Source: Sediminispirochaeta sp. (GTDB lineage: Bacteria > Spirochaetota > Spirochaetia > B11-G9). From it: DNA of 64,000 nucleotides. The DNA lies in NCBI GenBank assembly GCA_024763455.1, contig JANTFL010000001.1, positions 26,678-90,677 of the forward strand, given 5' to 3'. The notes below the pieces were generated by a model. That model had not been told where the DNA came from. It was given only the letters and a program-made list of their open reading frames with translations, and ran no database searches. The position numbers were made by a program, and so were the translations under genes. This document shows positions 1-64,000 of the stretch, one piece after another (the first letter of the stretch is position 1; each line of letters opens with the position of its first letter).

Positions 1-27
1 CTTTAAAAGAGAGTAACGGAGGTACGT

Positions 28-876
28 ATGATTCGCGGTTTGTATACCGGTGCAAGCGGAATGGTAGCACAGATGCACCGTATGGATGCCCTTGCCAACA
101 ACATAGCCAATGTGGATGTAACGGGGTATAAAAAGGACACATCTGTAAGCAAGGCTTTCCCGCAGATGCTGTTACGTAGGATGAACGATGACGGGCTGTA
201 CAAGTTCCCCTTTGGAAGTATTGATGTTGCCCCTGTTATAGGAACCCTGGGAACAGGGGTAGAGTACAACGAATCCTACACTATCTTCAGCCAGGGGGCC
301 ATGAAACAGACTGAAAACCCCTTTGATGTTGCCCTTGACGGGAAAGGATTCTTCTCGGTAGATGTTGACGGTAAGGAAAAATACACCAGAAATGGTTCTT
401 TCCTGATTAACAGCAGCGGTGTTCTGGTAACTAAAGAGGGGCATCCCGTCCTTGGAGAAAAGGGAATTATACAGTTAAAGAAGAATAACTTCGTTATAGA
501 TGAAAAGGGAAATGTTTATCAAAACGCAGCTTTTGCAGATGATCCCGGAAGACTGGTTTCTATGAGGGAAAACGAATGGGATCAGTTGGAACTTGTGGAT
601 AAACTAAAAATTGTTGATTTTAAACGGCCACGGTATCTCAAAAAAGAAGGAAGCAGTTTCTGGAAGGATACTGAGGAATCAGGCAAGGCTGCCATAACAG
701 ATACAGGAAATGAAACGAAGGTTCTTCAGGGGTTTCTGGAAAGCAGCAATGTTAATCCGGTTACCGAGATGGTTGCAATGATTCAGGTGAACAGAGCTTA
801 TGAGGCAAATCAAAAGGTAATTCAGACCCAGGATTCATTAACCGGAAGAATACTGAATGACGTACTGAGAGTTTAA
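28..876 (+). CDS. flgF: flagellar basal-body rod protein, FlgF/FlgG family (proximal rod paralog)
   Basis: The N-terminus MIRGLYTGASGM...ANNIANVDVTGYKK and the C-terminus VNPVTEMVAMIQVNRAYEANQKVIQT are the conserved rod-protein terminal motifs. GGAGG sits 8 nt upstream. The next gene is a second rod protein. Confidence 0.8.
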   Translation: MIRGLYTGASGMVAQMHRMDALANNIANVDVTGYKKDTSVSKAFPQMLLRRMNDDGLYKFPFGSIDVAPVIGTLGTGVEYNESYTIFSQGAMKQTENPFDVALDGKGFFSVDVDGKEKYTRNGSFLINSSGVLVTKEGHPVLGEKGIIQLKKNNFVIDEKGNVYQNAAFADDPGRLVSMRENEWDQLELVDKLKIVDFKRPRYLKKEGSSFWKDTEESGKAAITDTGNETKVLQGFLESSNVNPVTEMVAMIQVNRAYEANQKVIQTQDSLTGRILNDVLRV

Positions 877-893
877 GAAGGAGAGTTAGTCGT

Positions 894-1688
894 ATGATGA
901 GATCACTATGGACTGCAGCATCGGGAATGACCGGACAGCAGTTTAACATAGATACAATTTCGAACAACCTGTCAAATGTAAACACAACCGGATTCAAAAA
1001 AATGAGAGCCGATTTCGAAGACCTTATTTACCAGACTTCCAGGATTGCGGGTACTCCTGCTACTGAATTGACAACGGTTCCCACAGGGATACAGGTTGGT
1101 CACGGTGTAAAGGTAGCTGCTACTCAAAAGGTGTTTACCCAGGGAGCGCTGCAGAGTACCGGAAACATTGCAGACCTTGCAATTCAGGGAGAAGGATTTT
1201 TTAGAGTACTGCTTCTTGACGGAAGTTACGGTTATACAAGGGACGGTTCTTTCAAAATTGATTCAAACGGACAGATTGTAAACTCCAATGGTTACCGGCT
1301 TATGCCGGAAGTCACTCTGCCGGAGAACTTTGTTAGAGAAAGCCTGGCAATTTCCCAGGACGGCAGGGTTACGGTTAAGGTTGCCGGTAATGATAACCCG
1401 ATTCAGGTAGCGCAGCTGGAACTTTACCGCTTTGTAAATCCTGCAGGGCTTCAGTCGATAGGCCAGAACAATTTTAAGGTAACCAATGGTTCAGGACCTG
1501 CAATCGGCGGGAGACCGGGATTTGACGGAATGGGTCTTGTAAACCAGAAATTCCTTGAGATGTCAAATGTTTCCGTTGTTTCAGAAATGGTAAACATGAT
1601 TGTAGCCCAACGGGCTTATGAGCTTAATTCCAAGGCTATTCAGACCTCTGATACAATGCTTGGAATAGCAAACAATCTAAAGCGGTAA
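894..1688 (+). CDS. flgG: flagellar basal-body rod protein FlgG (distal rod)
   Basis: Carries MMRSLWTAASGM...SNNLSNVNTTGFKK, the FlgG core GEGFFRV...GYTRDGSFKIDSNGQIV, and the C-terminal SEMVNMIVAQRAYELNSKAIQT. Confidence 0.85.
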   Translation: MMRSLWTAASGMTGQQFNIDTISNNLSNVNTTGFKKMRADFEDLIYQTSRIAGTPATELTTVPTGIQVGHGVKVAATQKVFTQGALQSTGNIADLAIQGEGFFRVLLLDGSYGYTRDGSFKIDSNGQIVNSNGYRLMPEVTLPENFVRESLAISQDGRVTVKVAGNDNPIQVAQLELYRFVNPAGLQSIGQNNFKVTNGSGPAIGGRPGFDGMGLVNQKFLEMSNVSVVSEMVNMIVAQRAYELNSKAIQTSDTMLGIANNLKR

Positions 1689-1700
1689 AGGAAGTGATGG

Positions 1701-2018
1701 ATGAACAGTATTGATTCACTTTACAGTCTTAATATTCAAAACAGCAGTATCGGAAAGACACAAGATATGAAAAACAGCCTCCGGAGCAGCAATGACCGGA
1801 GGCTGAAGGATGCATGCAGCGACTTCGAAGCACTGTTTATCAAACAAATGCTTGATTCCATGCGAAAAACAGTAGATAAAAGCGGATTACTGGACGGTGG
1901 AATGGCTGAAAATATCTTTCAGGATATGCTTTATGATAAATATGCAGAAAAAATGAGTAAAACTGGAAATTTTGGAATAAAAGATATACTTTATAAACAG
2001 TTAAAAAGTGTCTATTAA
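1701..2018 (+). CDS. rod-binding protein (FlgJ N-terminal Rod_binding domain-like)
   Basis: The motif DFEALFIKQMLDSMRKT...FQDMLYDKYAEKMS is typical of the Rod_binding domain. It lies immediately downstream of flgG. Confidence 0.65.
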   Translation: MNSIDSLYSLNIQNSSIGKTQDMKNSLRSSNDRRLKDACSDFEALFIKQMLDSMRKTVDKSGLLDGGMAENIFQDMLYDKYAEKMSKTGNFGIKDILYKQLKSVY

Positions 2019-2112
2019 ACTATACAAAATTCTGATCCAATCTCTTATGAATTATATAATTACTTACAATGTAAATAAATAGATATTTAATTGGTAAAAT
2101 GATGTTTTTGGC

Positions 2113-2982
2113 ATGAAACTTGCATGTTATTATGCAGGAGCTGTTATGAAAAGAAATATAGAGAACGAAGAAAGTGCACTGAAAACATATTTTAACCAGA
2201 TTCAGAATACGCCCCTGCTAAGTTTTGAAGAAGAGCTTGAGCTTTCACGTAAGATCCAGAAGGGTGATGAGACTGCCAGGCAGCAGCTTGTCAAGGCTAA
2301 TTTAAGACTTGTTGTCAAGATTGCAAAAGCCTATACAACGGCAGATTACAGTTTTCTTGATATCATTCAGGAAGGTAATCTGGGGCTTATAAAAGCCGCA
2401 TCCCGGTATGATTATAAAAAAAATGTGCGGTTTTCAACCTATGCAGCATGGTGGATAAAACAATCAATAGTCCGGGCTTTATCAAAAAAGAAACGACCTA
2501 TACGCCTTCCGCACCGAAAAGAAGAGCTTTTAAAAAGGATTCAAAGAACATATTACGTTCTGAATCAAGAGCTTTCTAGAAAACCATCAGTTGAAGAGAT
2601 TGCAGAAGAGTTACAAGAAAAACCGGAGGATGTTGCGGCCCTCTTAAACTCCTCGACCCCCCTTTATTCTTTGGACAGTACCTTAAATGAGGATTCTTCA
2701 ACTCTCATGGATATGTACGAAGATACTACCTTCGATCCGGATGAGATGCTTATGAAGAAATGTTTTAAGGAAGAAACCATGCATTTCCTTGAACATCTCC
2801 TGGAAAAAGAGAAACAGATACTTATGTACCGGTTTTCCTTTTACGGAGGTAAGAAGTACACTCTTAAAGTAATTGGAGAGGAGATGGGCATCTCACCGGA
2901 AACAGTCAGGCAGATTGAGATGCGGGCTATCAGGAAGCTGAAAGACCATGCCAATGAGCTTAAAGATTTCATTTACAACTGA
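2113..2982 (+). CDS. RNA polymerase sigma factor, sigma-70 family group 2 (RpoS-like); start may be the ATG at 2146
   Basis: Region 1.2 reads NTPLLSFEEELELSRKIQKGD. Region 2 reads NLRLVVKIAKAYT...DIIQEGNLGLIKAASRYDYKKNVRFSTYAAWWIKQSI. Region 4 HTH reads LKVIGEEMGISPETVRQIEMRAIRKL. The ~290-aa length fits RpoS rather than RpoD or FliA. Confidence 0.7.
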   Translation: MKLACYYAGAVMKRNIENEESALKTYFNQIQNTPLLSFEEELELSRKIQKGDETARQQLVKANLRLVVKIAKAYTTADYSFLDIIQEGNLGLIKAASRYDYKKNVRFSTYAAWWIKQSIVRALSKKKRPIRLPHRKEELLKRIQRTYYVLNQELSRKPSVEEIAEELQEKPEDVAALLNSSTPLYSLDSTLNEDSSTLMDMYEDTTFDPDEMLMKKCFKEETMHFLEHLLEKEKQILMYRFSFYGGKKYTLKVIGEEMGISPETVRQIEMRAIRKLKDHANELKDFIYN

Positions 2983-3026
2983 TAGAGTGTTGACCAAGAG
3001 TATAAATAATACTATTTTCTACTTCA

Positions 3027-3935
3027 GTGAAGAAAGGTAACGGAAAACTACTACTTGTATATATTCTTCTTGGGGTAATCGCAGCTGCCCTCTTGCTGAC
3101 CCTTGTTATACTACCGCCGGGGGCAATACAGGGAACGGCAGAAAGGGAAACAGAAAAAAGAGAGATAGAGAACGCGGAAGTAAAACCTCCGGAGCATCTG
3201 CCTGAGAGTCAGCCCGGGAAAGAGATCGTTAAAAAACCGCCGGCAAAAGGGCATCTTATCTTTGTAATCGATGATGTCGGAAACAATCTTTTTCAGTTGA
3301 AACCCTTTCTTGATCTCCCTTTTAAAATAACTTTTGCTATTTTACCCGGGCTGCCCTATACTGAAGAAGCTGCTGCGATGATCCATAAGGCAGGGAAGGA
3401 ATATATTCTTCACCAGCCTATGGATGCTGTCAATGGAGGTGATACAGGACCCGGAGCCATTCATACAGGGATGTCATTAGACGAGGTAAGGCATAGTGTT
3501 ACCGTAAATCTTGCACCCCTCCCTTATGCTCAGGGAATTAACAATCACATGGGTTCGGCCGGGACGGCAGACAAGGATTTAATGGTTTCGTTGTTTACAG
3601 TTTTAAAGGAAAAGGGTATGTTCTTTCTTGACAGCCGAACAACATCAAATAGTGTCGGGGCAGAGGTTGCCGCCCAGATAGGGCTTCCGTTTGCTGAAAG
3701 GAGTGTTTTTCTGGACAACAATAAAGAGAAAAAAGCGATAGAAGAATCCATTGAGAAGGGTGTTGATATTTCTGAAAAGAAAGGACATGCGGTTATGATA
3801 GGTCATATCTGGTCTGCAGAACTTGCAGAGGTTCTTCTTGAAATGTATCCAGCACTACTGGAGGATAATTACACTTTGAATAATCTTACTGAGCTTTTTA
3901 TGGGATATAAGGACGATGAAGATACTTGGTATTGA
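3027..3935 (+). CDS. divergent polysaccharide deacetylase family protein (YibQ/DUF610-like), N-terminal membrane anchor
   Basis: GTG start. Signal-anchor LLLVYILLGVIAAALLLTLVIL. Motifs HLIFVIDDVGNN, ILPGLPYT, HQPMD, INNHMGS. Confidence 0.6.
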   Translation: MKKGNGKLLLVYILLGVIAAALLLTLVILPPGAIQGTAERETEKREIENAEVKPPEHLPESQPGKEIVKKPPAKGHLIFVIDDVGNNLFQLKPFLDLPFKITFAILPGLPYTEEAAAMIHKAGKEYILHQPMDAVNGGDTGPGAIHTGMSLDEVRHSVTVNLAPLPYAQGINNHMGSAGTADKDLMVSLFTVLKEKGMFFLDSRTTSNSVGAEVAAQIGLPFAERSVFLDNNKEKKAIEESIEKGVDISEKKGHAVMIGHIWSAELAEVLLEMYPALLEDNYTLNNLTELFMGYKDDEDTWY

Positions 3936-4929
3936 AAGCTCTTGTGATGAGTGTTCCGCCTCTGTTGTAGAAGATGGAAAAAAAATTTTAAGCAATGTAA
4001 TTGCTACTCAGATAGACTTTCACCGGGAGTACAATGGTGTCGTTCCTGAAATAGCATCGCGGCTGCATACTGAATGGATACTGTCTGTCGTGCGAGAAGC
4101 ACTTGAGAAAAGCCATTTGGCCCTTGGGGATATAGACGGTATTGCAGTAACTGCCAGACCGGGATTAGTCGGTTCACTTCTTGTCGGGGTTAGTTTCGCA
4201 AAAGGGATTGCTCTCTCTCTGGACAAACCATTAATTGGCGTTGACCATATAAGGGCTCATCTATACGCTCCTCATCTGGAGTATGATATTGAATATCCCT
4301 ATCTGGGGCTGCTTGTGTCAGGGGGACATACCGTGATAAGCAGAGTTGATGGGTTTGATACTATAGCTGTAATGGGGACCACCATCGACGATGCCTGTGG
4401 AGAAGCTTTCGATAAGGTTGCAAAGTTTTATAAGCTTGGGTATCCCGGAGGGGTGGCAATTGATAATCTATCCTCCAGGGGTGATCCGGAGGCCTTCGCC
4501 TTCCCGGACCCTTCGTTGCACAAAGGTGATCACCGGTATGACGTATCATATTCAGGTTTAAAAACAGCTGTAATCAATCAACTGGATCAATTCTGGAACG
4601 GCAAAAGTGAAAAGAGTAATGAGAACATTGCTGCGAGTTTTCAGAAAGCTGCAGTCGGCATGCTTATAAAAAGAGTTAAACGGGCTGTAGAAGACACGGG
4701 GATTACAACTGTTGTTGCCGGAGGCGGAGTTGTTGCCAATTCGTTACTACGGTCTGAGCTTAAAAATATCAAAGACGTCAAGGTGATTGTTCCTTCAATC
4801 AGCTTGTGTACCGATAACGGAGCCATGATTGCCGGGCTTGGTTATCATTACCTGAGTACAGGGATTACATCAGACCTTTCGTTAAACGCTTCTGCCAGGG
4901 TTCAGGCCTTCAGAAAGAAATATCCTTAA
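3916..4929 (+). CDS. tsaD: tRNA N6-adenosine threonylcarbamoyltransferase TsaD (Kae1/Gcp)
   Basis: Carries MKILGIESSCDECSASVV...YNGVVPEIASRLH...GGVVANSLLR. Overlaps the upstream gene by 20 nt. Confidence 0.9.
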   Translation: MKILGIESSCDECSASVVEDGKKILSNVIATQIDFHREYNGVVPEIASRLHTEWILSVVREALEKSHLALGDIDGIAVTARPGLVGSLLVGVSFAKGIALSLDKPLIGVDHIRAHLYAPHLEYDIEYPYLGLLVSGGHTVISRVDGFDTIAVMGTTIDDACGEAFDKVAKFYKLGYPGGVAIDNLSSRGDPEAFAFPDPSLHKGDHRYDVSYSGLKTAVINQLDQFWNGKSEKSNENIAASFQKAAVGMLIKRVKRAVEDTGITTVVAGGGVVANSLLRSELKNIKDVKVIVPSISLCTDNGAMIAGLGYHYLSTGITSDLSLNASARVQAFRKKYP

Positions 4930-4937
4930 TAACTCTA

Positions 4938-4966
4938 TTGACAAAATGATAGGGTTTTTGTACATT
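4938..4966 (+). promoter_or_regulatory. sigma-70-type promoter: TTGACA(4938-4943)-17 nt-TACATT(4961-4966) for the tRNA-Gln/Glu pair
   Basis: Consensus -35, exact 17-nt spacer, -10 hexamer 4/6. The predicted TSS lies about 8-10 nt before the tRNA 5' end. Confidence 0.5.
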
Positions 4967-4983
4967 ACCACGGTAACATTCTC

Positions 4984-5055
4984 TGGCCTATTGTGTAATT
5001 GGTAGCACAGCGGATTCTGGTTCCGTCAGTGAGGGTTCAAGTCCTTCTAGGCCAG
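4984..5055 (+). tRNA. tRNA-Gln (anticodon CTG)
   Basis: Cloverleaf read by eye. Acceptor TGGCCTA/TAGGCCA, D-arm TTGGTAGCACA, anticodon stem GCGGA/TCCGT with loop TTCTGGT, T-arm GGTTCAAGTCC. Strong similarity to bacterial tRNA-Gln. Confidence 0.8.
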
Positions 5056-5061
5056 CTGCTT

Positions 5062-5133
5062 GGTCCCTTCGTCTATCGGCTAGGATGGAAGATTCTCAGT
5101 CTTCAGAGAGGGGTTCGATTCCCCTAGGGACTA
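5062..5133 (+). tRNA. tRNA-Glu (anticodon CTC)
   Basis: GGTCCCTTCGTCTA...GGTTCGATTCCCCTAGGGACT closely resembles canonical bacterial tRNA-Glu. Anticodon loop TTCTCAG. Confidence 0.8.
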
Positions 5134-5135
5134 GA

Positions 5136-5170
5136 ACGGCCTTTCTTGTGATTGGCCGTTTTTCTTTTTT
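5136..5170 (+). terminator. rho-independent terminator
   Basis: Stem ACGGCC...GGCCGT with a 12-nt loop, followed by TTTTCTTTTTT. Confidence 0.6.
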
Positions 5171-5188
5171 ATGATATACTCTTAAATA

Positions 5189-6892
5189 ATGAACAATTCC
5201 GTATTTGACAAACTAATTTCCGGTCTCACAGTGGAAGAGCGGATGAAAATGGCGGAGAAGATGAAAATCTCTTCCGTAATAACCAGTGAACCGCTTGTTG
5301 TAGAAGACGAAACAGCAGCTTTAGATTATTCAACCTATGTTCATAATCTGTCTATTATTGAAAGGCTGATAATTTTTCTAAAATCCCTCTTTTCCTCAAA
5401 CGAGTATGAAAAAGTTCTGGGTGATCATTTAATCAGTAAACTTGGTAAGAATGTGGAACGGAAAAGCCCCGGCATCATGCATTACCATGAAAGAGAGTTT
5501 ACCCAGGGGTTTTATGTCGAAATAGTAAATTTCAGAGATTCACTTTTAGATCTGAAGGAATATATCTGTACTACCCTTGAAATAAACAAGATGGATTTTC
5601 TTGCATTCCTTGGTGGATGGTTTCTTCCGCAAATTCATCAGCGGTTTATCAGTGAAACTGATCCCTGGGCGCTCAGTAAGGAAAATGATGAGCTTCTAAA
5701 TTTCGAGATCCGCAGGGAACTGGAATTCCGTCTGGAAGATATTCTGAGCTCTGTTTCAGAAGATGAGCGGAGGATGATGTACCGTTACTCCCGTTCTCTT
5801 CATATACTCAATACGCTCTTAAAGTTCGACTTTAATCATATCCTGGATGCTTTTGGACCTTCCGGGACAAAACAGGGAAAGGTCTGCAGATTTTCAGATA
5901 TCAGGAACAGTTTGAAAGAACTGGACAATATACTGTACAGCTTCAGGTTCCCACCGGAGCAGGATCTATTCAGGGCAGTATACTATTACTACAGGATTAA
6001 AGAAAACCAGGATCCTGAGGATGTTGATAAAGTGAGAGAGTTTCTCGAAACAGCTGAACAGACCATGAAAAGCATACGGTTATTCAACAAAAAGATACCT
6101 ATGGACACTATTCTTAAAATTGTTTACAGAAACATCAGTTATAATCCCACTGAAATAAGCGGGGGAGAAGACTGGTTTGCTCTGTATAAAAAGTTTTGGT
6201 ATAAAAAATTTGAAGTCTCCATGCTTACATTTACCTTGGAGAATAAAAAGAAAGAGCTGCTGGCCGAAAACAAAGAACGACTGAAGGTAGATAAGATTCA
6301 GTACCTTACCTATTACCGAAACAGGATCTGGGGGAATGACCTTTCGATACGGTATGAAGAATCAACTGCAATTCTTTATACTTTTTTGTTAACCATGTAC
6401 ACTCGTGAGATCCTTCCAACTTTGAAACTTATTCTTGAGGATGGCAAGTTTTATAAGAAACAGAACCAGCAGGAATTCACTTCATCATACACATCAATTA
6501 TACAAACTCTGGAAAGATTAAAGTTTCTTGACTCCTCACTTGCACCGGGAGGCGAGTATGCTCTGGAGATTGAGTCAATCAAGGAGGGTGAAGAGGGTGA
6601 TCTGGAGAAGATCGACAGAATACGGAAATTGTTTCTGAGAATAGATGAAAAGGTGGAATCGATAATAATGGACTTTGTCTCATCCTTAAATCTTATGAGC
6701 AGACTCCTTAAAGGGATAACTCATGGAGATGTGGGCGGACCCTACGATACCCTTTCAAACCTCGGGTATATAGGCAAAGGTAAAAATAATGATCTACTGT
6801 CCCTTCTGATTCAGATCTGCTACACCCTGGACGGGTTCCTTGAAAATTTTACTGCCTTGTACGATGTCGAGAAGAGCAGTGCTGCAGAATAG
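5189..6892 (+). CDS. hypothetical protein (567 aa), no recognisable domain
   Basis: Long uninterrupted ORF in the sense orientation of the neighbouring operon. Cytoplasmic-looking composition, with no TM segment or signal peptide. Confidence 0.55.
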   Translation: MNNSVFDKLISGLTVEERMKMAEKMKISSVITSEPLVVEDETAALDYSTYVHNLSIIERLIIFLKSLFSSNEYEKVLGDHLISKLGKNVERKSPGIMHYHEREFTQGFYVEIVNFRDSLLDLKEYICTTLEINKMDFLAFLGGWFLPQIHQRFISETDPWALSKENDELLNFEIRRELEFRLEDILSSVSEDERRMMYRYSRSLHILNTLLKFDFNHILDAFGPSGTKQGKVCRFSDIRNSLKELDNILYSFRFPPEQDLFRAVYYYYRIKENQDPEDVDKVREFLETAEQTMKSIRLFNKKIPMDTILKIVYRNISYNPTEISGGEDWFALYKKFWYKKFEVSMLTFTLENKKKELLAENKERLKVDKIQYLTYYRNRIWGNDLSIRYEESTAILYTFLLTMYTREILPTLKLILEDGKFYKKQNQQEFTSSYTSIIQTLERLKFLDSSLAPGGEYALEIESIKEGEEGDLEKIDRIRKLFLRIDEKVESIIMDFVSSLNLMSRLLKGITHGDVGGPYDTLSNLGYIGKGKNNDLLSLLIQICYTLDGFLENFTALYDVEKSSAAE

Positions 6893-6899
6893 AGAGGAT

Positions 6900-7589
6900 A
6901 TGCTCATCTTTAGCCCCCCCATCGACGGTCCAGACATCCTGATCAGTTTAAAAAAAGCAGGGAATATGGCCTATCGGGAGAATGGGATAACTCCTGAACG
7001 GCTAAATTTCTATGCTTCAATCGGGATAGATTCTGAAAGAGTTGTCAGTTGCCGTCAGATCCATTCCCGGAATATATTTCTGGTGGATAATCATCCGGAA
7101 GAAGAGCTACAGGGGGATGGCCTGATTACAGGAAATAAAAACCTTATACTCTGCGCTACTGCTGCTGATTGTATGCCGGTTTATTTATTTGACAGAAATA
7201 GCGGAAGTTTTGGAATTGTTCATTCTGGTTGGAAGGGGACCGGGATTGCAGCCGATGCGGTAAAAATATTCACGGAAAAAATGAATTCCCATAGAGATGA
7301 TCTGGTGGCGGTCATGGGTCCTTCTGCCGGGGTATGCTGCTACGAGGTGGATGAAGAACGATACCATATTTTTCGGAGAAAATGGGGAGCTGAAAGCGTT
7401 GATAAGAGGGATGGATCCTACTATATTGATTTGCCTTCGGCGAACAGGCATATTCTGGAGAGTACAGGATGTAAAAACATTTACAGTTTTCACGAGTGTA
7501 CAATCTGTAATGACATATACGGTTCATTCCGGAGGGAGGGGCCCGGCAGTTTTACCCTGATGCTTGCAATGATCGGTTATTTTAGATAA
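6900..7589 (+). CDS. pgeF: peptidoglycan editing factor PgeF/YfiH (DUF152, purine nucleoside phosphorylase/laccase-domain family); the ORF is open from 6840
   Basis: Motifs LCATAADCMPV, GIVHSGWKGT, MGPSAGVCCYEVDEE, FHECTICN. The MLIFSPP start avoids an overlap with the upstream stop. Confidence 0.75.
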   Translation: MLIFSPPIDGPDILISLKKAGNMAYRENGITPERLNFYASIGIDSERVVSCRQIHSRNIFLVDNHPEEELQGDGLITGNKNLILCATAADCMPVYLFDRNSGSFGIVHSGWKGTGIAADAVKIFTEKMNSHRDDLVAVMGPSAGVCCYEVDEERYHIFRRKWGAESVDKRDGSYYIDLPSANRHILESTGCKNIYSFHECTICNDIYGSFRREGPGSFTLMLAMIGYFR

Positions 7590-7613
7590 TCTTGGACTTC
7601 CGAGGAGAATGTA

Positions 7614-9374
7614 ATGGAAGCTTTAAAAAATATTTGGAAAGACAGGATAAAAAAGGCTCTTATTGATTCAGCAGAAAAGTACGGGCTTGATGCCGGATCT
7701 GTTGATGGTATCCCCCTCATTCTTGAGACACCACCGAAAGCGGAGCTTGGCGATATAGCCTTTCCTCTTTTCCCCTTTGCAAGGGTATTTAAGCGAAATC
7801 CTGCCCAGATTGCTGCAGAAGTGGCTGAGATTTTAAACAGAGATTCTTCGTTCGGGTCTGCCGAAGCGGCGGGACCCTATATAAATATTAAACTCGATCT
7901 CTCAGGGCAGATTGAGAAAACCATTCTTGCAGTGAACAGTGAAGGGAATGACTACGGGAGAACCTCTCTTTACAAAGACGAAAAAATAATGGTTGAGTTT
8001 TCCTGTCCCAACACGAACAAACCTCTCCATTTGGGGCATCTGAGAAATGACTCCATCGGCGAGAGTGTTTCCAGAATTTTGGCAATGAACAGTGCTGATG
8101 TCAGGAAAGTTAATCTGATTAACGACCGGGGTATACACATCTGTAAATCAATGCTGGCTTATAAAAAATTCGGAGGAGATACTACTCCTGAAAGCGAAGG
8201 GATAAAAAGTGATCACTTTGTGGGAAAGTACTATGTCAAATACAACGAGTGGTCAAAGGAGTATCCCGGAGCTGAGGAGGAGGCACGAGCAATGCTCAGG
8301 GCGTGGGAAGCAGGCGACCCGGAGGTTACGGCATTGTGGAAAAAGATGAACAACTGGACAATAAGCGGTATTCAGGAAACCTACCGCAAAACCGGAATCA
8401 GTTTTGATACCTTCTACTATGAAAGTGAGACGTATAAAGCCGGGAAAGAAGAAATTTTAACTGGTCTGGATAAAGGTGTATTCTATGCTGAAGAGGACGG
8501 TTCAGTGTGGGCAGATCTTTCAGAGATAGATCTCGATAAGAAGGTCCTCTTGAGGAGCGACGGTACCTCACTGTATCTTACACAGGATATTGGAACTGCT
8601 ATTGCACGCCATAAAGACTGGCCCTTTGAAAGGTTACTATATGTTGTCGGGTCTGAACAGCAGTATCACTTCAAAGTGCTCTTTTACATTCTCAAAAAAC
8701 TGGGGTTTAAATGGGCTGAAAAGCTCTACCATCTCTCCTACGGTATGGTTAACCTTCCCGAGGGTAAGATGAAATCACGGGAAGGAACGGTTGTAGATGC
8801 AGACGATCTGTTTCAGGAACTGAAAAGGATTGCCTTCGAAGAGATCGAGTCAAAGGATAGAATCAGCGAAGTTGGAGATGTTGAGAAGACAACAGATGCC
8901 GTTGCCCTTGCTGCCCTCAATTACTATCTGCTACAGGTTTCACCGGGCAAGGATATGATATTTAATCCCAAGGATTCAATATCCTTTAATGGAAATACTG
9001 GTCCGTATCTGCAGTACATGGGAGCCAGGATTTCAAGTATGCTCAGAAAATTTGAAAAAAAAGAGAATCAGTATGCCGGAACAGCCCCGGATTTCAGTTC
9101 CCTGAATGAGGAATCTGAAAGGGAGCTTGTAAAACTTCTTTCCGCTTTCCCCGCAGTTGTGAAGGAAGCGGCAAAAGAGCTGAATCCGGCTGTTGTGGCA
9201 GGTTATTTATACAATCTTACAAAACTTTTTAGCAGGTTTTATCATGATGTGCCTGTTTTGAATGATGAGAACAAACAGCGTGTTTTGGCAAGAGTTGAGC
9301 TTGTAAAAGCTATTCGGCAGGTTCTCAAAAACGGTTTTTTCCTGATTGGGGTTCCCTTTCTGGACAGGATGTAA
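7614..9374 (+). CDS. argS: arginine--tRNA ligase
   Basis: Class I HIGH motif PNTNKPLHLGHLRN, a KMSK-like MKSREG, and the C-terminal anticodon-binding DALR region. 586 aa. Confidence 0.9.
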   Translation: MEALKNIWKDRIKKALIDSAEKYGLDAGSVDGIPLILETPPKAELGDIAFPLFPFARVFKRNPAQIAAEVAEILNRDSSFGSAEAAGPYINIKLDLSGQIEKTILAVNSEGNDYGRTSLYKDEKIMVEFSCPNTNKPLHLGHLRNDSIGESVSRILAMNSADVRKVNLINDRGIHICKSMLAYKKFGGDTTPESEGIKSDHFVGKYYVKYNEWSKEYPGAEEEARAMLRAWEAGDPEVTALWKKMNNWTISGIQETYRKTGISFDTFYYESETYKAGKEEILTGLDKGVFYAEEDGSVWADLSEIDLDKKVLLRSDGTSLYLTQDIGTAIARHKDWPFERLLYVVGSEQQYHFKVLFYILKKLGFKWAEKLYHLSYGMVNLPEGKMKSREGTVVDADDLFQELKRIAFEEIESKDRISEVGDVEKTTDAVALAALNYYLLQVSPGKDMIFNPKDSISFNGNTGPYLQYMGARISSMLRKFEKKENQYAGTAPDFSSLNEESERELVKLLSAFPAVVKEAAKELNPAVVAGYLYNLTKLFSRFYHDVPVLNDENKQRVLARVELVKAIRQVLKNGFFLIGVPFLDRM

Positions 9375-9389
9375 AGGCTTTGGCGGTAT

Positions 9390-9419
9390 TGACCAGCTTT
9401 ACCCGATTATGCTATAAGG
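9390..9419 (+). promoter_or_regulatory. sigma-70-type promoter TTGACC-18 nt-TATAAG upstream of rplU
   Basis: -35 at 9390-9395 and -10 at 9414-9419. Positioned about 40 nt upstream of the rplU start. Confidence 0.4.
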
Positions 9420-9457
9420 TATTCACTTAAGAATATAGATTTGTTGAGGTTGACTTC

Positions 9458-9772
9458 ATGTACGCAATGGTTGAAATTAAAGGTAAGCAGTATAAAGCTG
9501 AGAAAGGTGCTGTTCTAAAAGTAGATAAAATCGATGGAGAGAAGGGTGATGCAGTCGATTTTGACTCTGTTCTTCTTTTAAACGATGAAAAGAATGTAAA
9601 GGTTGGAACTCCGTATGTTGATGGAGTTACCATTAAAACCACTATAGAAGAGCATAAGAAGGACAAAAAAGTCGTTATCTTCAAGTTCAAGAGAAGGAAA
9701 GGGTACCGCAGAAAGCAGGGGCATAGAGAAACATACTCTTATTTGAAGGTAAATGAGATTACAGGAGCTTAA
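9458..9772 (+). CDS. rplU: 50S ribosomal protein L21
   Basis: MYAMVEIKGKQYKAEKGAVLKVDKI matches the L21 N-terminus. Confidence 0.9.
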   Translation: MYAMVEIKGKQYKAEKGAVLKVDKIDGEKGDAVDFDSVLLLNDEKNVKVGTPYVDGVTIKTTIEEHKKDKKVVIFKFKRRKGYRRKQGHRETYSYLKVNEITGA

Positions 9773-9778
9773 TCTTTA

Positions 9779-10108
9779 TTGATTGAGGTCACCATACGGC
9801 TGAATGAATCCGGTGTCATATCCGGAATCAGAGCGGTCGGTCATTCGGGAGCTGCTGCGAAAGGACAGGATATTGTCTGTGCATCAGCTTCAGTTTTGTT
9901 CAGAACCCTTGGACGGTCGCTTGAAGGCAAAGAAGGTATTGTTATTGAGGGTTCTGCTGACAGCAGAGGAGAGTTCTTTCTGGAAGTTGTTTCCTATCCT
10001 CGTACTCTTTATGGATGGCTGGAAGGGATAACTTCCTACATCCTTACAGGGTTAAAGGATCTGGAAGTAGAAAATCCGGATGAATTGTCTGTCAGTATAA
10101 AAGTATAG
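9779..10108 (+). CDS. prp: ribosomal-processing cysteine protease Prp (YsxB/DUF464)
   Basis: TTG start. [20 protein letters not shown] carries the catalytic Cys/His context. The position between rplU and rpmA is conserved. Confidence 0.75.
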
Positions 10109-10122
10109 ATCAAGGAGAAGTT

Positions 10123-10377
10123 ATGGCACATAAGAAAGGTGGCGGTAGTTCTAAAAACGGAAGAGATTCAAACTCGCAGAGACTCGGTATTAAAAGATAC
10201 GGCGGACAGATTGTTAAAGCCGGAGAGATCATTGTAAGACAGCGGGGAACCAAATTCCATCCTGGAGCAAACGTTGGTAAAGGTAAAGATGATACGCTCT
10301 TTGCCAAAGAAGCAGGAACTGTTGTTTTTTCAAGACGGCTTGGAAGAAAGTACGTTACTATCGAAACTTCTCTCTAA
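10123..10377 (+). CDS. rpmA: 50S ribosomal protein L27
   Basis: [29 protein letters not shown] matches L27. Confidence 0.92.
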
Positions 10378-10400
10378 ATTTAAACCCTTCAGAGGTAATT

Positions 10401-11378
10401 ATGCATGGGTTTGCTGATGAAACCTTTATCGATGTTACCTCTGGGAACGGGGGGCATGGCTGTGTCTCGTTCCGAAGGGAAAAATATGTTCCTAAAGGTG
10501 GTCCAGACGGCGGAGACGGCGGTAAAGGCGGCGATGTCATTTTTGTTGTCCGGGATAATTTAAAAACTCTTTCCCATTTAAAGACGAAACGTGTATACAG
10601 GGCCGAAAACGGCAGACCCGGCGAAGGGCGCAGAAAACACGGCAGGAATGGAAAAGATGCTGTTATCGCGGTACCTCCGGGAACCCTTATTAAGGACCCT
10701 GAAAACGGCGAGGTTATTAAAGATCTCACCGGTCTTGAGTCCTGGGTTTTCCTTAAAGGGGGACAGGGCGGCTTAGGGAACTGGCATTTTTCTACCTCTA
10801 GAAAACAAACTCCCCGGTATGCTCAGAGCGGGATGAGCGGAGAGGAGAGAAGGGTTCATGTAGAGCTTCAACTCATTGCGGATGTCGGGTTGGTCGGATT
10901 GCCGAATGCAGGGAAATCTTCCATGCTGAAAGCTCTTACCAATGCGCAGCCTAAAGTTGCTGCATATGCGTTTACAACAAAGATCCCCAATCTCGGGGTA
11001 ATGAAAGGTACATACAAAAGGATAGTCATTGCAGATATCCCCGGAATTATTGAAGGTGCCTCCAGCGGCGCCGGAATGGGGATCAAATTCCTTAAACATA
11101 TTAACAGGACAAAGGCTATTGCATTTGTTATAGATCTTACGGAAGAGGATCCATTTTCTGTCTACCAGACCCTTATTCAAGAACTCAAGGAATATGCTCC
11201 TGATCTTGCACAGAGGAAAAGAGTAATTATCGGCACAAAAAATGACCTCCCTGGAAGCGAAGCAGGGTATGATGCTCTTAAGGAAAGAATAAAGGACGGT
11301 TTTACTGTCTCCATATCATCCTTTACCCGGTCGGGGCTGGATGAACTCACGAAATACTTAGAGAAGATCACCGAATGA
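10401..11378 (+). CDS. obg: GTPase Obg/CgtA
   Basis: Obg fold with a GGxGGxGG glycine-rich N-domain, G1 GLPNAGKSS, and DIPGIIEGAS. Confidence 0.92.
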   Translation: MHGFADETFIDVTSGNGGHGCVSFRREKYVPKGGPDGGDGGKGGDVIFVVRDNLKTLSHLKTKRVYRAENGRPGEGRRKHGRNGKDAVIAVPPGTLIKDPENGEVIKDLTGLESWVFLKGGQGGLGNWHFSTSRKQTPRYAQSGMSGEERRVHVELQLIADVGLVGLPNAGKSSMLKALTNAQPKVAAYAFTTKIPNLGVMKGTYKRIVIADIPGIIEGASSGAGMGIKFLKHINRTKAIAFVIDLTEEDPFSVYQTLIQELKEYAPDLAQRKRVIIGTKNDLPGSEAGYDALKERIKDGFTVSISSFTRSGLDELTKYLEKITE

Positions 11379-11379
11379 T

Positions 11380-11952
11380 ATGAAAACTGTTGTTTTCGGA
11401 GGAACATACAATCCTGTTCACAATGGACACCTTTATATCGGTGAAGAGATAAGGAAACAGCTTGGGTATGAGCGCATCCTGTTTATACCTTCAAACATTC
11501 CTCCCCATAAAGCAGCTGACCGGAAGACGAAAGCGGCACACAGGATACACATGCTGGAGTATGCATTGGAAAAAAGCCCTTTTTCTATTGAAAAGTGTGA
11601 GATTCACCGGGGAGGAACTTCCTATACTATCGATACAATCGATTTTCTCCGTGATAAATATCGTATATCAGATAAAATCGGTCTTGTTATCGGTGATGAC
11701 CTTGTTGATGGTTTTAAGAAGTGGCACCGTTGGGAAGAACTCATTGAAAAGGTTAACCTGATTATTGTGCACAGGAATTTTAAAAAGGAACAAACCATCG
11801 ATCTGCCGCACCGTTACCTGAACAATTTGTTGATCCCTGTTTCTTCACGGGAAATACGGAGAAGGATAAGAAAGGGAATGGCCTACCGGTATCTTGTCCC
11901 GGAAAAAGTCTATGCCTATATTGTAGAAAATCAACTGTACCTGGATACATAA
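11380..11952 (+). CDS. nadD: nicotinate-nucleotide adenylyltransferase
   Basis: Carries the GGTYNPVHNGHL (H/T)xGH motif. Confidence 0.88.
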   Translation: MKTVVFGGTYNPVHNGHLYIGEEIRKQLGYERILFIPSNIPPHKAADRKTKAAHRIHMLEYALEKSPFSIEKCEIHRGGTSYTIDTIDFLRDKYRISDKIGLVIGDDLVDGFKKWHRWEELIEKVNLIIVHRNFKKEQTIDLPHRYLNNLLIPVSSREIRRRIRKGMAYRYLVPEKVYAYIVENQLYLDT

Positions 11953-12536
11953 TGTACACTGAACTTAAAGATTATATAGAGAAAAATCTATCCCACCTGC
12001 GGTTTGAGCACCTCCTTTCAACTGCAAAGGAATGCGCCTATCTGTGCCAGATGTTCGGTCTGGACAGCAATGCAGGGAGGATCGCAGGCATATCCCATGA
12101 TATAGCGAGAGAACTCTCTGAAAAGGAGATTGTTACTCTTGTGGAAAAGGACGGAATGGATATTAGTGATTATGAATATACACATCCTGTTCTACTTCAT
12201 GGAAGAGCCGGAGCAGTGATTCTTCAGGAAGAGTTTGGAATAAACGAAGACGTCATCCTTAATGCAGTACGCTGGCATACCGTAGGACATCCGGATATGG
12301 GATCTATAGGAAAAGTTCTGTTTGTTGCCGATTATATTGAACCGGGGAGAGAACATATTACTGAAGACTTCCGGCGCAGGGTGCATGGTTTGAATCTGAA
12401 CGGAATGGTGATAGAGGTGCTTTCCCGTCAAATTGAATACCTGAGAAACAAGGGCAATATAATTGTCGAAAGTTCTATTTTATTGTATGATAAGCTGCTG
12501 TCGGAAAATGACAGGAAACATTTAAGTGTAGGTTGA
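11952..12536 (+). CDS. yqeK: HD-domain bis(5'-nucleosyl)-tetraphosphatase YqeK
   Basis: HD motif (SHDIAR...LLHGRAG...RWHT). The position after nadD is conserved. Confidence 0.8.
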   Translation: MYTELKDYIEKNLSHLRFEHLLSTAKECAYLCQMFGLDSNAGRIAGISHDIARELSEKEIVTLVEKDGMDISDYEYTHPVLLHGRAGAVILQEEFGINEDVILNAVRWHTVGHPDMGSIGKVLFVADYIEPGREHITEDFRRRVHGLNLNGMVIEVLSRQIEYLRNKGNIIVESSILLYDKLLSENDRKHLSVG

Positions 12537-12540
12537 TTGT

Positions 12541-13740
12541 TTGAATAGAAGAAAACAAATAGATAAAGCCGTGATTTTCATTATACTGATTTTTCTCGTT
12601 CTTTTTATGACGTCAATGTTCGTTTACACACGTTTGAAGAAGGATAAGATAACTGGAGCGGTGGAAAACGGTGAGACCTTAAAAACCCTTATTATGATAA
12701 CAAATGGTAATACACTTCTGTATACCGAGCTCTTTATGTACAACTCAGCAACCCACAAGGGAGCGCTATTTGATATTCCCGGAAACGTTGGTTCAATAAT
12801 CAGTCAGACAGATAAAATGGACCGAATCGATACTCTTTTTGTTGGTAACAAACCAGAACCATATATAGAAAAAGTGGAGGAAATCCTTAATACTTCAATA
12901 CCGTACTATCTAATTATTGAAAGAGAGAATTTTAAGGGATTAGTTGACCTCTTTGAAGGGATAAAGCTGTTCATTCCCAATCCTGTTGAACTTGTTACAC
13001 AAGAGAATATTCTTTTACTTCCTTCCGGAAATGTAGTTCTTGACGGAGAAAAAGCGGTTACTTTCATGATGTATCAGGAAGAGGGAGAAGAAAACATAGA
13101 GAGTATAAGCAGAAGGCAGAAAGTCGTTCAATCGCTTTTAGGTACAATTGGAGAGAGAAATCAGCTGCTGGAAAACAGAAAACTTTCATCTGTTCTGTAT
13201 TCGCTTATTGATTCAAATCTCTCAAAAACAGCTGTTACAGCCCTGTTCTCAGAGATGAAGTTCCTGGATTCAGACAGAATGGTTTTTCAGAGGGTTCTGG
13301 GGGCAAAGCGAATAACCGGCGATAAAACACTTTTATTCCCTCACTATGAGGGTAAACTTCTGAAGGAGACCCTGTCACAGACAATTGACTCACTTGCCGA
13401 TCAAGAGGGACAAAGTAACAAGGCACTACAGATGAGTATTGACATACTGAATGGTACAGGACAGAACGGTCTTGCTGCGAGAACATCCGAGGTTTTCAAG
13501 AGTTTTGGTTTTGATATAATCAAGGTCGGTAACTATAGTGAAGATGACTTGGAAAAAACTTTGGTAGTGAGCAGAAGCCTTGACACGAGTGCAGCTGAGA
13601 AAGCTGCTGAGTTAATAAAGTGCAAAAATATAAAGTTTTCTACTGCTGTAGAGATACCAACTGAAAGTGTATCAGGTGACAGTGCAGATGTCATTGTGAT
13701 TCTGGGGAAGGATTTTGATGGAAGATATTGCAAAGATTAA
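12541..13740 (+). CDS. LytR-CpsA-Psr (LCP) family protein with N-terminal membrane anchor
   Basis: TTG start. TM helix VIFIILIFLVLFMTSMFVY. LCP core TDKMDRIDTLFV...GEKAVTFMMYQEEGE and a LytR_C-like tail. Confidence 0.65.
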   Translation: MNRRKQIDKAVIFIILIFLVLFMTSMFVYTRLKKDKITGAVENGETLKTLIMITNGNTLLYTELFMYNSATHKGALFDIPGNVGSIISQTDKMDRIDTLFVGNKPEPYIEKVEEILNTSIPYYLIIERENFKGLVDLFEGIKLFIPNPVELVTQENILLLPSGNVVLDGEKAVTFMMYQEEGEENIESISRRQKVVQSLLGTIGERNQLLENRKLSSVLYSLIDSNLSKTAVTALFSEMKFLDSDRMVFQRVLGAKRITGDKTLLFPHYEGKLLKETLSQTIDSLADQEGQSNKALQMSIDILNGTGQNGLAARTSEVFKSFGFDIIKVGNYSEDDLEKTLVVSRSLDTSAAEKAAELIKCKNIKFSTAVEIPTESVSGDSADVIVILGKDFDGRYCKD

Positions 13741-14095
13741 GAATGAAAATGAAATAGCTGTAGAGATAGGTAAATTTATCGATGAGCACAAAGGGACCGG
13801 AACAGTCGTTCTGGATATTTCTGAATTCAGCAGCTGGACAAAATACTTCATTATCTCAACTATTTCGAGTATGGGACACCTGAAGGGTATTGTGAAACAG
13901 CTGAAACTATACCTTCTCGAAAGAAATATCGACATATATCATCGACATAAAAATATAGCAGAAGATGGGTGGGAACTTGTCGACTGCGGAGATTATGTTA
14001 TCCATCTTATGAGTAGTGAAGTAAGAAAATTTTACAATCTGGAGAAGCTCTGGTTTAACGGGGAGATTCTGTATCAGTCATCAAAATCCTCATAA
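13715..14095 (+). CDS. rsfS: ribosomal silencing factor RsfS (Iojap)
   Basis: GTGTVVLDISEFSSWTKYFIISTISSMGHLKGI matches the RsfS core. Confidence 0.85.
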   Translation: MMEDIAKIKNENEIAVEIGKFIDEHKGTGTVVLDISEFSSWTKYFIISTISSMGHLKGIVKQLKLYLLERNIDIYHRHKNIAEDGWELVDCGDYVIHLMSSEVRKFYNLEKLWFNGEILYQSSKSS

Positions 14096-14334
14096 TCAAG
14101 ACCATCGTAGTAGTCTATTTCATCATCATCGTCATCAATAAAATCTTCATCCTCTTCAGGAACCGCTTCATCGTTCTCTAAACTCTCATCGTCAAAGGGA
14201 TCTTCGGCGAAACTGTCGTCAAATTCTGAGAAGTTATCATCATAGTCAGTTTCGTAATCATCAAAACTGTCATCGTAAAAATCATCTTCGTCAATCATTA
14301 CCACATTGTATGGTAATGAATAAATTATTGTCAA
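14074..14334 (-). CDS. small hyper-acidic hypothetical protein (86 aa, D/E/F/Y-rich); coding status uncertain
   Basis: The ORF lies immediately downstream of cheX on the same strand and overlaps the rsfS 3' end by 22 nt. Low complexity, with no SD before the first ATG. Confidence 0.3.
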   Translation of the reverse strand: MTIIYSLPYNVVMIDEDDFYDDSFDDYETDYDDNFSEFDDSFAEDPFDDESLENDEAVPEEDEDFIDDDDDEIDYYDGLDYEDFDD

Positions 14335-14351
14335 TAAACAACAGGGATAAA

Positions 14352-14816
14352 TTACTTGATTCCTACATATAGTGTAAATAAACCGTAACTTCCGGTAAGT
14401 GACTTGTGCAGTATATACCTGGTGTCAGCAGGTTCGGAAAAAATATTTTTCCCAATAATAAGAGTAGGTGGAGTTATGTCGCAGCAATAGCCTTTTTTTT
14501 CCAGGAGCATCATACTTCTGCCGGAAATTTGGTTGAGGAGCTCACCCATAGCCTCTTTATGAAACCGGCCGAAGCCCTTTTCCCCTTCCGGATTCATTCC
14601 GAGATTAGCCAGCATCTTCTTTATAAAATTGGAGGCACTGGAGATGTCTGATTTAAGACTAAGAAACCCCTTTAGATCGCCGGTAATTCCGATGTTAGCG
14701 ACGACTTCTGTGCTATTACATGTATTTATGGTATCAGTAGGAGTAATTTCAAAGCCTGCTTGCTCAAACACAATTTTGGTTGCTTCGGTGAATAGTTCAA
14801 GATCCTCAATTCTCAT
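14352..14816 (-). CDS. cheX: chemotaxis phosphatase CheX (CheC/CheX/FliY family)
   Basis: ~154 aa. VANIGITGDLKGFLSLKSDISSASNFIKKML is the typical CheX core. Confidence 0.75.
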   Translation of the reverse strand: MRIEDLELFTEATKIVFEQAGFEITPTDTINTCNSTEVVANIGITGDLKGFLSLKSDISSASNFIKKMLANLGMNPEGEKGFGRFHKEAMGELLNQISGRSMMLLEKKGYCCDITPPTLIIGKNIFSEPADTRYILHKSLTGSYGLFTLYVGIK

Positions 14817-14881
14817 AGGTGGTAAGTATAGGAAAAAGCAATTATGTTGTCAAACCGGAGCAAATCTCCTATGATACAGTG

Positions 14882-15763
14882 ATGGCAACAATTACACTTA
14901 CTGCTCAGGCTAAGATTAATCTGCATTTGGAAATAACCGGATTAAGGGATGACGGTTTCCATACGATAAACTCCATCTTTCAATTGGTTTCTCTCGCAGA
15001 CCTGATAAAAATATCAACGAAAAAAGATACCGGGTTCTATTCTCTTAAAGGTAACTTTAATTTTCCCCGGGAGCATAATCTTATTACCAAAGCTTTAAAA
15101 CTGTTTAGAGAGGTTACCGGTCTCCATGACGGGGTTGAGATCGAGTGTATAAAGAAAATCCCCGCTGGTGCAGGGCTTGGAGGAGGTTCAAGCGACGCTG
15201 CATCAGTTTTAAAAGGTTTGAACCTGCTTTTTAATGCCGGCCTTTCAAGTAAAGAGATGGCTGAGGCGGGGAGTACCCTCGGAAGTGATATCCCGTTTTT
15301 TTTTGGCACCGGAACAGCAGTTGTTATGGGTAGAGGTGAAGAAGTAAAGGGAATCGAAACGTTGTGGGATCTTCCTGTTGTGATTATTGACACCGGTATT
15401 CATGTGTCAACGCAGGAAGCATACAGGAAATTTGACGAGTACAGTAATCATTCTCCTGCAAAGATTGGAGCGTTGGAGGATGAATACCGCAAAAAGCCCT
15501 CTTTATGGCCCTTCTATAATGATTTTTTTACCGTTCTCGATTTGGAAGATCCTGTTTACAGAAACTGCATTAACCGTTTAAAAAGCTTTGGAGCTTTATA
15601 TTCTGCTATTTCAGGAAGCGGATCTGCAGTTTTCGGGATCTTCTCCGATGGGAAGGGAGCTGCTGCGGCTGCCGGGGCTTTGGAAAAAGAATTTAAAGGG
15701 GTTCATAAAGGAAAAATGCTTGCGATTCCTCCTAAGGCGGTTTACAATTCAGACAATAACTAG
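14882..15763 (+). CDS. ispE: 4-diphosphocytidyl-2-C-methyl-D-erythritol kinase IspE; the ORF is open from 14819
   Basis: Carries AKINLHLEITGLRDDGFH and the GHMP kinase motif IPAGAGLGGGSSDAA. Confidence 0.85.
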   Translation: MATITLTAQAKINLHLEITGLRDDGFHTINSIFQLVSLADLIKISTKKDTGFYSLKGNFNFPREHNLITKALKLFREVTGLHDGVEIECIKKIPAGAGLGGGSSDAASVLKGLNLLFNAGLSSKEMAEAGSTLGSDIPFFFGTGTAVVMGRGEEVKGIETLWDLPVVIIDTGIHVSTQEAYRKFDEYSNHSPAKIGALEDEYRKKPSLWPFYNDFFTVLDLEDPVYRNCINRLKSFGALYSAISGSGSAVFGIFSDGKGAAAAAGALEKEFKGVHKGKMLAIPPKAVYNSDNN

Positions 15764-15785
15764 TGTGTAACGTCATGGAGGTCGT

Positions 15786-16082
15786 ATGGAGATTACTGAC
15801 ATTAGGATTCGAAGAGTTGGAGCAGAAGGGAAACTAAAAGCGTACGTAACGGTAACATTTGATGATTGCTTCGTTGTCCACAATGTAAAGGTAATTGAAG
15901 GGAAAAACGGTGCATTTATTGCCATGCCGAGTAGAAAAACAAAGGCTGGAGATTATAAAGATGTCGCACATCCTATAAATTCCGATTTTAGAAGCTTACT
16001 GCAGGCTAAAATACTAGAGGCTTATGAAAATGAACCTGCAGAAGAGTCCGGTTCTGAGCAAGAAGCGGCTGAAACCCTATAG
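15786..16082 (+). CDS. spoVG: septation protein SpoVG
   Basis: [51 protein letters not shown] matches SpoVG. Confidence 0.9.
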
Positions 16083-16107
16083 ACTTTTAATAGAAAAAAA
16101 GTATAAT
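16080..16107 (+). promoter_or_regulatory. possible sigma-70 promoter (TAGACT-16-TATAAT) for tRNA-Gln(TTG)
   Basis: Perfect -10 TATAAT at 16102-16107. Weak -35. About 20 nt upstream of the tRNA 5' end. Confidence 0.3.
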
Positions 16108-16127
16108 ACTCAATTATTCTGATACTG

Positions 16128-16199
16128 TGGGGCGTTGGCAAGTGGTTAAGCCCCCGGTTTTTGGTGCCGGTATCGTAGGTTCGAATCCTACCGCCCCAG
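16128..16199 (+). tRNA. tRNA-Gln (anticodon TTG)
   Basis: TGGGGCGTTGGCAAGTGGTTAAG...anticodon loop TTTTGGT...GGTTCGAATCCTACCGCCCCA. Near-identical architecture to bacterial tRNA-Gln(UUG). Confidence 0.8.
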
Positions 16200-16230
16200 A
16201 AAACTAAAATGATGTTAAGGAGAATTTCCC

Positions 16231-16872
16231 ATGGAGCAGAAGACTCTCACAGGTTATGAGAGAAAGGAACTGAAAAAAGGTCCTTCACGGAGACTGAGAA
16301 AAGAAGGCAGAATACCAGCAATAATTTATGGTCATGATACTCCAAAACCAATATCCGTTGACCGGAAAGAGTTTCATACAAAATTCAAAAACAGTTCCGC
16401 GAGTACTATTCTCACCATTAAGGTGGGAAAGAAAGACTATGAGGTCCTTGTAAAAGGGTTTCAGGAAGATTATATCAAAGAAGTAATAACTCATATTGAT
16501 TTCTTTGAACTCGAAAGAGGAAAGCTTCTTAAAACCAAGATTCCTGTACGTGTAGAAGGTTCAGCTGTCGGAGTACGGGAAGGGGGACTTCTTGAGCAGA
16601 GGATACATGAACTGGAAGTGGAATGTCTTCCCAAAGACATCCCTGAGGTAATTGTTGTTGACGTTAGTGAGCTTGAAATAGGGGAATCTATTCACGTTGA
16701 GGATTTGAATGTTGCGGAAGAGGTAAAGGTTCTTAACCTTCCCAATCAGACAATTGTCAGTGTTACAAGCTTCAAGGAAGCTCCTGTTGAAGAAGAAGCA
16801 GAAGGAGAAGAGGAAGGACTTGAAGAAGAAGCAGCAGCTGAAGATTCCGGAGAAGAAGAAGAGGAAGCATAA
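16231..16872 (+). CDS. rplY: 50S ribosomal protein L25/general stress protein Ctc with acidic C-terminal tail
   Basis: LTGYERKELKKGPSRRLRKEGRIPAIIYGHD matches L25. The E-rich tail is typical of the Ctc form. Confidence 0.88.
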   Translation: MEQKTLTGYERKELKKGPSRRLRKEGRIPAIIYGHDTPKPISVDRKEFHTKFKNSSASTILTIKVGKKDYEVLVKGFQEDYIKEVITHIDFFELERGKLLKTKIPVRVEGSAVGVREGGLLEQRIHELEVECLPKDIPEVIVVDVSELEIGESIHVEDLNVAEEVKVLNLPNQTIVSVTSFKEAPVEEEAEGEEEGLEEEAAAEDSGEEEEEA

Positions 16873-17445
16873 CTGTTTCTATTTATCGGTCTGGGCAATC
16901 CGGGAGAGAATTATTCGCAAACCCGGCACAACGCCGGGTTTCTTGTCTTGGACAGGATTGCTCAGAAATATTCAATTAATTTCAAGAAACCTTTCTTTAA
17001 AAAGTATCTCTACGGCAGAGGACAGTTACACGGCAAAGAGTTCATTATCGTAAAACCCCTTACTTATATGAATAATTCAGGGTTTGTTATCCCGGGATTA
17101 CTTAAAAAATTCCGCATCCCCTCTGAAAAAATGGTAGTTATCTGCGATAACATGGATCTGCCCTATGGTATGTGCAGAATAAAAAAGAAAGGGTCCGGTG
17201 GAGGGCACAATGGGCTCCGGTCCATTGATTCTTTTATGGAAGGCAGGGATTATACACGCCTCTTTGTAGGAGTTTCCAGACCGGATCGTAGTGTGAGTAT
17301 TATCGATCATGTCCTTTCTGTTCCCGATGGTTCCGACTTCCGGGATTTTATGAATGGGGTTGATAGAGCGTCGGGGGCCGTGGAAACGATAGTAGACAAA
17401 TCTGTAGAAGAAGCAATGCATGAATATAACAGAAGAATTACTTGA
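16873..17445 (+). CDS. pth: peptidyl-tRNA hydrolase; the only in-frame start able to include the catalytic N-terminus is CTG at 16873
   Basis: The in-frame translation from 16873 reads (M/L)FLFIGLGNPGENYSQTRHNAGF, the canonical Pth N-terminus with catalytic His. The first ATG/GTG/TTG (16948) would delete this. GAGGAAG SD at 16861-16867. Confidence 0.75.
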   Translation: MFLFIGLGNPGENYSQTRHNAGFLVLDRIAQKYSINFKKPFFKKYLYGRGQLHGKEFIIVKPLTYMNNSGFVIPGLLKKFRIPSEKMVVICDNMDLPYGMCRIKKKGSGGGHNGLRSIDSFMEGRDYTRLFVGVSRPDRSVSIIDHVLSVPDGSDFRDFMNGVDRASGAVETIVDKSVEEAMHEYNRRIT

Positions 17446-18814
17446 CAGGATATCCAGGTATCTGAGAGAAAACGGTGTAACTGCCGGGGATAGTGTTCAG
17501 ATTGGGTTTTCCGGCGGCCCCGATTCGACAGTGCTGTTGTTTCTGATGAACCAGCTTCAGCCTGAGTTTCGTTTTTCACTTCAGGCATTATACGTTGATC
17601 ACGGTATACGGCCCGGGAAAATAATAAGAAAAGAGATTGAAGGTGTCGAAAATAGTGCTTCAAGGATTGGATGTCCACTTGTTGTTGAACACATCCCGCC
17701 GGGTGAAATAGAACATAAAGCAAGGACAGAGGGAAGGAGCATAGAAGATCTTGCACGGGAATACCGCTACCGGATCTTTAGAAATAAAATGGGAGAATCC
17801 GCAGTGTCGTACACTGCCCTGGGGCATAATCTTGACGATAATGTCGAAACTTTGATTATGCGGGTTTTTCAGGGCTCTGGGATGGAAGGACTCAAGGGGA
17901 TCCCGTCAAGCCGTGATGGTTTTCTGCGACCGCTGCTGTCAGTTGAACGAAGTTTAATAGAACAATGTGCGGATGAAAACGGGCTCAAGCCCCTTCTGGA
18001 TGAAACAAATAATGAACTGATATATTTAAGAAACAGGATAAGAAAAGAACTAATCCCTGCAGTTGCTCAGATTTTCCCCGGTTACAGACGGTCAATGGTA
18101 ACTCTCGGCCGTAAGATGGAAGCAGCGAGTGACTATGCAAACCGGGAAATCAAGAAACGAATAAGCGGATTCACCGCTGATGGTGCTTTAAATGTGTCGG
18201 TTCAAGAGTTTAAAACGTTTCTCCCATTTGAAAGAATGAAGCTTCTCTATGAAAGCTGGGATATCTGGGGTGAAAAACCTTTTGAAACATTGCGTTACAG
18301 GACAATTGAGTCTCTATTGTACCATAAAGATCTTCCTTCAGGGAGAATTCTCCTGTCAGGAGGAGATTATATTCTGGAGCAAAGGGAAGGTATGATTTGG
18401 TGGAATAGGCTTGTCGTTTTATCCAAAAAAAGTTATCTTAGAGTGGTATCTCCTGGAGTTGTATCCATTCCCGGGAATCTCAGGCTGGAAGTGATAACTG
18501 GCGGGGGTAGCCCGGTCAAGAGTGATGTTTGGTTTGATAAGAGCAGGATACATGGACCGGTGGTGATCAGATCCAGAAAGCCCGGCGATTTTATTAATCT
18601 TTCCGGAGGAAGGAAGAAGATAAAAAAACTGTACAGCGAGTGGAAAATCCCTGAAAAGGACCGGTGGCAGATCCCTGTTGTTTGTGACAGGAAGGGCATT
18701 ATTGCTGTTCTGGGTGAACCGTTCGGATATAAAAACAGAGTTGCATCGGTACAGAGAGTGCAGAAGAGTAAAGCAGCAGATAATATATTGATTTTAAGAG
18801 CATACATGGAGTAA
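17420..18814 (+). CDS. tilS: tRNA(Ile)-lysidine synthetase
   Basis: PP-loop SGGPDSTVLL. The C-terminal TilS substrate-binding region is present. The position before ftsH is conserved. Confidence 0.85.
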   Translation: MNITEELLDRISRYLRENGVTAGDSVQIGFSGGPDSTVLLFLMNQLQPEFRFSLQALYVDHGIRPGKIIRKEIEGVENSASRIGCPLVVEHIPPGEIEHKARTEGRSIEDLAREYRYRIFRNKMGESAVSYTALGHNLDDNVETLIMRVFQGSGMEGLKGIPSSRDGFLRPLLSVERSLIEQCADENGLKPLLDETNNELIYLRNRIRKELIPAVAQIFPGYRRSMVTLGRKMEAASDYANREIKKRISGFTADGALNVSVQEFKTFLPFERMKLLYESWDIWGEKPFETLRYRTIESLLYHKDLPSGRILLSGGDYILEQREGMIWWNRLVVLSKKSYLRVVSPGVVSIPGNLRLEVITGGGSPVKSDVWFDKSRIHGPVVIRSRKPGDFINLSGGRKKIKKLYSEWKIPEKDRWQIPVVCDRKGIIAVLGEPFGYKNRVASVQRVQKSKAADNILILRAYME

Positions 18815-18819
18815 TTACT

Positions 18820-20712
18820 GTGGGAACACAAAATGAGCAGCCTAATGATAACAGAAATAAAGAACCTAACAATTTAAAATTTGATTTTAACAAGAACAGG
18901 TTTGCGCTGTTTTTTCTGTTATCACTCATAGCAATGTTTTTTATCCTTTTTCTGGTTAATGGAGACACTCCATCAATGGAGATTCCCTATTCAACATTTC
19001 TTACGTATCTTGAACAGGATCAGATCACTTCGGTCAAGATTCTGGATGGGAACGAAATTTATGGTACATTGTCCGGTCAGGCGGATAACCTTTCTACCTT
19101 CAAGACCCGAATTCCGTACTATGATGAATTGCTGATGAAAGATCTTCGGGAGAAAGGAGTCAAGGTGACCGGTGCACCAAAGCCTGTTTCTTTTGGTGAA
19201 ATTCTCCTTCAGCTTCTGCCATGGGTACTTTTTCTGTTTTTCTTCTGGTTCATGTTCAGACAGGTTCAGGGAGGGGGCAGCAAGGCTTTTTCCTTCGGCA
19301 AGAGCAAAGCGAGACAGTATTCCGACGAAAAGGAAAAGGTTCGGTTTAACGATGTAGCAGGTCAGGAAGAAGCCAAATATGAATTGAGTGAAGTTGTTGA
19401 TTTCCTCAAAAATCCATCGAAGTACACCCAGATGGGTGCAAAAATTCCAAAGGGAGTTCTTCTCGTCGGCATGCCGGGTACAGGAAAAACTTTAATGGCA
19501 AAAGCTGTAGCAGGGGAAGCCGGGGTTGCTTTCTTTCATATGTCCGGATCAGATTTTGTCGAGATGTTTGTCGGGGTCGGTGCCAGCAGGGTTAGGGATT
19601 TGTTTGATAAGGGACGTAAAAATGCACCCTGTATCCTGTTTATTGATGAGCTTGACGCAGTCGGAAGGACCAGGGGAGCTGGTTACGGCGGAGGCAACGA
19701 CGAGCGGGAACAGACTTTGAATCAAATGCTTGTTGAAATGGATGGATTTAATACAAAGGATGGAGTAATTATTCTGGCTGCAACCAACAGACCTGATGTA
19801 TTAGACCCTGCATTGTTACGCCCAGGACGGTTTGACAGACAGGTAGTTGTCGATATGCCGGATGTCAGGGAACGGGAGCAGATTCTTAAGATACATGCAT
19901 CCAAAATACCCTTGGGGAAGAACGTGGATCTGAACAGAATCGCAAAGGCTACTCCGGGCAGTTCGGGGGCTGATCTTGCCAATCTGGTAAATGAAGCAGT
20001 TTTGTATGCTGCGCGGTACAACGCAAAGGAAGTTACCATCGAGCATTTTGAAGAAGCAAGGGACAAACTCCTCCTCGGTGTTGCGAGGAAATCAAAGCTT
20101 ATTACCGCCGAGGAAAAGCGGGCAACTGCATATCATGAAGCCGGACACGCACTGCTTCACTATCATCTCGAGAATTCCGATCCCCTTCACAAGGTTACCA
20201 TTATTCCCCGGGGGAGAGCTTTAGGTATGGCTATTTCTCTTCCAGAAAAAGACTCTTATTCAAGGAAAAAAGGATGGCTTCTTGACAGGATAAAAATTGC
20301 CATGGGCGGATACGTTGCAGAGGAGCTTATTTACTCGGAAACAACGACCGGAACCCAGAATGATATCAAGCAGGCTACCGAAATAGCCCACCGGATGGTT
20401 ACTGAATGGGGGATGAGTGAAGAACTTGGTTTTATCTCATTAGGAAAGGAAGATGAGCCGATATTCATAGGGAAAGAAATAGCCAGACATAAAGATTACT
20501 CCGAGGAAACAGCCAGGAAGGTAGATGAAGAGATCAAGAAAATTATGGAAAGTTGTCTTGCAGAAACAAGAAAGATCCTTTCTGATAATATCAACCAGCT
20601 TAAAACTCTTGCAGAAGAACTTATTGAAAAGGAAACCCTTGATGATGCGGATATCAAGAAACTCCTTGGAATCCCTGAAAAGGATACTGAGCAGGAAGAA
20701 GAGAAAGAATAA
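18820..20712 (+). CDS. ftsH: ATP-dependent zinc metalloprotease FtsH
   Basis: Two TMs. Walker [12 protein letters not shown]. Zn motif HEAGHAL. Confidence 0.95.
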
Positions 20713-20725
20713 AACCCCGGCACAG

Positions 20726-22405
20726 CTTTTGACAGCAAAACTGTCAGCAGCAGTGTTGTTACTATTTTCTCTCTCCTTTTATGTGTTCCCTGAAAATTTG
20801 GAAACCCGGCAGGACAAAGAACTTGCCGGGGTTTACTTCAATAATGCCCTTTCCGCCTTAAAGGCGGGCAATAGTACCGGTTCCCTTGAATTACTGAATG
20901 TTTCAATCCTGTTCAACAAAGATTCCTCCGACTCAAGATATTTGAAAGCTTTAATTCTTTCAGATATGGGCAAATACCGACTCTCGCAGAAAGAATTGAA
21001 GATTGCTTTCCTCCTTGGCTCCTGGGAACATTTCAGCAGTTTTGACGGAAAGAAACTCTTTGCGGATAATTTCCTGCGTCAGGGAGATTCCACATCTGCA
21101 TACGAGACACTTGCTCCCCTTGCAGATACCCTCGGTACAGATGCATCAGCAGCAAGGGTTTTTGCCCTTTCATCGGCAGCTTCGGGGCACGTAAACCAGG
21201 CTGTCCAAACAGCACGGCTGTTCCCTTCAAAGGATTTTTCCCAAAAAATACTTGCAAGATATGATACAGGATGGCGGAATAGTGCAATCGGAAAGATACT
21301 GCAGGGTGATCCCGCATTGTACTATACCAAGGAGGCTGTACAGGAGATCATCTTACTCGCTCCCGATGCGTACCTGCCGAAAATGCTTTCATATTATCAA
21401 AACAGGTGGGGGGATGACCGCTTTTTCCAGATTAACTCGCTTATTACCAATGATTCCAGCCTGGAAAAAAGAATAGAGTTGGTATTTGCCAAAGCAGAGT
21501 CTATAGACAGAGCAGATATAGTGAGAATCAAACAGATTCTTGACAGAAAAAATATTGTGTATGATGCCAAAGCATTTTTTAAAGATAAAAAGATTATAAT
21601 CAATGAGGATGACAACAAAGACGGTCTTATAGACGGCCGGACAATACTTGATTCAGGGTTTATTACGGAAACAGTTGCAGATGCAAACCATGATACCCTC
21701 AACGATTACAAAATAACCAGTCCCGGTGGGAAAATTACAACAGTAATGATAAGGACCAATGACAAAAAGATAGAAGCTGCATATAAACCATACCCATTTC
21801 TCTCTGAATATACCGTTACCCTGGAAGGCCGGCGGAGAGTGTACCATCTTTTGCCATACAAAGCTGTGTACCCTGTTGTGGTGATTCCTGAATCCATTAT
21901 AGATGATACCCTGAGGTTAAATGAATATACACAAGAGCTTTCTCCTCTGTATTTGGAGACTGTTTCAACGCAGATAGAGGAAACCTCTTTGACTGGAGAT
22001 GATGTTCTCATTGCAGAAAGAAAGAGTCTGCAGGATACAGAACTCAAACTATTACATGATAACGGATTGGTTTTCTCAGAACGTGAGTACAGCGGTGAAA
22101 AAGTTACGGCTGAAAAAAAGGATTTAGATGGAGACGGTATACCGGATCTTCTATATACGTACAAAAACGGCTCTCTACAATCCGCACGTGTTGACAGAAA
22201 CCATAATGGCTACCCTGAATACATGGAAGAATATATTCCTGTGCACATAACGAAGTGGGATTTTGATGATGACGGGACTTTCGATTACCGGGAGTACATG
22301 GAAAAGGATAATCTGATTAGGGAGTATTCTACTAACATGGATGGAAATTTCGATCTGCGTTTTGAAGGAAGAGCAGGTACAGAAAACAGTGGTTTAGTTC
22401 AATGA
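20726..22405 (+). CDS. secreted TPR-like repeat protein with C-terminal DxDxDG calcium-binding-type motifs; the ORF is open from 20525 inside ftsH, with a likely TTG/GTG start after the ftsH stop
   Basis: Signal-peptide-like AKLSAAVLLLFSLSFYVF. TPR-like helices in the first half. Repeated DKDGLIDGR, DLDGDGIPD, DFDDDGTFD, NMDGNFD in the second half. Confidence 0.5.
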   Translation, partial: LLTAKLSAAVLLLFSLSFYVFPENLETRQDKELAGVYFNNALSALKAGNSTGSLELLNVSILFNKDSSDSRYLKALILSDMGKYRLSQKELKIAFLLGSWEHFSSFDGKKLFADNFLRQGDSTSAYETLAPLADTLGTDASAARVFALSSAASGHVNQAVQTARLFPSKDFSQKILARYDTGWRNSAIGKILQGDPALYYTKEAVQEIILLAPDAYLPKMLSYYQNRWGDDRFFQINSLITNDSSLEKRIELVFAKAESIDRADIVRIKQILDRKNIVYDAKAFFKDKKIIINEDDNKDGLIDGRTILDSGFITETVADANHDTLNDYKITSPGGKITTVMIRTNDKKIEAAYKPYPFLSEYTVTLEGRRRVYHLLPYKAVYPVVVIPESIIDDTLRLNEYTQELSPLYLETVSTQIEETSLTGDDVLIAERKSLQDTELKLLHDNGLVFSEREYSGEKVTAEKKDLDGDGIPDLLYTYKNGSLQSARVDRNHNGYPEYMEEYIPVHITKWDFDDDGTFDYREYMEKDNLIREYSTNMDGNFDLRFEGRAGTENSGLVQ

Positions 22406-24171
22406 AACGAGTAGTACTCCTTTTTCTCTCTTCCCTACTGATAATCTCCTGTGCAGGGCTCAGGGGTAATATCGGGAAAGATCCCCAACCTGTAGAGAAG
22501 GTTACGGTTGAGCGAATCAATTCGCTGATAGATGCAGGAGAGCTCGCAGAGGCATTTCAGGATCTTTCATGGCTGCCTGTTAACAGTAAAGCTGATAAAG
22601 CGGTCCTGGAGGAAAGATTAAAGAGCAAATTCCAATCCGAATATGATAAAGCTCTGGATAACAGTGGATATCTCGATGCCTACAGGATACTCATTTCAGT
22701 AAAAACCGCTGGGATTGAGATCAATAGCCGGGGTAGAACAGCAAACGATCTTATAAAGGAGCTGGTCTATTCACGGTCTGAAGAAAGCAGCCATGAATCA
22801 AGACTTTATGTTGCCAGAAAGTACTTTGACTTTGGCAGCCTGGGAAAAGAGGATCTGGGACGAATAACAGAAATGGCTGTGAAAGATGGGGATAAAGGGT
22901 TCCTTGAGTTTGTTGAGCCTTTTCTGAAGGAAAGAGGTCTTGACCCATCTCCTGACTTTAAAAAGGTACAAAAAAGCAGATATGCAAGTTCTCAGCTTAT
23001 TAAAGGAACCGTTACGATCTGGGTAAACCGGGGGATGAAAATTGAGAACGGTATGGGTATACCTGACCGGGTAATTGGCAGTGGTTTTTTTATTGACAGG
23101 AACGGATATATTCTCACCAACTACCATGTAATATCCAGTGAAGTAGATCCTGAGTATGAAGGATACTCCCGGTTGTATGTAAAGCTTTCAGATAATAGAA
23201 AGGAAAAGATTCCTGCGAAGGTTGTTGGTTGGGATTCTGTTTTTGATATTGCCTTGCTAAAAGTGGACAGTACTCCTGAAACGGTGTTCCGGTTCGGAAA
23301 AGAACAAGATTATGAACCGGGGACCCCTATTATTGCAATTGGCTCTCCAGGGGGGTTGGAAAATACAATTACATCAGGGATAATTTCAGCCTATGGGAGG
23401 AAGTTTCTTCAGCTTGGAACCGTTATCCAGGTTGATGCCCCGATAAATCATGGCAATAGCGGCGGACCGCTACTCGATATGGATAATAATCTTATCGGAG
23501 TCGTTTTCGCTGGTATTGAGCAGTTTGAAGGAATCAATTTTGCAATACCGAGCAGGTACATAGTAAGCCTTCTTCCTGATTTGTACCGGGGCGGAAAGGT
23601 AAAGCATCCTTTTCTCGGATTTTCCCTGACAGAAAAGAACAATACTGTATCGGTTACGTATGTAATGCCAGGGAGCAGCGCCGGCAGATCGGGAGTAGGA
23701 AAGGGCACGGTTATTAGAGAAATAAACGGTACCGGTATTGATTCTATTGAGAAGCTGCAGAGAGAGATGCTGAAGTATTCACCGGGCATGATCGTAAAAC
23801 TTGGAATGGAAAAAGATGGAAATCCCTTTAACGGATTCTTCGCTCTTTCGGCAAGACCTGAAATACCGGCGGAAGATGCTTATGACAACGATGCTACCGA
23901 AAATCTGTTTCTTCCTTTGTTTGGGATGGATGTGGATTCTGTTTCAACAGGAATAACAGGGAATAAATTTATAATCACTTCAATCCTTGAAGGATCAATT
24001 GCAGATGAATCAGGATTATCCGTCAACGATCCATTTACTGTGCAGAGGATCAAGATAGATAATGAAAATCATATCCTGTACATGGAGATTCGGATAAAAA
24101 GGAGAAAATCCGGTTTTCTAGAAAGCGGACTCATGCTGAGTACCTACCTGGAAACCGGTGATTTTATTTAA
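22402..24171 (+). CDS. HtrA/DegP-like trypsin-family serine protease lipoprotein with PDZ domain and ~200-aa N-terminal extension
   Basis: Lipobox LLIISC. Catalytic triad context TNYHVI, DIALLKV, GNSGGPLLD. PDZ-like C-terminus. ATGA overlap with the upstream gene. Confidence 0.8.
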   Translation: MKRVVLLFLSSLLIISCAGLRGNIGKDPQPVEKVTVERINSLIDAGELAEAFQDLSWLPVNSKADKAVLEERLKSKFQSEYDKALDNSGYLDAYRILISVKTAGIEINSRGRTANDLIKELVYSRSEESSHESRLYVARKYFDFGSLGKEDLGRITEMAVKDGDKGFLEFVEPFLKERGLDPSPDFKKVQKSRYASSQLIKGTVTIWVNRGMKIENGMGIPDRVIGSGFFIDRNGYILTNYHVISSEVDPEYEGYSRLYVKLSDNRKEKIPAKVVGWDSVFDIALLKVDSTPETVFRFGKEQDYEPGTPIIAIGSPGGLENTITSGIISAYGRKFLQLGTVIQVDAPINHGNSGGPLLDMDNNLIGVVFAGIEQFEGINFAIPSRYIVSLLPDLYRGGKVKHPFLGFSLTEKNNTVSVTYVMPGSSAGRSGVGKGTVIREINGTGIDSIEKLQREMLKYSPGMIVKLGMEKDGNPFNGFFALSARPEIPAEDAYDNDATENLFLPLFGMDVDSVSTGITGNKFIITSILEGSIADESGLSVNDPFTVQRIKIDNENHILYMEIRIKRRKSGFLESGLMLSTYLETGDFI

Positions 24172-25588
24172 AAGAATGCTTGATGACTTGATTGAAGACA
24201 AAGCTGTGAAAATTCTCGTTGTAGAGGATGAAGCGATCATTGCACATAATCTTATCAAGGAATTGAATACGAGTGGCTTTTCAGCCTCAGGGTTTGTAGA
24301 TACCGGAGAAAAGGCTTTGACGGAAATTGCAGAAAACCGTCCTGATCTTGTTATTCTGGATATTTCAATTAAGGGTAAAATAGATGGAATTAAGACGGCG
24401 GAGATAATCAAATCTCAATTTGGGATACCGTGTATATTCTATTCCGGTTGCGACGATCTTTCCTGTCTTAAGAGAGCCCGGCGTGCTGAACCCTATGGAT
24501 ATATCCCAAAGAATTCCACAAGAATCGATCTTTATACGACCGTCAGGATTGCTCTGCAGCGGTTCAGGATAGAGCAGGAATTTCGATCAAAAGATAGAAT
24601 GTTAAATGCAACGCTTAAAAGTATTTCCGATGCAGTTGTAGGGTTGAATCCCGAAGGAAAGATTATTGCATGGAACTGCGGAGCCGAAAAAATCTTCGGG
24701 TGGGTTGCTGATGATATTCTTGGTGATAATGTTGCTATCCTTGTCCCATCATACATACCGAACGAATTTCCGGGAATAATGGACGATCTCATTAAGACCG
24801 GCGATTTTAGACAATACGATACCCTTTTTCAACGGAAGGATAAAAAGATCTTCAATGCTGCAGTGACAATTTCACCGGTTGATGAACTTGGGGGTGGTAT
24901 CACAGGGTTTTCCCTGGTGGTCAAGGATATAAGTGATCGAAAAGAACTGGAAAAACAGATAATTGATATTCTGGAAGATGAACGGTTCAGAATCGGCAGG
25001 GATCTTCATGACAACCTCGGTCAATACCTGACAGGGATACTTTTAAAACTGAAGGTGCTTGAAACTTCCCTGGGGAAAAAGGGTATAGATGATGACAAGG
25101 CTATTGTTGTCAGAATTTCAAATCATGTGAAGATGGTCCTCGACAGGATGAGGGAGCTTTCAAGAGGGCTGATATCTCTGGGACTTCAGAAGATGAGTCT
25201 TAGGGAGGCAATTCATGAGCTCACCCTTTTCTATTCCAGAGTTAATGAGATAGAGGTTCTGTTCAATTCCGAGATGGAGTATAAAATCGTGAACTACCGG
25301 GTCGTTGTGCAGCTCTACCATATAACCCAGGAAGCTATAACAAATGCATTAAAACATGCATCATGCAGCCGTATCGAAATAGTCCTGAAAACCGATGAGA
25401 CCGATATAGTTCTTTCCATAAAGGATAATGGAAAGGGGTTCACCCTCAACGGCAGCTCCGGGATAGGACTGAAGATTATGAAGTATAGAGCTGGAATAAT
25501 AAATGGTCAACTTCAGATTTACAGTAACAGCTCCGGTTCCACCGTACAGTGCAGCATACCGAGGAAACTCATAAAGGAAGAGGTATGA
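24158..25588 (+). CDS. hybrid sensor histidine kinase: N-terminal receiver domain, PAS domain, HisKA_3 dimerisation domain, HATPase_c
   Basis: REC: ILVVEDE...DLVILDISIKG...K. PAS: LKSISDAVVGLNPEGKIIAWN. H-box ERFRIGRDLHDNLGQ (NarX/DegS type). G-boxes DNGKGF...GIGLKIM. Confidence 0.8.
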   Translation: MILFKRMLDDLIEDKAVKILVVEDEAIIAHNLIKELNTSGFSASGFVDTGEKALTEIAENRPDLVILDISIKGKIDGIKTAEIIKSQFGIPCIFYSGCDDLSCLKRARRAEPYGYIPKNSTRIDLYTTVRIALQRFRIEQEFRSKDRMLNATLKSISDAVVGLNPEGKIIAWNCGAEKIFGWVADDILGDNVAILVPSYIPNEFPGIMDDLIKTGDFRQYDTLFQRKDKKIFNAAVTISPVDELGGGITGFSLVVKDISDRKELEKQIIDILEDERFRIGRDLHDNLGQYLTGILLKLKVLETSLGKKGIDDDKAIVVRISNHVKMVLDRMRELSRGLISLGLQKMSLREAIHELTLFYSRVNEIEVLFNSEMEYKIVNYRVVVQLYHITQEAITNALKHASCSRIEIVLKTDETDIVLSIKDNGKGFTLNGSSGIGLKIMKYRAGIINGQLQIYSNSSGSTVQCSIPRKLIKEEV

Positions 25589-26232
25589 ACGAAAAGAAAA
25601 TCCTGATTATAGAGGATCATCCTATTGTCAGAAAGGGTTTCAGTATGCTGATAAATCAGGATGATGAATTACAAACCATAGGGGAAGCAGGGGATTATCA
25701 CAGTGCTCTTGAAATGGTGCGGAATACAGAGGCAGACCTGATTTTGCTGGATTTATCACTGGGTGACGGAAACGGGATAGAGCTTATCAAAGAGATTAAA
25801 GTTATTAACCCGGCACTTCCGGTTTTGGTTGTATCACTCCATGATGAGAATCTATACGCCGAGCGGGCTCTTAAAGCAGGTGCTAAAGGGTACGTTATGA
25901 AAAGTGAAGCAACCGATAATATTCTGACTGCCATAAAAAAAATCATGAACGGCGAGGTGTATCTCAGCGAAGGGATGAAAGATAAATTCATAAACAGAAT
26001 GGCGGGAATGGGTAAGGAGGGTTCTTCTCCCATGGATATCCTGAGTGACCGGGAATTTGAAGTCTTTCAGTTTATCGGTGACGGCCGTACAACAAAGGAG
26101 ATAGCCCAGTTTTTAAACCTGAGTATCAAAACTGTAGAAACATATAAATCACATATAAAAACCAAACTTGAAATCAAAGATTCAACAGACCTTATCAGGA
26201 GAGCTGTTGAATGGAAAGTTGCTGACAGCTGA
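25585..26232 (+). CDS. NarL/FixJ-family response regulator (REC + LuxR-type HTH); the ORF is open from 25549
   Basis: [13 protein letters not shown]...[60 protein letters not shown] overlap with the kinase stop. Confidence 0.85.
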
Positions 26233-26278
26233 AACCCCTCTTATTGAAGTCCTTACTCCTTTCAGGTATAGTGGGCTT

Positions 26279-28081
26279 ATGAAAGTACCGAGAGAACGAA
26301 TTAGAAATTTCTGTATTATTGCGCATATAGACCACGGCAAATCGACCCTGGCAGACAGGTTTATCGAAAAAGCCATGATTATAGATAAACGTAAATTCCA
26401 GAATCAGCTTCTGGACAGTATGGATATCGAGCGGGAACGAGGTATTACTATTAAATCCCAGGCGGTAACAATTCCCTATATCGGGAAGGAGGGGGAGATG
26501 TACACTCTGAATCTTGTTGATACCCCTGGACATGTGGATTTCTCCTATGAGGTTTCAAGAGCAATTTCCTCCTGTGAAGGCGCTCTTCTTCTTATTGATG
26601 CAAGTCAAGGAGTGGAAGCACAGACCCTGGCAAATATGTATATGGCTCTTGAACACGATCTGGAAATAATCCCGGTAATTAACAAGATAGACCTGCCCAG
26701 TGCTGATATAGATTTTGTCAAGCACCAGATCGATCATGATCTTGGTCTCGATTCCGATACCGCAGTGCTTGTATCAGCAAAGACGGGGGAGGGGGTAGAT
26801 GACCTTCTTGAGGCTCTGGTTGAATATGTTCCAGCTCCCAGAGGTGATGAAAACATTCCTCTAAAGGCCCTTATCTTCGATTCTCACTACGATCCATACA
26901 GAGGGGTGATTATACACGTAAGAGTCTTCGAAGGCACCCTGAAAAGCGGTGATACCATAAAACTCTTCTTTTCAGAGAATAGCTATAAAGTTGAGGAAAC
27001 CGGTATTTTCAGAATAGATTTGGAAAAAAAGGATAGACTGACATCCGGCGAGGTAGGATACATTATTGCAGGTATCAAGACCATTTCCGACATCAGAATC
27101 GGAGATACGATAACTGTAGTGGATAACCCCTGCAGTGAACCTTTGGATGGATTCAAAGAGGTACAGCCTGTTGTTTTTTCGTCGATTTATCCCGTCGATT
27201 CCGAGGATTACGAGGAACTGCATACAGCAATAGACAGGCTGAAACTGAATGATGCTTCCTTGGTATATGAAAAGGATTCTTCAGCCGCCCTTGGCTTCGG
27301 TTTCAGGTGCGGGTTTCTCGGTCTGCTTCATCTGGAAGTTGTACAGGAGCGGTTGGAGCGGGAATTCGGCCTCTCCATAGTGTTTACTTCCCCTTCGGTT
27401 CAGTATCATCTGTTTTTGAAAAACGGGGAGGATCATTTTATAGATAACCCTCTTGAGTTCCCTGATCCGATGCAGATAGAGTATGTTGAGGAGCCTTATA
27501 TCAAAGCAACCCTTATTACCCCCTCCGAATTTGTCGGGGGTATTATAAAGCTGTGCCTTGAAAAGCGGGGGGTTCAGGAATCAATGCATTATCTCGATGA
27601 GAAACGGGTGGAGCTTGTCTATGATATGCCTCTTGCAGAAGTTATTTTTGATTTTTATGATAGACTTAAATCAATCAGTCGGGGATATGCATCCTTTGAC
27701 TACGAGATCGATGACTTCAGGAGAACAGATCTTGTCAGACTTGATATCATGGTTAACGGGCAGGTAGTGGATGCTCTCTCCCAACTTGTATTCAGGGAGA
27801 ACGCTGTTCCAAGAGCAAGAGTAGTCTGTAAGAAGCTCAGAGAAGAGATCCCCCGTCAACAATTCAAGATACCCATACAGGGTGCAATTGGAAGCACAAT
27901 CATTGCCAGGGAGACAATATCCGCTCTACGAAAGGATGTCACTGCTAAATGTTACGGTGGAGATATATCTCGGAAGAGAAAACTTCTCGAGAAACAGAAA
28001 GAGGGAAAGAAGCGGATGAAAATGGTGGGGAATGTCGAAGTACCCCAGTCAGCTTTTCTTTCTGTCCTCAAGAGTGATTGA
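26279..28081 (+). CDS. lepA: elongation factor 4 (LepA); the ORF is open from 26168
   Basis: [33 protein letters not shown]. Carries the LepA-specific C-terminal domain. Confidence 0.92.
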
Positions 28082-29707
28082 CAGTGATTTTGTAAGAATG
28101 CCCCTGAAATATTCAGCCGAGAGCAGTACTCTTTTTATGTAATCTGGTGAAGCTTCATCTTTTGGAGGGAAGTCGGGGAAGTGTTTAAACAGGTAGTCCA
28201 TGGAGGAAAGGAGTTTTTTGACAGCTTCCCTGTCGGAAACTTCTCCCGCCAAAAATCTGTAGAGACCTGAATGCAGTTCCTCGATTTTTTTAAGCTCCTC
28301 TTCAAGAAATGAGATGTTTTTTACTAATCCCGGTTCAGTAACACTCCGTTTCGCTGAAGCATCTTCCCCTGCTGCAGGAATACTGCCCTCCTCACCAATA
28401 GCTTCGTCAATTTCTTGAATTATTCTTCCAGCGGATCTAAGTCCCAAAGTACCCAAATCGTACAATCTTTTTTCTTTTCCAAAATAAGCATTCATTAGGA
28501 GTGCGTATGAATAAAGAATTGTGTTTGAAAGCCTCATTGCTCCTCTTTTATCCTCTGTTTTCCTATACGGACGTGTAAGGAAAATATCGATGTTTTCGAC
28601 CGGAATAAGGCGTGTTGTATCAAAAAGTATAGAGGACTGAAAAGGGGTCCCCCTGGCATGAGACTTTCCGAGAATATATGAAAAATCAAGCCCCGTGTGA
28701 ATAACCGGTCCGCTGCTCATCATAAGGGCTATATAGACAGCGGTTATCCCGACCGATCCAAGGGGAGGGAGCATTGCAAGGTCCTTGAATTGGCTTCTGA
28801 CCCGTGTTATCAGGGTATTGTCATTGAATACCGAAAGGAAGGGATAAAGTGGGCCATTGAAGTTTCTGACTATGGAGGGGTAACAGGTTAAGTCGAAGAA
28901 CAAGGGGATGGAACTTTTTGTAAGTCCGATAAAATCAAAAAGATTGTAAACTTGCGCATCAACAGCAACTATGTAATCAGGGGTAATACCACTCTTCAAA
29001 AGGGCTGAAACCGCTGTATCAACAGCAACTAGTGCGATTTCATGCTGGTGGCGTTTTATCTGCGGTATCGATTCTTCCAGGGACTCACCGGCTCCCGTGA
29101 CAAGAACAGGACGGGAGTGTTCTATTCCGGTAAAATTCCCATTAATTATCCTGTCTTGATGTTCTTCGGTTAACGAAGCCATATTTAAAAATATATTTCT
29201 GATCCAGAGCGGCGCCATGTGTATTTCAGTCATCCTGTTCTGCCAGAACTCTTTGACTGCTGCTTCCAGAACCCCGAGTATCCTTTGATACTCATCTTTG
29301 TTCAGAAGATATCCCCCGGTAAGGGTAATCATTGATACTCTTCTGAAATGGTGAATACCGGCTTGCCGGAGTATTTGTAGGGCTTCCTGGATGTCGTTTC
29401 CGATATAATGAAAGCGGCTGTCCCGGGGGACAGAGGTACCAGTTTTTTCATAAAGATTAAAAAGTTTTTGATCAGTTTCGATAGCCAGGACCAGGCAGTC
29501 ATCCGGTAGATTTTGCAGCAGGGGTTCAATACCGTAAAAAAGGAGCGGAGAGGGAATAAAAAGGACAGTTTTCGGCAGAATCTTTATATGCCGAACTTTC
29601 CTTTCAACGGATTCTACAGGTGTTAGTGTATTGTAAAGATGTCTTTTCCGGTAAAAAACAGAAAACCCTCTGCCTGTATCAACAAGAAGAGGGTTTTGAG
29701 GCTTCAT
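28049..29707 (-). CDS. Maf-family (motility accessory factor; DUF115/MptE-like, PF01973) protein, paralog 1
   Basis: [11 protein letters not shown]...IVAVDAQ...[18 protein letters not shown]...[16 protein letters not shown] aligns with the two Maf paralogs at 42064-45253. Confidence 0.65.
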
Positions 29708-29720
29708 ACCTTTACTGCCC

Positions 29721-31268
29721 TTAGTTGGTTCTTAACACTTGCTGTGAGAAAACTGACAGGAAGTTATTCTTGAGTTTATCGGAACTCAGAAATTTCCTGT
29801 ATAACGACTCCTGTCTGAACTGATCAACAAGATATGCATAATATGCATCCAGATAGGCAAGTTCATCTGCACCAACGTTTCGTTCTTCAATGAGCTGTGC
29901 CACAATCACTGAATTGTCCAGAATCAAAGGCTCGGTTGTTTCATTTTTCTTTAATGAAAAGAGAGCTTTCAGGGCTCTTTCGTCGGTTGCAGCAGCGTTG
30001 AGTTCTTTGTCGTCATCCAAGGCTCTGATCTGCTTCATAAAATAGCTGTTACCATAGTTAATTGGAAAGTAGTCAGTCACATGAGAGGTAAGGTTCATTC
30101 CACTGCCTGCCGTATCGAATCCTGAAGTGGAAGCATTTTTTCTGAAATTTTCAGCTTTTGATACAAAGAAATCTTCGACTTTACCTTTTTCATTAGTAAG
30201 GAGATAATTTCTGATGTCAGCAATATCTTCTTCCGCAGCAAAGTCGGGATCGGTCCTTTCGTTATTTACCCGGTAAATACTGTAGCCGTAAGGTGTTTTG
30301 ATCAGGGAACTTAACTCTCCTGATTTAAGCGTGAAAACGGTATCAAGGTCTTTACTGTCAGAGAAATCCCCGGTAAGTGAGTGGTATCTGACCCAGCCCA
30401 TATCTCCGCCTTTATCAGCGTATATATCAGTTGACTGATTCTGGGCAATTTCTTCAAAGCGTGCAGGGTTTTCTTTAAGCTGTGTATAGAGAGTATCAGC
30501 TGTTTTTTTATCATCCTTAAGTGAAATGCGGCTTAGATTTACCTTTGCAAAAAGAGCTGAGTTATCCCTGCCGTAGGATATCACTTCCGAATCAGGATAT
30601 GCATCAAAGCTGAATGCCACGTATTTAAAACTCCGTTCAGGAGAAGACATTCCCTTTACAAAATCTTTTTCCTTTTCAGATGAGAGGGTACTGCTTACAT
30701 CACTTAAATACTGCTGCTGCGTAAGCTCTTCACGGTAGAGCTGCCGGGTTGCGTATTTCTCCGAATTAGGGGTGGAATTATAGATTTCAGGGCTGAATTT
30801 CCCGTTATCCATATATGGACCGTACTGGGTAAGAGCTTTGTCTATCCGGTGGTCGGAAATATACAGACCGCTCTCTTTTGCACTGTCAAGGATTGCCATA
30901 TGGAAGACTGTACTGTCAAAGGCACCCTTCCAGATCTGATACGTCTGGTACTGGTAGTTTGAACTGGTGGTATCTGTATTCTGATATTTTTGAACAAAGG
31001 AGTCCAACTGACGTGCGAAATAGCTATTTTGAGTGTATTTTATATCCTTACCGGCGTATTGACCGAAAGTCATATCCTGCCCGCCGCCTAATAGTCCTCT
31101 GAAAAAGGGCGCTCCTACAAAACTGACAACAACCAGTACAAGGATTGCAATACTGAAAACCCATAGAAACGGGTGTTTATGTTGTTTTTCTGCTACAATA
31201 TTTTCTTTGTTTTTTGAAGGCATATGTTCCTCATATTTCTCATAAAATGGCGTTCCAAACCATACCAC
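29721..31268 (-). CDS. periplasmic chaperone/peptidyl-prolyl isomerase PpiD-like (N-terminal TM anchor, parvulin domain)
   Basis: TM PFLWVFSIAILVLVVVSFVGAPFF. Parvulin signature DKGGDMGWVRYHSL...TPYGYSIYRV. Confidence 0.55.
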   Translation of the reverse strand: MVWFGTPFYEKYEEHMPSKNKENIVAEKQHKHPFLWVFSIAILVLVVVSFVGAPFFRGLLGGGQDMTFGQYAGKDIKYTQNSYFARQLDSFVQKYQNTDTTSSNYQYQTYQIWKGAFDSTVFHMAILDSAKESGLYISDHRIDKALTQYGPYMDNGKFSPEIYNSTPNSEKYATRQLYREELTQQQYLSDVSSTLSSEKEKDFVKGMSSPERSFKYVAFSFDAYPDSEVISYGRDNSALFAKVNLSRISLKDDKKTADTLYTQLKENPARFEEIAQNQSTDIYADKGGDMGWVRYHSLTGDFSDSKDLDTVFTLKSGELSSLIKTPYGYSIYRVNNERTDPDFAAEEDIADIRNYLLTNEKGKVEDFFVSKAENFRKNASTSGFDTAGSGMNLTSHVTDYFPINYGNSYFMKQIRALDDDKELNAAATDERALKALFSLKKNETTEPLILDNSVIVAQLIEERNVGADELAYLDAYYAYLVDQFRQESLYRKFLSSDKLKNNFLSVFSQQVLRTN

Positions 31269-31337
31269 GTGCTTTTAGATGTGTCAATTCTCTTAATAGT
31301 AATTGTATTTTCTCACTATTGTTTGTATATTAAAAAT

Positions 31338-31853
31338 ATGTTATGCGATGTTTGCGGAAAAAGAGAAGCGGCGATACATATTCAGCAGATCATAGGAAAG
31401 AAAGTGATTGATCTGCACTTGTGCCGGCAGTGTGCCAGGGAGAAGAATGTCTCGGAAACAGAGGGGTCTGTAAACAATTCAATTATAAATTTGGTAAAGA
31501 ATCTCCTGGATGGAACTCGTTTGACACAGTTCATTGATCAAAAAACTACGTATTGCCCGACTTGTAATACAAAACTGCATGAAATCAGAGAAACCGGAAA
31601 GACGGGTTGCCCCGACTGTTACAGAGAGTTTAGAACAGTTATCCGTGAATCTCTGGGTGTGGGAAACACACCTCTTCTGCATAACGGCAACATCCCTGAA
31701 AAGCTGAAGAGCTATAAAACAATTCTGGTTGACAGAGAAAAGCTGAAAAAAGAGCTTGAAGAGGCAGTGTTTAAAGAGGATTACGAAACTGCCGTTGTAC
31801 TGCGGGATAAGCTGAAGGAACTTGAGATTGAGCTGGGAAGGGGTAATGAGTAG
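31338..31853 (+). CDS. mcsA: protein-arginine kinase activator McsA (zinc-finger + UVR domain)
   Basis: MLCDVCGKREA...CRQCAREK and CPTCNT...CPDCY are two CxxC pairs. C-terminal UVR motif EDYETAVVLRDKLKELE. Followed by mcsB and clpC. Confidence 0.7.
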   Translation: MLCDVCGKREAAIHIQQIIGKKVIDLHLCRQCAREKNVSETEGSVNNSIINLVKNLLDGTRLTQFIDQKTTYCPTCNTKLHEIRETGKTGCPDCYREFRTVIRESLGVGNTPLLHNGNIPEKLKSYKTILVDREKLKKELEEAVFKEDYETAVVLRDKLKELEIELGRGNE

Positions 31854-32901
31854 TTTTTCAGGATTTGAAACTGCTCCTCTTTGGTGCAGGAAGGAAGGAG
31901 AAGCGCGTGATGTAGTCCTATCCAGCAGGGTAAGACTGTCGAGAAACCTGGCGGGATTTACTTTTCCTGAAAAATTGACCCTAAAGGATGAGGAAGAGGT
32001 AAAGAATATTGTCCTTTCAGCGGTAGAAACAAGCAACCAGTACAAGGATATGGAAGTTCTGTACATGAACGATGTTATTCCTGTTGAAAGAATGATGCTG
32101 TTCGAGAAAAGGCTTGTTTCCAGGGATTTTTCTGAAGGCAGGAATAAAGCGGTCGTTATACGGAGTGATAAGAGTCTTTCCTGCATGGTTAATGAAACCG
32201 ACCACCTTAAGATAGCTGCGTATACCGGTGGGCTTGATCTTGAAGAGGCATTTAATGAAGCCCGGGAGTTTGACGTAGCATTGGAAAAAAATCTGGATTA
32301 TGCAGTTTCTCTGGAGTTTGGATATCTCACCAGTCAGATAAAGAATGCCGGGACCGGTATGAAAGCTTCAGTTATGCTTCACCTGCCGTTTCTTGTAAGA
32401 ACAGGGCTGTTGGATAGAGCGATTAAATCCTCACTGACGGAGGAATTCTCAGTAAAAGGCTTTTTAAGTGATGAAGAAAACTCTCTGGGAGACCTGTATC
32501 AGGTTTCAAACGAAGTATCGATAGGAATAAGCGAAGAGGCATATTTGAAAAAACTGCAGACAGTGGCATCTTCACTCATGGGGTATGAACGACGGGCACG
32601 GGACCAGTTCTACAAGAGTAAAAGCATGGAGCTGGAAGATATATTTTACCGGGCTTATGGAATCCTTAAAAACTGCAGACTTCTGTCTTTGAAGGAAGCG
32701 GTACGGTATCTTATGGATTTTAGAATTGGAATAATAATGGGTTGGTCCGATGTCCCTTTGGAACGGATTGACTATCTGATAATTCTGGTGCAGAAAGCGC
32801 ATATCCAGTCTACTCTTGACTTTGATGAGGAATCAAACTCAAAAATTATTAATTATACCCGTTCAAAGCTTGTCAAAAGATATCTTGAGTTACTACAATA
32901 G
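31846..32901 (+). CDS. mcsB: protein arginine kinase McsB (ATP:guanido phosphotransferase family)
   Basis: SSRVRLSRNLAGFTFPEKL matches the McsB signature. Phosphagen-kinase C-domain core. 8-nt overlap with mcsA. Confidence 0.75.
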   Translation: MSSFSGFETAPLWCRKEGEARDVVLSSRVRLSRNLAGFTFPEKLTLKDEEEVKNIVLSAVETSNQYKDMEVLYMNDVIPVERMMLFEKRLVSRDFSEGRNKAVVIRSDKSLSCMVNETDHLKIAAYTGGLDLEEAFNEAREFDVALEKNLDYAVSLEFGYLTSQIKNAGTGMKASVMLHLPFLVRTGLLDRAIKSSLTEEFSVKGFLSDEENSLGDLYQVSNEVSIGISEEAYLKKLQTVASSLMGYERRARDQFYKSKSMELEDIFYRAYGILKNCRLLSLKEAVRYLMDFRIGIIMGWSDVPLERIDYLIILVQKAHIQSTLDFDEESNSKIINYTRSKLVKRYLELLQ

Positions 32902-32916
32902 GAGTAGGGGGATCAT

Positions 32917-35409
32917 ATGTATAAGGGGCTAACACAACGGGCTAAATTAATAGTAACCGTATACTCACAGGAAGAGGCAAAGCGGTTCAGATCAGACCAG
33001 CTTTTACCGGAACATATACTCCTGGCAATAATAAAAGAGGGCGAAGGGACAGGTTTAAAGGTTTTGAAATCCTTAAAAATAAATCCTGTTGAACTTCAGC
33101 TGGAGATTGAGAAGGGAATTCCCAGAAAACACTCAGGATATATCCTGGGAGACGTATCACTATCCAGAAGAGGGACGCGAATTATTGAAGACTCTGCCGA
33201 AGAAGCAAAAGCTCTTGGCCATGAGTATATTGGTACAGAACATTTTATTCTTGCAGCTATTAAAGAGCAGGGGAGTATTCTTCAGCGTTTCCTCGGAAAA
33301 AACGGAGTTTCATACAGTGATTTTCGGAAGGCAGTCATTGCCATGCGGGGCGCCGGTTCAAATTCGGCAAGTAGAAATACCCGGTTTCAGGCACAAAAGA
33401 AGAATCAGCCGGTGAGCAGCAAGAAGGGAACACCTACCCTGAACGACTTCTCCAGGGATCTTACAGAGTATGCCCGCAAAGGAGCCCTTGACCCTGTCAT
33501 AGGTCGGGAACAGGAGATTAAAAGGGTTATCCAGATTCTTGCCCGGCGCACAAAAAACAATCCGGTTCTTGTAGGTGAGCCGGGAGTAGGGAAGACGGCA
33601 ATAGTCGAAGGACTGGCCCAGCGGATCGTGGACGGGACGGCACCCGATTTACTTCTTGGTAAACGGGTTTTGACCCTGGATATTGCTTCTCTCATTGCGG
33701 GAACAAAATACAGGGGAGAGTTTGAGGAACGTCTAAAGCGTGTAATGAAAGAGATCCGTAATGATGGAAACGTGATTCTTTTTATTGATGAACTGCACAC
33801 AATAATAGGAGCCGGCGGTGCTGAGGGGGCAATTGATGCGTCTAATATGTTAAAACCTGCCCTTTCCAGAGGTGAGATTCAGTGCATCGGTGCAACTACA
33901 TTAAATGAATACAGGAAATATATTGAAAAAGATTCAGCTTTGGAGAGAAGATTTCAGAGTATTTTTGTGGATGAACCTACGGTGGAGGATACAATAAAAA
34001 TACTTAACGGAATTAAAAAGCAATATGAGAATCATCATAATGTAGAATATGAAGATAAGGCAGTTACCGCAGCTGCAATGCTCTCGCACAGGTATATCTC
34101 AGACAGGTTCCTTCCTGACAAAGCAATTGATCTGCTGGATGAAGCAGGTGCAGTAAAAAGAATTAACAATACTGTACGGCCGGGCAGTATACGGAAGATG
34201 GAGGAAGAGATTGAAGAACTCACTTCAAAAAAGATTGAACTGGTCAATAATCAGGACTACGAGAGGGCAGCAGCTGTCAGAGATCAGGTTCGCCAGCTTA
34301 AGCTCGAAATGGATAAAAAACTCAATGACTGGAATAGTTCCATGAAGGTGGAAAAGGTAACAGTCTATGAAACCGATATAGATGAGATAATATCCAGTAT
34401 CACCGGGATACCAGCAGCCAGGATTGCTGAGAGTGAATCGGAAAAGCTCCTTCAGATTGAGAGTGAACTGCATAAAACAGTAATAGGACAGAATGAAGCA
34501 ATAACCGCTATTGCATCAAGTATAAGACGGTCAAGAACAGGACTTTCTTCTCCTGGAAGACCTTTGGGGTCCTTTATTTTCCTGGGACCCACAGGGGTGG
34601 GAAAGACTCTCCTTGCAAAAACCCTTGCACAGTATCTTTTTGGAAAAGAAGATGCACTTGTAAGGATAGATATGTCCGATTTTATGGAAAAACACAACAT
34701 TAGCCGGCTGGTTGGAGCACCCCCCGGGTATGTAGGATATGAAGAGGGAGGACTTCTCACCGAGAAAATTCGGAGACGACCTTACAGTGTTATCCTTCTT
34801 GATGAGATTGAAAAAGCACATCCTGACGTTTTTAATCTTCTGCTTCAGCTTCTTGAGGAAGGGGAGCTTCAGGATAATCTGGGACATAAGGTTTCTTTTA
34901 AGAATACTGTTCTTATTATGACATCCAACGCAGGAGCCAGAGAAATCTCACAGGAAAATTCTCTGGGGTTTAAATCCAACGATGGAATACTGAGTTACTC
35001 AGAGATACGGGCTTCTGCTTTAAATGAACTCCGGCTTCAATTCCGACCTGAGTTTATAAACAGAGTGGACGAGATTGTAGTCTTCAACAGCCTCACAAGA
35101 GAAGAGATAAGAAATATTGTGGATATTCTCCTTGATGAGATTAAGTTACGGCTGCTTGAGATGAATATAATCCTGGAATTGAAGAAAAGTGCCAGAGAGT
35201 ATCTGGTTGATAACGGTTATGATCCGAAGTTCGGCGCACGGCCATTACGAAGAGTCCTTCAAAAAGAGATAGAAGACCCCCTTTCCGTTCAAATACTTGA
35301 GGGGAAATGTCCTGCCGGTAGCAGGGTTACCGCAGGAGTACGTAAAGGGCATCTCTCTTTTGCGATAGATAAACCAAAACTTATAGAAGCTAAAACACCG
35401 GTTGTATAA
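32917..35409 (+). CDS. clpC: ATP-dependent Clp protease ATP-binding subunit ClpC (AAA+, two NBDs, UVR motif)
   Basis: Two Clp_N repeats. GEPGVGKT and GPTGVGKT. UVR NNQDYERAAAVRDQ. 830 aa. Confidence 0.9.
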   Translation: MYKGLTQRAKLIVTVYSQEEAKRFRSDQLLPEHILLAIIKEGEGTGLKVLKSLKINPVELQLEIEKGIPRKHSGYILGDVSLSRRGTRIIEDSAEEAKALGHEYIGTEHFILAAIKEQGSILQRFLGKNGVSYSDFRKAVIAMRGAGSNSASRNTRFQAQKKNQPVSSKKGTPTLNDFSRDLTEYARKGALDPVIGREQEIKRVIQILARRTKNNPVLVGEPGVGKTAIVEGLAQRIVDGTAPDLLLGKRVLTLDIASLIAGTKYRGEFEERLKRVMKEIRNDGNVILFIDELHTIIGAGGAEGAIDASNMLKPALSRGEIQCIGATTLNEYRKYIEKDSALERRFQSIFVDEPTVEDTIKILNGIKKQYENHHNVEYEDKAVTAAAMLSHRYISDRFLPDKAIDLLDEAGAVKRINNTVRPGSIRKMEEEIEELTSKKIELVNNQDYERAAAVRDQVRQLKLEMDKKLNDWNSSMKVEKVTVYETDIDEIISSITGIPAARIAESESEKLLQIESELHKTVIGQNEAITAIASSIRRSRTGLSSPGRPLGSFIFLGPTGVGKTLLAKTLAQYLFGKEDALVRIDMSDFMEKHNISRLVGAPPGYVGYEEGGLLTEKIRRRPYSVILLDEIEKAHPDVFNLLLQLLEEGELQDNLGHKVSFKNTVLIMTSNAGAREISQENSLGFKSNDGILSYSEIRASALNELRLQFRPEFINRVDEIVVFNSLTREEIRNIVDILLDEIKLRLLEMNIILELKKSAREYLVDNGYDPKFGARPLRRVLQKEIEDPLSVQILEGKCPAGSRVTAGVRKGHLSFAIDKPKLIEAKTPVV

Positions 35410-35411
35410 TT

Positions 35412-36341
35412 ATGAATTTAGAATTATTTATTCTCGGTACAGGGGGTATGATGCCCCTGCCCGGGAGATTTCTCACGTCAGCACTCCTCAGGAGAGAGGG
35501 AGAACTTTTCCTTTTTGACTGTGGTGAAGGGACCCAGGTATCTTTACGAAAGCTTAATTTAAAATGGAAAAAGATATCAGTAATCTTTATCAGCCACACC
35601 CATGCAGATCATGTTACCGGCCTTCCCGGGATACTTATGCTCTCCAGTCAAGTTGAGCGGGACGAGCCGTTATACATAATAGGACCTCCGAATATAAAGG
35701 AGTACGTCGAATCCAGCAGAAAAGCTTTGGATATGTACATAAACTATGAGATTATAGTCAAGGAGATTAATGAACCGGGAATTGTATACGAAGGAGACGG
35801 CTATTCGGTCAAAGCTTTTTCCCTTCAGCATACAAAACCCTGCTTTGGCTATACGCTGGTGGAGGATCCCCGTCCCGGTGTCTTTAATCCGGATGCTGCC
35901 CGGAATCTTCAAGTCCCCATGGGACCTTTATGGGCACGGCTGCAGTCAGGTGAAAATGTTACTCTGGAAAACGGAATTGTCATAACACCGGAGATGGTGC
36001 TTGGGGAGCAGCGAAAGGGGAGAAAATTTTCCTTTGTTACAGATACAAAATATTTTAGTGGTATAAAGGATAATGTGAAAAATTCTGATGTTCTTATCTG
36101 TGAGGGGATGTTCAGGGATGAGCTGAAGGAAAGTGCCGCAGAAAAAAAACATATGACTGCCACCCAGGCGGCTACCATAGCAAAAGAAGCAGGAGGTGTT
36201 AAAAAAATGGGACTGATTCATTACAGCCCACGGTACACCGAATATGACTTGAGGTTTCTCTTAAAAGAAGCAAAAACGATTTTTCCAAATACCTTTCTTT
36301 CCAGGGATGGTCAATCCGTGAATATCCCTTTCGAGGATTAA
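35412..36341 (+). CDS. rnz: ribonuclease Z (metallo-beta-lactamase fold)
   Basis: LGTGGMMP, FDCGEGTQ, ISHTHADHVTGLPG. Confidence 0.8.
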   Translation: MNLELFILGTGGMMPLPGRFLTSALLRREGELFLFDCGEGTQVSLRKLNLKWKKISVIFISHTHADHVTGLPGILMLSSQVERDEPLYIIGPPNIKEYVESSRKALDMYINYEIIVKEINEPGIVYEGDGYSVKAFSLQHTKPCFGYTLVEDPRPGVFNPDAARNLQVPMGPLWARLQSGENVTLENGIVITPEMVLGEQRKGRKFSFVTDTKYFSGIKDNVKNSDVLICEGMFRDELKESAAEKKHMTATQAATIAKEAGGVKKMGLIHYSPRYTEYDLRFLLKEAKTIFPNTFLSRDGQSVNIPFED

Positions 36342-36343
36342 CT

Positions 36344-37012
36344 GTGGTATCTGTTCATAATATTTCCCGAAGGTACGGCTCAAAAAAAGTTTTGGATAAT
36401 ATAAGTTTTACCCTCGAAAACAACGGTGTTTATGGCTTTTTAGGACCGAACGGTGCCGGAAAATCAACACTTTTAAAAATTATTTCCGGTTTTAAATTCC
36501 CGGATGAGGGAATGGTACGTACCGATTCATCTATCGGGTACCTGCCTGAGAATTCACCCCTGGATGGAAATCTTACTGTTTATGAATTTCTTTTTCTTTT
36601 TGCATCGTTGAAAGGTCTCAAAGGAACTGAAAGAACTGAGGAGCTTAGGAGGGTTATTGAGCTCTGTTCTATACAGGATGTAGCTGGATTCAGAACGGAT
36701 ACGCTCTCCAAGGGGTATAAACAGCGGACAGGGCTAGCCCAGGCTCTTTTAAACCGCCCAGGGATACTTCTTTTGGACGAACCTCTTTCGGGACTGGACC
36801 CGGAACAGGTGGTCAGTGTCCGTAAAATAATTGAAAATGCTGCAGAAGAGAGTATTGTTATCGTATCTTCCCATAATTTGAAGGAAATGGAGCAGATAAG
36901 CAGCCGGATATTTATACTGAATAAAGGAAGCATTGAAGCACAAGCAAACTTTTCCGATGACATCAACCTTGAAGAGTTTTATTTGAAAACAATTGGCAGC
37001 ATTTTATTATGA
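36344..37012 (+). CDS. ABC transporter ATP-binding protein (GldA-like)
   Basis: GTG start. Walker A GPNGAGKST. Signature LSKGYKQR. Walker B LLLDEP. Confidence 0.85.
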   Translation: MVSVHNISRRYGSKKVLDNISFTLENNGVYGFLGPNGAGKSTLLKIISGFKFPDEGMVRTDSSIGYLPENSPLDGNLTVYEFLFLFASLKGLKGTERTEELRRVIELCSIQDVAGFRTDTLSKGYKQRTGLAQALLNRPGILLLDEPLSGLDPEQVVSVRKIIENAAEESIVIVSSHNLKEMEQISSRIFILNKGSIEAQANFSDDINLEEFYLKTIGSILL

Positions 37013-37731
37013 GAAACGCGTACTACGTATTTACAAGAGATATAAAAAAATTTTATAGATCCCGGGGAGCCTCTTTTCTTTATTTCACCTTTTTGATAAT
37101 TACTTCGCTTTGGCTCTATAAAATAGATAATTTTCTCATACGGGGCAGAGCTGATTTCACCAGCTATTTTACTTTATTTCCCTATATTCTTACTATTATT
37201 ATCCCTGCACTCACCATGGGTAGTATCGCCGGGGAAAAAAATAGAGGTACCTACGAATTGCTTCTTGCTCAGGGGGTTAGTGTACTTTCCTTAACAGTAG
37301 GAAAGTATGCTGCTGTCCTTGTTCAAATCGCTAGTATGATACTCCTTACCGTCCCGGTCCCCGTATCTCTCAGCAGCCTCGGCGATTTTGACGGTGGTAG
37401 AATAGTTGCCAACTATATCGGTGTACTGCTTTTTTCTTCTACCCTGGCTGGATTGGGTCTTTACATTTCAGCTTTATCCCGAAAACAGATTCAGGCATTT
37501 ATTCTCTCTGTACTGTTTATCCTGATTCTGGTATTACCCTGGACGGTTGTCAGTGTATCAGCTGGCGGGGGGATTTTTGCAGAAATCTTGAAAAATAGTT
37601 CTCCCTGGTATCACCTTGCTTCTTTCTCCAGAGGACTGTTGGACAGCAGGGATCTGATATACTTCGTTGCAACAGCACTATTTTTTATCTTTTTAACTAT
37701 ACGGAAGATTAACCTGGAGCGATGGTCATGA
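37009..37731 (+). CDS. ABC-2 family permease (GldF-like)
   Basis: Six predicted TM helices. Overlaps the ATPase gene by 4 nt. Confidence 0.7.
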   Translation: MRNAYYVFTRDIKKFYRSRGASFLYFTFLIITSLWLYKIDNFLIRGRADFTSYFTLFPYILTIIIPALTMGSIAGEKNRGTYELLLAQGVSVLSLTVGKYAAVLVQIASMILLTVPVPVSLSSLGDFDGGRIVANYIGVLLFSSTLAGLGLYISALSRKQIQAFILSVLFILILVLPWTVVSVSAGGGIFAEILKNSSPWYHLASFSRGLLDSRDLIYFVATALFFIFLTIRKINLERWS

Positions 37732-39221
37732 AGAGACGGGAAATACTCTTTACAATTGCAGGTGGAGCGGTTTTTATCATTATACTGTTCTACAGTAACC
37801 TGTTTAATTTCCGGATAGATATTACCGACACAAAGGCATACTCCCTTACCCGGATTTCCAGATCCATAGGTAAGGAACTTCCCCAGCCGGTGAGGATAAC
37901 CTATTATAAAACAAAGGGTATTGAGGGAATATTCCCCGGTACGGCGGATATAATACCTCTTCTGGATGAATTTGCAAGGACATCAGGAGGAAAGATCAGT
38001 CTTAAAATTGTTGATCCTGATTCTATCGTAGATGAAAAAGTTTTTGAGGCCGAAGGAATAGCTTCCCGGCAGGTGAGAATTGTCCGGGATAACAAGAAGT
38101 TTGATTTAAAGGTATATTCTTCGATAACAATCAATTTCCTTGACAGGACAAAGGTTCTCAATTTTGTATACGACATCTCCAGCCTGGAGTATCAGGTTGT
38201 AAGTGCTATCAGGGAGTTAGTTCAAAACAGGAGACGGGTAGTCGGTCTTCTTTTAGGTGACCAAACCCGAAGTTTAAATAAAGATTACACCATGCTGACC
38301 GGCACATTAAGCAGAGATTTTGATTTGGTACCGGTAGATTCCACCAGTTCCTCTACTGTCGGAATGAACGTTCTTCTGGTCCTGGGAAGCAGGGATATAA
38401 CCCTGTTGGACACACAAAAAATAAAGAGTTTTATTGAAAACGGCGGGAATGTATTTTTTGCTGCGGAGGGAGTATTCGTTAATGTGAAAAACAGCTTTTC
38501 TGCTGAGCCGGTTAAGAATAATCCGCTTTTTCAACTGCTTGCAGACTACGGGGTATCTGTTAAAAATACACTGGTTATTGATCCTCTTAACCCGAAGGAT
38601 TTTCGAATACCGAAATCTTTTTATGGCGATGTTGCGTGGAAAACCATCGGACCCTATCCCCAATGGATAACAGTGAGTCATGCTGTTTCAGTAGACAATC
38701 CGATAACTGCTCATTTTGCCGGAGTGGACCTTTTATGGGCAAGCCCCCTCATTCTGGATAGAGATAAAAATGACGGAAGCAGTGTCCTTTTTACAAGTTC
38801 AACTCTCGCTTGGGAAATGAGTGCTCCCTTTGCAACGGATCCATTCAGTACCGAACAGTATAATGAGGGTAGAGCAGCAACTCGTTCAGTACACGTTCTG
38901 GGTGTTTCGATTATCAAAGGTAACTCTCGGATGATTGTGGTGGGTGATTCTGATTTTTTATCTGATCTGATAACCTGGAGCGAAAGCTACCGGAACATGA
39001 ATTTTATTCTTGATTCAGTTGACTGGTTATCACAAAATGAGGATTTTATGGAGATCAGAACCAAAAGAAATGTTAACAGGAGCCTTGATATCCTTGATGA
39101 GGGGCGAACCCAGGCCGTGTACAGCCTTTCTGAATTTTTAAATGTTATTTTAATACCGGTACTTATTCTGGTTGCAGGATTTATTAAAAAGAGTAGAAAA
39201 CGAAAGAGAAATGAAGATTAA
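37722..39221 (+). CDS. GldG-like ABC transporter auxiliary protein (ABC_transp_aux, PF09822), N- and C-terminal TM anchors
   Basis: N-terminal TM plus RITYYKTKG...DEFARTSGGKISLKIVDPD. C-terminal TM VILIPVLILVAGFI then KKSRKRKR. Confidence 0.65.
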   Translation: MVMKRREILFTIAGGAVFIIILFYSNLFNFRIDITDTKAYSLTRISRSIGKELPQPVRITYYKTKGIEGIFPGTADIIPLLDEFARTSGGKISLKIVDPDSIVDEKVFEAEGIASRQVRIVRDNKKFDLKVYSSITINFLDRTKVLNFVYDISSLEYQVVSAIRELVQNRRRVVGLLLGDQTRSLNKDYTMLTGTLSRDFDLVPVDSTSSSTVGMNVLLVLGSRDITLLDTQKIKSFIENGGNVFFAAEGVFVNVKNSFSAEPVKNNPLFQLLADYGVSVKNTLVIDPLNPKDFRIPKSFYGDVAWKTIGPYPQWITVSHAVSVDNPITAHFAGVDLLWASPLILDRDKNDGSSVLFTSSTLAWEMSAPFATDPFSTEQYNEGRAATRSVHVLGVSIIKGNSRMIVVGDSDFLSDLITWSESYRNMNFILDSVDWLSQNEDFMEIRTKRNVNRSLDILDEGRTQAVYSLSEFLNVILIPVLILVAGFIKKSRKRKRNED

Positions 39222-40104
39222 AACCATAATTATCTTTTCCATCATTGTAGTAATCCTGCCTGGAATATTTGTTTTTAAAAAGTCTCACACCCGTTCTCTG
39301 CTTTCTGCATCGTTTATCAGTACGGTTAACACTATGACGATGGAAAATGGGAGCGGGAGTTATACCTTGATAAAGCAGGGCAGAGACTGGTTCCTCGACG
39401 AAGGAGCTACGCATTTTATCTGCAGAAACGGAACGGTTAATGCTTATCTCCAAAAACTTGCTGGTTTAAAAATAATTGAAACGGCTGGTACTTCCAAAGC
39501 TGTCTGGGGAGATCTCGGAGTTGCTGATAACGATCATCATTCAACCACGCTGAAAAACGGTAAGGAAACAGTAAAGCTTTTCTGGGGAAAAAAGAGTGCT
39601 GGCGGAGAAGAGGTTTTTGTCCGGAAAAACCGGGAAGAGTCAGTCTATGTTACAACCTTTCCGGGGGCCGCCATTTATGCAGATAAATGGGGTTGGGTCA
39701 ATGTAAAAATTTTGCCAGTTGCTATTGATACTACTGAAATTATCTCCCTGGACTTTAAGAAAGAGGGGCAGGACTACTCGATAATACGGAAGAATTACTG
39801 GGAGTTGCACTCTGCACGAGGAACCGCCAGGATGGATACCAGGAAGATGAATCTATTACTGGAGAGGATAAAGAACCTGAAGGGAGAAGCTGTGGTCTTG
39901 AAAACGAAGAAGGCTGAGATGATGTCCGCAGGTACACTTATAGTACACCTTGCCGGAGACACCGCTTTGATACTGAATTTCTTAAAAGACAAAAAAGGCA
40001 GTTATTTTGCTGCAGAAGAAAGCAGTGGCTACCTCTACAGGATAAACACAGCAGAAAGAAACGGCGTGTTACCGGATGTAAAATACCTTCTGGATCACTT
40101 TTGA
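39211..40104 (+). CDS. DUF4340-like protein (usual partner of GldG-type auxiliary proteins); the ORF is open from 39172
   Basis: N-terminal TM MKIKTIIIFSIIVVILPGIFVF. Position immediately after the GldG-like gene, with an 11-nt overlap. Confidence 0.5.
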   Translation: MKIKTIIIFSIIVVILPGIFVFKKSHTRSLLSASFISTVNTMTMENGSGSYTLIKQGRDWFLDEGATHFICRNGTVNAYLQKLAGLKIIETAGTSKAVWGDLGVADNDHHSTTLKNGKETVKLFWGKKSAGGEEVFVRKNREESVYVTTFPGAAIYADKWGWVNVKILPVAIDTTEIISLDFKKEGQDYSIIRKNYWELHSARGTARMDTRKMNLLLERIKNLKGEAVVLKTKKAEMMSAGTLIVHLAGDTALILNFLKDKKGSYFAAEESSGYLYRINTAERNGVLPDVKYLLDHF

Positions 40105-41154
40105 CTAACCGTTTTTAGTTAAGAACTCCCGGTATTTTGCCGGGTCAGGTCTAAATCCAATTATATTTGCATCTTGTTCTTTTCCAGCCCTTTTAAGTGC
40201 AGCCGAAGCTTCTGAAAACAGAACATCTCCGTCTACAAGCCGCCCGTTTCTTGAACTGATACCGTACAGGATTGTATACCGTGTAAGAATATCAATCTTT
40301 GTTGAGGTGTTTTGATCAAAATCACGAATCAGTGCTATTCCCTTTTCAATATCAGCGTTTGGAATGATTACAGCATACAAATCAGAGGCACATCTGCATA
40401 TAAGGTCGGAATAGGTAAAGGTTTCCTGCAAAAGCCTTTCAAAAGAATTCATGGCTGAAGCAGAGGTCTCGTTTGGAATGTTTACCAAAGCCAGGACCAT
40501 ATCCTGATCGAATGATGCCGAACGTTTCAGTTCATTAGAAATCTTTGAGATAAATTCATATCTCATCCCTGATCTGTCTTTCTCAGCTTTTCGATCTTTT
40601 GAGTAGTGAGCTGCTTTAGAGATATCTTTCGAGTCCCTGCTGGATATAAGAATAATAAATGCGATAATGATAAATACCAGGGATGCTGCAATTGCATATT
40701 TTAGAAGAGATGCAAACTGATTAATCTGAAGTACCGTAAATACGGTTTTTATTTGATAAATCCTGCCTCGGTAGGGTTTGAACGTTGAAAGAGACGTATC
40801 CCTGATAGTGTCAACCACCTGCGTAAACGTCTCTGCTGTAGTGGATACCGCAGTTGCATTCCTGGCAAATACATAGAGGGATGATCCCTTATCATCAGAG
40901 ATTATCAGGGATTTTAACGAAGGGGAAGAAAGTGCCAGGTTTGAAAGTTTGACAAAGTTAGAAGTTTTTGATGAAGCACTGGTTTTGCTAAAGAGATCAT
41001 CAATAACAGTTTCCGAGATTGAATCAAACATAGTCTTTGCCTTCAAAGTATTCAGATGAAGATTAAAACCCATACTCAAAACAAGGTACAGAACGAGAAT
41101 TGTTATAAAAACAACACCGAAAACGTTAAAATATAATAATTTATTATCCTTCAT
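40105..41154 (-). CDS. membrane protein with two TM helices flanking a periplasmic region and a C-terminal degenerate GGDEF-like domain
   Basis: TM1 LLYFNVFGVVFITILVLYLVL. TM2 YAIAASLVFIIIAFIILI. The C-terminus follows the GGDEF fold pattern, but the RYGGEEF site reads RCASDLY. Confidence 0.45.
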   Translation of the reverse strand: MKDNKLLYFNVFGVVFITILVLYLVLSMGFNLHLNTLKAKTMFDSISETVIDDLFSKTSASSKTSNFVKLSNLALSSPSLKSLIISDDKGSSLYVFARNATAVSTTAETFTQVVDTIRDTSLSTFKPYRGRIYQIKTVFTVLQINQFASLLKYAIAASLVFIIIAFIILISSRDSKDISKAAHYSKDRKAEKDRSGMRYEFISKISNELKRSASFDQDMVLALVNIPNETSASAMNSFERLLQETFTYSDLICRCASDLYAVIIPNADIEKGIALIRDFDQNTSTKIDILTRYTILYGISSRNGRLVDGDVLFSEASAALKRAGKEQDANIIGFRPDPAKYREFLTKNG

Positions 41155-41233
41155 TCGACTATTATAAGCATGAATCTCTGATTTTAAAACCTTTTTTCTT
41201 TTCTTTTTAAGTATAAAATACTATCCTAATGAT

Positions 41234-42067
41234 ATGAAACTTTACGAAAAAAGAGACAGGTCACTACCTTCAGGCTGGTATCCTGATACAGAAGAAGGGG
41301 TGCGGAAAATTTTAATAAACTGGGAGGAGCGCTACGGGAAAAGAGAAGAGGGCTGTATCTCGGGAATAGTCCCCCATGCTGGATGGTTTTTTTCAGGGTA
41401 TATTGCTTTCTCTGTAATGAGTAACCTCTCTCCAGATGCGGATACGATTGTGATTGCAGGCGGTCATTTGCCTGGCGGAGTATCACCAATGCTCTTCAAC
41501 TATAAGGTAATGGAAACACCTATCGGTCCTTTGGAGACAGATTTAACCTTCCTTGAGGAGCTTTCAGGGCGAATTACATTTTACGAAGGTACAGAAGCAG
41601 ACAACACTGTTGAAATCCAGCTGCCTATTGTCAAGTATCTTTTCCCTGGGAGTAAGGTCGTAGCTTTAAGGGTTGGTGCAGGCAGCGATGCAATTGAACT
41701 AGGCGGGGAAATTGCAGCCGTTTCAAGAAAGCTGGGTAAAAAGACTGTTGTTGTTGGATCAACTGATCTCACCCATTACGGACCTTCATACGGATTTACC
41801 CCCCATGGGACCGGTAATTCAGCCCTCCGCTGGGTTAAAGAAGTAAATGACAAGAAAATAGTAAATGCTTTTTTATCAATGGAAGAAGAAAAAGTTCTGG
41901 AGTACGGGAACAGGAACAAGGCGGCATGCTCATCCGGCGCTGCTGCGAGTGCTATAGCATTTGCCCGTCACTTTGGCAGGTCACAAGGGGAGCTTATTTC
42001 ATACATGACCAGTAATGATGTCTATCCATCAGACTCCTTTGTCGGTTATGCCGGAGTAGTGTACTAA
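41234..42067 (+). CDS. MEMO1-family protein (AmmeMemoRadiSam system protein B)
   Basis: GIVPHAGWFFSG, IVIAGGHLPG, GSTDLTHYGP match the Memo signatures. Confidence 0.65.
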   Translation: MKLYEKRDRSLPSGWYPDTEEGVRKILINWEERYGKREEGCISGIVPHAGWFFSGYIAFSVMSNLSPDADTIVIAGGHLPGGVSPMLFNYKVMETPIGPLETDLTFLEELSGRITFYEGTEADNTVEIQLPIVKYLFPGSKVVALRVGAGSDAIELGGEIAAVSRKLGKKTVVVGSTDLTHYGPSYGFTPHGTGNSALRWVKEVNDKKIVNAFLSMEEEKVLEYGNRNKAACSSGAAASAIAFARHFGRSQGELISYMTSNDVYPSDSFVGYAGVVY

Positions 42068-43746
42068 GATGCAATTACCTTCGCTACTGTTTCAATTGTC
42101 CAGTCAAGAGTTTTTCTAAGAATCTCCATCCCTCCTGTATCAGGGGAACACACTCTCCTGATTGCAGCTGCTGCGGGGAAAAGAGTGATGCAAACCTCTT
42201 TTTGTCTTGAGGTAAGAGAGTGCATATATCCGGATAAAGACTCTGCCGGTACTGGAAGAGATTTAAGATCCTGGTAGTACGAGTAAAGAAAATGATTCCA
42301 TGAGAGATCAGCTGGCCCTGCGGAAAATATACTTGATATTCCGTATGATTCGGGTATTTTTTGATATGCAGGGATTTCTATCATTTCACCTTCCCCTTCA
42401 GGAATGATTACTTCGGATTTGAGACTGCTGATCAGTTTTTCAAGTCTTTTTTTATAACTAATCATTGGTTTCGTCACATACCGTGAGCTTCTCGTATCAG
42501 TTACATGGTTAGTCTCATCGTTGTGAAAAATAAAATCAATAAAAAAATCTTCAAGAGGTTGTGTTCTGTGTGTCAGAGCGCTGAAATATGGATATAAATA
42601 GGTACCTCTGGCATAACTCTTGCCGTAGGGATAAGAGAAGTCAACCCCGAAAAGCAAAATTTTTTTTGCCCCCAGAGAGTAGGCAAGGGATACTGCGGCA
42701 TGGCTGACATTTCCGCCTGAAGTATCAATAAAAGGGAATTCCCTCCATCTTTTTTTTACATACAATGAGAACGGGTGACCGCTGGTAAAAAAAAGAACAT
42801 TGTCTGTAAGCCGGGTTATGAGCTGAGGCGATGCAAGATCAAGAACAAGAGGGATATCATTGGGGATTCCAGTCATAAAGTGATGAAACGTAATATGCTG
42901 GCAGTCGATAGATAATATCAGGTCAGGTTTAATCCCATTTTGTATAAGAGCGGGATAAGCGGTGTCTGTTGTAATCAGAAATCCATCTTTTGAATGCTCC
43001 TTTAATTGTGGCAGCTGCTTTTCTAACGACGGACCGGCTCCGGCTATGAGTGCTTTATTAACAGGAGAAATAACAGTAGTAGTTTTTTCTGCCGCCTTCA
43101 GGTTAAGAAGTGTGTTCACAAACCACCTTTTGCCGAAGTAAGATTGTACTGAAAAATCCTCTGAAAGCGGTGTTATTACATCATTGATTGTTTTTGTAAC
43201 ACTGGAAAAAAATTCGTTTTCCATTTCAACTCTTGCTCTGAGTTTAAGAATATCAAGGTTTCCTGATATGGCAGGGATATAGTTTTCAAGAATATGACTG
43301 GATATATCCTCTGGTGAGGGATCAATAAGTATGCGTACTCTTTTATCAAGAAAAAGTGAGGTGAGATTAAAATGAGTGAGTATTTTCTTGAAAAAGCCAT
43401 AATCCTTGTCAATTACAAGAATCTCAGATATTTGTTTATCTTCAGTAAAGGGTAGTATATGATAACCGGCACCAAAACCGAGGATAATTATGTAACCACT
43501 TGCTTTAAACGTAGAATAAAACCTCTTCCCTTCTTTCTCCGGATCAAAGGTTGAATGAAGAGGGACTTCTCTATCGTTTTTTTTCAAAAACGGAACCCGC
43601 ATTCCTGTTCTGCTTTCTTTTATCAGGTACTGATCAGATTCATCAACATAGCTTATCTTGGAGGCAAGACTGGAATTCGTCGCCGAAAGTGCAAGAAGAT
43701 TGGATTCAAGAAACGACTGATTACTCTGTTTCTGCATTATGTTCAA
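42064..43746 (-). CDS. Maf-family (motility accessory factor; DUF115/MptE-like) protein, paralog 2
   Basis: ALIAGAGPSL, ILSIDCQ, GGNVSHAAVSLAYSLGAKKILLFGVDFSYPYGKSYARGT is the classic Maf core. Confidence 0.75.
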   Translation of the reverse strand: MNIMQKQSNQSFLESNLLALSATNSSLASKISYVDESDQYLIKESRTGMRVPFLKKNDREVPLHSTFDPEKEGKRFYSTFKASGYIIILGFGAGYHILPFTEDKQISEILVIDKDYGFFKKILTHFNLTSLFLDKRVRILIDPSPEDISSHILENYIPAISGNLDILKLRARVEMENEFFSSVTKTINDVITPLSEDFSVQSYFGKRWFVNTLLNLKAAEKTTTVISPVNKALIAGAGPSLEKQLPQLKEHSKDGFLITTDTAYPALIQNGIKPDLILSIDCQHITFHHFMTGIPNDIPLVLDLASPQLITRLTDNVLFFTSGHPFSLYVKKRWREFPFIDTSGGNVSHAAVSLAYSLGAKKILLFGVDFSYPYGKSYARGTYLYPYFSALTHRTQPLEDFFIDFIFHNDETNHVTDTRSSRYVTKPMISYKKRLEKLISSLKSEVIIPEGEGEMIEIPAYQKIPESYGISSIFSAGPADLSWNHFLYSYYQDLKSLPVPAESLSGYMHSLTSRQKEVCITLFPAAAAIRRVCSPDTGGMEILRKTLDWTIETVAKVIAS

Positions 43747-45253
43747 AAGTTCCCCTTACTATTTCTTCGGCTGTTGTAATTATCGGATAAAGATCATCTA
43801 CAGTGCAGCTTTCGCCTGAAGAAAGTTTTTTTACACAGATAATAATTTCCTGGAGTGAAAATAGATAGAATAAACCGGTTAAAGATTCATCTCTGGTAAG
43901 AAAGCGGACTAAGTCCTGAAAACCAGTTATCTCAGGGATCTCCCTCTTTACGATTTGAAGTTTTTTTATGATTGCATGAAGGGAAGAATCAATGAGATCA
44001 AAAGATTTCGGTTTTGCTACTGAAGAAAAAAAGAATTCAGTGGAATCGGCACGTATATTCCCGGTTACTAATTGAATGATTTCACTACCCTTTACTGAGT
44101 GGAAAAAATTTAATGTGGAAGACGATGGATTAACCCTGTAAATATTGTTACTGATACGGACATTATTAAACCAGTTAGCATAGGTTTGGTAAGCTCTATT
44201 GCTCCCCTGATGCTGTGAATCAATCTTGTGTGAATACAATATGTCAAGATATGGGTGAACCCTGGATTCTCGGCATTTAAAATAATTATCAAAAGTATGG
44301 GGGCTTACATGGCTGTGGACATCATTGAATGCAAGATCCAGTCCAGCTACAAATACTGAGGGACTGCCAAGTTTTAACGAGAGTACTAGAGCTGTAGCTG
44401 CAACAGTGCCGGTTTCAAAGAGTTTTACTGAGGGGATCGAAATAAATGAAGACACCCATTTTTCCAATTCAGAGTTCTGGTTAATCAGGAGAACAGGTCC
44501 ATCAACTTTGAGGTGGGTTGCAGTCAAAGGCATGGCAAATGGAATTCCCCGAATAAAATCCTGCCTGAAATGAAATCGATTCCAGAAACCGGGATCAGTA
44601 TTTACAATTAAATCAGGATAAATCGAATAGTATTCAAGTGCATGAAGCGATGAAGGAAGTGCTGTTATAAAAAAAAGTTCCCGATGCTCTTTTATCAGCG
44701 GTAACATCTTGGAAAGAGACGGTCCTGCGGCAGTAATAAGAACAGGCTTTGAAATTTTAAATGAATCCGGGTTTATAAACGTATTGATGTATTTTAGATT
44801 TAGGTATAAATTTCGAATCCATTTTCTACTGAAGTTAACTGTTGTAACTACAGAGCCGTTTCTTTCTTCCATGAATGAAAAAATAGTATCAGCTACCAAT
44901 TGATGGATCTCTGGGAAAGCTTTTGAACACGGTTTCCAAACAATCAACCGGAGAACCGGAATCATGAAATCGGGTATTGAAGAGCCCAAAAAACTTTTCA
45001 ATGAAGTATTTGAACCGACGTACCATGAAAGTTTTTTATCCTTGGCTTTGTCATAAAAAATCTTGTTGTAATATACAGAAACAACTAAGGAACCAGGATA
45101 CCTATCCATCAGATACTTTTTCAGATATTCCCCTCCCGGCCCGGTCAGGAGAAATAGATAACATCCCTTTTTAATATTTAAAGAATCCACATACCGTGAG
45201 GCTGCACGCTCAGGCGCATAAGGTGAATGAATGGTAATACCGTTGTATTTCAA
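43721..45253 (-). CDS. Maf-family (motility accessory factor; DUF115/MptE-like) protein, paralog 3
   Basis: VLITAAGPSL...IVNTDPG...GTVAATALVLSLKLGSPSVFVAGLDLAF. 26-nt overlap with paralog 2. Confidence 0.7.
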   Translation of the reverse strand: MKYNGITIHSPYAPERAASRYVDSLNIKKGCYLFLLTGPGGEYLKKYLMDRYPGSLVVSVYYNKIFYDKAKDKKLSWYVGSNTSLKSFLGSSIPDFMIPVLRLIVWKPCSKAFPEIHQLVADTIFSFMEERNGSVVTTVNFSRKWIRNLYLNLKYINTFINPDSFKISKPVLITAAGPSLSKMLPLIKEHRELFFITALPSSLHALEYYSIYPDLIVNTDPGFWNRFHFRQDFIRGIPFAMPLTATHLKVDGPVLLINQNSELEKWVSSFISIPSVKLFETGTVAATALVLSLKLGSPSVFVAGLDLAFNDVHSHVSPHTFDNYFKCRESRVHPYLDILYSHKIDSQHQGSNRAYQTYANWFNNVRISNNIYRVNPSSSTLNFFHSVKGSEIIQLVTGNIRADSTEFFFSSVAKPKSFDLIDSSLHAIIKKLQIVKREIPEITGFQDLVRFLTRDESLTGLFYLFSLQEIIICVKKLSSGESCTVDDLYPIITTAEEIVRGTFEHNAETE

Positions 45254-45265
45254 AGAGGTATTCCT

Positions 45266-46186
45266 CTAAAGGATATCCAGCTTGGAAAGAAGCAAATCCA
45301 CATCTCTGCCCTGTTCAGGATACAAGATATAGGAATGTTTTATAACCGGAAGATCAGTCTGAATATTAAAATAATTTTTTAAGGTTAATTCAATTTGAGT
45401 TGTTAGAATCTGCGGTTTTTTCATAGTATGTGATGAAAAGAGCAGCAAGGATGTATAAAGATCAATCTGTAATAATCTGCCGGATATATTAACCATAGAG
45501 TAGATTGTGTCAAAAATATCCTGGGATATCTGTTTATCTTCCTGGCTTTCAGATCCGGACTCAGAAATAATGGAAATAAGCTCTTCAAAGTTGAGTTTAA
45601 TAAGGAAAATAACAGAATCCCTATGTTTTGAAAGGTACCGTGATACGAAAGGAATTATTGATGAATCAGCGGACACTGCAGTTTTTTTACTGCTTTCAAT
45701 TTTGGATAGCTTTTCAAGAATAAGTCTTAGAGTTTTTATTGCTTCATCAACAGCTCGTGGTTTTTGAATCATCGGTGAATTGATACCCAGAAATGCAGTA
45801 TCTTGATGCTTCATAAAAGTGATGTTCTTCAGTCCTGTGAATTCGCGTATTGAAAGCAGCGGTTTAAAATTCTGCAGATCCTCAGGTGAAGTAAGTATGT
45901 TAAACCCTTCTGTTTTGAAGATGGAACTTAAAAATTTATTGTTAAATCTAACTCTTCGGCTGGAGGTTATATCAATACCGGTTTGGGCTGCCGGTAACCA
46001 AAGATCTTCTTTGGGGTTATAAGAAAGAAACAAAGCTTTTTTAAGACCAACAAAATCACAAAAAAGGTTTAATGACTTTAAAGGATATGATTCATCAGTG
46101 GATAAATCTCTTTCACTACGAACAAAATCTTCGTAGCTTTTTTTTTTAGAATCTTTTGTATCTAAAACAGTGTTTAGTAAACCCAT
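45266..46186 (-). CDS. hypothetical protein (306 aa) co-operonic with Maf genes; A10 tract at codons 12-15
   Basis: ORF 12 nt upstream of maf paralog 3 and 4 nt downstream of the acidic repeat gene. No recognisable domain. Confidence 0.5.
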   Translation of the reverse strand: MGLLNTVLDTKDSKKKSYEDFVRSERDLSTDESYPLKSLNLFCDFVGLKKALFLSYNPKEDLWLPAAQTGIDITSSRRVRFNNKFLSSIFKTEGFNILTSPEDLQNFKPLLSIREFTGLKNITFMKHQDTAFLGINSPMIQKPRAVDEAIKTLRLILEKLSKIESSKKTAVSADSSIIPFVSRYLSKHRDSVIFLIKLNFEELISIISESGSESQEDKQISQDIFDTIYSMVNISGRLLQIDLYTSLLLFSSHTMKKPQILTTQIELTLKNYFNIQTDLPVIKHSYILYPEQGRDVDLLLSKLDIL

Positions 46187-46190
46187 CTAC

Positions 46191-48401
46191 CTAATGAAGC
46201 CCCAACTCATCAAAAAGTTTTTTATAAACTGAAAAGTACTCGGAGTTTGCAAACTCTTCTATCTTCTCCTCTGGGAGGGACTCGAGCAGCTGATCCATAT
46301 ACGATAGAACTGAAATAACCTCAGATTGCAGATGAGATGGAATCGGTTCTTCTCCAGGAGCATTGTCTGCTATTTCAGTATCCTCTGTTATTTCTTCAGG
46401 AATTTCGATTTCCTCAGGTGCCTCAACAGAATCAGACAATAAATCATCATCCTGGAGTTCCGGTATCTCGATATCAATAGCAGTACTTTCCATAGGTTCA
46501 GAAGGTTCTTTAGGGGGAAGAATATCAAATTCCTCATCAAGATCATTAAGCTCCGGCAGGTCTTCTACAAACTGTTCTTCACTTACTTCTGGAACTTCTT
46601 CAACACGTGCTGCCTCTTCCGGAATCTCAAGATCGGTAAGGTCGGAATCCAGAGAAAGTTCTTCTTCCTCCGGCATCTCCAGGTCGGTAAGGTCAGAATC
46701 CAGAGAAAGTTCTTCTTCCTCCGGCATCTCCAGGTCGGTAAGGTCGGAATCGAGAGAAAGTTCTTCTTCTGGGATCTCAAGATCAGTAAGGTCGGAATCA
46801 AGAGAAAGTTCTTCTTCCGGGATTTCAAGATTCGGCAGATCTGAATCCAGGGATAACTCAGCCGGTTCTTCCTCTTCCTCGATATCAATAAGTTCCGGAG
46901 TTTCGTCGGCTGCCTCATCAAGTACTTCCAGATCGATCAGATCTTCATCTTCAGCGTCCAAATTTAGTTCCGAAACGTCATCAAGCTCAAGGTTTTCGAG
47001 TTCCAGGTCAGGTTCGTCTGTAAAATCTACATCTTCGGAAACTACAGCTTCCGGTATCTCCTCTGCTTCATCGAGTTCGAGTTCTTCAACTTCCGGAATT
47101 TCTTCTTCCATGGAAAGTTCATCCAGTATATCTGGCTGATCAATTAAATCCAGATCTTCTGCTTTGGTTAGTTCCTCGTCCATGGAAAGTTCTTCAGAAT
47201 CTTCAAGAGATTCAGTTTCTACAGCCAGTTCCTCTGTTATATCAGCCGTATTAAGGATATTATCGAGTTCATCCCCTGTTAGAGCAATAGTTTCGTCATC
47301 ATCCTCATTAAAGAAATCACTCGTCTCCTCAGCTGTTTCATCCGTTTGAGAAGCGGTAACCGGAACTGTTTCAGTTGTTTTTAGAGTAGATAACTCCTCT
47401 TTCATTGTAAGAATTTCATTCTTTATGGTAAGGAGTTCGTTTTCAATCTTTTTTAATACTTCAGAAGCCGATTCAACGGATACTTCAGATGCCGTATAAG
47501 AGGGGATGTCACTTTCAACGATATCCTCCTCCTCACCAGTTGTAAGATCTTCAATGATACTTTCAGTTTCATCGAAGTCAACAGAGAAGTCATCAGGGGC
47601 TCCATCACCGGCTTCTTCATCTTCGGAGATTTCAAGGTCAGGGAGTTCTTCAATAGCAAGTTCTTCAGCTCCAGAGATCTCTTCGGCGTTGCCGGGAAGA
47701 GCAGCCTCTTCTTCTCCTTCTTCGTTAAGGAGGATATCATCATCTTCAAGAAAGCTGTCAACATCAAGGTCTTCAAAATCTTCATCGAGGCCGGAACTGA
47801 GTAGATCATCTTCATCAAGATCAAGATCAAGATCATCAACTGAATCTGTCTCAGGGTTAACGGAACTTATACTCTCAGTTTCACGTTCCGGTTCTGTGAC
47901 AGCCTCGATATCTTCTATATCCTCAAGCTCAAGGTCTTCCAGTTCACTGTCCAGGTCATCAAGATCAGCCAATTCTACATCTTCAAGTTCCAGATCATCC
48001 TCTTCCATAGTCTCCATTTCCGGTTCATCTCCTATGCCAGCAGTTTCAGTCTCTTTGGTATTTTCAGGAGACTCATCAAAAGTCTCTGAAGATTCTATAT
48101 CAAGAGGCATGTCAAAAGATTCGTCTTCTTCAAGATCGAAGTCAAGATCATCCAGTTCGTCAATCTCGTCATCGATTTCTTCTGTAACAAGTTCCTTTTC
48201 AAGTTCTCCCAGAAGATTTTCTTCTTCCTCTGTAATTGCACTCTCAGTAGTATCCTGAATATCATGAAGAGAGAAATCTTCTCCTGTATTTAAAGTGTCT
48301 TCGGTTTCAATCTCTTCCGGACCTGCTTTTACCCATACTCCGTACTGTTCAAGCTCTTTTTCTTTTTTTATGTCATCATTCCCGTTTGACACCATTTCCA
48401 T
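46191..48401 (-). CDS. hyper-acidic low-complexity repeat protein (736 aa, about 40% D+E) with conserved-looking termini
   Basis: N-terminus MEMVSNGNDDIKKEKELEQYGVWVKAGPEE. Five tandem copies of ELSLDSDL(T/P)(D/N)LE(I/M)PEE(E). C-terminus VISVLSYMDQLLESLPEEKIEEFANSEYFSVYKKLFDELGLH. Confidence 0.6.
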   Translation of the reverse strand: MEMVSNGNDDIKKEKELEQYGVWVKAGPEEIETEDTLNTGEDFSLHDIQDTTESAITEEEENLLGELEKELVTEEIDDEIDELDDLDFDLEEDESFDMPLDIESSETFDESPENTKETETAGIGDEPEMETMEEDDLELEDVELADLDDLDSELEDLELEDIEDIEAVTEPERETESISSVNPETDSVDDLDLDLDEDDLLSSGLDEDFEDLDVDSFLEDDDILLNEEGEEEAALPGNAEEISGAEELAIEELPDLEISEDEEAGDGAPDDFSVDFDETESIIEDLTTGEEEDIVESDIPSYTASEVSVESASEVLKKIENELLTIKNEILTMKEELSTLKTTETVPVTASQTDETAEETSDFFNEDDDETIALTGDELDNILNTADITEELAVETESLEDSEELSMDEELTKAEDLDLIDQPDILDELSMEEEIPEVEELELDEAEEIPEAVVSEDVDFTDEPDLELENLELDDVSELNLDAEDEDLIDLEVLDEAADETPELIDIEEEEEPAELSLDSDLPNLEIPEEELSLDSDLTDLEIPEEELSLDSDLTDLEMPEEEELSLDSDLTDLEMPEEEELSLDSDLTDLEIPEEAARVEEVPEVSEEQFVEDLPELNDLDEEFDILPPKEPSEPMESTAIDIEIPELQDDDLLSDSVEAPEEIEIPEEITEDTEIADNAPGEEPIPSHLQSEVISVLSYMDQLLESLPEEKIEEFANSEYFSVYKKLFDELGLH
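46612..46865. repeat. five tandem 51/54-bp repeats (unit approx. GGTAAGGTCGGAATCCAGAGAAAGTTCTTCTTCCTCCGGCATCTCCAGGTC) inside the acidic protein gene
   Basis: Direct near-identical repeats visible in the sequence at 46621-46860. They encode the 17-18 aa acidic peptide repeat. Confidence 0.8.
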
Positions 48402-48593
48402 CTCCTGATATTTAGTTCACTTTTACAAATATCGGCAAATAAATTTAAAGTATGACTTATTTATCAGTTTCAATACTATTAATTACAAGTTATCAGAATT
48501 ATAGAGAAATAACAATCAAAATCTAAAAAATATTGAGCCCTTTTCTCTTTCCCGGCTCAAGATTAAGACCTGAATTTCCGTAAAAAAGAACAT

Positions 48594-49067
48594 ATGAAGC
48601 TCATTCACCGTTTACTGATAAGTTTATACACCGCATTTATAGTATTTACCTGGTTATCCTTCTTTGTGGGTCCAAATGGACTGGCAGAAAGCCGCCAGCT
48701 GGAACAATACAAGGAGAAGCTTGTAAAAGGGAATCTCGAAATGGAGAAGATAAACCAGAAGCTTGACAATGAATTTAGAAGACTTGAAAGTGACCCTGAT
48801 AGAATTGCCCTGGAAGCAAGAAGCCTTGGATACTATCGTGATAATGAGGGGATATTCCTTTTGGAAGGATATCATGTAAACCGTAAGGGCTATTCGGTAG
48901 GATCACTTTTCAGAGAATATTCGGGTAAAACTTCAAGTATAGCGGCAATCAGGCTGACAGCAGTATCGCTGGGTGTTGTTGTGTTCTTTTTTCTGACCAT
49001 ATTTTCGAGGAACAAAAATGATTATACTATCCGCAGAAGACGATATTCGGAAGCACGTTATAATTAA
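48594..49067 (+). CDS. septum formation initiator family protein (FtsB/DivIC-like)
   Basis: N-terminal TM. Coiled coil LEQYKEKLVKGNLEMEKINQKLDNEFRRLESDPDRIALEARSLGYYRDNE is typical of FtsB. Confidence 0.6.
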   Translation: MKLIHRLLISLYTAFIVFTWLSFFVGPNGLAESRQLEQYKEKLVKGNLEMEKINQKLDNEFRRLESDPDRIALEARSLGYYRDNEGIFLLEGYHVNRKGYSVGSLFREYSGKTSSIAAIRLTAVSLGVVVFFFLTIFSRNKNDYTIRRRRYSEARYN

Positions 49068-49584
49068 AACACTGAAAGAAAACGGAATTGTTATTATGCC
49101 CTGCGATACCATATACGGTTTTGTTGGTGCTGTCCCTGATACGGGAGAAAAAATCGCATCAATCAAGGGGAGGGAAGAGGGGAAAAAGTTTCTTCAGCTT
49201 ATTCTTCCATCATGGCTCGGCAACTTTACCGATATGAAAATAGAAGAGGAGCTTCTTAAGGTGAGTCCCGGCTGTATTACCTTTATTATTAAAAACCGGA
49301 CAGGAGATACTACAGCAGTCAGGTTCCCTGAAGATCCCTTCCTTGCTGATATTATTGATGGTGTTGGCAGACCGTTGTACTCAACCAGTGTAAACAGGAG
49401 CGGAGCACAGATCCTGTTCCGCCCCGTTGAAATGATTGAGGAATTCGGCAACGAAATAGATGTTCTGCTTGATGCCGGTGAAATTCCCGGTAAAAAACCA
49501 TCCACCATACTCGATGTTACTGCGAGACCTTACAGAATACTAAGACAGGGTGCAGGTGCTGTTCCGGAAAAGTACCTTACCTGA
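49018..49584 (+). CDS. tsaC: L-threonylcarbamoyladenylate synthase TsaC/YrdC
   Basis: YrdC domain: IVIMPCDTIYGFVG...ITFIIKNRTGD...STSVNRSGAQ. Confidence 0.75.
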   Translation: MIILSAEDDIRKHVIIKTLKENGIVIMPCDTIYGFVGAVPDTGEKIASIKGREEGKKFLQLILPSWLGNFTDMKIEEELLKVSPGCITFIIKNRTGDTTAVRFPEDPFLADIIDGVGRPLYSTSVNRSGAQILFRPVEMIEEFGNEIDVLLDAGEIPGKKPSTILDVTARPYRILRQGAGAVPEKYLT

Positions 49585-50917
49585 CTATTTTTCGGCACTC
49601 GATATAGTATCTTTTCTCATCTGCCTCCCCCATGGAGAATGTTTTCCTTGGAAATGTTTTATCTTTGACTATTGTCTGAAAGAACGAGTGCTTATCGATA
49701 GCCGGAAGAAAGATTCCAATAGTACCTTTCTTCCGTCCCAGTTTCTCTGTTTCTTCTTTGCCGTGAATGTAGTCAACAGATGCATCTTTATTCTCTGCAA
49801 GAATCGAATCTATGACCCTTTGTATTGAACCTGCAGTAATTGTAGCAGCAGGAGCTTCGATATCAATGGTTCCCAGAACAGATTCGTCACAGTATCCTAT
49901 TCTCTGGTGTGGTTTTTGATTCTCAAGAGAAGCCATAACCTCTTGTAAAGATGATTTTTCACTGATCCTGCAGGAGCTGTATTTTTTTAGTTCTTTAAAG
50001 AAGGTTTCTCTGGAACAGTTAAAAACAACTCTGTGAATCGGTTCGAAAACAATCCCCTCGTCGTGAATGTTCTCAAGCTCAACCAAAGCCCATCTGGCTG
50101 GATGATTCATAAGATCAGGATCAGATGAGTTGTTTTTTTTGATCTCTTCCCAGACTGATTTCGCAGTGGCAAGTGAGTGGTTCCCGTCGCCCATTGCGTA
50201 TAGCAGCAGATCAGAGGAGCCGTATTTGTTTTTAAAGGTATCAATATCCGCAAGTTTTTCAAGTGCGGCTGCAATAGATGAAACAGTTTCTGGGTCATCA
50301 ATCCTATATCCCTCGATATGCCCGCCATTTTTCATCAGATCAAAGTTGTATATCTCCTGAAGTTCAGATGTTTTTGCAGCTAAGGGTTCGATAACGGTTT
50401 TATCCGGATCATCGATAAGAACGAGAATATGAGGCAGCTCCAGTGATGCATCGATCCTGATTTTTTTTCTCGGGGGTATTCTCTCTTCGATTGTTCCTTC
50501 AGTCGCTCTGATCAGGCTTTTAGAGTCTTTTGAATAGTCATACTTTTCAAGATCAAGAGCGGCAACCAGCCCCCATCTATAGGATCCCTCTTTCCCGTTT
50601 TGTCTTTTTACAAGATAGAAAGCAGGGTCATATCTTTTTAAGATTCCATTTTTAAGGTAGTTTTCCATTGTTGTATTGATCTGTTTAATCCTGCGTTCGG
50701 GATTATCCTCTCCAAGATAACATTCTGGGTATATCAAGTTCAGGGTTGAAGGAGAATCCCCGACTGTTTTTTGTACATCTTCCCAATAGCCGGTATCTGA
50801 AGTGTATTGATCACAGGCTACAACCGCCCATTCTTTCATCTTTCCGGTATCTGCAGGTAGGTACACCTCTGGCATTCTGATACCTAATTTAGCAAGTCTT
50901 TTTTCTAAATTGGTCAT
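49577..50917 (-). CDS. DUF1015 domain-containing protein
   Basis: Length ~446 aa. The N-terminal pattern GIRMPEVYLP...WAVVACDQY is consistent with the DUF1015 family. Confidence 0.5.
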   Translation of the reverse strand: MTNLEKRLAKLGIRMPEVYLPADTGKMKEWAVVACDQYTSDTGYWEDVQKTVGDSPSTLNLIYPECYLGEDNPERRIKQINTTMENYLKNGILKRYDPAFYLVKRQNGKEGSYRWGLVAALDLEKYDYSKDSKSLIRATEGTIEERIPPRKKIRIDASLELPHILVLIDDPDKTVIEPLAAKTSELQEIYNFDLMKNGGHIEGYRIDDPETVSSIAAALEKLADIDTFKNKYGSSDLLLYAMGDGNHSLATAKSVWEEIKKNNSSDPDLMNHPARWALVELENIHDEGIVFEPIHRVVFNCSRETFFKELKKYSSCRISEKSSLQEVMASLENQKPHQRIGYCDESVLGTIDIEAPAATITAGSIQRVIDSILAENKDASVDYIHGKEETEKLGRKKGTIGIFLPAIDKHSFFQTIVKDKTFPRKTFSMGEADEKRYYIECRKIVR

Positions 50918-50970
50918 AAATTACCCCCTTAAGTGTCGAATAATATTAGGAAAATAAATAAAATACAAGT

Positions 50971-51993
50971 ATGCATGGTATTTATCTTGATTGTCAGGAC
51001 GCACCCTACAAAACAAACCTGTTGTTCAAGTTCCTTGAAGGAATGAGCTCTGCCGGATTCCGGTATTTGTTTTTTAATCCCGGAAGATTCTTCCCCTGGT
51101 CGGAGGATTTCCATTTCTCTTCCTTCTATACTTATCCGGAAGAATTTATGCAGAAATTCGCAGAGAAGGCAGCACAAAAAGGGATCGTTTTAATCCCTGT
51201 CCTTGATGCTGGAAGCGGAAGCGGTTTTATTGTGGAAAAATTGTTTTACAGATTCATGGCGCCGGAATATCCTGAAAAGGCAGCAATAGATCCCGACACC
51301 GCAGGAACTGTGCTCTTTTTTGAAGAATTAATGGAAGACCTTTTTTCAGTTATTCCGGAAGCCGGGTATCTTCTTGTCCTCACAAGCAGGAGCCTCCCCG
51401 CAGAATCAGAGATCCGGTTTCTTTCCCGGATCATAAAAACTGCTGAAGCACTTGGTAAAAAAATTATATTCACTGAGGGGGGAGGCGGGTGTCTCAACGA
51501 TATTCCGGGGGCTGCAGGGTCTCTGTGTGAGGGGATACAAGAACCTGGCAGAAGTATTCTGAAGTTAGAGAATAGTGAGATAATTATCCGGAGGATACCT
51601 GGGGTAGATCCGTTTACACCTTTCAGTGGCTGGAAATCTCTCTGGGATAAAAGTTCAGAAAGGGAATTTGTAACAGACCGGGAACTGCTGGAATCATTCA
51701 TAAACAATAAAAAGAACTGTTGGGAACTATACAGTACATTGGAAGCTGAAATTTCACTTCTTATCTACGGTAGTGCACGGGGGTCTGTACTAAAAGCTTT
51801 TGACATATACCGGAGGCTTGAAGAATGCTATGGTAAAACTTCAGCTATTCGAAATAGGATTGAATCAGTGTTCTCATCAAGTTTTGAAGGACAATACGTT
51901 GAAAACCTGTGTCTTTCCATTATGGAACCACTTGAGAGTATTGCAAACAGAGCCAAGGAAAAAATCAGAATTCTGGAAAGAAGGAGCTTATGA
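50971..51993 (+). CDS. hypothetical protein (340 aa)
   Basis: ORF translationally coupled (ATGA) to the thiamine pyrophosphokinase gene. No recognisable motif. Confidence 0.45.
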   Translation: MHGIYLDCQDAPYKTNLLFKFLEGMSSAGFRYLFFNPGRFFPWSEDFHFSSFYTYPEEFMQKFAEKAAQKGIVLIPVLDAGSGSGFIVEKLFYRFMAPEYPEKAAIDPDTAGTVLFFEELMEDLFSVIPEAGYLLVLTSRSLPAESEIRFLSRIIKTAEALGKKIIFTEGGGGCLNDIPGAAGSLCEGIQEPGRSILKLENSEIIIRRIPGVDPFTPFSGWKSLWDKSSEREFVTDRELLESFINNKKNCWELYSTLEAEISLLIYGSARGSVLKAFDIYRRLEECYGKTSAIRNRIESVFSSSFEGQYVENLCLSIMEPLESIANRAKEKIRILERRSL

Positions 51994-52622
51994 CGGGGAT
52001 AATCTTTACAGGAGGGGAAGGTCCGGAAAAGAGATTTATTGAAAACGAGATAAAGGCAGGAGACTACATAATAGCAGCCGATTCCGGACTGGATAGAGCC
52101 CTTTTATGCGGATATTCACCGGATCTTGTCGTAGGGGATCTGGATTCTGTAAAAAACAAAACTTTTTTAGATGACATTCCTGCTGACTGTGTTAAGATAT
52201 TCCCTGAAGATAAAGATGAAACGGATACAGAAATCGCCTTGAGAATTATGAAAGAGATAAAGGTTGATCGGGTAATCCTCGCAGGCGGGGGAGGGGGACG
52301 TCTCGACCATCTTCTGGGCATTGTATCCATCTTCGACCGTTCATATTATCCTGATGTTTGGTATACCGCAATGGAGAAGATTGTACCTGTCAGCAGCAGG
52401 GATGAGTTTTACGGAATGCTGGGTAAAACGGTTTCACTGTTTCCCGCCGGTAAGGAACCCTGCAGGATAAAAAGCACCGGTTTGAAGTGGAATCTTGATA
52501 CAGTGCAATGGAGTAAAGGTGATGCAGGGATCAGTAACATTGTTGTTGAAGATCCTTTTACAATAACCATGGTAACCGGAAAAGTACTGCTGATAAGTTT
52601 TTTGAAGGAGTTTGGCGAATGA
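51990..52622 (+). CDS. thiN: thiamine pyrophosphokinase
   Basis: IIFTGGEG, AADSGLD, VVGDLDS, ILAGGGGGRLDHLLG. Confidence 0.8.
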   Translation: MTGIIFTGGEGPEKRFIENEIKAGDYIIAADSGLDRALLCGYSPDLVVGDLDSVKNKTFLDDIPADCVKIFPEDKDETDTEIALRIMKEIKVDRVILAGGGGGRLDHLLGIVSIFDRSYYPDVWYTAMEKIVPVSSRDEFYGMLGKTVSLFPAGKEPCRIKSTGLKWNLDTVQWSKGDAGISNIVVEDPFTITMVTGKVLLISFLKEFGE

Positions 52623-54367
52623 CGAAAAAAGATGTGGTATTCCACGATCTTTCAAAGGGGCTTACGCAAAATGAAAGGGATGAATTTCTTAAAAAAATAA
52701 AATACAGTCTCAGTTTAGATAATGAAGAAAGTGGGCTTCATCAGGAGGAAATGGACAAGGATGAACGGCTTGCTCTGATTAAAAAAGAGAAGAATGAAAT
52801 ATCCATGTTATGGAGGTTTTTTCTCTGGATACAGTCAAAATTTACCGGGAAGAGTGTTGAAGAGCTGCTCCTTGCTGGAAAACTCCTTCGAATAAAAAAG
52901 AAAATAAAGAAAAAGCACTCCGGGCTTACAGGGTTTGAGACCAGAAATCTTACTCCTCATTTTGCAGAAATGGTGTACGATCTCTATAAATCCACGGTAC
53001 CGGTAAGGACCCTTTTTAAAAGGATTTGGCTGGACGAAAAAGCTCTTAATACATTTTTTATGGATATAGTAGAGGAAGCGGTCGGGGAAAGAATTCTCGA
53101 TCTTGAGGATGTAGCAAGTTTTGATTCCATAATTGGTGCTTTCGGAGAAGCGGGAAAAAAAGATGATGTTAAGAGACTGATCATAGAAAAACTTGATGCT
53201 TACCTTGAATCGCTTAACAGTAATATCTTTAAACAGCTGGAAATCGATCTGCTTCCCATATACAGGCTGAGAGATCTTGTTCTATTCCCCTATGTTCAGT
53301 TTTTTCAGCAATTTGGCTATACCCTCCTTGATACTCCCTATACGGAAAATCCCCAATTTAAAAATGCCTCCGCCATACTCTGTCTGAATGATCTCGAAAA
53401 ACTGAATTTTGCTGTGTATTCTGCTACAAAACTGGAAAGAAGAGTCAATTTTAACTCCAGAATGCTGGACCGCCTTGGAGTTGTCGCGGGGAATGAACCT
53501 GATGAAAATGTTGAGCATTTTTCTTCTGATATGGAATTAGTCATTCAAAAAGCAAAATGGTTTTCTGATAAGATTCCTCTTTCTGATCTCATACGGTACT
53601 TTAAGAAGAATCCTTTTATAAAAATGATCTTTTATATTCCTGAAGTTAATCTAAGAACCTTTTACAGGACCAGCTTGACTGTAAGGATGATAACCCGGAT
53701 TGATGAACGACTTGCAGAAATACAGGAAAAGTATATCGCCCATGAAATAGAGTCGCTTTTTGCCGGAAAGCATTATGTGAAATTTCAAAACTACCGGGAA
53801 TATTCATCAATAGATTACGAGAAACTTGGAGTTTCCTCCTTCAGGAATATGGAGCCATTGTCCCTGATATATAACTTTATCGAGTGCTACTACAGAGGTA
53901 ATGTAATACAATCGATAGTCAGGGTCCTTGAAAAAGGTGTACTGGCGCAGAACAGACTTATGAGGGATAATATGCTGCAGTACGCTTCTGTTATCGAAGA
54001 TGTAGCAGAAAGGATTCGGGTTTTTGATGATTCCCTTTCCCCTGATTCTGAGGAAGGTAAGGTTTTTCACAAACTCAGATTTTCCATGACCAAGGATATT
54101 TCTCAGCAAAAGGTTTTTAGAAAAATTGTTATCCAAAAAGACCGGGAAGCAAGAAATTTATGCGAAGCAGGTATGGATGCTCTGACAGGGTTAAAAAGAG
54201 TGTTGGGTGAGATAAACCGGAGTACGAATGATGCCGTTACCGAGCAGTTAAAACAACACTATCTTATTAACAACAAACCTGTTGTGCTGCAGGATCTGCT
54301 CACTGGTTCTCTGGAGAATCTGAATAAGGTTGAACACCTCTATCATCACATGCTTACAACCGTATAG
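52619..54367 (+). CDS. hypothetical protein (582 aa), coupled to thiN (ATGA)
   Basis: Long ORF with no recognisable domain. Cytoplasmic-looking. Confidence 0.5.
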   Translation: MTKKDVVFHDLSKGLTQNERDEFLKKIKYSLSLDNEESGLHQEEMDKDERLALIKKEKNEISMLWRFFLWIQSKFTGKSVEELLLAGKLLRIKKKIKKKHSGLTGFETRNLTPHFAEMVYDLYKSTVPVRTLFKRIWLDEKALNTFFMDIVEEAVGERILDLEDVASFDSIIGAFGEAGKKDDVKRLIIEKLDAYLESLNSNIFKQLEIDLLPIYRLRDLVLFPYVQFFQQFGYTLLDTPYTENPQFKNASAILCLNDLEKLNFAVYSATKLERRVNFNSRMLDRLGVVAGNEPDENVEHFSSDMELVIQKAKWFSDKIPLSDLIRYFKKNPFIKMIFYIPEVNLRTFYRTSLTVRMITRIDERLAEIQEKYIAHEIESLFAGKHYVKFQNYREYSSIDYEKLGVSSFRNMEPLSLIYNFIECYYRGNVIQSIVRVLEKGVLAQNRLMRDNMLQYASVIEDVAERIRVFDDSLSPDSEEGKVFHKLRFSMTKDISQQKVFRKIVIQKDREARNLCEAGMDALTGLKRVLGEINRSTNDAVTEQLKQHYLINNKPVVLQDLLTGSLENLNKVEHLYHHMLTTV

Positions 54368-54848
54368 GTGACTTTTCAAGGGCTTTTTTAATCCTTTTAC
54401 AGGTAACCCGGGGATCTTCAACAAGTACTTTTTTACCAGCGATAAGATCAGAGATGCCTATCTCCCGTGGATAACGGGGAATAATATGTCGATGAAGATG
54501 GTTTATGGAAGCCCCTGCGACTGGACCCATATTATACCCCAGGTTATAAGCTGAAGGTTTGTGTGTTTTGTCAATAATATTCAGCAGACTTTTAGTAATA
54601 ACGATCATCTGTCTTTCTTCTTCTTCGGTAAAATCTCTTATGTCGGTTATGTGCCGACGGGGAAATATAATCAAATGCCCAGGGTTGTATGGATAGAGAT
54701 TGACGGATACGATAAAAAGTTCGTTCTCCCAAACCTTAAGTTTTTTAACCGCTGATGAATTTTCAGCAATCATGCATAGAATACAGCCATCAGGCTTCTC
54801 CCCTGTAAGATACTCCATCTTGCTGAAGCTGAAAAAATAGTTACTCAT
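54354..54848 (-). CDS. HIT-family (histidine triad) hydrolase; the ORF is open to 54926
   Basis: HIT motif INHLHRHIIP. NLYPYNPGHLIIFPRRH. Confidence 0.7.
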   Translation of the reverse strand: MSNYFFSFSKMEYLTGEKPDGCILCMIAENSSAVKKLKVWENELFIVSVNLYPYNPGHLIIFPRRHITDIRDFTEEEERQMIVITKSLLNIIDKTHKPSAYNLGYNMGPVAGASINHLHRHIIPRYPREIGISDLIAGKKVLVEDPRVTCKRIKKALEKSPIRL

Positions 54849-55698
54849 TTTTTTCCTCTCCGGGAAGTGAAATTGAGGGAATAACATTGCTGCGCAGGGA
54901 GCTGTCGGTTGAAAGTACTTGAACAAGTTCAGGATATTTTTTTAAAAGATCGCCATATTTCTTTAAAAGCTCAATCTTTGAAGCTTCTCGTATTTCATCC
55001 TCCGCTGCTCTCTGTTTTGCTTCTGCGTCTATGGCTGTCCGGGAACTCAAGTAGTTAAAATAATTTTCTTTTGCCTTCCTGTACAGTGCAATATCTGGGA
55101 ATTCAATGCTTGTTATGGTAAGATTTATTAAAGAGATATACGGGATAGTTTCTTTCAGCGCATCGCTTGCTGCATTGGTAAAATCAATGGAAAGCAGGTC
55201 TTTATAATCACTTTTTGACGTTTCATCAAGTTTATTAAAAACAGCTGTTTGAATCAGGTTGGTAAGTTTGTCTTTAGTGTCTCCGTAAAACTGCTCCATG
55301 GATCCGGGGTCAATGAGATTTTTCTGCAACAGTCCGGGAAGTGATTCCTCTTTCAGCAGGTATGAAACAGAAAATGAGAGGGAGTAGGAAAAATCCGGTT
55401 CACCGGTCATAAATTTACCGTACACTCTCCCCGACGGAAGTATCCCGTTTTTAGAAAACGAAAATGAACGGGGGAGAATTTTTACTTTGATGAGCTTTAA
55501 ATTTCCGGGAATGATTTTTTGTAAACTCCAGGAAAAAGCTCCCGGCTTGTATACCCGCTCTCCGTATCCTGCTGATTTGGTAAAGGCTACAGCGTAAGTA
55601 TTTTCATCAAGATGAATCTGGATCCATCCCAGATAAAATATCACTGCTGCCATAAGGAGTAATATAATCAGTACAAATATATTTCTAATTTTTTTCAT
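54841..55698 (-). CDS. membrane-anchored protein, tentatively SPFH/band-7-like
   Basis: N-terminal TM IFVLIILLLMAAVIFYLGW. The following beta-rich region and the C-terminal AEAKQRAAEDEIREAS helix resemble HflC-type proteins. The similarity is weak. Confidence 0.35.
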   Translation of the reverse strand: MKKIRNIFVLIILLLMAAVIFYLGWIQIHLDENTYAVAFTKSAGYGERVYKPGAFSWSLQKIIPGNLKLIKVKILPRSFSFSKNGILPSGRVYGKFMTGEPDFSYSLSFSVSYLLKEESLPGLLQKNLIDPGSMEQFYGDTKDKLTNLIQTAVFNKLDETSKSDYKDLLSIDFTNAASDALKETIPYISLINLTITSIEFPDIALYRKAKENYFNYLSSRTAIDAEAKQRAAEDEIREASKIELLKKYGDLLKKYPELVQVLSTDSSLRSNVIPSISLPGEEKNE

Positions 55699-56600
55699 AC
55701 TATCCTCTCATACAGTTGATTGAGACTCGTAATAATTGCATCTGGAACACTATCCGGGCATACATCTTCCCGAATACGGAGCGATCTCTGGTCTCCTGCA
55801 AAAAGTACGGTCTTTAATCCGGCAGAAGAGGCTGTCTTTACATCGTTGAGCATATCATTCCCAATATAAACAGTTTCATCAGCAGTTATTCCGTAGATAT
55901 TATACAGTCGATCTTTGAGTTTTTCAAACATAATCGGAGAAGGTTTTGCCTGACCGTATTCATAGGAGTAAAATGTCAGATCCTTTTTAAACCCATTTCC
56001 CGCCACGTCTTCTCCTGTCAGAGCTTTAAAAAGCAGGGGGGTATAAAACTGGGCATTGGATACAATACCAGTGACAAATCCCCGTTGTCCAAGAGCTTTT
56101 AGGGTTTCTTCCAAGCCGGGCATTGGCCATACCGGGTTGGAAAGAATTTCATAGTAAACAGCAAACGTACGAATTTCTGTCTCTGACGGCAGAGTGAGAA
56201 CCAGATTATCTTCTTTCAGTTTGGAAAAAAAATCGGTCCAGATTGAAATAATATCAACCTCAGGATGGGGGATCCCCTTTGCCCTGGAATCTGAATGACT
56301 TTTGGAAATAAGAGAGGAGAAAAGATTTCCCAAGATTTCACATGGTGTATCATAATGTATAACAATACTGCTCTTCTCTGCAGCTTTAAGATAAAGGCAA
56401 TCCCTTTCCCGTTTGTGAATCGTTCCGATATCACCGGAACCTGAAATAAAAAGTGTCCCGTATACATCAAAAATAACACTCCTGATATGATCTATTGTAT
56501 TGAAAGAGGGTGTTATCTCTGTCTTAATAGGCACCAGAGGGGATGAATTGGCTCTTATAATTTCAATCAAAGAATCCCTGAACGCCGGTATTAGTGTCAT
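55695..56600 (-). CDS. HAD-superfamily hydrolase; the ORF is open to 56798, and the N-terminal extent is ambiguous versus the plus-strand ORF 56689-57024
   Basis: Motif I VIFDVYGTLF. Motif III/IV GNDMLNDVKTASSAGLKTV. Confidence 0.55.
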   Translation of the reverse strand: MTLIPAFRDSLIEIIRANSSPLVPIKTEITPSFNTIDHIRSVIFDVYGTLFISGSGDIGTIHKRERDCLYLKAAEKSSIVIHYDTPCEILGNLFSSLISKSHSDSRAKGIPHPEVDIISIWTDFFSKLKEDNLVLTLPSETEIRTFAVYYEILSNPVWPMPGLEETLKALGQRGFVTGIVSNAQFYTPLLFKALTGEDVAGNGFKKDLTFYSYEYGQAKPSPIMFEKLKDRLYNIYGITADETVYIGNDMLNDVKTASSAGLKTVLFAGDQRSLRIREDVCPDSVPDAIITSLNQLYERIV

Positions 56601-56688
56601 ACACTGATTAAAGAACAAAAAAGGATAACTTGCAATATAAAAAATACCTGTACTGACTTTTTCAATCCAAACCGATACAATAGGCAGA

Positions 56689-57024
56689 ATGAGAAAGGAA
56701 AAAAATATCATTTGGCTTCCGGATATAATTAATAAAATCACCCTTTTTACGTTTATGCTGTCGATACTGATAGTATTTACCTTTCTTGCCGGTAACAAAC
56801 AAGGGTTTATTGATTCTACTCAAAACCTGCTGCTCAGGCTGTTCAGAACAACAGCCCTGGTTTTCATCGTTACCGGAGTATATAACATTTTAATCAGTCT
56901 TGCAGTTCTCATAAGAAAACGGCGGTTATACTCTTCCCGGTTAATAATGACAATATTGGCGGAGGGCTTGATGATCTCTTTTTTTCTGGGAACGAGCGGT
57001 ATACTTGCAATCATTAAGGGATAG
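56689..57024 (+). CDS. small membrane protein (111 aa, 3 TM) upstream of aroH
   Basis: ATG start. Three hydrophobic helices. Abuts the aroH start. Confidence 0.35.
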   Translation: MRKEKNIIWLPDIINKITLFTFMLSILIVFTFLAGNKQGFIDSTQNLLLRLFRTTALVFIVTGVYNILISLAVLIRKRRLYSSRLIMTILAEGLMISFFLGTSGILAIIKG

Positions 57025-57399
57025 GTGAGGATTATGGTCATGAGGACTCGTGCAGTAAGGGGCGCAGTGCAGATAAGCAAAGACTCTGTAGAGTTGATTG
57101 AGAGAAATGTCGGCGAATTGGTTAAAACTATTATTAAAGTGAACGGAATAAATGAGGAAGATATAATTTCAATACAATTCACCATTACTGGAGACTTGCG
57201 ATCTAAAAACCCTGCAGCAGCGTTAAGAAAATACGGCTTTGAAACTGTTCCGCTGTTCTGCAGCCTGGAACCGGATATTGAAGGAGCAATGGAAAGGGTA
57301 ATCCGGGTTCTTGTTACCTTTGACCAGGCAGCTGGTGATCCGATTGTTCCTGTATACTTGTATGGTGCTGAAAAGTTACGACCGGACCTGGCAAAATGA
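57025..57399 (+). CDS. aroH: chorismate mutase, AroH class
   Basis: MRTRAVRGAVQI...ISIQFTITGDL...VPLFCSLE matches the monofunctional AroH fold family. Confidence 0.75.
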   Translation: MRIMVMRTRAVRGAVQISKDSVELIERNVGELVKTIIKVNGINEEDIISIQFTITGDLRSKNPAAALRKYGFETVPLFCSLEPDIEGAMERVIRVLVTFDQAAGDPIVPVYLYGAEKLRPDLAK

Positions 57400-58172
57400 G
57401 AGATGATACGATACTGCTAAAGACATCTGTAGAGGTAAACAGAATTCGGCGTTCATGCAGTCTGGTAGAAAGGATCCTGGATGCACTTGAAACAGTTATT
57501 GCCCCGGGGATTTCTACTCTGGAGATAGAAGAAATTTGTAAATCCGCACTTAAATCTGCCATGGCAAATTCCTCCGCTCTTAACTTTAAGGGTTTTCCCT
57601 CAACGATCTGTACCTCGGTTAACAGTGTTGCTGTACATGGTATTCCTGACCACACTGTTCTTGAGAACGGTGATATTCTCACCGTTGATATATCGCTAAA
57701 CCTTGACGGGTGGCATGGGGACAGTGCCAGAACCTATGTTGCAGGGACAGGAAGTAACGATGTCCTCCGCCTTCAGAAAGCAGCCTATGCAGCGACTGTT
57801 GCCGGAATAAATGCTGCTGTTTCAGGGAAACGTTTGGGAGATGTTGGGTGGGCAATAGAAACAGCAGTGAAAAAATGGGGGTGTTCGGTGGTAAGAAAAT
57901 TTGCCGGACATGGGATAGGCCGGGATCTCCATGAAGATCCTGTTATCCTCCCATACGGTGAAAAAAATACCGGTTTAAGGATAATACCGGGGATGGTTTT
58001 TACCATAGAACCCGTTGTTGTCCTGGGCAGAGGTGACGTGAAGCAGATGGATGACGGGTGGTCATTCGTAACCAGTGACGGATCTCTTTCTGCCCAGTAT
58101 GAGCACACTCTTGCCGTTTTCAGTGACAGGACAGAAGTACTTACAGACGATAACCTGTCCATTCATTTATAA
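57396..58172 (+). CDS. map: type I methionine aminopeptidase
   Basis: HGIPD, DISLNLDGWHGDSARTY, FTIEP. Confidence 0.9.
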   Translation: MRDDTILLKTSVEVNRIRRSCSLVERILDALETVIAPGISTLEIEEICKSALKSAMANSSALNFKGFPSTICTSVNSVAVHGIPDHTVLENGDILTVDISLNLDGWHGDSARTYVAGTGSNDVLRLQKAAYAATVAGINAAVSGKRLGDVGWAIETAVKKWGCSVVRKFAGHGIGRDLHEDPVILPYGEKNTGLRIIPGMVFTIEPVVVLGRGDVKQMDDGWSFVTSDGSLSAQYEHTLAVFSDRTEVLTDDNLSIHL

Positions 58173-58196
58173 GATTAAATCATTCTTAGTGGTGTC

Positions 58197-58225
58197 TTGA
58201 CATAATTCATAAAAACAATTATGTT
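58197..58225 (+). promoter_or_regulatory. sigma-70-type promoter TTGACA-17 nt-TATGTT upstream of tRNA-Thr/Tyr
   Basis: Consensus -35 at 58197-58202. 17-nt spacer. -10 at 58220-58225. Confidence 0.45.
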
Positions 58226-58237
58226 CTCTTTCAAGAC

Positions 58238-58311
58238 GCCACCTTAGCTCAGCTGGCCAGAGCACGTGACTTGTAATCTCGGGGTCGTCAGTTCGAATCT
58301 GACAGGTGGCT
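58238..58311 (+). tRNA. tRNA-Thr (anticodon TGT)
   Basis: GCCACCTTAGCTCAGCTGGCCAGAGCA...loop CTTGTAA...GTCAGTTCGAATCTGAC AGGTGGC. Confidence 0.75.
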
Positions 58312-58356
58312 TGACCATATTGGACAACTTATGATAGTGTCTTTTCAAGGTTTTAT

Positions 58357-58438
58357 GGGGAGGTTCCCGAGTGGTCAAAGGGGGCAGACTGTAAATCTGT
58401 TGGCTACGCCTTCGAAGGTTCAAATCCTTCTCTCCCCA
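58357..58438 (+). tRNA. tRNA-Tyr (anticodon GTA), type II with long variable arm
   Basis: GGGGAGGTTCCCGAGTGGTCAAAGGGGGCAGACTGTAAATCTG... is highly similar to bacterial tRNA-Tyr. Confidence 0.8.
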
Positions 58439-58440
58439 TA

Positions 58441-58471
58441 GGTCTTCTCGAAAGAGAAGGCCTTTTTTTTT
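58441..58471 (+). terminator. rho-independent terminator
   Basis: 9-bp stem GGTCTTCTC/GAGAAGGCC with GAAA tetraloop, followed by T9. Confidence 0.75.
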
Positions 58472-58482
58472 AGGGAAAAATT

Positions 58483-58929
58483 ATGAATAAACCGTTCTAC
58501 AAAAAAGGCTTGAATTTTGAGTGCGTCCAGTGTTCGGCGTGCTGCAGGTTTGATCCGGGATATGTATTTCTTTCTGCTTCAGATATGGATAGACTCGTTC
58601 TATACTTCAAGATGGAGAAGAAGGATATCGTGGAAAAGTATTGCCGGATTGTCGATATGGGAGACAGCAGACGTCTAAGTTTTAATGAAAAAAGGAATTT
58701 TGACTGCATCTTCTGGAAAGATGGAGGATGTTCTATTTATGAAGCAAGACCGCTTCAATGCCGCAGTTATCCATTCTGGCGCCCCTTTCTTGTAAATGAA
58801 GAAGCATGGAATAAAGAAGCTGAGAACTGTCCCGGGATGAACAGGGGGAAAAAACATTCTTTAAAAACTATTGAAAATTGGCTTGAAAAAAGAGATAATG
58901 AAACGTACAGACTTGAGGATATACTATGA
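58483..58929 (+). CDS. YkgJ-family cysteine-cluster protein (CxxCxxCC putative Zn/Fe-chelating domain, PF03692; 'FliB-like')
   Basis: FECVQCSACC...CIFWKDGGCSIYEARPLQCRSYPFW. Confidence 0.7.
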   Translation: MNKPFYKKGLNFECVQCSACCRFDPGYVFLSASDMDRLVLYFKMEKKDIVEKYCRIVDMGDSRRLSFNEKRNFDCIFWKDGGCSIYEARPLQCRSYPFWRPFLVNEEAWNKEAENCPGMNRGKKHSLKTIENWLEKRDNETYRLEDIL

Positions 58930-59870
58930 AGGTACGGTTCTGGGGGGTGCGCGGCTCAATCCCCACTCCATTGACTTCGTCTCAGATACAGGGAAAGATT
59001 TCAGCGGCTGTCCAGCGTATACAGCCCAAGGATATAGTTGATCAAAAATCCAGAGAGTTGTTCATTGCATCTTTGCCGGAAAACCTGTTTGGAACGGTCG
59101 GTGGAAATACTACCAGCGTTGAGGTTCGTCTTGATGACGATACCGTTATAATTTTCGATGCAGGTTCAGGAATTTGCCGTCTTGGCGCGGATTTGGTACG
59201 GAAAAACGAGCATTTAAGGGATTATCATATCTTCTTTACCCATTTTCACTGGGACCATATACAAGGCTTGCCGTTTTTTTCTCCCCAGATGTATGATCCC
59301 CGATGTACCGTAAACTTTTATACACCCGAAGAGGGACTCAGGGATATCTTGAGCGGTCAGATGAGAAAACCCTACTTCCCTATAACGATGGATGTTTTCC
59401 ACGAGAATATAACCTATAACCAATTGAAAGGAAATTCTTTACGAATAGGCAATGCTGTAATTTCCTGGAAAAGAATGAAACATCCCGGTGGAGTTTTTTC
59501 ATATAAGATAGAAGAGAATGGCAAAACATTGATATTCTCCACCGATACGGAGCTTTCGGACAAAGATTTCGAAAAGAGCAGCAGGAATAGTGATTACTTC
59601 AAGGATGCTGATGTTTTGATTATCGACAGCCAGTATACCCTTGATGAGGCGATAGAAAAGTATGATTGGGGACACTCCTCCTACAGTTTATGCGTAGATT
59701 TTGCCTCAGTCTGGAATATAAAAAAACTTGTCCTCTTCCATCATGAACCTTCCTATGATGATAACAAAATGTATTCCATCCTCCAATCGGCGCGATGGTA
59801 TAGACAGTATCAGCAAAACTCAAATATATCCGTTTCTCTGGCGAAAGAGGGTATGGAGATTGTGCTTTGA
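58926..59870 (+). CDS. MBL-fold metallo-hydrolase
   Basis: FFTHFHWDHIQGLPFF. ATGA overlap with the upstream gene. Confidence 0.7.
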   Translation: MKVRFWGVRGSIPTPLTSSQIQGKISAAVQRIQPKDIVDQKSRELFIASLPENLFGTVGGNTTSVEVRLDDDTVIIFDAGSGICRLGADLVRKNEHLRDYHIFFTHFHWDHIQGLPFFSPQMYDPRCTVNFYTPEEGLRDILSGQMRKPYFPITMDVFHENITYNQLKGNSLRIGNAVISWKRMKHPGGVFSYKIEENGKTLIFSTDTELSDKDFEKSSRNSDYFKDADVLIIDSQYTLDEAIEKYDWGHSSYSLCVDFASVWNIKKLVLFHHEPSYDDNKMYSILQSARWYRQYQQNSNISVSLAKEGMEIVL

Positions 59871-60064
59871 TAATTCTTCAGGGGAAAGAACTGGTTGCAG
59901 TGTATTTGCTGCTGAAAAAAGATGATAGTGATCTTGATCCTGCACAACTCAGTGTAAAGAACAGGATAGAAAAAGTCCTGTTTGAATCTCTTTCCATAGA
60001 AGAAATTGAATCTATAGAAGAACTATACAAAAAGAATGTTGATGTTCTGGGAAAAAAGCTATAA
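59867..60064 (+). CDS. small hypothetical protein (65 aa)
   Basis: TTG start overlapping the upstream stop. No other support. Confidence 0.25.
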   Translation: MIILQGKELVAVYLLLKKDDSDLDPAQLSVKNRIEKVLFESLSIEEIESIEELYKKNVDVLGKKL

Positions 60065-60073
60065 ATTCATAAC

Positions 60074-63000
60074 ATGAAAAAATATAAATTTATCAGTATT
60101 GCAGTAGTTTTTTTGGGTTTAACCACACTAGGCTCGTTCGGGCAGGAAAATGCCCGGGTAAAGGAATTTTATTCGCCGCTTTTCCTTTCTGGAACATGGA
60201 ATGAGACTGAACAGGCTGCTCCGCAGTCAGATGCCGTCAATCCTGCATCGTCTGCTCTTTACCAACGGACGACCCTTGATCTAAGCTATATGGGAATTGT
60301 CGGTGATGAAGGTACGCTTACGGGACAGAACGGATTCGCTTTTAATCTGGGGAATACCATTCCGACGAGAGCCGGGGTTTTTTCCTGGTCCGCACATATG
60401 CTGAAGTCAGATTATCTGAACTTTAATGTACCTTTTTATTTTGCAGTTTCGGGGTCTTTTTCAAAGGATCTCTATCCGAATCTTCTTGCTGGTCTAGGGG
60501 TGAAGGCTGCATATTCTTCCTTGCCCGGGTACAGTGCTGCAGTTGATCTGGGGATAATCTATCTTTCCGGAAATTTCTGGAAATTCACCGATACTGCCGT
60601 TGGCCTCACCCTTGCTGATTTGGGTTACAGCACAATTACAAAGGGATATCAACAGCCCTTTACTCCCTCTGCAGGAGTAAGCGGAACCCTGTTCAAGACT
60701 GATATTTTTTCCATGAAGCTCAACAGTAATATTAGTTCACCCGGTTTAAGTTCTGTTTTTATGAGCCTTGGGGGAAGTGTTGACTTTAAAAACATTATCT
60801 CTCTTACCTTTGGCAGCAGAATGGATTTAAGGTCCCTTCTAAACGGCAACAGCGCGGGGTTGATCCCTTCTGTAGGGCTTAATTTCAGATTTAATCCATC
60901 ACTAGGAGAAAACTCAACGTTTCTCGGGCTATCCGAAAAGGGCTGGAACAAGGGGCAGGTTGAGCTGCAATCATCTTTTGCACCCATTGCAGACGGGATT
61001 TGGTCATACGGCGCAGGGGCTAACGTGCAACTTGGAGTTTTAGATAAAGATCCACCGGAAATAGAGATCGATATTTCCGGTTTTGAATCGCAATCCATGA
61101 ACGTTCCGGCAAAGGGGCATAGTGAAAAGTACTCTTCCCACAGTAAACAAAGTAAAAAAATTGTTTATGTGGATTCAGGTAAAGACTCGATAAAAAAGAA
61201 TGCTCTGAAAAGTGACGGAGCAGTGCTTACCTATCTTTCTCCAAACAATGATGGAATTAAAGATGATTTGAAACTACCCATTAAAATAAAGGATTCAAGG
61301 TACATAAAAGGGTACTCTCTCGTCGTTACTGATTCTGAAGGAAATTTAGTCAGAGAGATAAAAAATAAAGAGAAAAGATCCGAAAATCAGGGATTTATGG
61401 GCTTTTTTGACCGTCTTACTGCAGTGAAGAGCGGTATAGATGTGCCGGAGGAACTGCGGTGGGATGGGTACAACGATTCGGGGAAGGTTGTTCCGGACGG
61501 AACCTACTATTTCCATGTCGAAGCCTGGGATGATAATGGTAACGTGAGTAAAACAAAAGAGTATGCGGTCGTTATCGATACTACTCCGCCGGAGGTAACC
61601 ATTAAGGAACCGCCGGAGGAAGAAAAAATATTCTCCCCGAATAACGACGGCAGCAAGGACACAGTATCGTTTGAACAGAATGGTTCCGTTGAGGATACAT
61701 GGACCGGAACAATACTGGATTCAAATGGAACAGTTGTAAAAACTTTTACCTGGTTAAATTCCGAACCGGAAAAAGTTGTCTGGAATGGTCTTGATAATAA
61801 CGGGAATATGGCTCCCGACGGAGTATATTCGTATGCAGTTACTAGTACTGACAGAGCCGGGAACAGCGTAGAGAAGGATTTTCAGAATATTATAAAGAAC
61901 ACAGAAGAGACACCCATTGCACTTAAAATTGATAAACAATTTTTCAGCCCAAACAACGACAAGATCATGGACACAATAATTCTTACTCCGGAAGTAAGTG
62001 TTAAAACAGGTCTGAGGAGCTGGAGCCTTTCTGTTTTTAATGCAAAGGGTGACGTTGAAAAGATCTTTTCAGGAACAGACAGTATACCTGAGAATCTGAT
62101 ATACGATGGCAGAGATAATTCCGGAATTATTCTTAAGGAAGGTACGTATTACGCCCTGCTGGACGTACAGTATGTAAACGGAAATAATCCTTCTGCGAAA
62201 TCTCCTGAATTTACAGTGGATGTTACTCCTCCCTCTGCAACAGTGAGGGTAAGTACAAAAGTTTTTTCACCCAATGGGGATGGACAGAAAGATACGGTAA
62301 AATTCTTTCAGGAAACATCCTTGGAAGAGGTGTGGACCGCTTCCATTTATTCCGCAGAGGGTGAGGTGGAGTATGACTACAACTGGATAGGTACTGCCGA
62401 ACCAGAGATTGAATGGAATGGGATCAGTAAAGACGGCAGACTTGGTTCTGACGGTGTTTATACCTACCAGCTTAGTGCTATTGACAGGGCTGGAAATCTG
62501 GGTAAATCAAATATCGTTTCGTTTAAGCTTGATACAGAAAAGACTGCAGTCATTCTTACAACCGAATACAATGTTTTTTCTCCTAACAACGATGGATCGA
62601 AGGATGAGATTAAGATAATACCTCAGTTGTCAGTAAAAGAGGGTATAGCGGCCTATACAATGAATATCTATGACAGCAGTAACACATCGGTGAGGGTATA
62701 TAGGGGCACAAAAAGTATTCCCGAGTATTTCCTCTGGGATGGGTCGGATGGTAAAGGAGTGAGAGTCCCTGATGGAGTCTACTATGCAAAACTGGATATG
62801 GAATATGACAAGGGGGATAAACCATCGGCTGTTTCGAGAAACATTGAGGTCGATACTGCATATCCTCAGATTACCCTGGCAACAGAGTATGTTTTGTTCT
62901 CGCCTGATGGTGACGGGAAAAAAGATTCGGTTATAATCAGCCAGCGATCTGAGGGAAGCGAGCAGTGGAGAGGAGAGATTCTAGATGCTGAAGGGAATAC

Positions 63001-64000
63001 GGTAAAGACCGTTTTTTGGAAAAATAGCGTAACCGACTTTTTGTGGGACGGGAGCGATACTGCAGGAAATATTGTAAAAGACGGGGTCTATACCTACAGA
63101 GTGAGTGCCGAGGATCAGGCAGGGAACCTCACCAAGAAAGAGATCAAAGGAATTACCGTTGATACCTCTATAACCAAAGTTTTTATTACTGCCAGTGATT
63201 CTTACCTGTCACCCACCGGGAACGGAAAGTATGAGAATTTAACGTTTAGGACCATCGTAACAAATAAAAAAGGGATAGCTTCCTGGTCGTTAATGCTTGT
63301 CAGAGAAGATTCAGGAAAGGTCGAAAAACTTTTCACTGGTGAAAACAGAATCCCCTCTAAGGTTATCTGGGATGGTGTGAACGATGATGGCCGATATTCC
63401 GAGGGTGAATATACTGCCGTATTTAAAGTTGTTTATCTGAAGGGAAATGAACCTGAGGCGCGTTCTTCAAAATTCATTCTCGATATATCTCCTCCCCGTG
63501 CGGATCTAAAACTGTCTCCCATCCCTTTCTCTCCGGATAATGACGGATTGAATGATGAGCTGACACTATCACTGAATGTGAGTGATCTGAGCGGAGTAGA
63601 AGATTGGGAACTGAATATCTACGATCCAGAGAAGAAACCTTTTATAAGTTTTAGTGGAAAGGGGACTCCTGCAGATTCCATTATATGGAACGGTAAGTCG
63701 TCCACCGGAGAACTTGTTTATGCGGCAATGGACTATCCCGTAATCTTTAAGGTAAAAGATATTCTCGGTAACGTTACGGTAAAACAGGATAAAATACCAA
63801 TTGATGTTCTTGTGGTCAAAGAGGGAAACGTACTCAAGATAAAGATCGCAAACATTGTTTTCAAGCGGGACAGTGCTGAACTTGTTGATGACGATCCTGA
63901 AAAAGCCAGGACGAATGAATATGTTCTGAACAGAATCAGTGAAATTCTGAGGAAATACAAGTCTTACCAGATAGTTATTGAAGGACACGCGGTTGTGACA
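60074..64000 (+). CDS. large OmpA-family surface/periplasmic protein (partial, longer than 1309 aa) with signal peptide, N-terminal unique domain, eight tandem ~105-aa Ig-like (FlgD-Ig/'FSPNxDGxxD') repeats, and C-terminal OmpA-like domain
   Basis: Frame open from the ATG at 60074 to the window end (translated manually). Repeated (T/V)PP...FSPNNDG(S/I)KD modules fall at about 61235, 61631, 61943, 62264, 62576, 62896, 63202, 63520. C-terminus IVFKRDSAELVDDDPEKARTNEYVLNRISEILRKYKSYQIVIEGHA matches OmpA_C. Confidence 0.75.
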   Translation, partial: MKKYKFISIAVVFLGLTTLGSFGQENARVKEFYSPLFLSGTWNETEQAAPQSDAVNPASSALYQRTTLDLSYMGIVGDEGTLTGQNGFAFNLGNTIPTRAGVFSWSAHMLKSDYLNFNVPFYFAVSGSFSKDLYPNLLAGLGVKAAYSSLPGYSAAVDLGIIYLSGNFWKFTDTAVGLTLADLGYSTITKGYQQPFTPSAGVSGTLFKTDIFSMKLNSNISSPGLSSVFMSLGGSVDFKNIISLTFGSRMDLRSLLNGNSAGLIPSVGLNFRFNPSLGENSTFLGLSEKGWNKGQVELQSSFAPIADGIWSYGAGANVQLGVLDKDPPEIEIDISGFESQSMNVPAKGHSEKYSSHSKQSKKIVYVDSGKDSIKKNALKSDGAVLTYLSPNNDGIKDDLKLPIKIKDSRYIKGYSLVVTDSEGNLVREIKNKEKRSENQGFMGFFDRLTAVKSGIDVPEELRWDGYNDSGKVVPDGTYYFHVEAWDDNGNVSKTKEYAVVIDTTPPEVTIKEPPEEEKIFSPNNDGSKDTVSFEQNGSVEDTWTGTILDSNGTVVKTFTWLNSEPEKVVWNGLDNNGNMAPDGVYSYAVTSTDRAGNSVEKDFQNIIKNTEETPIALKIDKQFFSPNNDKIMDTIILTPEVSVKTGLRSWSLSVFNAKGDVEKIFSGTDSIPENLIYDGRDNSGIILKEGTYYALLDVQYVNGNNPSAKSPEFTVDVTPPSATVRVSTKVFSPNGDGQKDTVKFFQETSLEEVWTASIYSAEGEVEYDYNWIGTAEPEIEWNGISKDGRLGSDGVYTYQLSAIDRAGNLGKSNIVSFKLDTEKTAVILTTEYNVFSPNNDGSKDEIKIIPQLSVKEGIAAYTMNIYDSSNTSVRVYRGTKSIPEYFLWDGSDGKGVRVPDGVYYAKLDMEYDKGDKPSAVSRNIEVDTAYPQITLATEYVLFSPDGDGKKDSVIISQRSEGSEQWRGEILDAEGNTVKTVFWKNSVTDFLWDGSDTAGNIVKDGVYTYRVSAEDQAGNLTKKEIKGITVDTSITKVFITASDSYLSPTGNGKYENLTFRTIVTNKKGIASWSLMLVREDSGKVEKLFTGENRIPSKVIWDGVNDDGRYSEGEYTAVFKVVYLKGNEPEARSSKFILDISPPRADLKLSPIPFSPDNDGLNDELTLSLNVSDLSGVEDWELNIYDPEKKPFISFSGKGTPADSIIWNGKSSTGELVYAAMDYPVIFKVKDILGNVTVKQDKIPIDVLVVKEGNVLKIKIANIVFKRDSAELVDDDPEKARTNEYVLNRISEILRKYKSYQIVIEGHAVVT

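Follow-up and report, generated by a model that had tools for sequence, protein, structure and literature searches.

The window, by which we mean the whole 64,000-nt stretch analysed here, belongs to the MAG of an uncultured member of the Spirochaetota. It carries homologues of mcsA, mcsB and clpC, arranged head-to-tail and all on the + strand, and the three reading frames were verified on the sequence. An earlier note, made from the DNA alone, had likened their order to that of the Bacillus ctsR operon, and this likeness holds: the trio is homologous to the Bacillus one and in the same order. The genes and promoter-like elements under discussion are the following.

29721..31223, - strand: gene for a PpiD-like periplasmic chaperone/prolyl isomerase (Pfam SurA_N_2/3 and Rotamase), divergent from the trio
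31259..31287, - strand: sigma-70-type promoter of the ppiD-like gene, TTGACA-17-TG-TATGGT (10/12 in the promoter scan, extended -10)
31303..31331, + strand: promoter-like element for mcsA, TTGTAT-17 nt-TATATT (both hexamers invariant in four genomes)
31338..31853, + strand: mcsA homologue, 171 aa, with two Cys4 zinc fingers and a UVR coiled coil
31846..32901, + strand: mcsB-like gene, 351 aa, with a phosphotransferase-like domain and the McsB_C dimerisation domain
32870..32899, + strand: promoter-like element inside the mcsB 3' end, TTGTCA-18-TACAAT (10/12 in the promoter scan)
32917..35409, + strand: clpC, 830 aa, a class I AAA+ unfoldase
35412..36341, + strand: RNase Z gene (379 bits against the NCBIfam RNase Z model, cut-off 252)

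The mcsA and mcsB-like genes overlap by 8 nt, the start of the latter being the ATG at 31846, which matches that of relatives, while a TTG at 31822 is not favoured. The divergent upstream gene had been called ppiD-like, correctly to judge from its SurA_N and rotamase domains. A conserved ATG, preceded by a conserved GAGGAA Shine-Dalgarno, sets its start at 31223 in preference to the GTG at 31268, so the region between it and mcsA, earlier given as 69 nt, is 114 nt long. It is syntenic in relatives, whose copies additionally have PF27392 (TP_0929_3rd), and is a neighbour lying outside the mcsA-mcsB-clpC module. At the other end a gap of 2 nt separates the clpC stop from the RNase Z gene, which is probably co-transcribed with clpC since the two are co-directional and syntenic in relatives; functionally it too is outside the module.

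In the four genomes compared, both the -35 and -10 hexamers of the ppiD-like promoter are invariant. The mcsA element went uncalled in the consensus promoter scan because its -35 matches at only 3/6 positions. Its -10 ends just 6 nt upstream of the ATG, so the mcsA mRNA is probably leaderless; two metagenome loci, L081 and L082, have about 30 additional nt including a Shine-Dalgarno, which is absent from the window and from L084. No operator-like repeat accompanies the element. The absence of a CtsR direct repeat upstream of mcsA, asserted previously, is borne out, there being no GGTCAAA-N3-GGTCAAA box in the intergenic 31224-31337. Matches with three mismatches occur at the chance rate (9 versus 8.5 expected), none of them intergenic, and the sole match with two mismatches (32861-32877), also at the chance rate, is inside mcsB and has a first half-site that is not conserved in relatives. 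A scan for CIRCE operators gave 0 matches, so that the mcsA promoter region, where heat-shock operators had been thought worth seeking, has neither type. The element near the mcsB end is conserved, with a Shine-Dalgarno, GGGGGA, and then the clpC ATG following it. DNA identity across it is 89% in the four genomes, and the invariance of mcsB third codon positions is 0.55 over the last 20 codons versus 0.16 gene-wide. It is predicted, with fair probability, to be an internal clpC promoter; for this and the mcsA element alike we infer promoter function from sequence.

McsA and ClpC were described in the earlier note as having CxxC pairs plus UVR and a UVR, respectively, and both descriptions stand. 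Four CxxC motifs in McsA form two zinc fingers (C3/C6/C28/C31 and C73/C76/C91/C94), a UVR motif occupies residues 134-163 (Pfam PF02151, E=7e-6), and residues 1-166 align end to end with residues 3-177 of B. subtilis McsA (PDB 8wtb_B, E=1e-22). The score against the NCBIfam McsA model is 103 bits, under the cut-off of 210, and the features of the kinase activator are all present: two Cys4 domains, a C-terminal coiled coil and a gene placed immediately ahead of mcsB. ClpC has, by Pfam, Clp_N twice, AAA, AAA_lid_9, UVR as a short M-domain, AAA_2 and D2-small. Walker A and Walker B are readable in both AAA modules of the translation, and SLGFKS occupies the position of B. subtilis YVGFN, so that docking of ClpP by this LGF loop is expected. 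By all appearances this is an unfoldase that is fully competent and works with ClpP. The equivalents of Thr7, Arg9, Glu32 and Glu106, of the phospho-arginine (pArg) pockets in the N-terminal domain, are conserved in 6/6 spirochaete ClpC proteins, so a mark made by another enzyme could still be read. In the same six Arg5, which we take to be an McsB phosphorylation site in B. subtilis, is replaced by Gly, and in the first N-terminal repeat Gly30-Thr31 has become Leu-Pro. Since the pocket residues also stabilise the resting state of ClpC (PMC12583610), their presence is no proof of pArg reading.

That the middle gene encodes a guanido kinase of McsB type by HMM was upheld as to family and lineage and not as to cut-offs. 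The protein matches PF00217 (E=5e-47), has the motif SSRVRLSRNLAGFTFP, reaches 206 bits with solved McsB and no more than 90 bits with phosphagen kinases, and by profile aligns to McsB structures over residues 9-349 (E ~1e-95). PF27454, McsB_C, is precomputed for it and its relatives. The N-terminal helical domain is missing, alignment with arginine kinases beginning at their residue ~118, and an AF2 model (pLDDT 81) gives a TM of 0.91 to McsB 6FH1 and, in Foldseek, of ~0.55 over ~240 residues to phosphagen kinases. Given the missing helical domain, the McsB_C domain and the 6FH1 similarity, the protein is of the McsB lineage, and a generic phosphagen kinase is ruled out. It nevertheless falls under every NCBIfam protein-arginine-kinase cut-off, the best match being NF002194 (302.5 bits versus 385) and the score against NF053707 McsB being 265 bits where 500 is needed. 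Clade members are annotated by PGAP as 'hypothetical protein' and by JGI as protein arginine kinase.

The trio had been presented as lacking ctsR, and no homologue of CtsR, nor of YwlE, ClpP or MecA, is encoded within the 64-kb window. Its presence and wiring in a diderm had also been thought worth examining, with the proviso that an operon widespread in the clade would count against the idea, and such is the case: mcsA-mcsB-clpC without ctsR is common in spirochaetes and not special to the window genome. All spirochaete loci fetched have the ctsR-less trio, or the part of it that the contig covers, both in a first comparison (6/6, five from a genome scan plus the window) and in seven further metagenome loci (L081-L087, with six distinct McsB proteins). 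The 10 kb flanking each of the five scanned spirochaete loci, on both sides, contain no CtsR homologue, nor do those flanking any Planctomycetota locus, the positive control being the CtsR homologue found in 31/33 Bacillota loci; for L081-L087 the annotation of the called genes lists no CtsR Pfam family. Canonical mcsA-mcsB without ctsR is common among the diderm Planctomycetota, in some of which clpC adjoins the pair (e.g. L006, L012-L014 and L072). A further diderm example, Chlamydia, is known from the literature, with mcsAB apart from clpC (PMC10128030).

What sets the spirochaete operon apart is the active site of its McsB-like protein, where four replacements were located.

32197-32199, + strand: Thr118 for Glu121, NEEDH becoming NETDH
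32335-32340, + strand: Gln164-Ile165 for Cys167-Pro168, the stretch reading S-Q-I-K-N
32470-32472, + strand: Asp209 for Glu212
32848-32850, + strand: Ile335 for Arg337 of the pArg receptor

Cys167 is the catalytic cysteine, adjacent to the NEEDH motif (PMC11046695), and the pArg receptor site consists of Arg337, Arg341, Ser285 and Asp338 (PMC8370763), of which the window protein has, besides Ile335, Leu282 for Ser285, Asn336 at Asp338 and Arg339 retained at Arg341. Among phosphate-binding positions R28 and R30 are kept (R29 and R31 of canonical McsB), and Lys stands where canonical McsB has R125, R176 and R207. R207 is Lys in 115/121 clade sequences, and a Lys may still bind phosphate.

These 121 spirochaete-clade sequences were compared with 75 canonical McsB proteins, 33 from Bacillota and 42 from Planctomycetota. 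The canonical set shows essentially no variation in N-E-E-D-H, C-P-T-N and R-G-x-Y-G-E-G, with Glu121 and Glu212 in 75/75, Cys167 in 74/75 and Arg337 in 72/75. Neither Cys167 nor the full triad occurs in any of the 121, in which Glu121 is replaced by, or varies among, I/T/E/H/Q/K, Cys167 E/N/S/Q, Glu212 D/N/E and Arg337 I/V/L, the last position being hydrophobic in 118; one subclade (18/121) keeps Glu121 and Glu212 with Ser167. When the 67 columns with a conservation of 95% or more in canonical McsB were ranked by variability in the clade, Glu121 and Cys167 came as the top two, Glu212 8th and Arg337 12th, the chance of the three catalytic columns all lying within the top 8 of 67 being 0.0012. 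As 37 of the 67 columns remain at 95% conservation or above in the clade (R29, R31, R34, D122, H123, N170 and G172-T173-G174 among them), the loss is local and the mcsB-like gene is under purifying selection. Residue positions agree across three independent alignments (pairwise phmmer, profile HMM and MAFFT). Clustering on non-diagnostic columns placed all labelled spirochaete sequences in one cluster of 50, 0 with the full triad, and 185 sequences in a canonical cluster, 180 with it; the degenerate forms are one coherent group. The clade has new invariant residues of its own, S158, K197, S216, L217 and K321, and among its columns no newly conserved acidic, Cys or His residue able to serve as a catalytic group. 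In P0143, P0137 and P0207 nucleotide-binding residues are lost too, yet these are still in mcsA-mcsB-clpC triads; some clade members have lost R207-G208 and N170 and keep the operon. The label 'arginine-phosphorylation module' of the earlier note is thus not suited to the active site, the residues at Cys167, Glu121, Glu212 and Arg337 being replaced and unconstrained across the clade.

The reading that we favour, while granting it about an even chance of being right, is that the McsB-like protein is an McsA-assisted adaptor or regulator of ClpC that works independently of kinase activity. Having lost residues that canonical McsB uses for arginine phosphorylation, it probably aids ClpC without making the phospho-arginine tag. 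The operon is the spirochaete version of mcsA-mcsB-clpC, apparently transcribed from an ordinary, operator-free sigma-70-like promoter without CtsR or HrcA control, and with a second, conserved clpC promoter presumably placed inside the mcsB end. The McsB-like protein has retained the McsB fold with its dimerisation domain, together with most of the basic side chains that bind nucleotide phosphates, and has lost the residues that position and activate the substrate guanidinium (Glu121, Cys167-Pro168 and Glu212) as well as Arg337 of the pArg pocket. A complex of McsA and the McsB-like protein may bind misfolded or specific clients and the ClpC N-terminal domain, whereupon ClpC would be activated and the clients passed on for unfolding and ClpP degradation, by a mechanism independent of the kinase, or at least of the arginine-kinase, activity. 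Both the loss of kinase activity and the adaptor role are deductions, the latter by analogy with the kinase-inactive B. subtilis mutant McsB C167S, which still stimulates the ClpC ATPase (to ~50%), is found at aggregates and supports their disaggregation (bioRxiv 10.1101/2022.09.15.508104). The Arg and Lys kept at nucleotide-phosphate positions argue that ATP still matters, and some residual phosphotransfer is possible.

Somewhat doubtful, and the next most probable, is the view of the earlier note, a working protein-arginine kinase, which here would have a variant active site, for instance one using the retained first Glu of NEEDH (Glu117) with the acid at 212 (Asp209): an McsB activated by McsA would mark arginines, ClpC would read pArg and ClpP degrade, with only CtsR missing relative to Bacillus. 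In phosphagen kinases single Glu and Cys residues matter strongly, though not every one of them is absolutely essential. Homology and a fold shared with McsB over the full length, an adjacent McsA with intact zinc fingers, the conservation of D122-H123, N170-G-T-G and the basic residues for nucleotide binding, the retention of Thr7, Glu32 and Glu106 in the ClpC pocket and the JGI label are all consistent with it. Against it, even the conservative C167S inactivates the B. subtilis enzyme and the Cys is missing from all 121 clade sequences; positions 121, 167 and 212 are free to vary, with the non-ionisable Ile, Asn and Leu found there; the pArg receptor Arg337 has given way to hydrophobic residues; the operon persists where R207-G208 and N170 are gone; and the protein stays under the NCBIfam cut-offs.

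Unlikely, in our estimation, is use of ATP for something else, either phosphorylation of another acceptor (a side chain or small molecule) or a nucleotide-state sensor gating ClpC. Retention of phosphate-binding sites (R29, R31 and R34 invariant, R125 mostly Arg, R176 Arg or Lys, R207 fixed as Lys) coincides with loss of guanidinium-binding residues, and the clade-specific invariants would suit a new task; however, no new candidate catalytic group accompanies them, the phosphate-binding residues too are gone in the most divergent members, and we know of no precedent for a different reaction in the McsB family. A functionless, decaying remnant, to which the lost catalytic signature might point, is rejected as most improbable on conservation: there are intact reading frames over hundreds of sequences (985 matches at E<=1e-10), 48 invariant columns among 22 sequences each 37-70% identical to the window protein, strict synteny with mcsA and clpC, and a confident, McsB-like model.

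How the adaptor reading sits among known systems is best seen by setting them side by side. With phosphagen kinases (arginine and creatine kinase, PF00217) the McsB-like protein shares the catalytic-domain fold, but it lacks their N-terminal helical domain and has an extra C-terminal dimerisation domain. Their active-site signature in PROSITE is C-P-x-[ST]-N-[ILV]-G-T, a pattern to which the S-Q-I-K-N-A-G-T of the window protein does not conform. With ctsR-mcsA-mcsB-clpC of B. subtilis and G. stearothermophilus, the class III heat-shock operon of the pArg degradation tag, the window shares the order of the last three genes, an McsA with two zinc fingers and UVR, an McsB without the phosphagen N-terminal domain and with McsB_C (TM 0.91 to 6FH1), and a ClpC with double Clp_N, a short M-domain and the ClpP loop. 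It differs in having neither the upstream ctsR nor the GGTCAAA-N3-GGTCAAA operator that characterise the CtsR regulon; in the Thr, Gln-Ile and Asp that stand for Glu121, Cys167-Pro168 and Glu212; in Ile for Arg337, Leu for Ser285 and Lys for three phosphate-binding Arg; in Gly for Arg5 of ClpC, with LLPEH in place of IGTEH in its first N-terminal repeat; and, probably, in a clpC promoter of its own within the operon. McsAB of Planctomycetota/PVC and, from the published account, of Chlamydia is likewise a case of mcsA-mcsB without ctsR in diderms, but Planctomycetota McsB, unlike that of the window, keeps the complete catalytic signature and Arg337 in 42/42. As to what the McsB-like protein may do, its nearest functional counterpart is B. 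subtilis McsB C167S, which also lacks the catalytic Cys and still binds the ClpC N-terminal domain (bioRxiv 10.1101/2022.09.15.508104); there a single engineered substitution sits in an otherwise canonical protein, whereas in the spirochaete clade the substitutions are several, natural and evolutionarily stable.

The three genes lie at 31338-35409, where the earlier note had put them, as co-directional plus-strand ORFs with the domains named there, and the gene upstream is indeed a divergent one of PpiD-like type. Placing its start at 31223 enlarges the intergenic region from the 69 nt then claimed to 114 nt. The DNA comes from an uncultured Spirochaetota MAG: one protein of 100% identity is from an NCBI assembly, and the same 90% cluster has a member named 'Spirochaetes bacterium'.

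Genes of the locus
Start at 31223, divergent, upstream of mcsA: ppiD-like gene, its start placed from a conserved ATG and a Shine-Dalgarno sequence
31338-31853, plus strand: mcsA, 171 aa, two Cys4 zinc fingers and a UVR motif
31846-32901, plus strand: mcsB-like gene, 351 aa from the ATG at 31846, PF00217 ATP:guanido phosphotransferase domain (E=5e-47)
32917-35409, plus strand: clpC, 830 aa, double Clp_N, AAA, UVR-type M-domain, AAA_2 and D2-small
2 nt after clpC: RNase Z gene

The mcsB-like start overlaps mcsA by 8 nt and fits the 351-352-aa genes called in relatives. McsA aligns end to end with its B. subtilis counterpart (PDB 8wtb_B, E=1e-22), keeping both zinc fingers, the H-x-G-K-[IL]-P loop and the coiled coil, while ClpC, read in translation, has both Walker A and both Walker B motifs intact and an LGF loop at the position of the VGF ClpP-docking loop of B. 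subtilis ClpC; both proteins qualify as members of their families. Upstream, 17420-31223 is rich in protein homeostasis genes, namely tilS, ftsH (18820-20712), an HtrA/DegP-like protease gene (22402-24171) and that for the PpiD-like chaperone, with a hybrid histidine kinase, a LuxR-type response regulator, lepA and an MptE-like (DUF115) gene interspersed. No Pfam family matches, at E<=1e-5, the 626-aa plus-strand ORF (20525-22405) located between ftsH and the HtrA-like gene; since its listed start is 188 nt inside the end of ftsH, its true start is probably further downstream. At the Rfam gathering threshold the only matches in the window are five tRNA genes (4984-5133, 16128-16199 and 58238-58438), with no riboswitch or other known RNA near the operon.

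How unusual is such an operon in a diderm? A genome scan with an McsB profile, taking one genome per species and classifying ORFs by phmmer, gave at least 597 loci. Among the 80 matches listed, ctsR-mcsA-mcsB-clpC is present in 31 of the 33 loci from Bacillota; the five from Spirochaetota have, like the window, mcsA-mcsB-clpC or as much of it as is covered, with no ctsR within 10 kb; and the 42 from Planctomycetota/PVC have mcsA-mcsB without ctsR, clpC being adjacent in some only. Seven further metagenome loci (L081-L087, with six distinct McsB proteins) also have mcsA-mcsB-clpC, and the annotation of their called genes lists no member of the CtsR Pfam family. In the four closest relatives among them (L081-L084) the order lepA, MptE-like, ppiD-like, the trio, RNase Z and ABC transporter genes is kept as far as the contigs reach. 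A protein search returned 985 relatives at E<=1e-10, those named in the top 120 all being Spirochaetales MAGs. McsAB plus ClpC are also present in Chlamydia (PMC10128030), and a 2024 structure paper mentions that some Gram-negatives have McsB homologues 'whose activity has never been identified' (PMC11046695). Given the ctsR-less loci of Spirochaetota and Planctomycetota and the Chlamydia report, it is normal outside Bacillota for a diderm to have the operon and for ctsR to be missing. The earlier note was right about the absence of ctsR. Its finding as stated is ordinary for the spirochaete clade, where every locus fetched has the arrangement; the operon is thus widespread there, an outcome that the note itself had named as refuting it. 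Nor is the phospho-arginine (pArg) system, which it gave as described essentially for Gram-positives, a Gram-positive speciality at the sequence level: canonical McsAB with all catalytic residues is widespread in diderm Planctomycetota. Three Planctomycetota McsA looked at (L006, L014, L045) have G-C-x-x-D-Y for G-C-x-x-C-Y in the second zinc finger, Asp replacing the fourth Cys, beside a fully canonical McsB.

Neither a CtsR nor a CIRCE operator is present. Allowing up to 3 mismatches, CtsR boxes number 9 where 8.5 would be expected, a chance rate, and none is in the intergenic region, in agreement with the earlier note. The single 2-mismatch match, GTTCAAAGCTTGTCAAA (32861-32877, plus strand; 0.69 expected by chance), is inside mcsB, overlaps a -35-like hexamer, has a first half-site that relatives do not conserve, and is judged fortuitous. 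A CtsR operator is accordingly rejected, as is an HrcA/CIRCE one, there being no CIRCE matches, and the four-genome alignment of the ppiD-mcsA intergenic region reveals no evident inverted or direct-repeat operator. Among all stop-to-stop ORFs of the 64-kb window phmmer found no homologue of CtsR, YwlE, ClpP or MecA at E<=10; the CtsR query was validated by a score of 286 bits at a Bacillus locus. Elsewhere the genome may encode a YwlE phosphatase, or another McsB that is canonical.

What the intergenic DNA does have is conservation, being 76% identical across four genomes in which McsB shares no more than 61-70% identity with the window protein, and its conserved blocks, with one further element, look like promoters.

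Putative promoter elements
ppiD promoter, minus strand: TTGACA-17-TATGGT, from a conserved block in the four-genome alignment and a promoter scan
31303-31340 region, plus strand: TTGTAT-17-TATATT, conserved block with 6 nt between its end and the mcsA ATG
32870-32899, plus strand: TTGTCA-18-TACAAT, within the 3' end of mcsB, just before clpC

With the -10-like TATATT 6 nt from the ATG and no Shine-Dalgarno sequence in the window or in L084 (5460-5495), mcsA is probably leaderless in these two; L081 and L082 (about 5450-5500) have about 30 extra nt upstream of mcsA that carry a Shine-Dalgarno sequence. The element before clpC is in a stretch 89% identical across the four genomes, and over the final ~20 codons of mcsB the invariance of third positions is 0.55 versus 0.16 gene-wide. 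From this conservation at the DNA level and at synonymous sites the end of mcsB probably contains an element that functions as DNA or RNA, the simplest candidate being an internal clpC promoter. The stretch 32840-32916 takes in these codons, the element and, between it and clpC, a GGGGGA Shine-Dalgarno sequence.

The identity of the middle protein might have been doubted, phosphagen kinases having the same domain. Solved McsB structures match it at 206 bits pairwise (206-324 bits in all) and phosphagen kinases at no more than 90, the protein has McsB_C but no N-terminal domain, and a 22-sequence profile gives a full-length match to McsB structures at E about 1e-95. An AlphaFold2 model built from the alignment of those 22 sequences (pLDDT 81, pTM 0.83) superposes on G. 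stearothermophilus McsB (6FH1) with a TM of 0.91 over 350 columns, as against about 0.55, in the catalytic domain only, for phosphagen kinases. The identification made earlier is thereby upheld, a generic phosphagen kinase is rejected, and the locus belongs by descent to the mcsA-mcsB-clpC family. The only low-confidence internal segments of the model, residues 155-168 and 208-212, are the loops with the equivalents of Cys167 and Glu212. Architecture and fold are those of McsB; since the catalytic residues, the pArg receptor and the curated score are not, we do not file the protein as a protein arginine kinase.

The nature of the departure emerged from an alignment of 197 McsB sequences in B. 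subtilis numbering, with 33 from Bacillota, 42 from Planctomycetota and 121 from the spirochaete clade. In the first two groups N119-E-E-D-H123, C167-P-T-N170 and R207-G-x-Y-G-E212-G are essentially invariant; in the spirochaete clade they are not.

Residues at selected positions (B. subtilis numbering) in 121 spirochaete-clade McsB sequences, and in the window
Glu121: I, T, E, H, Q or K; window Thr118
Cys167: E, N, S or Q, never Cys; window Gln164
Pro168: V, I or L; window Ile165
Arg207: fixed as Lys; window Lys204
Glu212: D, N or E; window Asp209
Ser285 (pArg receptor): S, A or L; window Leu282
Arg337 (pArg receptor): I, V or L in 118 of 121; window Ile335

The equivalents of R125 and R176 are also Lys in the window protein; that Arg337 and Ser285 are part of the pArg receptor site is known from earlier work (PMC8370763). 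Misalignment is not at issue, the residue correspondence being identical in pairwise phmmer, profile HMM and MAFFT, and the local alignments gap-free and flanked by invariant residues. Canonical McsB has 67 columns with conservation of at least 95%; ranked by their variability in the spirochaete clade, Glu121 and Cys167 come first and second, Glu212 8th and Arg337 12th. For three named columns to rank all together among the first 8, the probability by chance is 0.0012. As 37 of the 67 columns are still at least 95% conserved in the clade (R29, R31, R34, D122, H123, N170, G172-T173-G174, S178 and R341 included), the loss is site-specific, with purifying selection acting on the protein overall. 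NEEDH and C-P-[ST]-N belong also to the signature of the phosphagen kinases, which serve as outgroup; if that signature holds for them, the spirochaete state is derived.

The degenerate state is that of a whole clade. When 1.84 billion representatives were searched exhaustively, 1217 McsB-like clusters came up at E<=1e-30, the 150 nearest comprising about 109 with the catalytic triad and about 43 degenerate. In UPGMA clustering on Kimura distances, diagnostic columns excluded, one group of 50 held every degenerate sequence and every labelled spirochaete sequence with no full-triad member, and the canonical group held 185, of which 180 have the full triad. Named members of the degenerate clade are Spirochaetales or Spirochaetia MAGs. 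The most decayed also lack nucleotide-binding residues (cluster P0143, for example, reads 'YKDH / SKLDN / ENFVNTE') and are still within mcsA-mcsB-clpC triads. Annotators disagree: NCBI PGAP has 'hypothetical protein' for clusters P0121, P0137 and P0280, JGI/IMG 'protein arginine kinase' for P0013, P0132 and others, the former being consistent with McsB-like scores under the NCBIfam cut-offs. Our literature search on spirochaete McsB, and on McsB as a pseudokinase, turned up no relevant work, and as far as the searchable literature shows, degeneracy of the entire spirochaete clade at exactly the catalytic and pArg-binding positions is new.

The label 'arginine-phosphorylation module' does not fit, catalytic and receptor residues alike being replaced. 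Judged by its sequence the protein most likely does not phosphorylate arginine by the canonical mechanism. Cys167 is the named catalytic cysteine (PMC11046695), and in B. subtilis even the conservative C167S is kinase-inactive; that mutant retains about 50% of ClpC ATPase activation, together with disaggregation and aggregate localisation (bioRxiv 10.1101/2022.09.15.508104). We put at about an even chance that the McsB-like protein with McsA is an adaptor or activator for ClpC-ClpP. On the fuller proposal, for which we see the case as evenly balanced, Spirochaetota McsB would be a natural and evolutionarily stable pseudokinase that, together with McsA, serves ClpC purely as adaptor or activator, and ClpC-dependent quality control there would run without the pArg degradation tag. 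That the protein is still an arginine kinase with a variant site is possible though unlikely: nucleotide-binding positions are retained, Glu117 and Asp209 are present, and all six spirochaete ClpC looked at, that of the window included, retain counterparts of Thr7, Arg9, Glu32 and Glu106, the residues that make up the pArg pockets and that stabilise the resting state as well (PMC12583610); set beside this is a clade in which position 167 is never Cys. We consider it improbable that it directs ATP-dependent chemistry to another acceptor or is a nucleotide sensor: the retained nucleotide-binding positions speak for this, but the most decayed members lack them. A decaying gene can be dismissed on the conservation and synteny.

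In bacteria the phospho-arginine tag is regarded as the counterpart of ubiquitin, and beyond Gram-positives the homologues of McsB are annotated as protein arginine kinases by homology. Here is a clade that has kept the McsA-McsB-ClpC partnership despite dropping catalytic and pArg-receptor residues. If our reading is true, nature has separated the adaptor function of McsB from its kinase function; confirmed, it would make the clade a natural test case for the roles of McsB and McsA toward ClpC beyond phosphorylation, and would argue against transferring 'protein arginine kinase', and presumably the KEGG label mcsB with it, to spirochaete genomes. ClpC has its own spirochaete peculiarity: in the first Clp_N repeat all six looked at (window 32917-33360; L001-L004 and L075 of the genome scan) have LLPEH for an otherwise invariant I/V-G-T/S-E-H, so that where B. 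subtilis ClpC has IGTEH and Arg5, its spirochaete counterparts have LLPEH and Gly.

Follow-up and report, generated by a model that had tools for sequence, protein, structure and literature searches.

The analysed DNA, hereafter the window, is a stretch of 64,000 nucleotides from Sediminispirochaeta sp. The locus of interest within it consists of four minus-strand open reading frames, whose coordinates and strand all agree with the preliminary description, together with a fifth conserved gene, a putative promoter and a neighbouring gene on the opposite strand.

40105–41154, minus strand: fifth conserved gene, encoding a membrane protein with a degenerate GGDEF-like domain
42064–43746, minus strand: MafA, 560 aa, with PF01973 and a near-threshold Maf_flag10_N domain (PF20157)
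43721–45253, minus strand: MafB, 510 aa, divergent Maf/MptE-like paralog with PF01973
45266–46186, minus strand: 306-aa protein, GAF domain and predicted GGDEF-fold pseudoenzyme
46191–48401, minus strand: hyper-acidic protein, 736 aa, assigned through its homologues to the PF27359 'TP_0179' family
48429–48455, minus strand: putative sigma-28 (FliA)-type promoter, TCAT-N15-GCCGATAT
48594–49067, plus strand: divIC/ftsB-like gene, PF04977 (49 bits)

The four adjoining genes were originally described as tightly packed, and the junctions bear this out, with 4 nt between the acidic and 306-aa genes, 12 nt between the latter and mafB, and an overlap of 26 nt between the two maf genes. The stop codon of mafA overlaps a convergent Memo gene, which in the window separates the fifth gene from mafA. 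The operon of four genes that had been proposed is present, but the unit also has the fifth conserved gene.

The Maf-like proteins were examined by searches against Pfam, NCBIfam and the PDB. Matches to PF01973 (MptE-like) were obtained at 119 bits for MafA (E 2.5e-34), 79.7 bits for MafB (E 3e-22) and 105 bits for a third Maf-like ORF at 28049–29707 on the minus strand, and all three exceed the gathering score of 34.6, in keeping with the family first proposed for them. The Maf N-terminal domain PF20157 reached 22.5 bits in MafA, just below its gathering score of 23.5, and precomputed PF20157 matches of the MafA orthologues are graded 'weak' or 'faint'; the Pfam search gave no match to this domain in MafB. 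The hallmark motifs AGPSL and ARGT had been ascribed to both Mafs. ARGT is present in MafA, but MafB has GLDLAFNDVHSHVSPHT instead, and among the three Maf-like ORFs the motif is restricted to MafA and the third paralog. The sole NCBIfam match of MafA and MafB was flagellin modification protein PseD (NF050051). The scores obtained with this model (70.5, 33.2 and 27 bits) fall below its cut-off of 670, and the matches are confined to the central domain. In a sequence search of the PDB, MafA matched the Maf structure 5mu5 (E 3.1e-06) and, weakly, the MptE structure 8sd5 (E 0.011), and MafB gave no sequence match. E324 and D415 of the Magnetospirillum magneticum Maf are catalytic residues needed for activity (bioRxiv 10.1101/2020.06.03.131540). 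These residues align with D281 and D369 of MafA in the 5mu5 alignment, the equivalent positions of MafB are the aspartates of TDPG and GLDL motifs, and every orthologue of either paralog lineage (8 loci) keeps the two acidic positions.

The central PF01973/MAF_flag10 domain is common to the window proteins and the known Mafs of Campylobacter, Helicobacter, Aeromonas, Magnetospirillum (5mu5), Clostridium botulinum and Geobacillus. They are further alike in keeping the two essential acidic residues, in a length of 500–600 aa with flanking domains, in the occurrence of several paralogs per genome and, for MafA, in the near-threshold N-domain match. The window genes differ from known systems in lying outside any flagellin glycosylation island, with no pse/leg/neu or flagellin genes near. 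The proteins themselves have low identity to characterised Mafs and match the PseD model over the core only, and the tandem paralogs are 18% identical to one another, with MafB lacking both ARGT and an N-domain signal. The best reading of these sequences is that MafA and MafB are two anciently diverged Maf-type glycosyltransferases.

The proteins encoded beside the Mafs had been called unknown, a term that now needs revision: the 306-aa protein is recognisable as a GAF domain joined to a GGDEF-fold pseudoenzyme and the acidic protein can be placed in PF27359, although this catalogued family still has no described function. In the 306-aa protein the GAF domain spans residues ~18–135 and has the expected fold, a long helix follows at residues 143–168, and the GGDEF-fold domain at residues 177–302 contains neither a GGDEF nor an RxxD motif; the signature of a diguanylate cyclase, a GG[DE]EF active-site motif with metal-binding or substrate-binding residues, was not found. 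The protein is probably a pseudo-cyclase serving as a sensor or adaptor. Its family numbers 141 cluster representatives and is not in Pfam; Pfam and NCBIfam searches, with models that did not include PF27359, gave no family for either the 306-aa or the 736-aa protein. The closest known systems are PelD from P. aeruginosa (4etz) and the GAF-GGDEF cyclase Dcsbis (4zmu), and because the 306-aa protein matches the fold of PelD, a regulator made of a GAF and a degenerate GGDEF domain has a precedent. PelD is membrane-anchored and binds c-di-GMP at an RxxD I-site. In contrast, the 306-aa protein is soluble, has no RxxD or GGDEF motif and carries its conserved polar residues in the GAF domain.

The product of the fifth gene has two hydrophobic (transmembrane) segments and a C-terminal degenerate GGDEF-like domain, in which ASDLY replaces GGDEF and which gave weak GGDEF matches in Pfam and TIGR00254 (E 5.9e-4). 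Every locus compared has the gene, the motifs ELKRAASFDQDL, SSRNGRL and FRPDPxKYR being kept in most, and the Treponema saccharophilum-like counterpart was aligned by BLASTP with an E of 3e-08. In loci L011 and L015 it encodes a 400–559-aa membrane protein directly after mafA on the same strand. A PelD-type c-di-GMP receptor, which would have an RxxD motif five residues ahead of the degenerate GGDEF position, was considered and rejected, RxxD occurring in no member of the 306-aa family and in 1 of 11 fifth-gene sequences. Since neither pseudo-GGDEF domain keeps the RxxD I-site, a link to c-di-GMP is unsupported.

The acidic protein consists of 39.8% Asp and Glu and 2.4% Lys and Arg, with a net charge of -275, and its gene contains a tandem repeat of 51 bp (a 17-aa unit) in 4.8 copies at 46615–46850. 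The true start of the gene is likely to be the second ATG, at 48395. The protein is mostly disordered and cytoplasmic; no transmembrane segment was detected in it or its homologues, with the maximum 19-residue hydropathy below 1.2 in all of the homologues. Its length ranges from 510 to 1047 aa across loci and its Ser and Thr content from 9 to 19% across homologues. BLASTP between the acidic proteins gives no alignment owing to composition correction, and the homology therefore rests on conserved modules. Four such short modules are near-invariant in 9 loci: LEQYGVWVK (aa 17–25), a coiled coil (aa ~305–342), DETIALTGDELDNIL (aa 369–383) and a C-terminal three-helix module (aa ~689–733) modelled by AlphaFold2 with a pLDDT of 83–90. 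The C-terminal module gave no PDB sequence match and no fold match, and matches of the C-terminus to FliG and IFT172 (E 0.007–0.4) were too weak and were dismissed as chance.

The label PF27359.1 is carried by all 107 matches of the acidic C-terminal profile, and the positional orthologues in loci L007, L011, L013 and L015 are labelled PF27359. Judged in this indirect way, by the labels of homologues and not by the family model itself, and by its shared C-terminal and N-terminal conserved modules, the window protein appears to belong to Pfam PF27359 'TP_0179'. The family is named after the Treponema pallidum ORF TP0179, which is called only a hypothetical protein in the literature searched. 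FimV and HubP are hyper-acidic repeat proteins that act as polar organisers. Like them, the acidic protein is very acidic, repetitive and largely disordered with a small conserved C-terminal module, and some database sources automatically label fragments of its family 'FimV'. It differs in having no LysM domain, transmembrane segment or FimV C-terminal TPR-like motif by Pfam and hydropathy analysis, and identity as a FimV/HubP polar organiser was rejected as a compositional resemblance only.

The arrangement of acidic gene, 306-like gene, mafB and mafA was found in 11 of 11 other distinct loci with readable flanks, so that the acidic and 306-aa genes adjoin both maf genes throughout. The preliminary description named a lack of PF01973 matches and a lack of synteny between the partners and maf genes as grounds for refutation, and neither is seen. 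The comparison covered genomes other than those of Borrelia, Leptospira, Brachyspira, T. pallidum and T. denticola, and one further locus (L017) is a 1-kb contig and uninformative. Among the loci are a T. saccharophilum-like contig and the complete 3.78-Mb chromosome CP006939.1, and separate searches, one begun with the 306-aa protein and the other with the C-terminus of the acidic protein, led to the same block. Junctions in the other loci range from -23 to +12 nt, with a single exception of 208 nt in L009. The block persists down to ~20% identity of the 306-aa protein, and the T. saccharophilum gene in the 306-aa position has no detectable homology to that protein. The wider neighbourhood is also largely conserved among closer relatives, while in L008, L013, L009, L011 and L015 the outer flanks differ and the block stays intact. 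Wherever a locus reaches far enough, a divIC gene lies beside the acidic gene in divergent orientation. No flagellin or pse/leg/neu-type genes were found within 8–10 kb of the block in any locus, nor among the scanned ORFs of the window, which upholds the absence of pse/leg/neu genes noted earlier; the scan took in window ORFs of at least 150 aa, and the three passed over are all antisense shadows inside scanned genes.

A link to motility had previously been argued from the presence of flagellar genes in the window. The rod genes (28–1688) and cheX (14352–14816) are separated from the operon by ~40 kb and ~27 kb and surrounded by housekeeping genes, which makes them weak evidence; the link itself is retained, and the argument is supplanted by a conserved promoter motif at the operon head. 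The upstream region of the first gene was searched for a conserved -10 box of the form (G)CCGATAA preceded by a 15-nt spacer and a TAAA-like -35 element, and this arrangement was found. The -10 box at 48429–48436 lies 27 nt before the ATG at 48401 and 33 nt before that at 48395. Of 10 independent loci, 9 have the motif T[CA]A[AT]-N15-(G)CCGATA(A/T) at the head of the operon, 27–58 nt before the acidic start. CCGATA itself occurs within -90 to -20 in nine of the ten, the tenth having TCGATA, against a background of 1.4% per 60 nt (binomial P ~1e-15), and 15 nt upstream of the box an A is invariant and a T frequent. The full motif has only two matches in the 64 kb, one of them the operon head, and is absent upstream of the internal operon genes and of divIC. 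It agrees with the flaB2 promoter of T. denticola, a sigma-28 promoter mapped by RACE with -35 TTAA and -10 CCGATAA (PMC9481697). The operon head thus looks to carry a sigma-28 (FliA)-type promoter.

Candidate internal sigma-28 promoters, with CCGATAA 33 nt upstream of mafA and 68 nt upstream of the third maf gene, were rejected as not conserved in orthologues or without a -35-like element. There is no fliA gene in the window, and its small sigma factor was rejected as FliA, being RpoS/RpoD-like instead. A generic scan for sigma-70 promoters and terminators gave sites no more numerous than in shuffled controls, and no riboswitch or other known RNA was matched in Rfam between 39.5 and 49.5 kb, a region that includes the leader.

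In T. denticola the FlaB flagellins bear O-linked glycans of nonulosonic acid, and filament assembly depends on these (PMC13439194); a transferase for them must therefore exist in spirochaetes. The operon is the best candidate for this machinery. It is reasonably probable, though well short of certain, that the locus is a spirochaete flagellar-regulon Maf operon which glycosylates FlaB flagellins with new accessory proteins. Telling against it are the lack of neighbouring flagellin and pse/leg/neu-type genes, the constant neighbour being the cell-division gene divIC, the restriction of the PseD match to the central domain, and the failure of MafB to match the Maf N-domain or any PDB sequence. 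Gene order and its conservation, domain assignments, the retained Maf catalytic residues and the promoter motif are observed, and the scheme that follows is proposed from them. The sigma-28-type promoter would give one transcript for the acidic protein, the GAF/pseudo-GGDEF protein, MafB and MafA. MafA and MafB would then take a nonulosonic acid activated with CMP, the product of genes located elsewhere, and attach it in the cytoplasm to Ser/Thr of the core flagellins (FlaB) before these are exported; the two Mafs may serve different sites or different FlaB paralogs, like Maf-1 and Maf-2 in Shewanella. The three accessory proteins would replace the TPR domains or GlfM of other Maf systems, and the roles given to them here are guesses: the GAF/pseudo-GGDEF protein as an adaptor or activator gated by a ligand, the membrane pseudo-GGDEF protein as a tether holding the complex near the flagellar export gate, and the acidic protein as a scaffold with its four conserved modules as docking sites.

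An accessory factor for a Maf has a precedent, because GlfM is known. GlfM of Shewanella oneidensis and Kurthia, whose gene lies downstream of maf-2, has 89 residues and folds as a four-helix bundle (bioRxiv 10.1101/2023.12.03.569772). The likeness to the present operon is that Mafs without the TPR flagellin-binding domain adjoin a conserved non-enzymatic partner needed for acceptor recognition, and that a single organism has two Mafs that prefer different sites. The partners differ, being here a 306-aa GAF/pseudo-GGDEF protein, an upstream acidic protein of 510–1047 aa and a membrane pseudo-GGDEF protein. No small GlfM-like ORF (~90 aa) follows mafA in the window, where the overlap with the convergent Memo gene leaves no room, or in L011 and L015, where the next gene is that of the membrane protein.

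A bolder extension, which we consider rather unlikely, is that the five proteins form a new spirochaete-specific Maf machine, in which a ligand-sensing adaptor, a membrane-tethered partner and an acidic scaffold assemble the two Mafs at the export site. In such a machine a small-molecule signal would gate the glycosylation of flagellin, which would be linked both spatially and temporally to assembly of the periplasmic flagellum; given the invariant divIC neighbour, the machine would possibly assemble at the division site or new pole.

The operon could instead belong to the flagellar regulon and modify a target other than FlaB, with the accessory proteins defining the acceptor; this could be a different protein of the flagellum or periplasm, or the acidic protein with its richness in Ser/Thr. 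In favour of this, no flagellin gene adjoins the block in any of the loci, the acidic protein with its Ser and Thr is always co-encoded, the third Maf paralog in the window could be the flagellin enzyme, and glycosylation beyond flagellins is reported for Helicobacter (PMC3184161). We nevertheless regard this as unlikely: every experimentally characterised Maf acts on flagellin, MafA has the near-threshold Maf N-terminal domain, the operon promoter is of the same type as that of flaB2, and acidic sugars on a protein already 40% Asp and Glu have no obvious rationale. It is highly improbable that the PF01973 proteins are not glycosyltransferases at all, but MptE-like pyrophosphokinases or catalytically dead regulators. 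PF01973 does include the archaeal 6-hydroxymethylpterin diphosphokinase MptE, to which the weak 8sd5 match of MafA points; the Maf structure is however the better match, the proteins have 510–560 aa with flanking domains compared with 241 aa for the matched MptE chain, both Maf catalytic acidic residues are kept in all orthologues, and PseD is the only NCBIfam family matched.

Inherited synteny could also account for the block, the acidic and 306-aa genes then serving some other function, such as cell division or organisation of the pole together with divIC. In its favour divIC accompanies the block as constantly as the maf genes do, much of the surrounding gene order is likewise kept among closer relatives, and the hyper-acidic repeats and 'FimV' labels recall the polar organisers FimV and HubP. 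This is distinctly unlikely given that the block remains intact where its outer flanks change and that in nearly all loci the genes either overlap or lie 0–12 nt apart, which implies that they are transcribed together and that their translation is often coupled. The sole conserved promoter motif moreover precedes the acidic gene, with none before the maf genes, and the acidic protein has none of the LysM, transmembrane or C-terminal features of FimV.

Operon-directed glycosylation of FlaB is the reading retained here as the most probable. The flagellins of T. pallidum have been reported to be glycosylated. In the literature searchable, the transferase and helpers for spirochaete flagellin glycosylation are not identified and no paper describes spirochaete maf genes or their partner proteins, so that the locus was rightly called undescribed; nor did any paper found by the search link PF27359 to maf genes and a sigma-28-type promoter. 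The operon gives testable candidates in the form of two Mafs, two pseudo-GGDEF proteins and a TP_0179-family protein, and provides a first functional context for two families that had none, PF27359 and the GAF/pseudo-GGDEF family of the 306-aa protein. Judging from Pfam names and from the neighbours that are kept, the TP_0179 family reaches the reduced genome of the syphilis agent. If the proposal is true, the GlfM-type need of Mafs for specificity partners would extend to a structurally unrelated and more elaborate set of partners.

The organisation of the locus was examined using the ORF list, in which the four minus-strand genes proposed in the preliminary description were recovered with exactly matching coordinates and with junctions of a 4-nt gap, a 12-nt gap and a 26-nt overlap.

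Features of the operon and its surroundings
46191-48401, minus strand: acidic protein, 736 aa, first gene of the operon
45266-46186, minus strand: 306-aa protein
43721-45253, minus strand: MafB, 510 aa
42064-43746, minus strand: MafA, 560 aa
41234-42067, plus strand: Memo/AmmeMemoRadiSam system protein B (TIGR04336, 175 bits), overlapping the mafA stop by 4 nt
40105-41154, minus strand: fifth gene, membrane protein
48594-49584, plus strand: divIC/ftsB-like gene, then tsaC (Sua5/YciO/YrdC)
28049-29707, minus strand: third Maf-like ORF, 552 aa
28-1688: flagellar rod genes (FlgF/FlgG-like), ~40 kb from the operon
14352-14816: cheX, ~27 kb from the operon

Of the motility genes from which a flagellar link had been drawn, the rod genes and cheX are distant from the operon and set among housekeeping genes, so their proximity says little. 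The reported absence of pse, leg and neu genes from the window held across all scanned ORFs of at least 150 aa, the three left out being antisense shadows inside scanned genes.

Genomic contexts were collected for relatives of the 306-aa protein with identities as low as ~20% and, independently, for matches to the acidic C-terminus. This gave 11 distinct loci with readable flanks besides the window (L001/2, L003/4, L005, L006, L007, L008, L009/10, L011 and L013-L016), L003 and L006 being nearly identical to each other. The expected synteny of the acidic and 306-like genes with the maf pair was observed in all 11, in the order divergent divIC, acidic, 306-like, MptE-like of ~500 aa and MptE-like of ~550 aa, with junctions of -23 to +12 nt and a single exception, a 208-nt gap in L009. 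The order of the block is constant while the outer flanks vary: L008 and L013 carry PFK, M20 and GT2 genes upstream, L011 (T. saccharophilum or a close relative) has SmpB, S26 peptidase and TP_0183_C genes upstream, and DUF4914 and ApbA genes are inserted in L009. The divergent divIC/ftsB-like gene followed by tsaC is an invariant neighbour across all loci. The window also contains two DUF5312 paralogs, at 5189-6892 (plus strand, 374 bits) and 52619-54367 (plus strand, 104 bits), the second of which also neighbours the block in L003 and L004.

The fifth gene is conserved at all loci; its product combines two hydrophobic segments with a degenerate GGDEF-like domain at the C-terminus, in which ASDLY replaces GGDEF; the motifs ELKRAASFDQDL, SSRNGRL and FRPDPxKYR are kept in most loci. 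In the window and most other loci the convergent Memo gene is located between mafA and the fifth gene. It is absent from L011 and from L015 (the complete 3.78-Mb chromosome CP006939.1, which we take to be Salinispira pacifica), where the fifth gene directly follows mafA on the same strand. The four genes from the acidic gene to mafA form a conserved, tightly packed operon under a putative sigma-28-type promoter, with the membrane pseudo-GGDEF gene retained alongside.

The putative promoter is contained in the 192-nt divergent intergenic region, where TCAT-N15-GCCGATAT ends 27 nt before the annotated ATG of the acidic gene. CCGATA was present on the coding strand between -90 and -20 in nine of ten independent loci, with TCGATA in the tenth, compared to a measured background of 1.4% per 60 nt (binomial P ~1e-15 for nine of ten). 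Anchoring the loci on this box revealed an invariant A at -18 and a frequent T at -20, giving the consensus T[CA]A[AT]-N15-(G)CCGATA(A/T). The box was not found upstream of the 306-like, mafB, mafA, fifth or divIC genes (0-2 of ten loci each), and only two copies of the full motif occur in the 64-kb window, the second lying within tsaC (49210-49235, plus strand). The RACE-mapped sigma-28 promoter of T. denticola flaB2 has a -35 element of TTAA and a -10 element of CCGATAA (PMC9481697), and by motif comparison the element at the head of the operon appears to have sigma-28 (FliA) promoter architecture. With protein identity at 20-40%, the retention of this intergenic hexamer at a constant position would be hard to explain other than by a promoter. 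Further GCCGATAT boxes are located at 20457-20464 (plus strand), 61 nt ahead of a TPR-like ORF of 626 aa that starts at 20525, though within ftsH, and at 63390-63397 (plus strand), close to the window end with no listed downstream ORF. A 289-aa sigma-70-family factor lies shortly after the rod genes (2113-2982, plus strand); it was considered as FliA and rejected, as its best scores were RpoS/RpoD-like and every match fell below the equivalog cut-offs.

The Maf proteins are enzymes of a known kind. The anticipated PF01973 (MptE-like/MAF_flag10) domain was detected in MafA (119 bits, E 2.5e-34), MafB (79.7 bits, E 3e-22) and the third Maf-like ORF (105 bits), all against a gathering score of 34.6. 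Maf_flag10_N scored 22.5 bits in MafA, just under its threshold of 23.5, and the sole NCBIfam match of MafA and MafB was to the central domain of the flagellin modification protein PseD, far under the full-length cut-off. MafA matched the Maf structure from Magnetospirillum magneticum (5mu5, E 3.1e-06), with D281 and D369 aligned onto E324 and D415, residues reported as critical for activity in that enzyme and validated through mutagenesis of their equivalents in Clostridium and Geobacillus Maf (bioRxiv 10.1101/2020.06.03.131540). MafB had no sequence match in the PDB. When the orthologues of MafA and of MafB at eight loci were aligned together with the third paralog, the two acidic positions proved conserved in the MafA and MafB lineages, as did the glycine-rich xGPSL motif. 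The 'ARGT' motif previously assigned to both proteins occurs in MafA and in the third paralog and is missing from MafB. MafA and MafB share only 18% identity, compared to 21-47% between each and its own orthologues, indicating that they are ancient, separately conserved paralogs.

The third paralog is ~20% identical to MafA and MafB and immediately follows a SurA-like PPIase gene (29721-31268), within which CCGATAA occurs 68 nt upstream of the paralog, without a -35-like element. An mcsA-like (UVR motif), mcsB-like (ATP:guanido phosphotransferase) and clpC-like trio at 31224-35409 (plus strand) is a protein-arginine-kinase quality-control module.

The 306-aa protein gave no family match in Pfam or NCBIfam scans. 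A word-index search returned 14 relatives, and an exhaustive profile search of the family yielded 141 cluster representatives with E <= 1e-3, of which 45 reached E <= 1e-10; the named sources were all Spirochaetota, every name was 'hypothetical' and none of the relatives carried a Pfam domain. In the AlphaFold2 model (pLDDT 77.6) a long helix joins two alpha/beta domains, and full-length Foldseek matches included the GAF-GGDEF cyclase Dcsbis (4zmu) and PelD (4etz), which has a GAF and a degenerate GGDEF domain. The GGDEF hairpin contains L-Y and the RxxD I-site is absent, so the protein is a predicted pseudo-cyclase. Residues D72, T74, R78, R80, S112, R114 and E115 are invariant or nearly so in 45 diverse members, all within the GAF domain, and may mark a ligand or partner site. 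At the corresponding position in L011 (9237-10160) is a 307-aa gene whose product shows no significant resemblance to the family in profile comparison (hhalign probability 15%), either an extremely diverged 306-like gene or a non-homologous replacement.

The hyper-acidic character of the 736-aa protein was confirmed (39.8% D+E, 2.4% K+R, net charge -275). It gave no direct Pfam or NCBIfam match; the PF27359 model was missing from the Pfam set scanned, which accounts for the empty Pfam result. Across nine loci its homologues range from 510 to 1047 aa with 35-41% D+E and lack any hydrophobic segment. Four short modules recur in them, each in at least seven of the nine: LEQYGVWVK close to the N-terminus, LTEEEExLL, a coiled coil with DETIALTGDELDNIL after it, and the C-terminal YMDQLLESLPEEKIxEFAxSExFxxYKKLF. 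Searching with a profile of the C-terminal module brought up 107 proteins, all bearing the precomputed label PF27359.1 ('TP_0179'), which is also carried by the positional acidic orthologues in L007, L011, L013 and L015. Published work mentions T. pallidum TP0179 solely as a hypothetical protein, one segment of which is recombinant and under positive selection (PMC8789261). The candidate counterpart of the whole block in T. pallidum is TP0175-TP0179. The C-terminal module is confidently predicted as a three-helix unit (pLDDT 83-90), for which neither sequence nor fold comparison found a relative in the PDB. An 80-aa protein on a 1-kb contig (P0265, L012 277-519) combines PF27497 'TP_0747_N' with the PF27359 module, which suggests that the module can occur in other protein contexts. 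The acidic gene contains a 51-bp tandem repeat in 4.8 copies (46615-46850, minus strand; 17-aa unit EELSLDSDLTDLE[IM]PE), most of which are missing from the 80%-identical relative in L005, so copy number differs between close relatives. An AGGAG ribosome-binding site abuts the annotated ATG (48401), while a second ATG at 48395 has a 6-nt spacing and agrees with the MVS... start of homologues; this is the probable true start, giving a protein of probably 734 aa.

In T. denticola each FlaB flagellin bears O-linked nonulosonic-acid derivatives at 4-5 Ser/Thr residues, a modification essential to filament assembly (PMC13439194). The known flagellin nonulosonate transferases are Maf proteins (bioRxiv 10.1101/2020.06.03.131540), and acceptor recognition by some Mafs requires a dedicated cis-encoded partner, GlfM, which has been reconstituted with Maf-2 in a heterologous host that makes Pse or Leg (bioRxiv 10.1101/2023.12.03.569772). 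The operon encodes two Maf-type enzymes whose catalytic residues are intact, together with a GAF/pseudo-GGDEF protein and an acidic protein of the TP_0179 family, and we consider it reasonably probable that it belongs to the flagellar regulon and that its Mafs act on flagellin. On this reading the block would be expected to be missing from Borrelia, which lacks sigma-28 and is not known to have a nonulosonic-acid pathway. Against a role in flagellin glycosylation stand the invariant neighbour, divIC, and the match of the PseD model over its core only; no flagellin or nonulosonate-synthesis genes were found within 8-10 kb of the block in any locus. That the Mafs act on a non-flagellin acceptor is a minority reading, which we think unlikely. 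The gene order could instead reflect mere synteny, with the upstream genes having a division or polarity role; given the tight packing of the block, this is rather less likely still. PF01973 also covers MptE-like kinases, and the proteins could be these or dead enzymes, which is very improbable with both acidic positions kept.

In the proposed flagellin-modifying operon, FlaBs would be glycosylated in the cytoplasm by both MafA and MafB, the two enzymes differing in the sites or FlaB paralogs that they modify. The GAF/pseudo-GGDEF protein may be a ligand-gated adaptor or activator, for which PelD is a structural precedent; no I-site supporting c-di-GMP control was found. The membrane pseudo-GGDEF protein would tether the complex, and the acidic protein may be a scaffold with its four conserved modules as docking sites. 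Confidence in these individual accessory roles is much lower than in the operon as a whole. No description of the partner set, the Spirochaetota-wide conservation of the operon or its sigma-28-type promoter was found in the literature searched. The operon provides concrete candidates for the glycosylation of spirochaete flagellins, directly testable in T. denticola.

What the first reader, a model, noticed from the sequence alone, without database searches (positions are those of the whole stretch)
46191..48401. 736-aa protein with about 40% Asp+Glu and five tandem 17-aa acidic repeats
The coding strand is GA-rich. The protein is almost devoid of hydrophobic core except at its termini. The N-terminus reads EQYGVWVKAGPEE and the C-terminus reads LSYMDQLLESLPEEKIEEFANSEYFSVYKKLFDELGLH. 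Non-repetitive termini flanking an acidic IDR with ELSLDSDLTDLE(I/M)PEE repeats suggest a polyanionic tether or mimic. Candidate roles are a Ca2+/polyamine sink, a chaperone for basic substrates, or a DNA mimic. The plus-strand Ser-rich ORFs here are mirror artefacts.
Basis: seen in the sequence. Interest (0 to 1): 0.6.

Follow-up and report, generated by a model that had tools for sequence, protein, structure and literature searches.

The report
Conserved acidic spirochete scaffold protein (TP0179 family)
This very acidic, mostly disordered protein is a real gene of the TP0179 family, found across spirochetes and abundant in the syphilis bacterium; its function is unknown, but it is always encoded next to flagellin-glycosylation (Maf) genes.

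Summary
ORF 46191-48401 (-) encodes 736 aa, probably 734 from the ATG at 48395. It has 39.8% Asp+Glu, pI about 4, and five 16-17-aa tandem repeats.

It is not an orphan. It belongs to Pfam PF27359 (TP_0179), which has more than 1,500 sequence clusters and, in every named source seen, comes from Spirochaetota.

Five short modules are conserved, not only the termini:
- an N-terminal LEQYGVWVKxGPE motif;
- a short helix;
- a heptad coiled coil;
- a nearly invariant ETIALTGDELDNILNTA helix;
- a C-terminal three-helix domain.

About 77% of the protein is predicted disordered. The acidic linkers and the repeats evolve fast, but acidity is kept.

The gene heads a conserved, tightly packed operon. It is followed by a TP0178-like degenerate GAF-GGDEF protein and two Maf-type glycosyltransferases (74 of 84 loci). 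The T. pallidum ortholog ranks about 66-77 in proteome abundance.

Best reading: a dimeric polyanionic scaffold tied to flagellin glycosylation or flagellar assembly. The invariant helix resembles the CheY-P/FlhG-binding EIDAL motif of FliM, but only suggestively (p about 0.05). The cation-sink and DNA-mimic ideas have no support. This is a new member of a known, uncharacterised family.

The parts
46191..48401 (-). TP_0179-family acidic protein gene. 736-aa ORF; the probable true start is the ATG at 48395, giving 734 aa.
   Evidence: ORF and translation. Composition. 1,069 homologs, and the top 120 all carry PF27359. PF27359 is named TP_0179. BLASTP to T. pallidum TP0179 gives E=2e-8. dN/dS is 0.155 against ortholog L005. 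RBS spacing.
48312..48353 (-). Module 1: N-terminal motif LEQYGVWVKAGPEE (aa 17-30).
   Evidence: Y20, G21, W23, K25 and P28 are invariant in 78 sequences. T. pallidum has CGVWVKVPPE. AF2 pLDDT is only about 50.
48174..48233 (-). Module 2: conserved acidic helix (L)TEEEExLLGxLE (aa 57-76).
   Evidence: E60, E61 and L64 are invariant. AF2 predicts helix 58-76 with pLDDT up to 79.
47376..47477 (-). Module 3: heptad coiled-coil helix (aa 309-342), a probable oligomerisation element.
   Evidence: AF2 predicts helix 309-342 with pLDDT 82-94. Hydrophobic residues at 316, 319, 323, 326, 330, 333, 337 and 340 follow a 3-4 spacing, read directly from the sequence. L323 and I326 are invariant. dN/dS of the modules is 0.01.
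47229..47318 (-). Module 4: nearly invariant segment GFFxEDEDETIALTGDELDNILNTADITEE (aa 362-391). It contains a FliM-N-like (EIDAL-like) amphipathic helix at aa 374-384.
   Evidence: I372 and L374-I382 are invariant in 78 sequences. AF2 predicts helix 376-389 inside disordered flanks. It is the only match to the loose EIDAL-type regex in the six-frame window. 33 of 130 homologs carry a second copy near the N-terminus, against 1 background hit in about 0.78 M ORF residues. Compared with Salmonella FliM and T. pallidum FliM MTEVLSQDEIDQLLTA. The shuffle test gives p about 0.05.
46614..46859 (-). Five tandem 16-17-aa acidic repeats ELSLDSDL(T/P)(D/N)LE(I/M)PEE(E), aa 515-596, inside a variable linker.
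   Evidence: TRF finds a 51-nt period, 4.0-4.8 copies and 85-90% matches. The ortholog has two units. An independent assembly breaks inside the array.
46194..46337 (-). Module 5: C-terminal three-helix domain (aa 689-736), consensus EIKSVLSYMDQLLExLPEEKIxEFAxSEYFxxYKKLFEELGL.
   Evidence: AF2 predicts helices 689-708, 711-718 and 721-732 with pLDDT 86-87. A profile search finds 2,282 representatives at E<=1e-3 and 1,586 at E<=1e-10; in all 150 listed hits the domain ends at the extreme C-terminus. No significant PDB sequence or fold match.
48498..48527 (-). Promoter-like site upstream of the operon (TTTAGA-18-TATAAT).
   Evidence: Consensus scan, 10 of 12 matches. No minus-strand terminator-like site lies between the four genes. 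This is a consensus match only.
45266..46186 (-). Gene 2 of the operon: 306-aa TP0178-like protein, a divergent GAF - long helix - GGDEF-like fold with no GGDEF signature. It starts 4 nt after the acid gene's stop.
43721..45253 (-). Gene 3: Maf-type (MptE-like/DUF115) protein, 510 aa.
   Evidence: PF01973 E=3e-22. Partial FlagModPseD match. Present downstream in 74 of 84 loci.
42064..43746 (-). Gene 4: Maf-type protein, 560 aa. It overlaps gene 3 by 26 nt.
   Evidence: PF01973 E=2.5e-34, and Maf_flag10_N E=8.6e-5. Present in 74 of 84 loci. [quoted passage not shown]
46363..47139 (+). Antisense Ser-rich ORF (258 aa). A mirror artefact, not a gene.
   Evidence: Listed. It lies opposite a frame that is conserved and under purifying selection.
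47506..48258 (+). Antisense Ser-rich ORF (250 aa). A mirror artefact, not a gene.
   Evidence: Listed. Same argument as for the other antisense ORF.

Best explanation
The ORF is the ortholog of Treponema pallidum TP0179 (Pfam PF27359). It is a soluble cytoplasmic protein. Five short, strongly conserved binding or oligomerisation modules are strung on long, fast-evolving, polyanionic disordered linkers. The modules are the N-terminal YGVWVK motif, an acidic helix, a heptad coiled coil, an invariant amphipathic helix (ETIALTGDELDNILNTA) and a C-terminal three-helix domain.

I propose that it works as a coiled-coil dimer that acts as a flexible, negatively charged scaffold or tether of the flagellar assembly pathway. 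It would hold or position its operon partners: the TP0178-like degenerate GAF-GGDEF protein and the two Maf-type flagellin nonulosonic-acid glycosyltransferases. It would dock, through its invariant motifs, onto a highly conserved flagellar or chemotaxis component. CheY-P and the MinD-like ATPase FlhG are the best candidates for that component, by analogy with the EIDAL motif of FliM. The acidic linkers would serve as charge-dependent spacers whose bulk property, not sequence, is selected.

Shown: the gene is real and under purifying selection; the family, its architecture and its disorder; the operon conservation; high expression of the T. pallidum ortholog.

Inferred: dimerisation, the flagellar role, the scaffold mechanism and the identity of any partner.
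For: Family and conservation:
- 1,069 homologs, and the top 120 all carry PF27359 = TP_0179.
- At least 459 genome loci; of the 80 whose record titles were listed, 77 carry spirochete names and 3 (L038, L075, L076) name no organism.
- 1,586 clusters at 50% identity carry the C-terminal domain at E<=1e-10.
- BLASTP to TP0179 gives E=2e-8.

Architecture:
- Invariant columns cluster in five modules.
- AF2 puts 77% of residues below pLDDT 50, with confident helices at 309-342 and 689-732.
- There is no TM segment; the maximum 19-residue hydropathy is 0.62.

Selection:
- dN/dS is 0.01 in the modules and 0.216 in the linkers, at dS 0.79.
- Homologs keep 24-40% D+E despite 18-23% mean column identity.

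Operon:
- The intergenic gaps are 4 nt and 12 nt, followed by a 26-nt overlap.
- The same order occurs in L001-L003 with 1-3-nt gaps.
- MafA and MafB lie downstream in 74 of 84 loci.
- The middle gene is one family, including TP0178.
- The T. pallidum cluster includes a named Maf glycosyltransferase.

Biology of the partners:
- T. denticola FlaB carries O-linked nonulosonic-acid glycans that are essential for filament assembly (PMC13439194).
- Some Mafs need a cis-encoded adaptor, GlfM (bioRxiv 10.1101/2023.12.03.569772).

Expression:
- TPANIC_0179 has 64% coverage and abundance rank 66-77. FliN (68-75) and CheA (67) rank similarly; FliM ranks 275-291.

Docking motif:
- LTGDELDNIL aligns with T. 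pallidum FliM LSQDEIDQLL: 5 identical plus 4 conservative positions out of 10.
- The motif is predicted helical inside disorder, as FliM-N becomes on binding (PMC6700473).
- It is duplicated at a second position in 33 of 130 homologs, which is typical of a modular linear motif.
- The EIDAL motif binds CheY-P and FlhG.
Against: No experiment addresses any family member. TP0179 appears in the literature only as a hypothetical gene with a recombinant region. It is absent from the held part of the T. pallidum two-hybrid supplement.

Gene neighbourhood is indirect evidence. The divergent DivIC neighbour is also conserved (60 of 84 loci).

The EIDAL resemblance is weak statistically:
- Composition-preserving shuffles of this D/E/L-rich protein reach the observed score against T. 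pallidum FliM in 268 of 5,000 trials. Against Salmonella FliM it is 1,043 of 5,000. For the T. pallidum FliN/Y motif, the best site in the protein is elsewhere.
- A profile of the motif finds no FliM in the PDB.
- T. pallidum has N instead of the conserved D (ELNNIL).

The C-terminal domain is a three-helix unit, not a GlfM-like four-helix bundle. It has no significant PDB match.

Some termite-gut Treponema loci lack the TP0178-like gene, so that partner is not obligatory.
Confidence: 0.42

Rival explanations
1. Chemotaxis or flagellar-number regulator through FliM mimicry. The invariant helix is a true EIDAL-type peptide that binds CheY-P (as a sink, buffer or phosphatase platform) or FlhG. 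This would make the protein a spirochete counterpart of ChePep or of the cytoplasmic part of HubP. The Maf linkage would reflect only co-regulation with flagellar genes.
For: Motif alignment to Salmonella and T. pallidum FliM N-termini. EIDAL binds CheY-P and is necessary and sufficient for FlhG binding, with HubP as an acidic polar scaffold. The motif is duplicated in 33 of 130 homologs. The T. pallidum ortholog gives roughly ten times the MS signal of FliM and ranks near CheA and FliN. ChePep is an unrelated polar chemotaxis regulator with 29.6% D+E and 77.4% predicted disorder, whose charge rather than sequence matters (PMC3143842).
Against: Shuffle p is about 0.05-0.2. There is no HMM or PDB-level link to FliM. 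No REC domain or CheZ-like element is present. No che, flh or fli genes were seen in the 19 window ORFs scanned or in the three annotated related loci. This model does not explain the very tight operon with TP0178-like and Maf genes.
Confidence: 0.25
2. Cell-pole or division-site organiser (DivIVA- or HubP-like landmark) acting with the divisome. The flagellar genes would be neighbours because spirochete motors are built next to division sites.
For: A DivIC/FtsB gene lies divergently upstream here and in 60 of 84 loci. The protein combines a coiled coil with long acidic disordered regions, as in polar hubs. JGI names many homologs 'pilus assembly protein FimV'.
Against: No LysM domain, no TM segment and no FimV C-terminal domain. 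The FimV label probably reflects composition. DivIC is on the opposite strand and not co-transcribed, and its conservation (60 of 84) is lower than that of the Maf pair (74 of 84).
Confidence: 0.1
3. Non-specific polyanion, the first reader's idea: a cytoplasmic Ca2+/Mg2+/polyamine buffer, a chaperone for basic proteins, or a DNA mimic.
For: Net charge is about -275 and D+E is 39.8%. Acidity is conserved across the family while linker sequence is not. The T. pallidum ortholog is highly abundant.
Against: Five short modules are under extreme constraint (dN/dS 0.01, invariant columns), which a bulk polyanion does not need. The conserved operon points to a specific pathway. The operon partners are not strongly basic. 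There is no fold or regular charge array typical of DNA mimics, and 77% of the protein is predicted disordered.
Confidence: 0.08
4. Not a real protein-coding gene: a low-complexity ORF arising by chance in GA-rich DNA.
For: Low-complexity composition with long ORFs on both strands. The exact product is not on record in the collection.
Against: More than 1,000 homologs with the same modular architecture. dN/dS is 0.155 at dS 0.79. There is an RBS and a conserved operon position. The T. pallidum ortholog is detected by MS with 64% coverage.
Confidence: 0.01

Closest known systems
Pfam PF27359 'TP_0179' family (T. pallidum TP0179 / TPANIC_0179, WP_010881626, hypothetical protein)
   Same: Homologous. 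It shares the GVWVK motif, the coiled coil, the GFF..DETIALTxDELxNIL segment and the C-terminal domain. It has the same operon position, upstream of TP0178-like and Maf genes.
   Different: The window protein is more acidic (39.8% D+E). It lacks the basic N-terminal extension annotated in T. pallidum. It has ELDNIL where T. pallidum has ELNNIL. It carries a lineage-specific array of five repeats. No function is known for the family.
ChePep (Helicobacter/Campylobacter 'poly-E-rich protein'), a polar chemotaxis regulator
   Same: Very acidic (average 29.6% D+E). About 77% predicted disordered. Only short regions are conserved, and charge rather than sequence is preserved. It is motility-linked (PMC3143842; compare).
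   Different: No detectable homology. ChePep has a conserved N-terminal response-regulator-like region and is restricted to Epsilonproteobacteria. The window protein has no REC hit and is from Spirochaetota.
HubP / FimV polar hub proteins
   Same: Acidic, repeat-containing, largely disordered cytoplasmic region. HubP works with FlhF and FlhG at the flagellated pole. JGI labels many homologs 'FimV'.
   Different: No signal peptide, LysM domain, TM segment or FimV C-terminal TPR-like domain. It is not a member.
FliM / FliY N-terminal EIDAL (LSQxEIDALL) peptide
   Same: A short amphipathic helix inside a disordered region, with pattern L-[ST]-x-x-E-[IL]-D-x-[IL]-L-(N). LTGDELDNILN aligns with Salmonella LSQAEIDALLN and T. 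pallidum LSQDEIDQLL.
   Different: The motif is internal rather than N-terminal. There is no FliM middle domain or SpoA domain. The similarity is not significant once the protein's composition is allowed for.
GlfM, the cis-encoded adaptor of Maf-2 flagellin glycosyltransferases
   Same: Encoded next to maf genes. It is a small helical element that could bridge Maf and its substrate.
   Different: GlfM is an 89-residue four-helix bundle with no acidic disordered region. Here the helical unit is a 48-residue three-helix C-terminal domain on a 736-aa polyanion. No sequence relationship was tested, because no GlfM sequence was available.

Membership tests
Pfam PF27359 (TP_0179) | Sequence homology to family members, including T. 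pallidum TP0179 | tested here: met
   The top 120 homologs all carry precomputed PF27359, including 72%-identical full-length orthologs. BLASTP to TP0179(1-399) gives E=2e-8.
Pfam PF27359 (TP_0179) | Conserved domain of about 50 aa at the extreme C-terminus | tested here: met
   Alignments A1-A3. The profile finds 1,586 representatives at E<=1e-10, and in all 150 listed hits the domain ends at the last residues.
Pfam PF27359 (TP_0179) | Score above the family's gathering threshold with the Pfam HMM itself | not testable with these tools
   The local Pfam-A copy returned no family for this protein and appears to lack PF27359.
FimV / HubP | N-terminal periplasmic LysM peptidoglycan-binding domain | tested here: not met
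   No Pfam family was found in the protein or its N-terminus.
FimV / HubP | Transmembrane segment | tested here: not met
   The maximum 19-residue Kyte-Doolittle mean is 0.62.
FimV / HubP | FimV C-terminal domain (TIGR03504-type) | tested here: not met
   No NCBIfam hit for the whole protein or the C-terminal 56 aa at E<=10.
FimV / HubP | Long acidic, repeat-containing cytoplasmic region | tested here: met
   39.8% D+E and five tandem repeats.
ChePep | Conserved N-terminal response-regulator-like region | tested here: not met
   No Response_reg or other Pfam/NCBIfam hit in aa 1-70.
ChePep | Extreme acidity and predicted disorder | tested here: met
   compared with PMC3143842.
ChePep | Polar localisation and CheZ interaction | not testable with these tools
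   This needs microscopy or pull-down experiments.
FliM/FliY switch proteins (EIDAL motif carriers) | LSQxEIDALL CheY-P/FlhG-binding peptide | tested here: inconclusive
   5 identical plus 4 conservative positions out of 10 against T. pallidum FliM. Shuffle p is about 0.05 against T. pallidum FliM and 0.21 against Salmonella FliM. No PDB profile hit.
FliM/FliY switch proteins (EIDAL motif carriers) | FliM middle (CheC-like) domain and C-terminal SpoA domain | tested here: not met
   No Pfam hit.
GlfM-type Maf adaptors | Encoded in cis with maf genes | tested here: met
   Same operon here and in 74 of 84 loci.
GlfM-type Maf adaptors | Small (about 90 aa) four-helix-bundle protein | tested here: not met
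   The protein is 736 aa. Its only compact unit is a 48-aa three-helix domain.
GlfM-type Maf adaptors | Binds Maf and promotes a ternary complex with flagellin | not testable with these tools
   No multimer prediction or experiment was available.

The most novel reading that the evidence does not exclude
The invariant ETIALTGDELDNILNTA helix is a true FliM-N mimic. TP0179-family proteins would then be abundant, dimeric, polyanionic tethers that bind CheY-P and/or FlhG in spirochetes. They would be a previously unrecognised component coupling chemotaxis signalling, flagellar number or placement, and flagellin glycosylation at the cell poles. This could bear on the unsolved question (my own knowledge of the field; no paper on this was retrieved) of how spirochetes coordinate the motor sets at their two poles.
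Probability: 0.12. Interest if true: 0.85.

Novelty: new member of a known kind. Interest (0 to 1): 0.48.

Why it matters
The family appears conserved across class Spirochaetia and is retained in the small genome of T. pallidum. There it ranks among the roughly 70 most abundant proteins, yet it has no assigned function. Its fixed position ahead of the Maf-type genes ties it to periplasmic-flagellum biogenesis, which in T. denticola requires flagellin glycosylation. The module map given here turns a 'hypothetical protein' into a set of directly testable binding hypotheses for syphilis, periodontal and environmental spirochetes. The map comprises five short conserved elements, including a duplicated FliM-like linear motif, together with a newly recognised degenerate GAF-GGDEF partner (the TP0178 family).

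Tried and rejected
- Pfam and NCBIfam scans of the whole protein and of the termini or centre alone found no meaningful hit.
- PDB sequence searches with the central motif, a motif profile and a C-terminal-domain profile found nothing significant. The best was a MICAL-C-like protein at E=0.048. FliG-N hits at E about 1 were ignored.
- Foldseek of the full AF2 model against the PDB gave 0 matches. The afdb50 library was unavailable.
- Literature: TP0179 appears only in comparative-genomics lists. There is no TP0179 entry in the held part of the T. pallidum two-hybrid supplement. No paper contains the strings YGVWVK or GDELDNIL. No spirochete Maf-partner study was found.
- Exact-sequence look-ups of the 736-aa and 734-aa products found nothing on record.
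- FimV annotation: rejected, because the defining domains are absent.
- CheC-type phosphatase motif (D/S-x3-E-x2-N) in the invariant helix: considered by eye and rejected, because the D/S position and the downstream Pro are missing.
- A possible likeness of YGVWVK to the FliH N-terminal Trp motif: recalled from memory, needs a gap, and was not tested, so it is not claimed.
- A first dN/dS run that included L008 was discarded, because that contig end goes out of frame. It was replaced by an L005-only analysis.
- The first version of the shuffle script timed out and was rerun vectorised.
Full report
**1. Observation.** ORF 46191..48401 on the minus strand is present and encodes 736 aa.
- Glu is 24.9% and Asp 14.9%, so D+E is 39.8%. 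K+R is 2.4%, the computed pI is 4.05 and the net charge is about -275.
- Tandem Repeats Finder reports a 51-nt period with 4.0-4.8 copies at 46615-46850. At protein level these are five units of 16-17 aa: ELSLDSDL(T/P)(D/N)LE(I/M)PEE(E), aa 515-596.
- An AGGAG box lies 6 nt before the third-codon ATG (48395) and directly abuts the first ATG. The closest orthologs begin MVSNG. The real start is therefore probably 48395.
- The coding strand is 56.5% purine.
- The two Ser-rich plus-strand ORFs are mirror images of a frame shown below to be conserved and under selection.

**2. It is a real gene of a large family.** A search of 5.8 billion proteins gave 1,069 hits at E<=1e-3. The 120 listed all carry the precomputed Pfam family PF27359, and context look-ups give its name as TP_0179.
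- Two full-length orthologs are about 72% identical. Most other hits match about 7% of the query at 60-80% identity, which corresponds to the short conserved modules.
- A scan of one genome per species found at least 459 loci encoding relatives. Of the 80 whose record titles were listed, 77 carry spirochete names, including Treponema, Gracilinema, Sediminispirochaeta, Alkalispirochaeta and Rectinemataceae; three (L038, L075, L076) name no organism. The closest is a Guaymas Basin 'Spirochaetes bacterium' MAG.
- A profile of the C-terminal 56 aa finds 2,282 representatives of 50%-identity clusters (1,586 at E<=1e-10). In all 150 listed hits the domain ends at the extreme C-terminus.
- Against the nearest ortholog (L005), dN/dS is 0.155 overall at dS 0.79. 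It is 0.01 in the conserved modules and 0.216 in the linkers.
- The T. pallidum sequence, taken from a proteomics supplement, aligns with E=2e-8 over the coiled coil and central motif. It also has the GVWVK motif.

**3. Anatomy.** Alignments of 28 and 78 members show five islands of invariant or nearly invariant columns:
- aa 17-30, LEQYGVWVKxGPE;
- aa 57-68, (L)TEEEExLLGxLE;
- aa 309-342, a helix with hydrophobic residues at 316/319/323/326/330/333/337/340, a 3-4 heptad spacing;
- aa 362-391, GFFxEDEDETIALTGDELDNILNTADITEE, which is the most conserved stretch of the family;
- aa 689-735, EIKSVLSYMDQLLExLPEEKIxEFAxSEYFxxYKKLFEELGL.

Everything in between is acidic and hypervariable in length and sequence (mean column identity 18-23%). 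Acidity itself is kept, at 24-40% D+E in all homologs listed.

AlphaFold2 with the 78-sequence alignment gives 567 of 736 residues a pLDDT below 50. It predicts confident helices at 309-342 (pLDDT 82-94) and a three-helix C-terminal unit (689-708, 711-718, 721-732; pLDDT 86-87). Weaker helices lie at 58-76 and 376-389. There is no TM-like segment.

The repeat array lies in a variable linker. The nearest ortholog has two units where the window has five. An independent short-read assembly is identical over 5,409 nt but ends inside the array. The copy number therefore needs long reads.

**4. Context.** The gene is followed after 4 nt by a 306-aa ORF. A 510-aa Maf-type (MptE-like) ORF follows after 12 nt, and a 560-aa Maf-type ORF overlaps it by 26 nt. 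No minus-strand terminator-like site lies between them, and a promoter-like site lies upstream.
- The same order, with 1-3-nt gaps, occurs in three distant Spirochaetia contigs.
- By tblastn, both Mafs follow the acid gene in 74 of 84 loci. A DivIC gene lies divergently upstream in 60 of 84. Memo (41 of 84) and a membrane GGDEF-like protein (43 of 84) lie beyond the Mafs.
- Its positional counterparts in 34 other loci, plus T. pallidum TP0178, form one family with it (hhalign probability 99.75%, E=2e-27). They share an MGLL/MSLLEKA N-terminus. A few termite-gut Treponema loci lack this gene.

**5. Expression.** In a deep T. pallidum proteome, TPANIC_0179 (627 aa) is detected with 64% coverage. 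It ranks 66th and 77th by abundance in two tables. That is next to FliN (75/68), CheA (67), flagellin and elongation factors, and far above FliM (275/291).

**6. What it may do.** Established knowledge comes first.
- Maf proteins are cytoplasmic flagellin nonulosonic-acid glycosyltransferases, and some need a cis-encoded adaptor, GlfM.
- T. denticola FlaB carries O-linked nonulosonic-acid glycans that are essential for filament assembly.
- A conserved, translationally tight operon across deep divergences is strong, though indirect, evidence of a shared pathway.

The protein's design is typical of a scaffold or tether: a coiled coil, several tiny and extremely constrained elements, and long charge-conserved spacers.

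The modules are far more conserved than the Mafs (25-50% identity in most loci, up to about 90% in the nearest relative) or the TP0178-like protein. At least some modules therefore probably contact a very conserved machine.

One candidate comes from the invariant helix. LTGDELDNILN aligns with Salmonella FliM LSQAEIDALLN and T. pallidum FliM LSQDEIDQLL. This is the EIDAL peptide that binds CheY-P (PMC6700473; PMC6946799) and is necessary and sufficient for FlhG binding (bioRxiv 10.1101/2022.04.21.489128).
- In favour: the segment is a predicted helix in disorder. A quarter of homologs (33 of 130) carry a second copy near the N-terminus. The loose regex occurs once in the six-frame window and once outside the family in about 0.78 M ORF residues.
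- Against: in a D/E/L-rich protein the match is not compelling. Composition shuffles reach the T. pallidum FliM score in 268 of 5,000 trials and the Salmonella score in 1,043 of 5,000. A motif profile finds no FliM in the PDB. T. pallidum has N for the key D.

I therefore treat CheY-P/FlhG docking as a lead, not a finding.

**7. Comparison with known systems.** The protein is a member of PF27359.
- It is not FimV/HubP: there is no LysM domain, TM segment or FimV C-terminal domain. The JGI 'FimV' labels probably reflect composition.
- It resembles ChePep in physical character (29.6% D+E, 77.4% disorder, charge rather than sequence conserved). It lacks ChePep's N-terminal REC-like region.
- It is unlike GlfM in size and fold.
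The partners are not strongly basic, and bulk polyanion roles do not need five modules at dN/dS 0.01.

**8. Verdict.** The finding is a new member of a known but functionally uncharacterised family. The useful additions are the module map, the conserved TP0179-TP0178-Maf-Maf operon, the GAF-GGDEF-like fold of TP0178, and a testable FliM-mimic hypothesis.

Noticed in passing
window 45266-46186 (-): A 306-aa protein with no Pfam or NCBIfam hit. Its AF2 model matches GAF plus GGDEF folds but lacks the GGDEF signature. It belongs to one family with T. pallidum TP0178 and shares a conserved MGLL/MSLLEKA N-terminus. It may be a nucleotide or c-di-GMP sensor in the Maf operon.
   Followed up: yes
window 40105-41154 (-): A 349-aa protein with hydrophobic N-terminal segments and a weak GGDEF match (TIGR00254, E=6e-4). 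It is a conserved neighbour in 43 of 84 loci. T. pallidum has a 'diguanylate cyclase' (TPANIC_0172) in the same cluster.
   Followed up: partly
window 48395-48401 (-): Probable start-codon over-extension. The AGGAG box is 6 nt before the ATG at 48395 and abuts the ATG at 48401. Orthologs start at the equivalent of 48395.
   Followed up: yes
L085 (Logan SRR19843167_3) against window 46674: An independent short-read contig is identical to the window over 5,409 nt but ends inside the 51-nt repeat array. The repeat copy number in assemblies of this gene is therefore unreliable.
   Followed up: yes
L041, L072, L074, L077, L009, L020, L016: In these loci, which include several Treponema MAGs, the TP0178-like gene is missing. 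In four of them (L041, L072, L074, L077) the record titles do not state the habitat, and a Maf gene follows the acid gene after 38-335 nt; in the others the gap is larger.
   Followed up: partly
P0016, P0022, P0103, P0111 and 29 other homologs: These carry a second copy of the FliM-like motif (for example EEIALSDSELDNVLKSADIT) near the N-terminus, ahead of the YGVWVK motif. P0069 has two internal copies.
   Followed up: partly
P0145 (317 aa): A representative protein with two matched stretches of the C-terminal domain (E=6.5e-49). This is an unusual architecture and was not examined.
   Followed up: no
window 36344-40104 (+): A cluster of an ABC ATPase, an ABC-2 permease, an ABC_transp_aux/DUF7088 protein and a DUF4340 protein. 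The same DUF4340 and ABC_transp_aux genes also appear near the operon in L001.
   Followed up: no
window 52619-54367 (+): A 582-aa DUF5312 protein. A DUF5312 protein (TPANIC_0110) is also listed in the T. pallidum proteome.
   Followed up: no
window 41234-42067 (+): A Memo / AmmeMemoRadiSam system protein B homolog, convergent with the Maf operon and conserved there in 41 of 84 loci. No AMMECR1 or radical-SAM partner was seen in the ORFs scanned.
   Followed up: no
window 48594-49584 (+): DivIC/FtsB-like and Sua5/TsaC genes lie divergently upstream, and the two ORFs overlap by 50 nt. DivIC keeps this position in 60 of 84 loci.
   Followed up: partly
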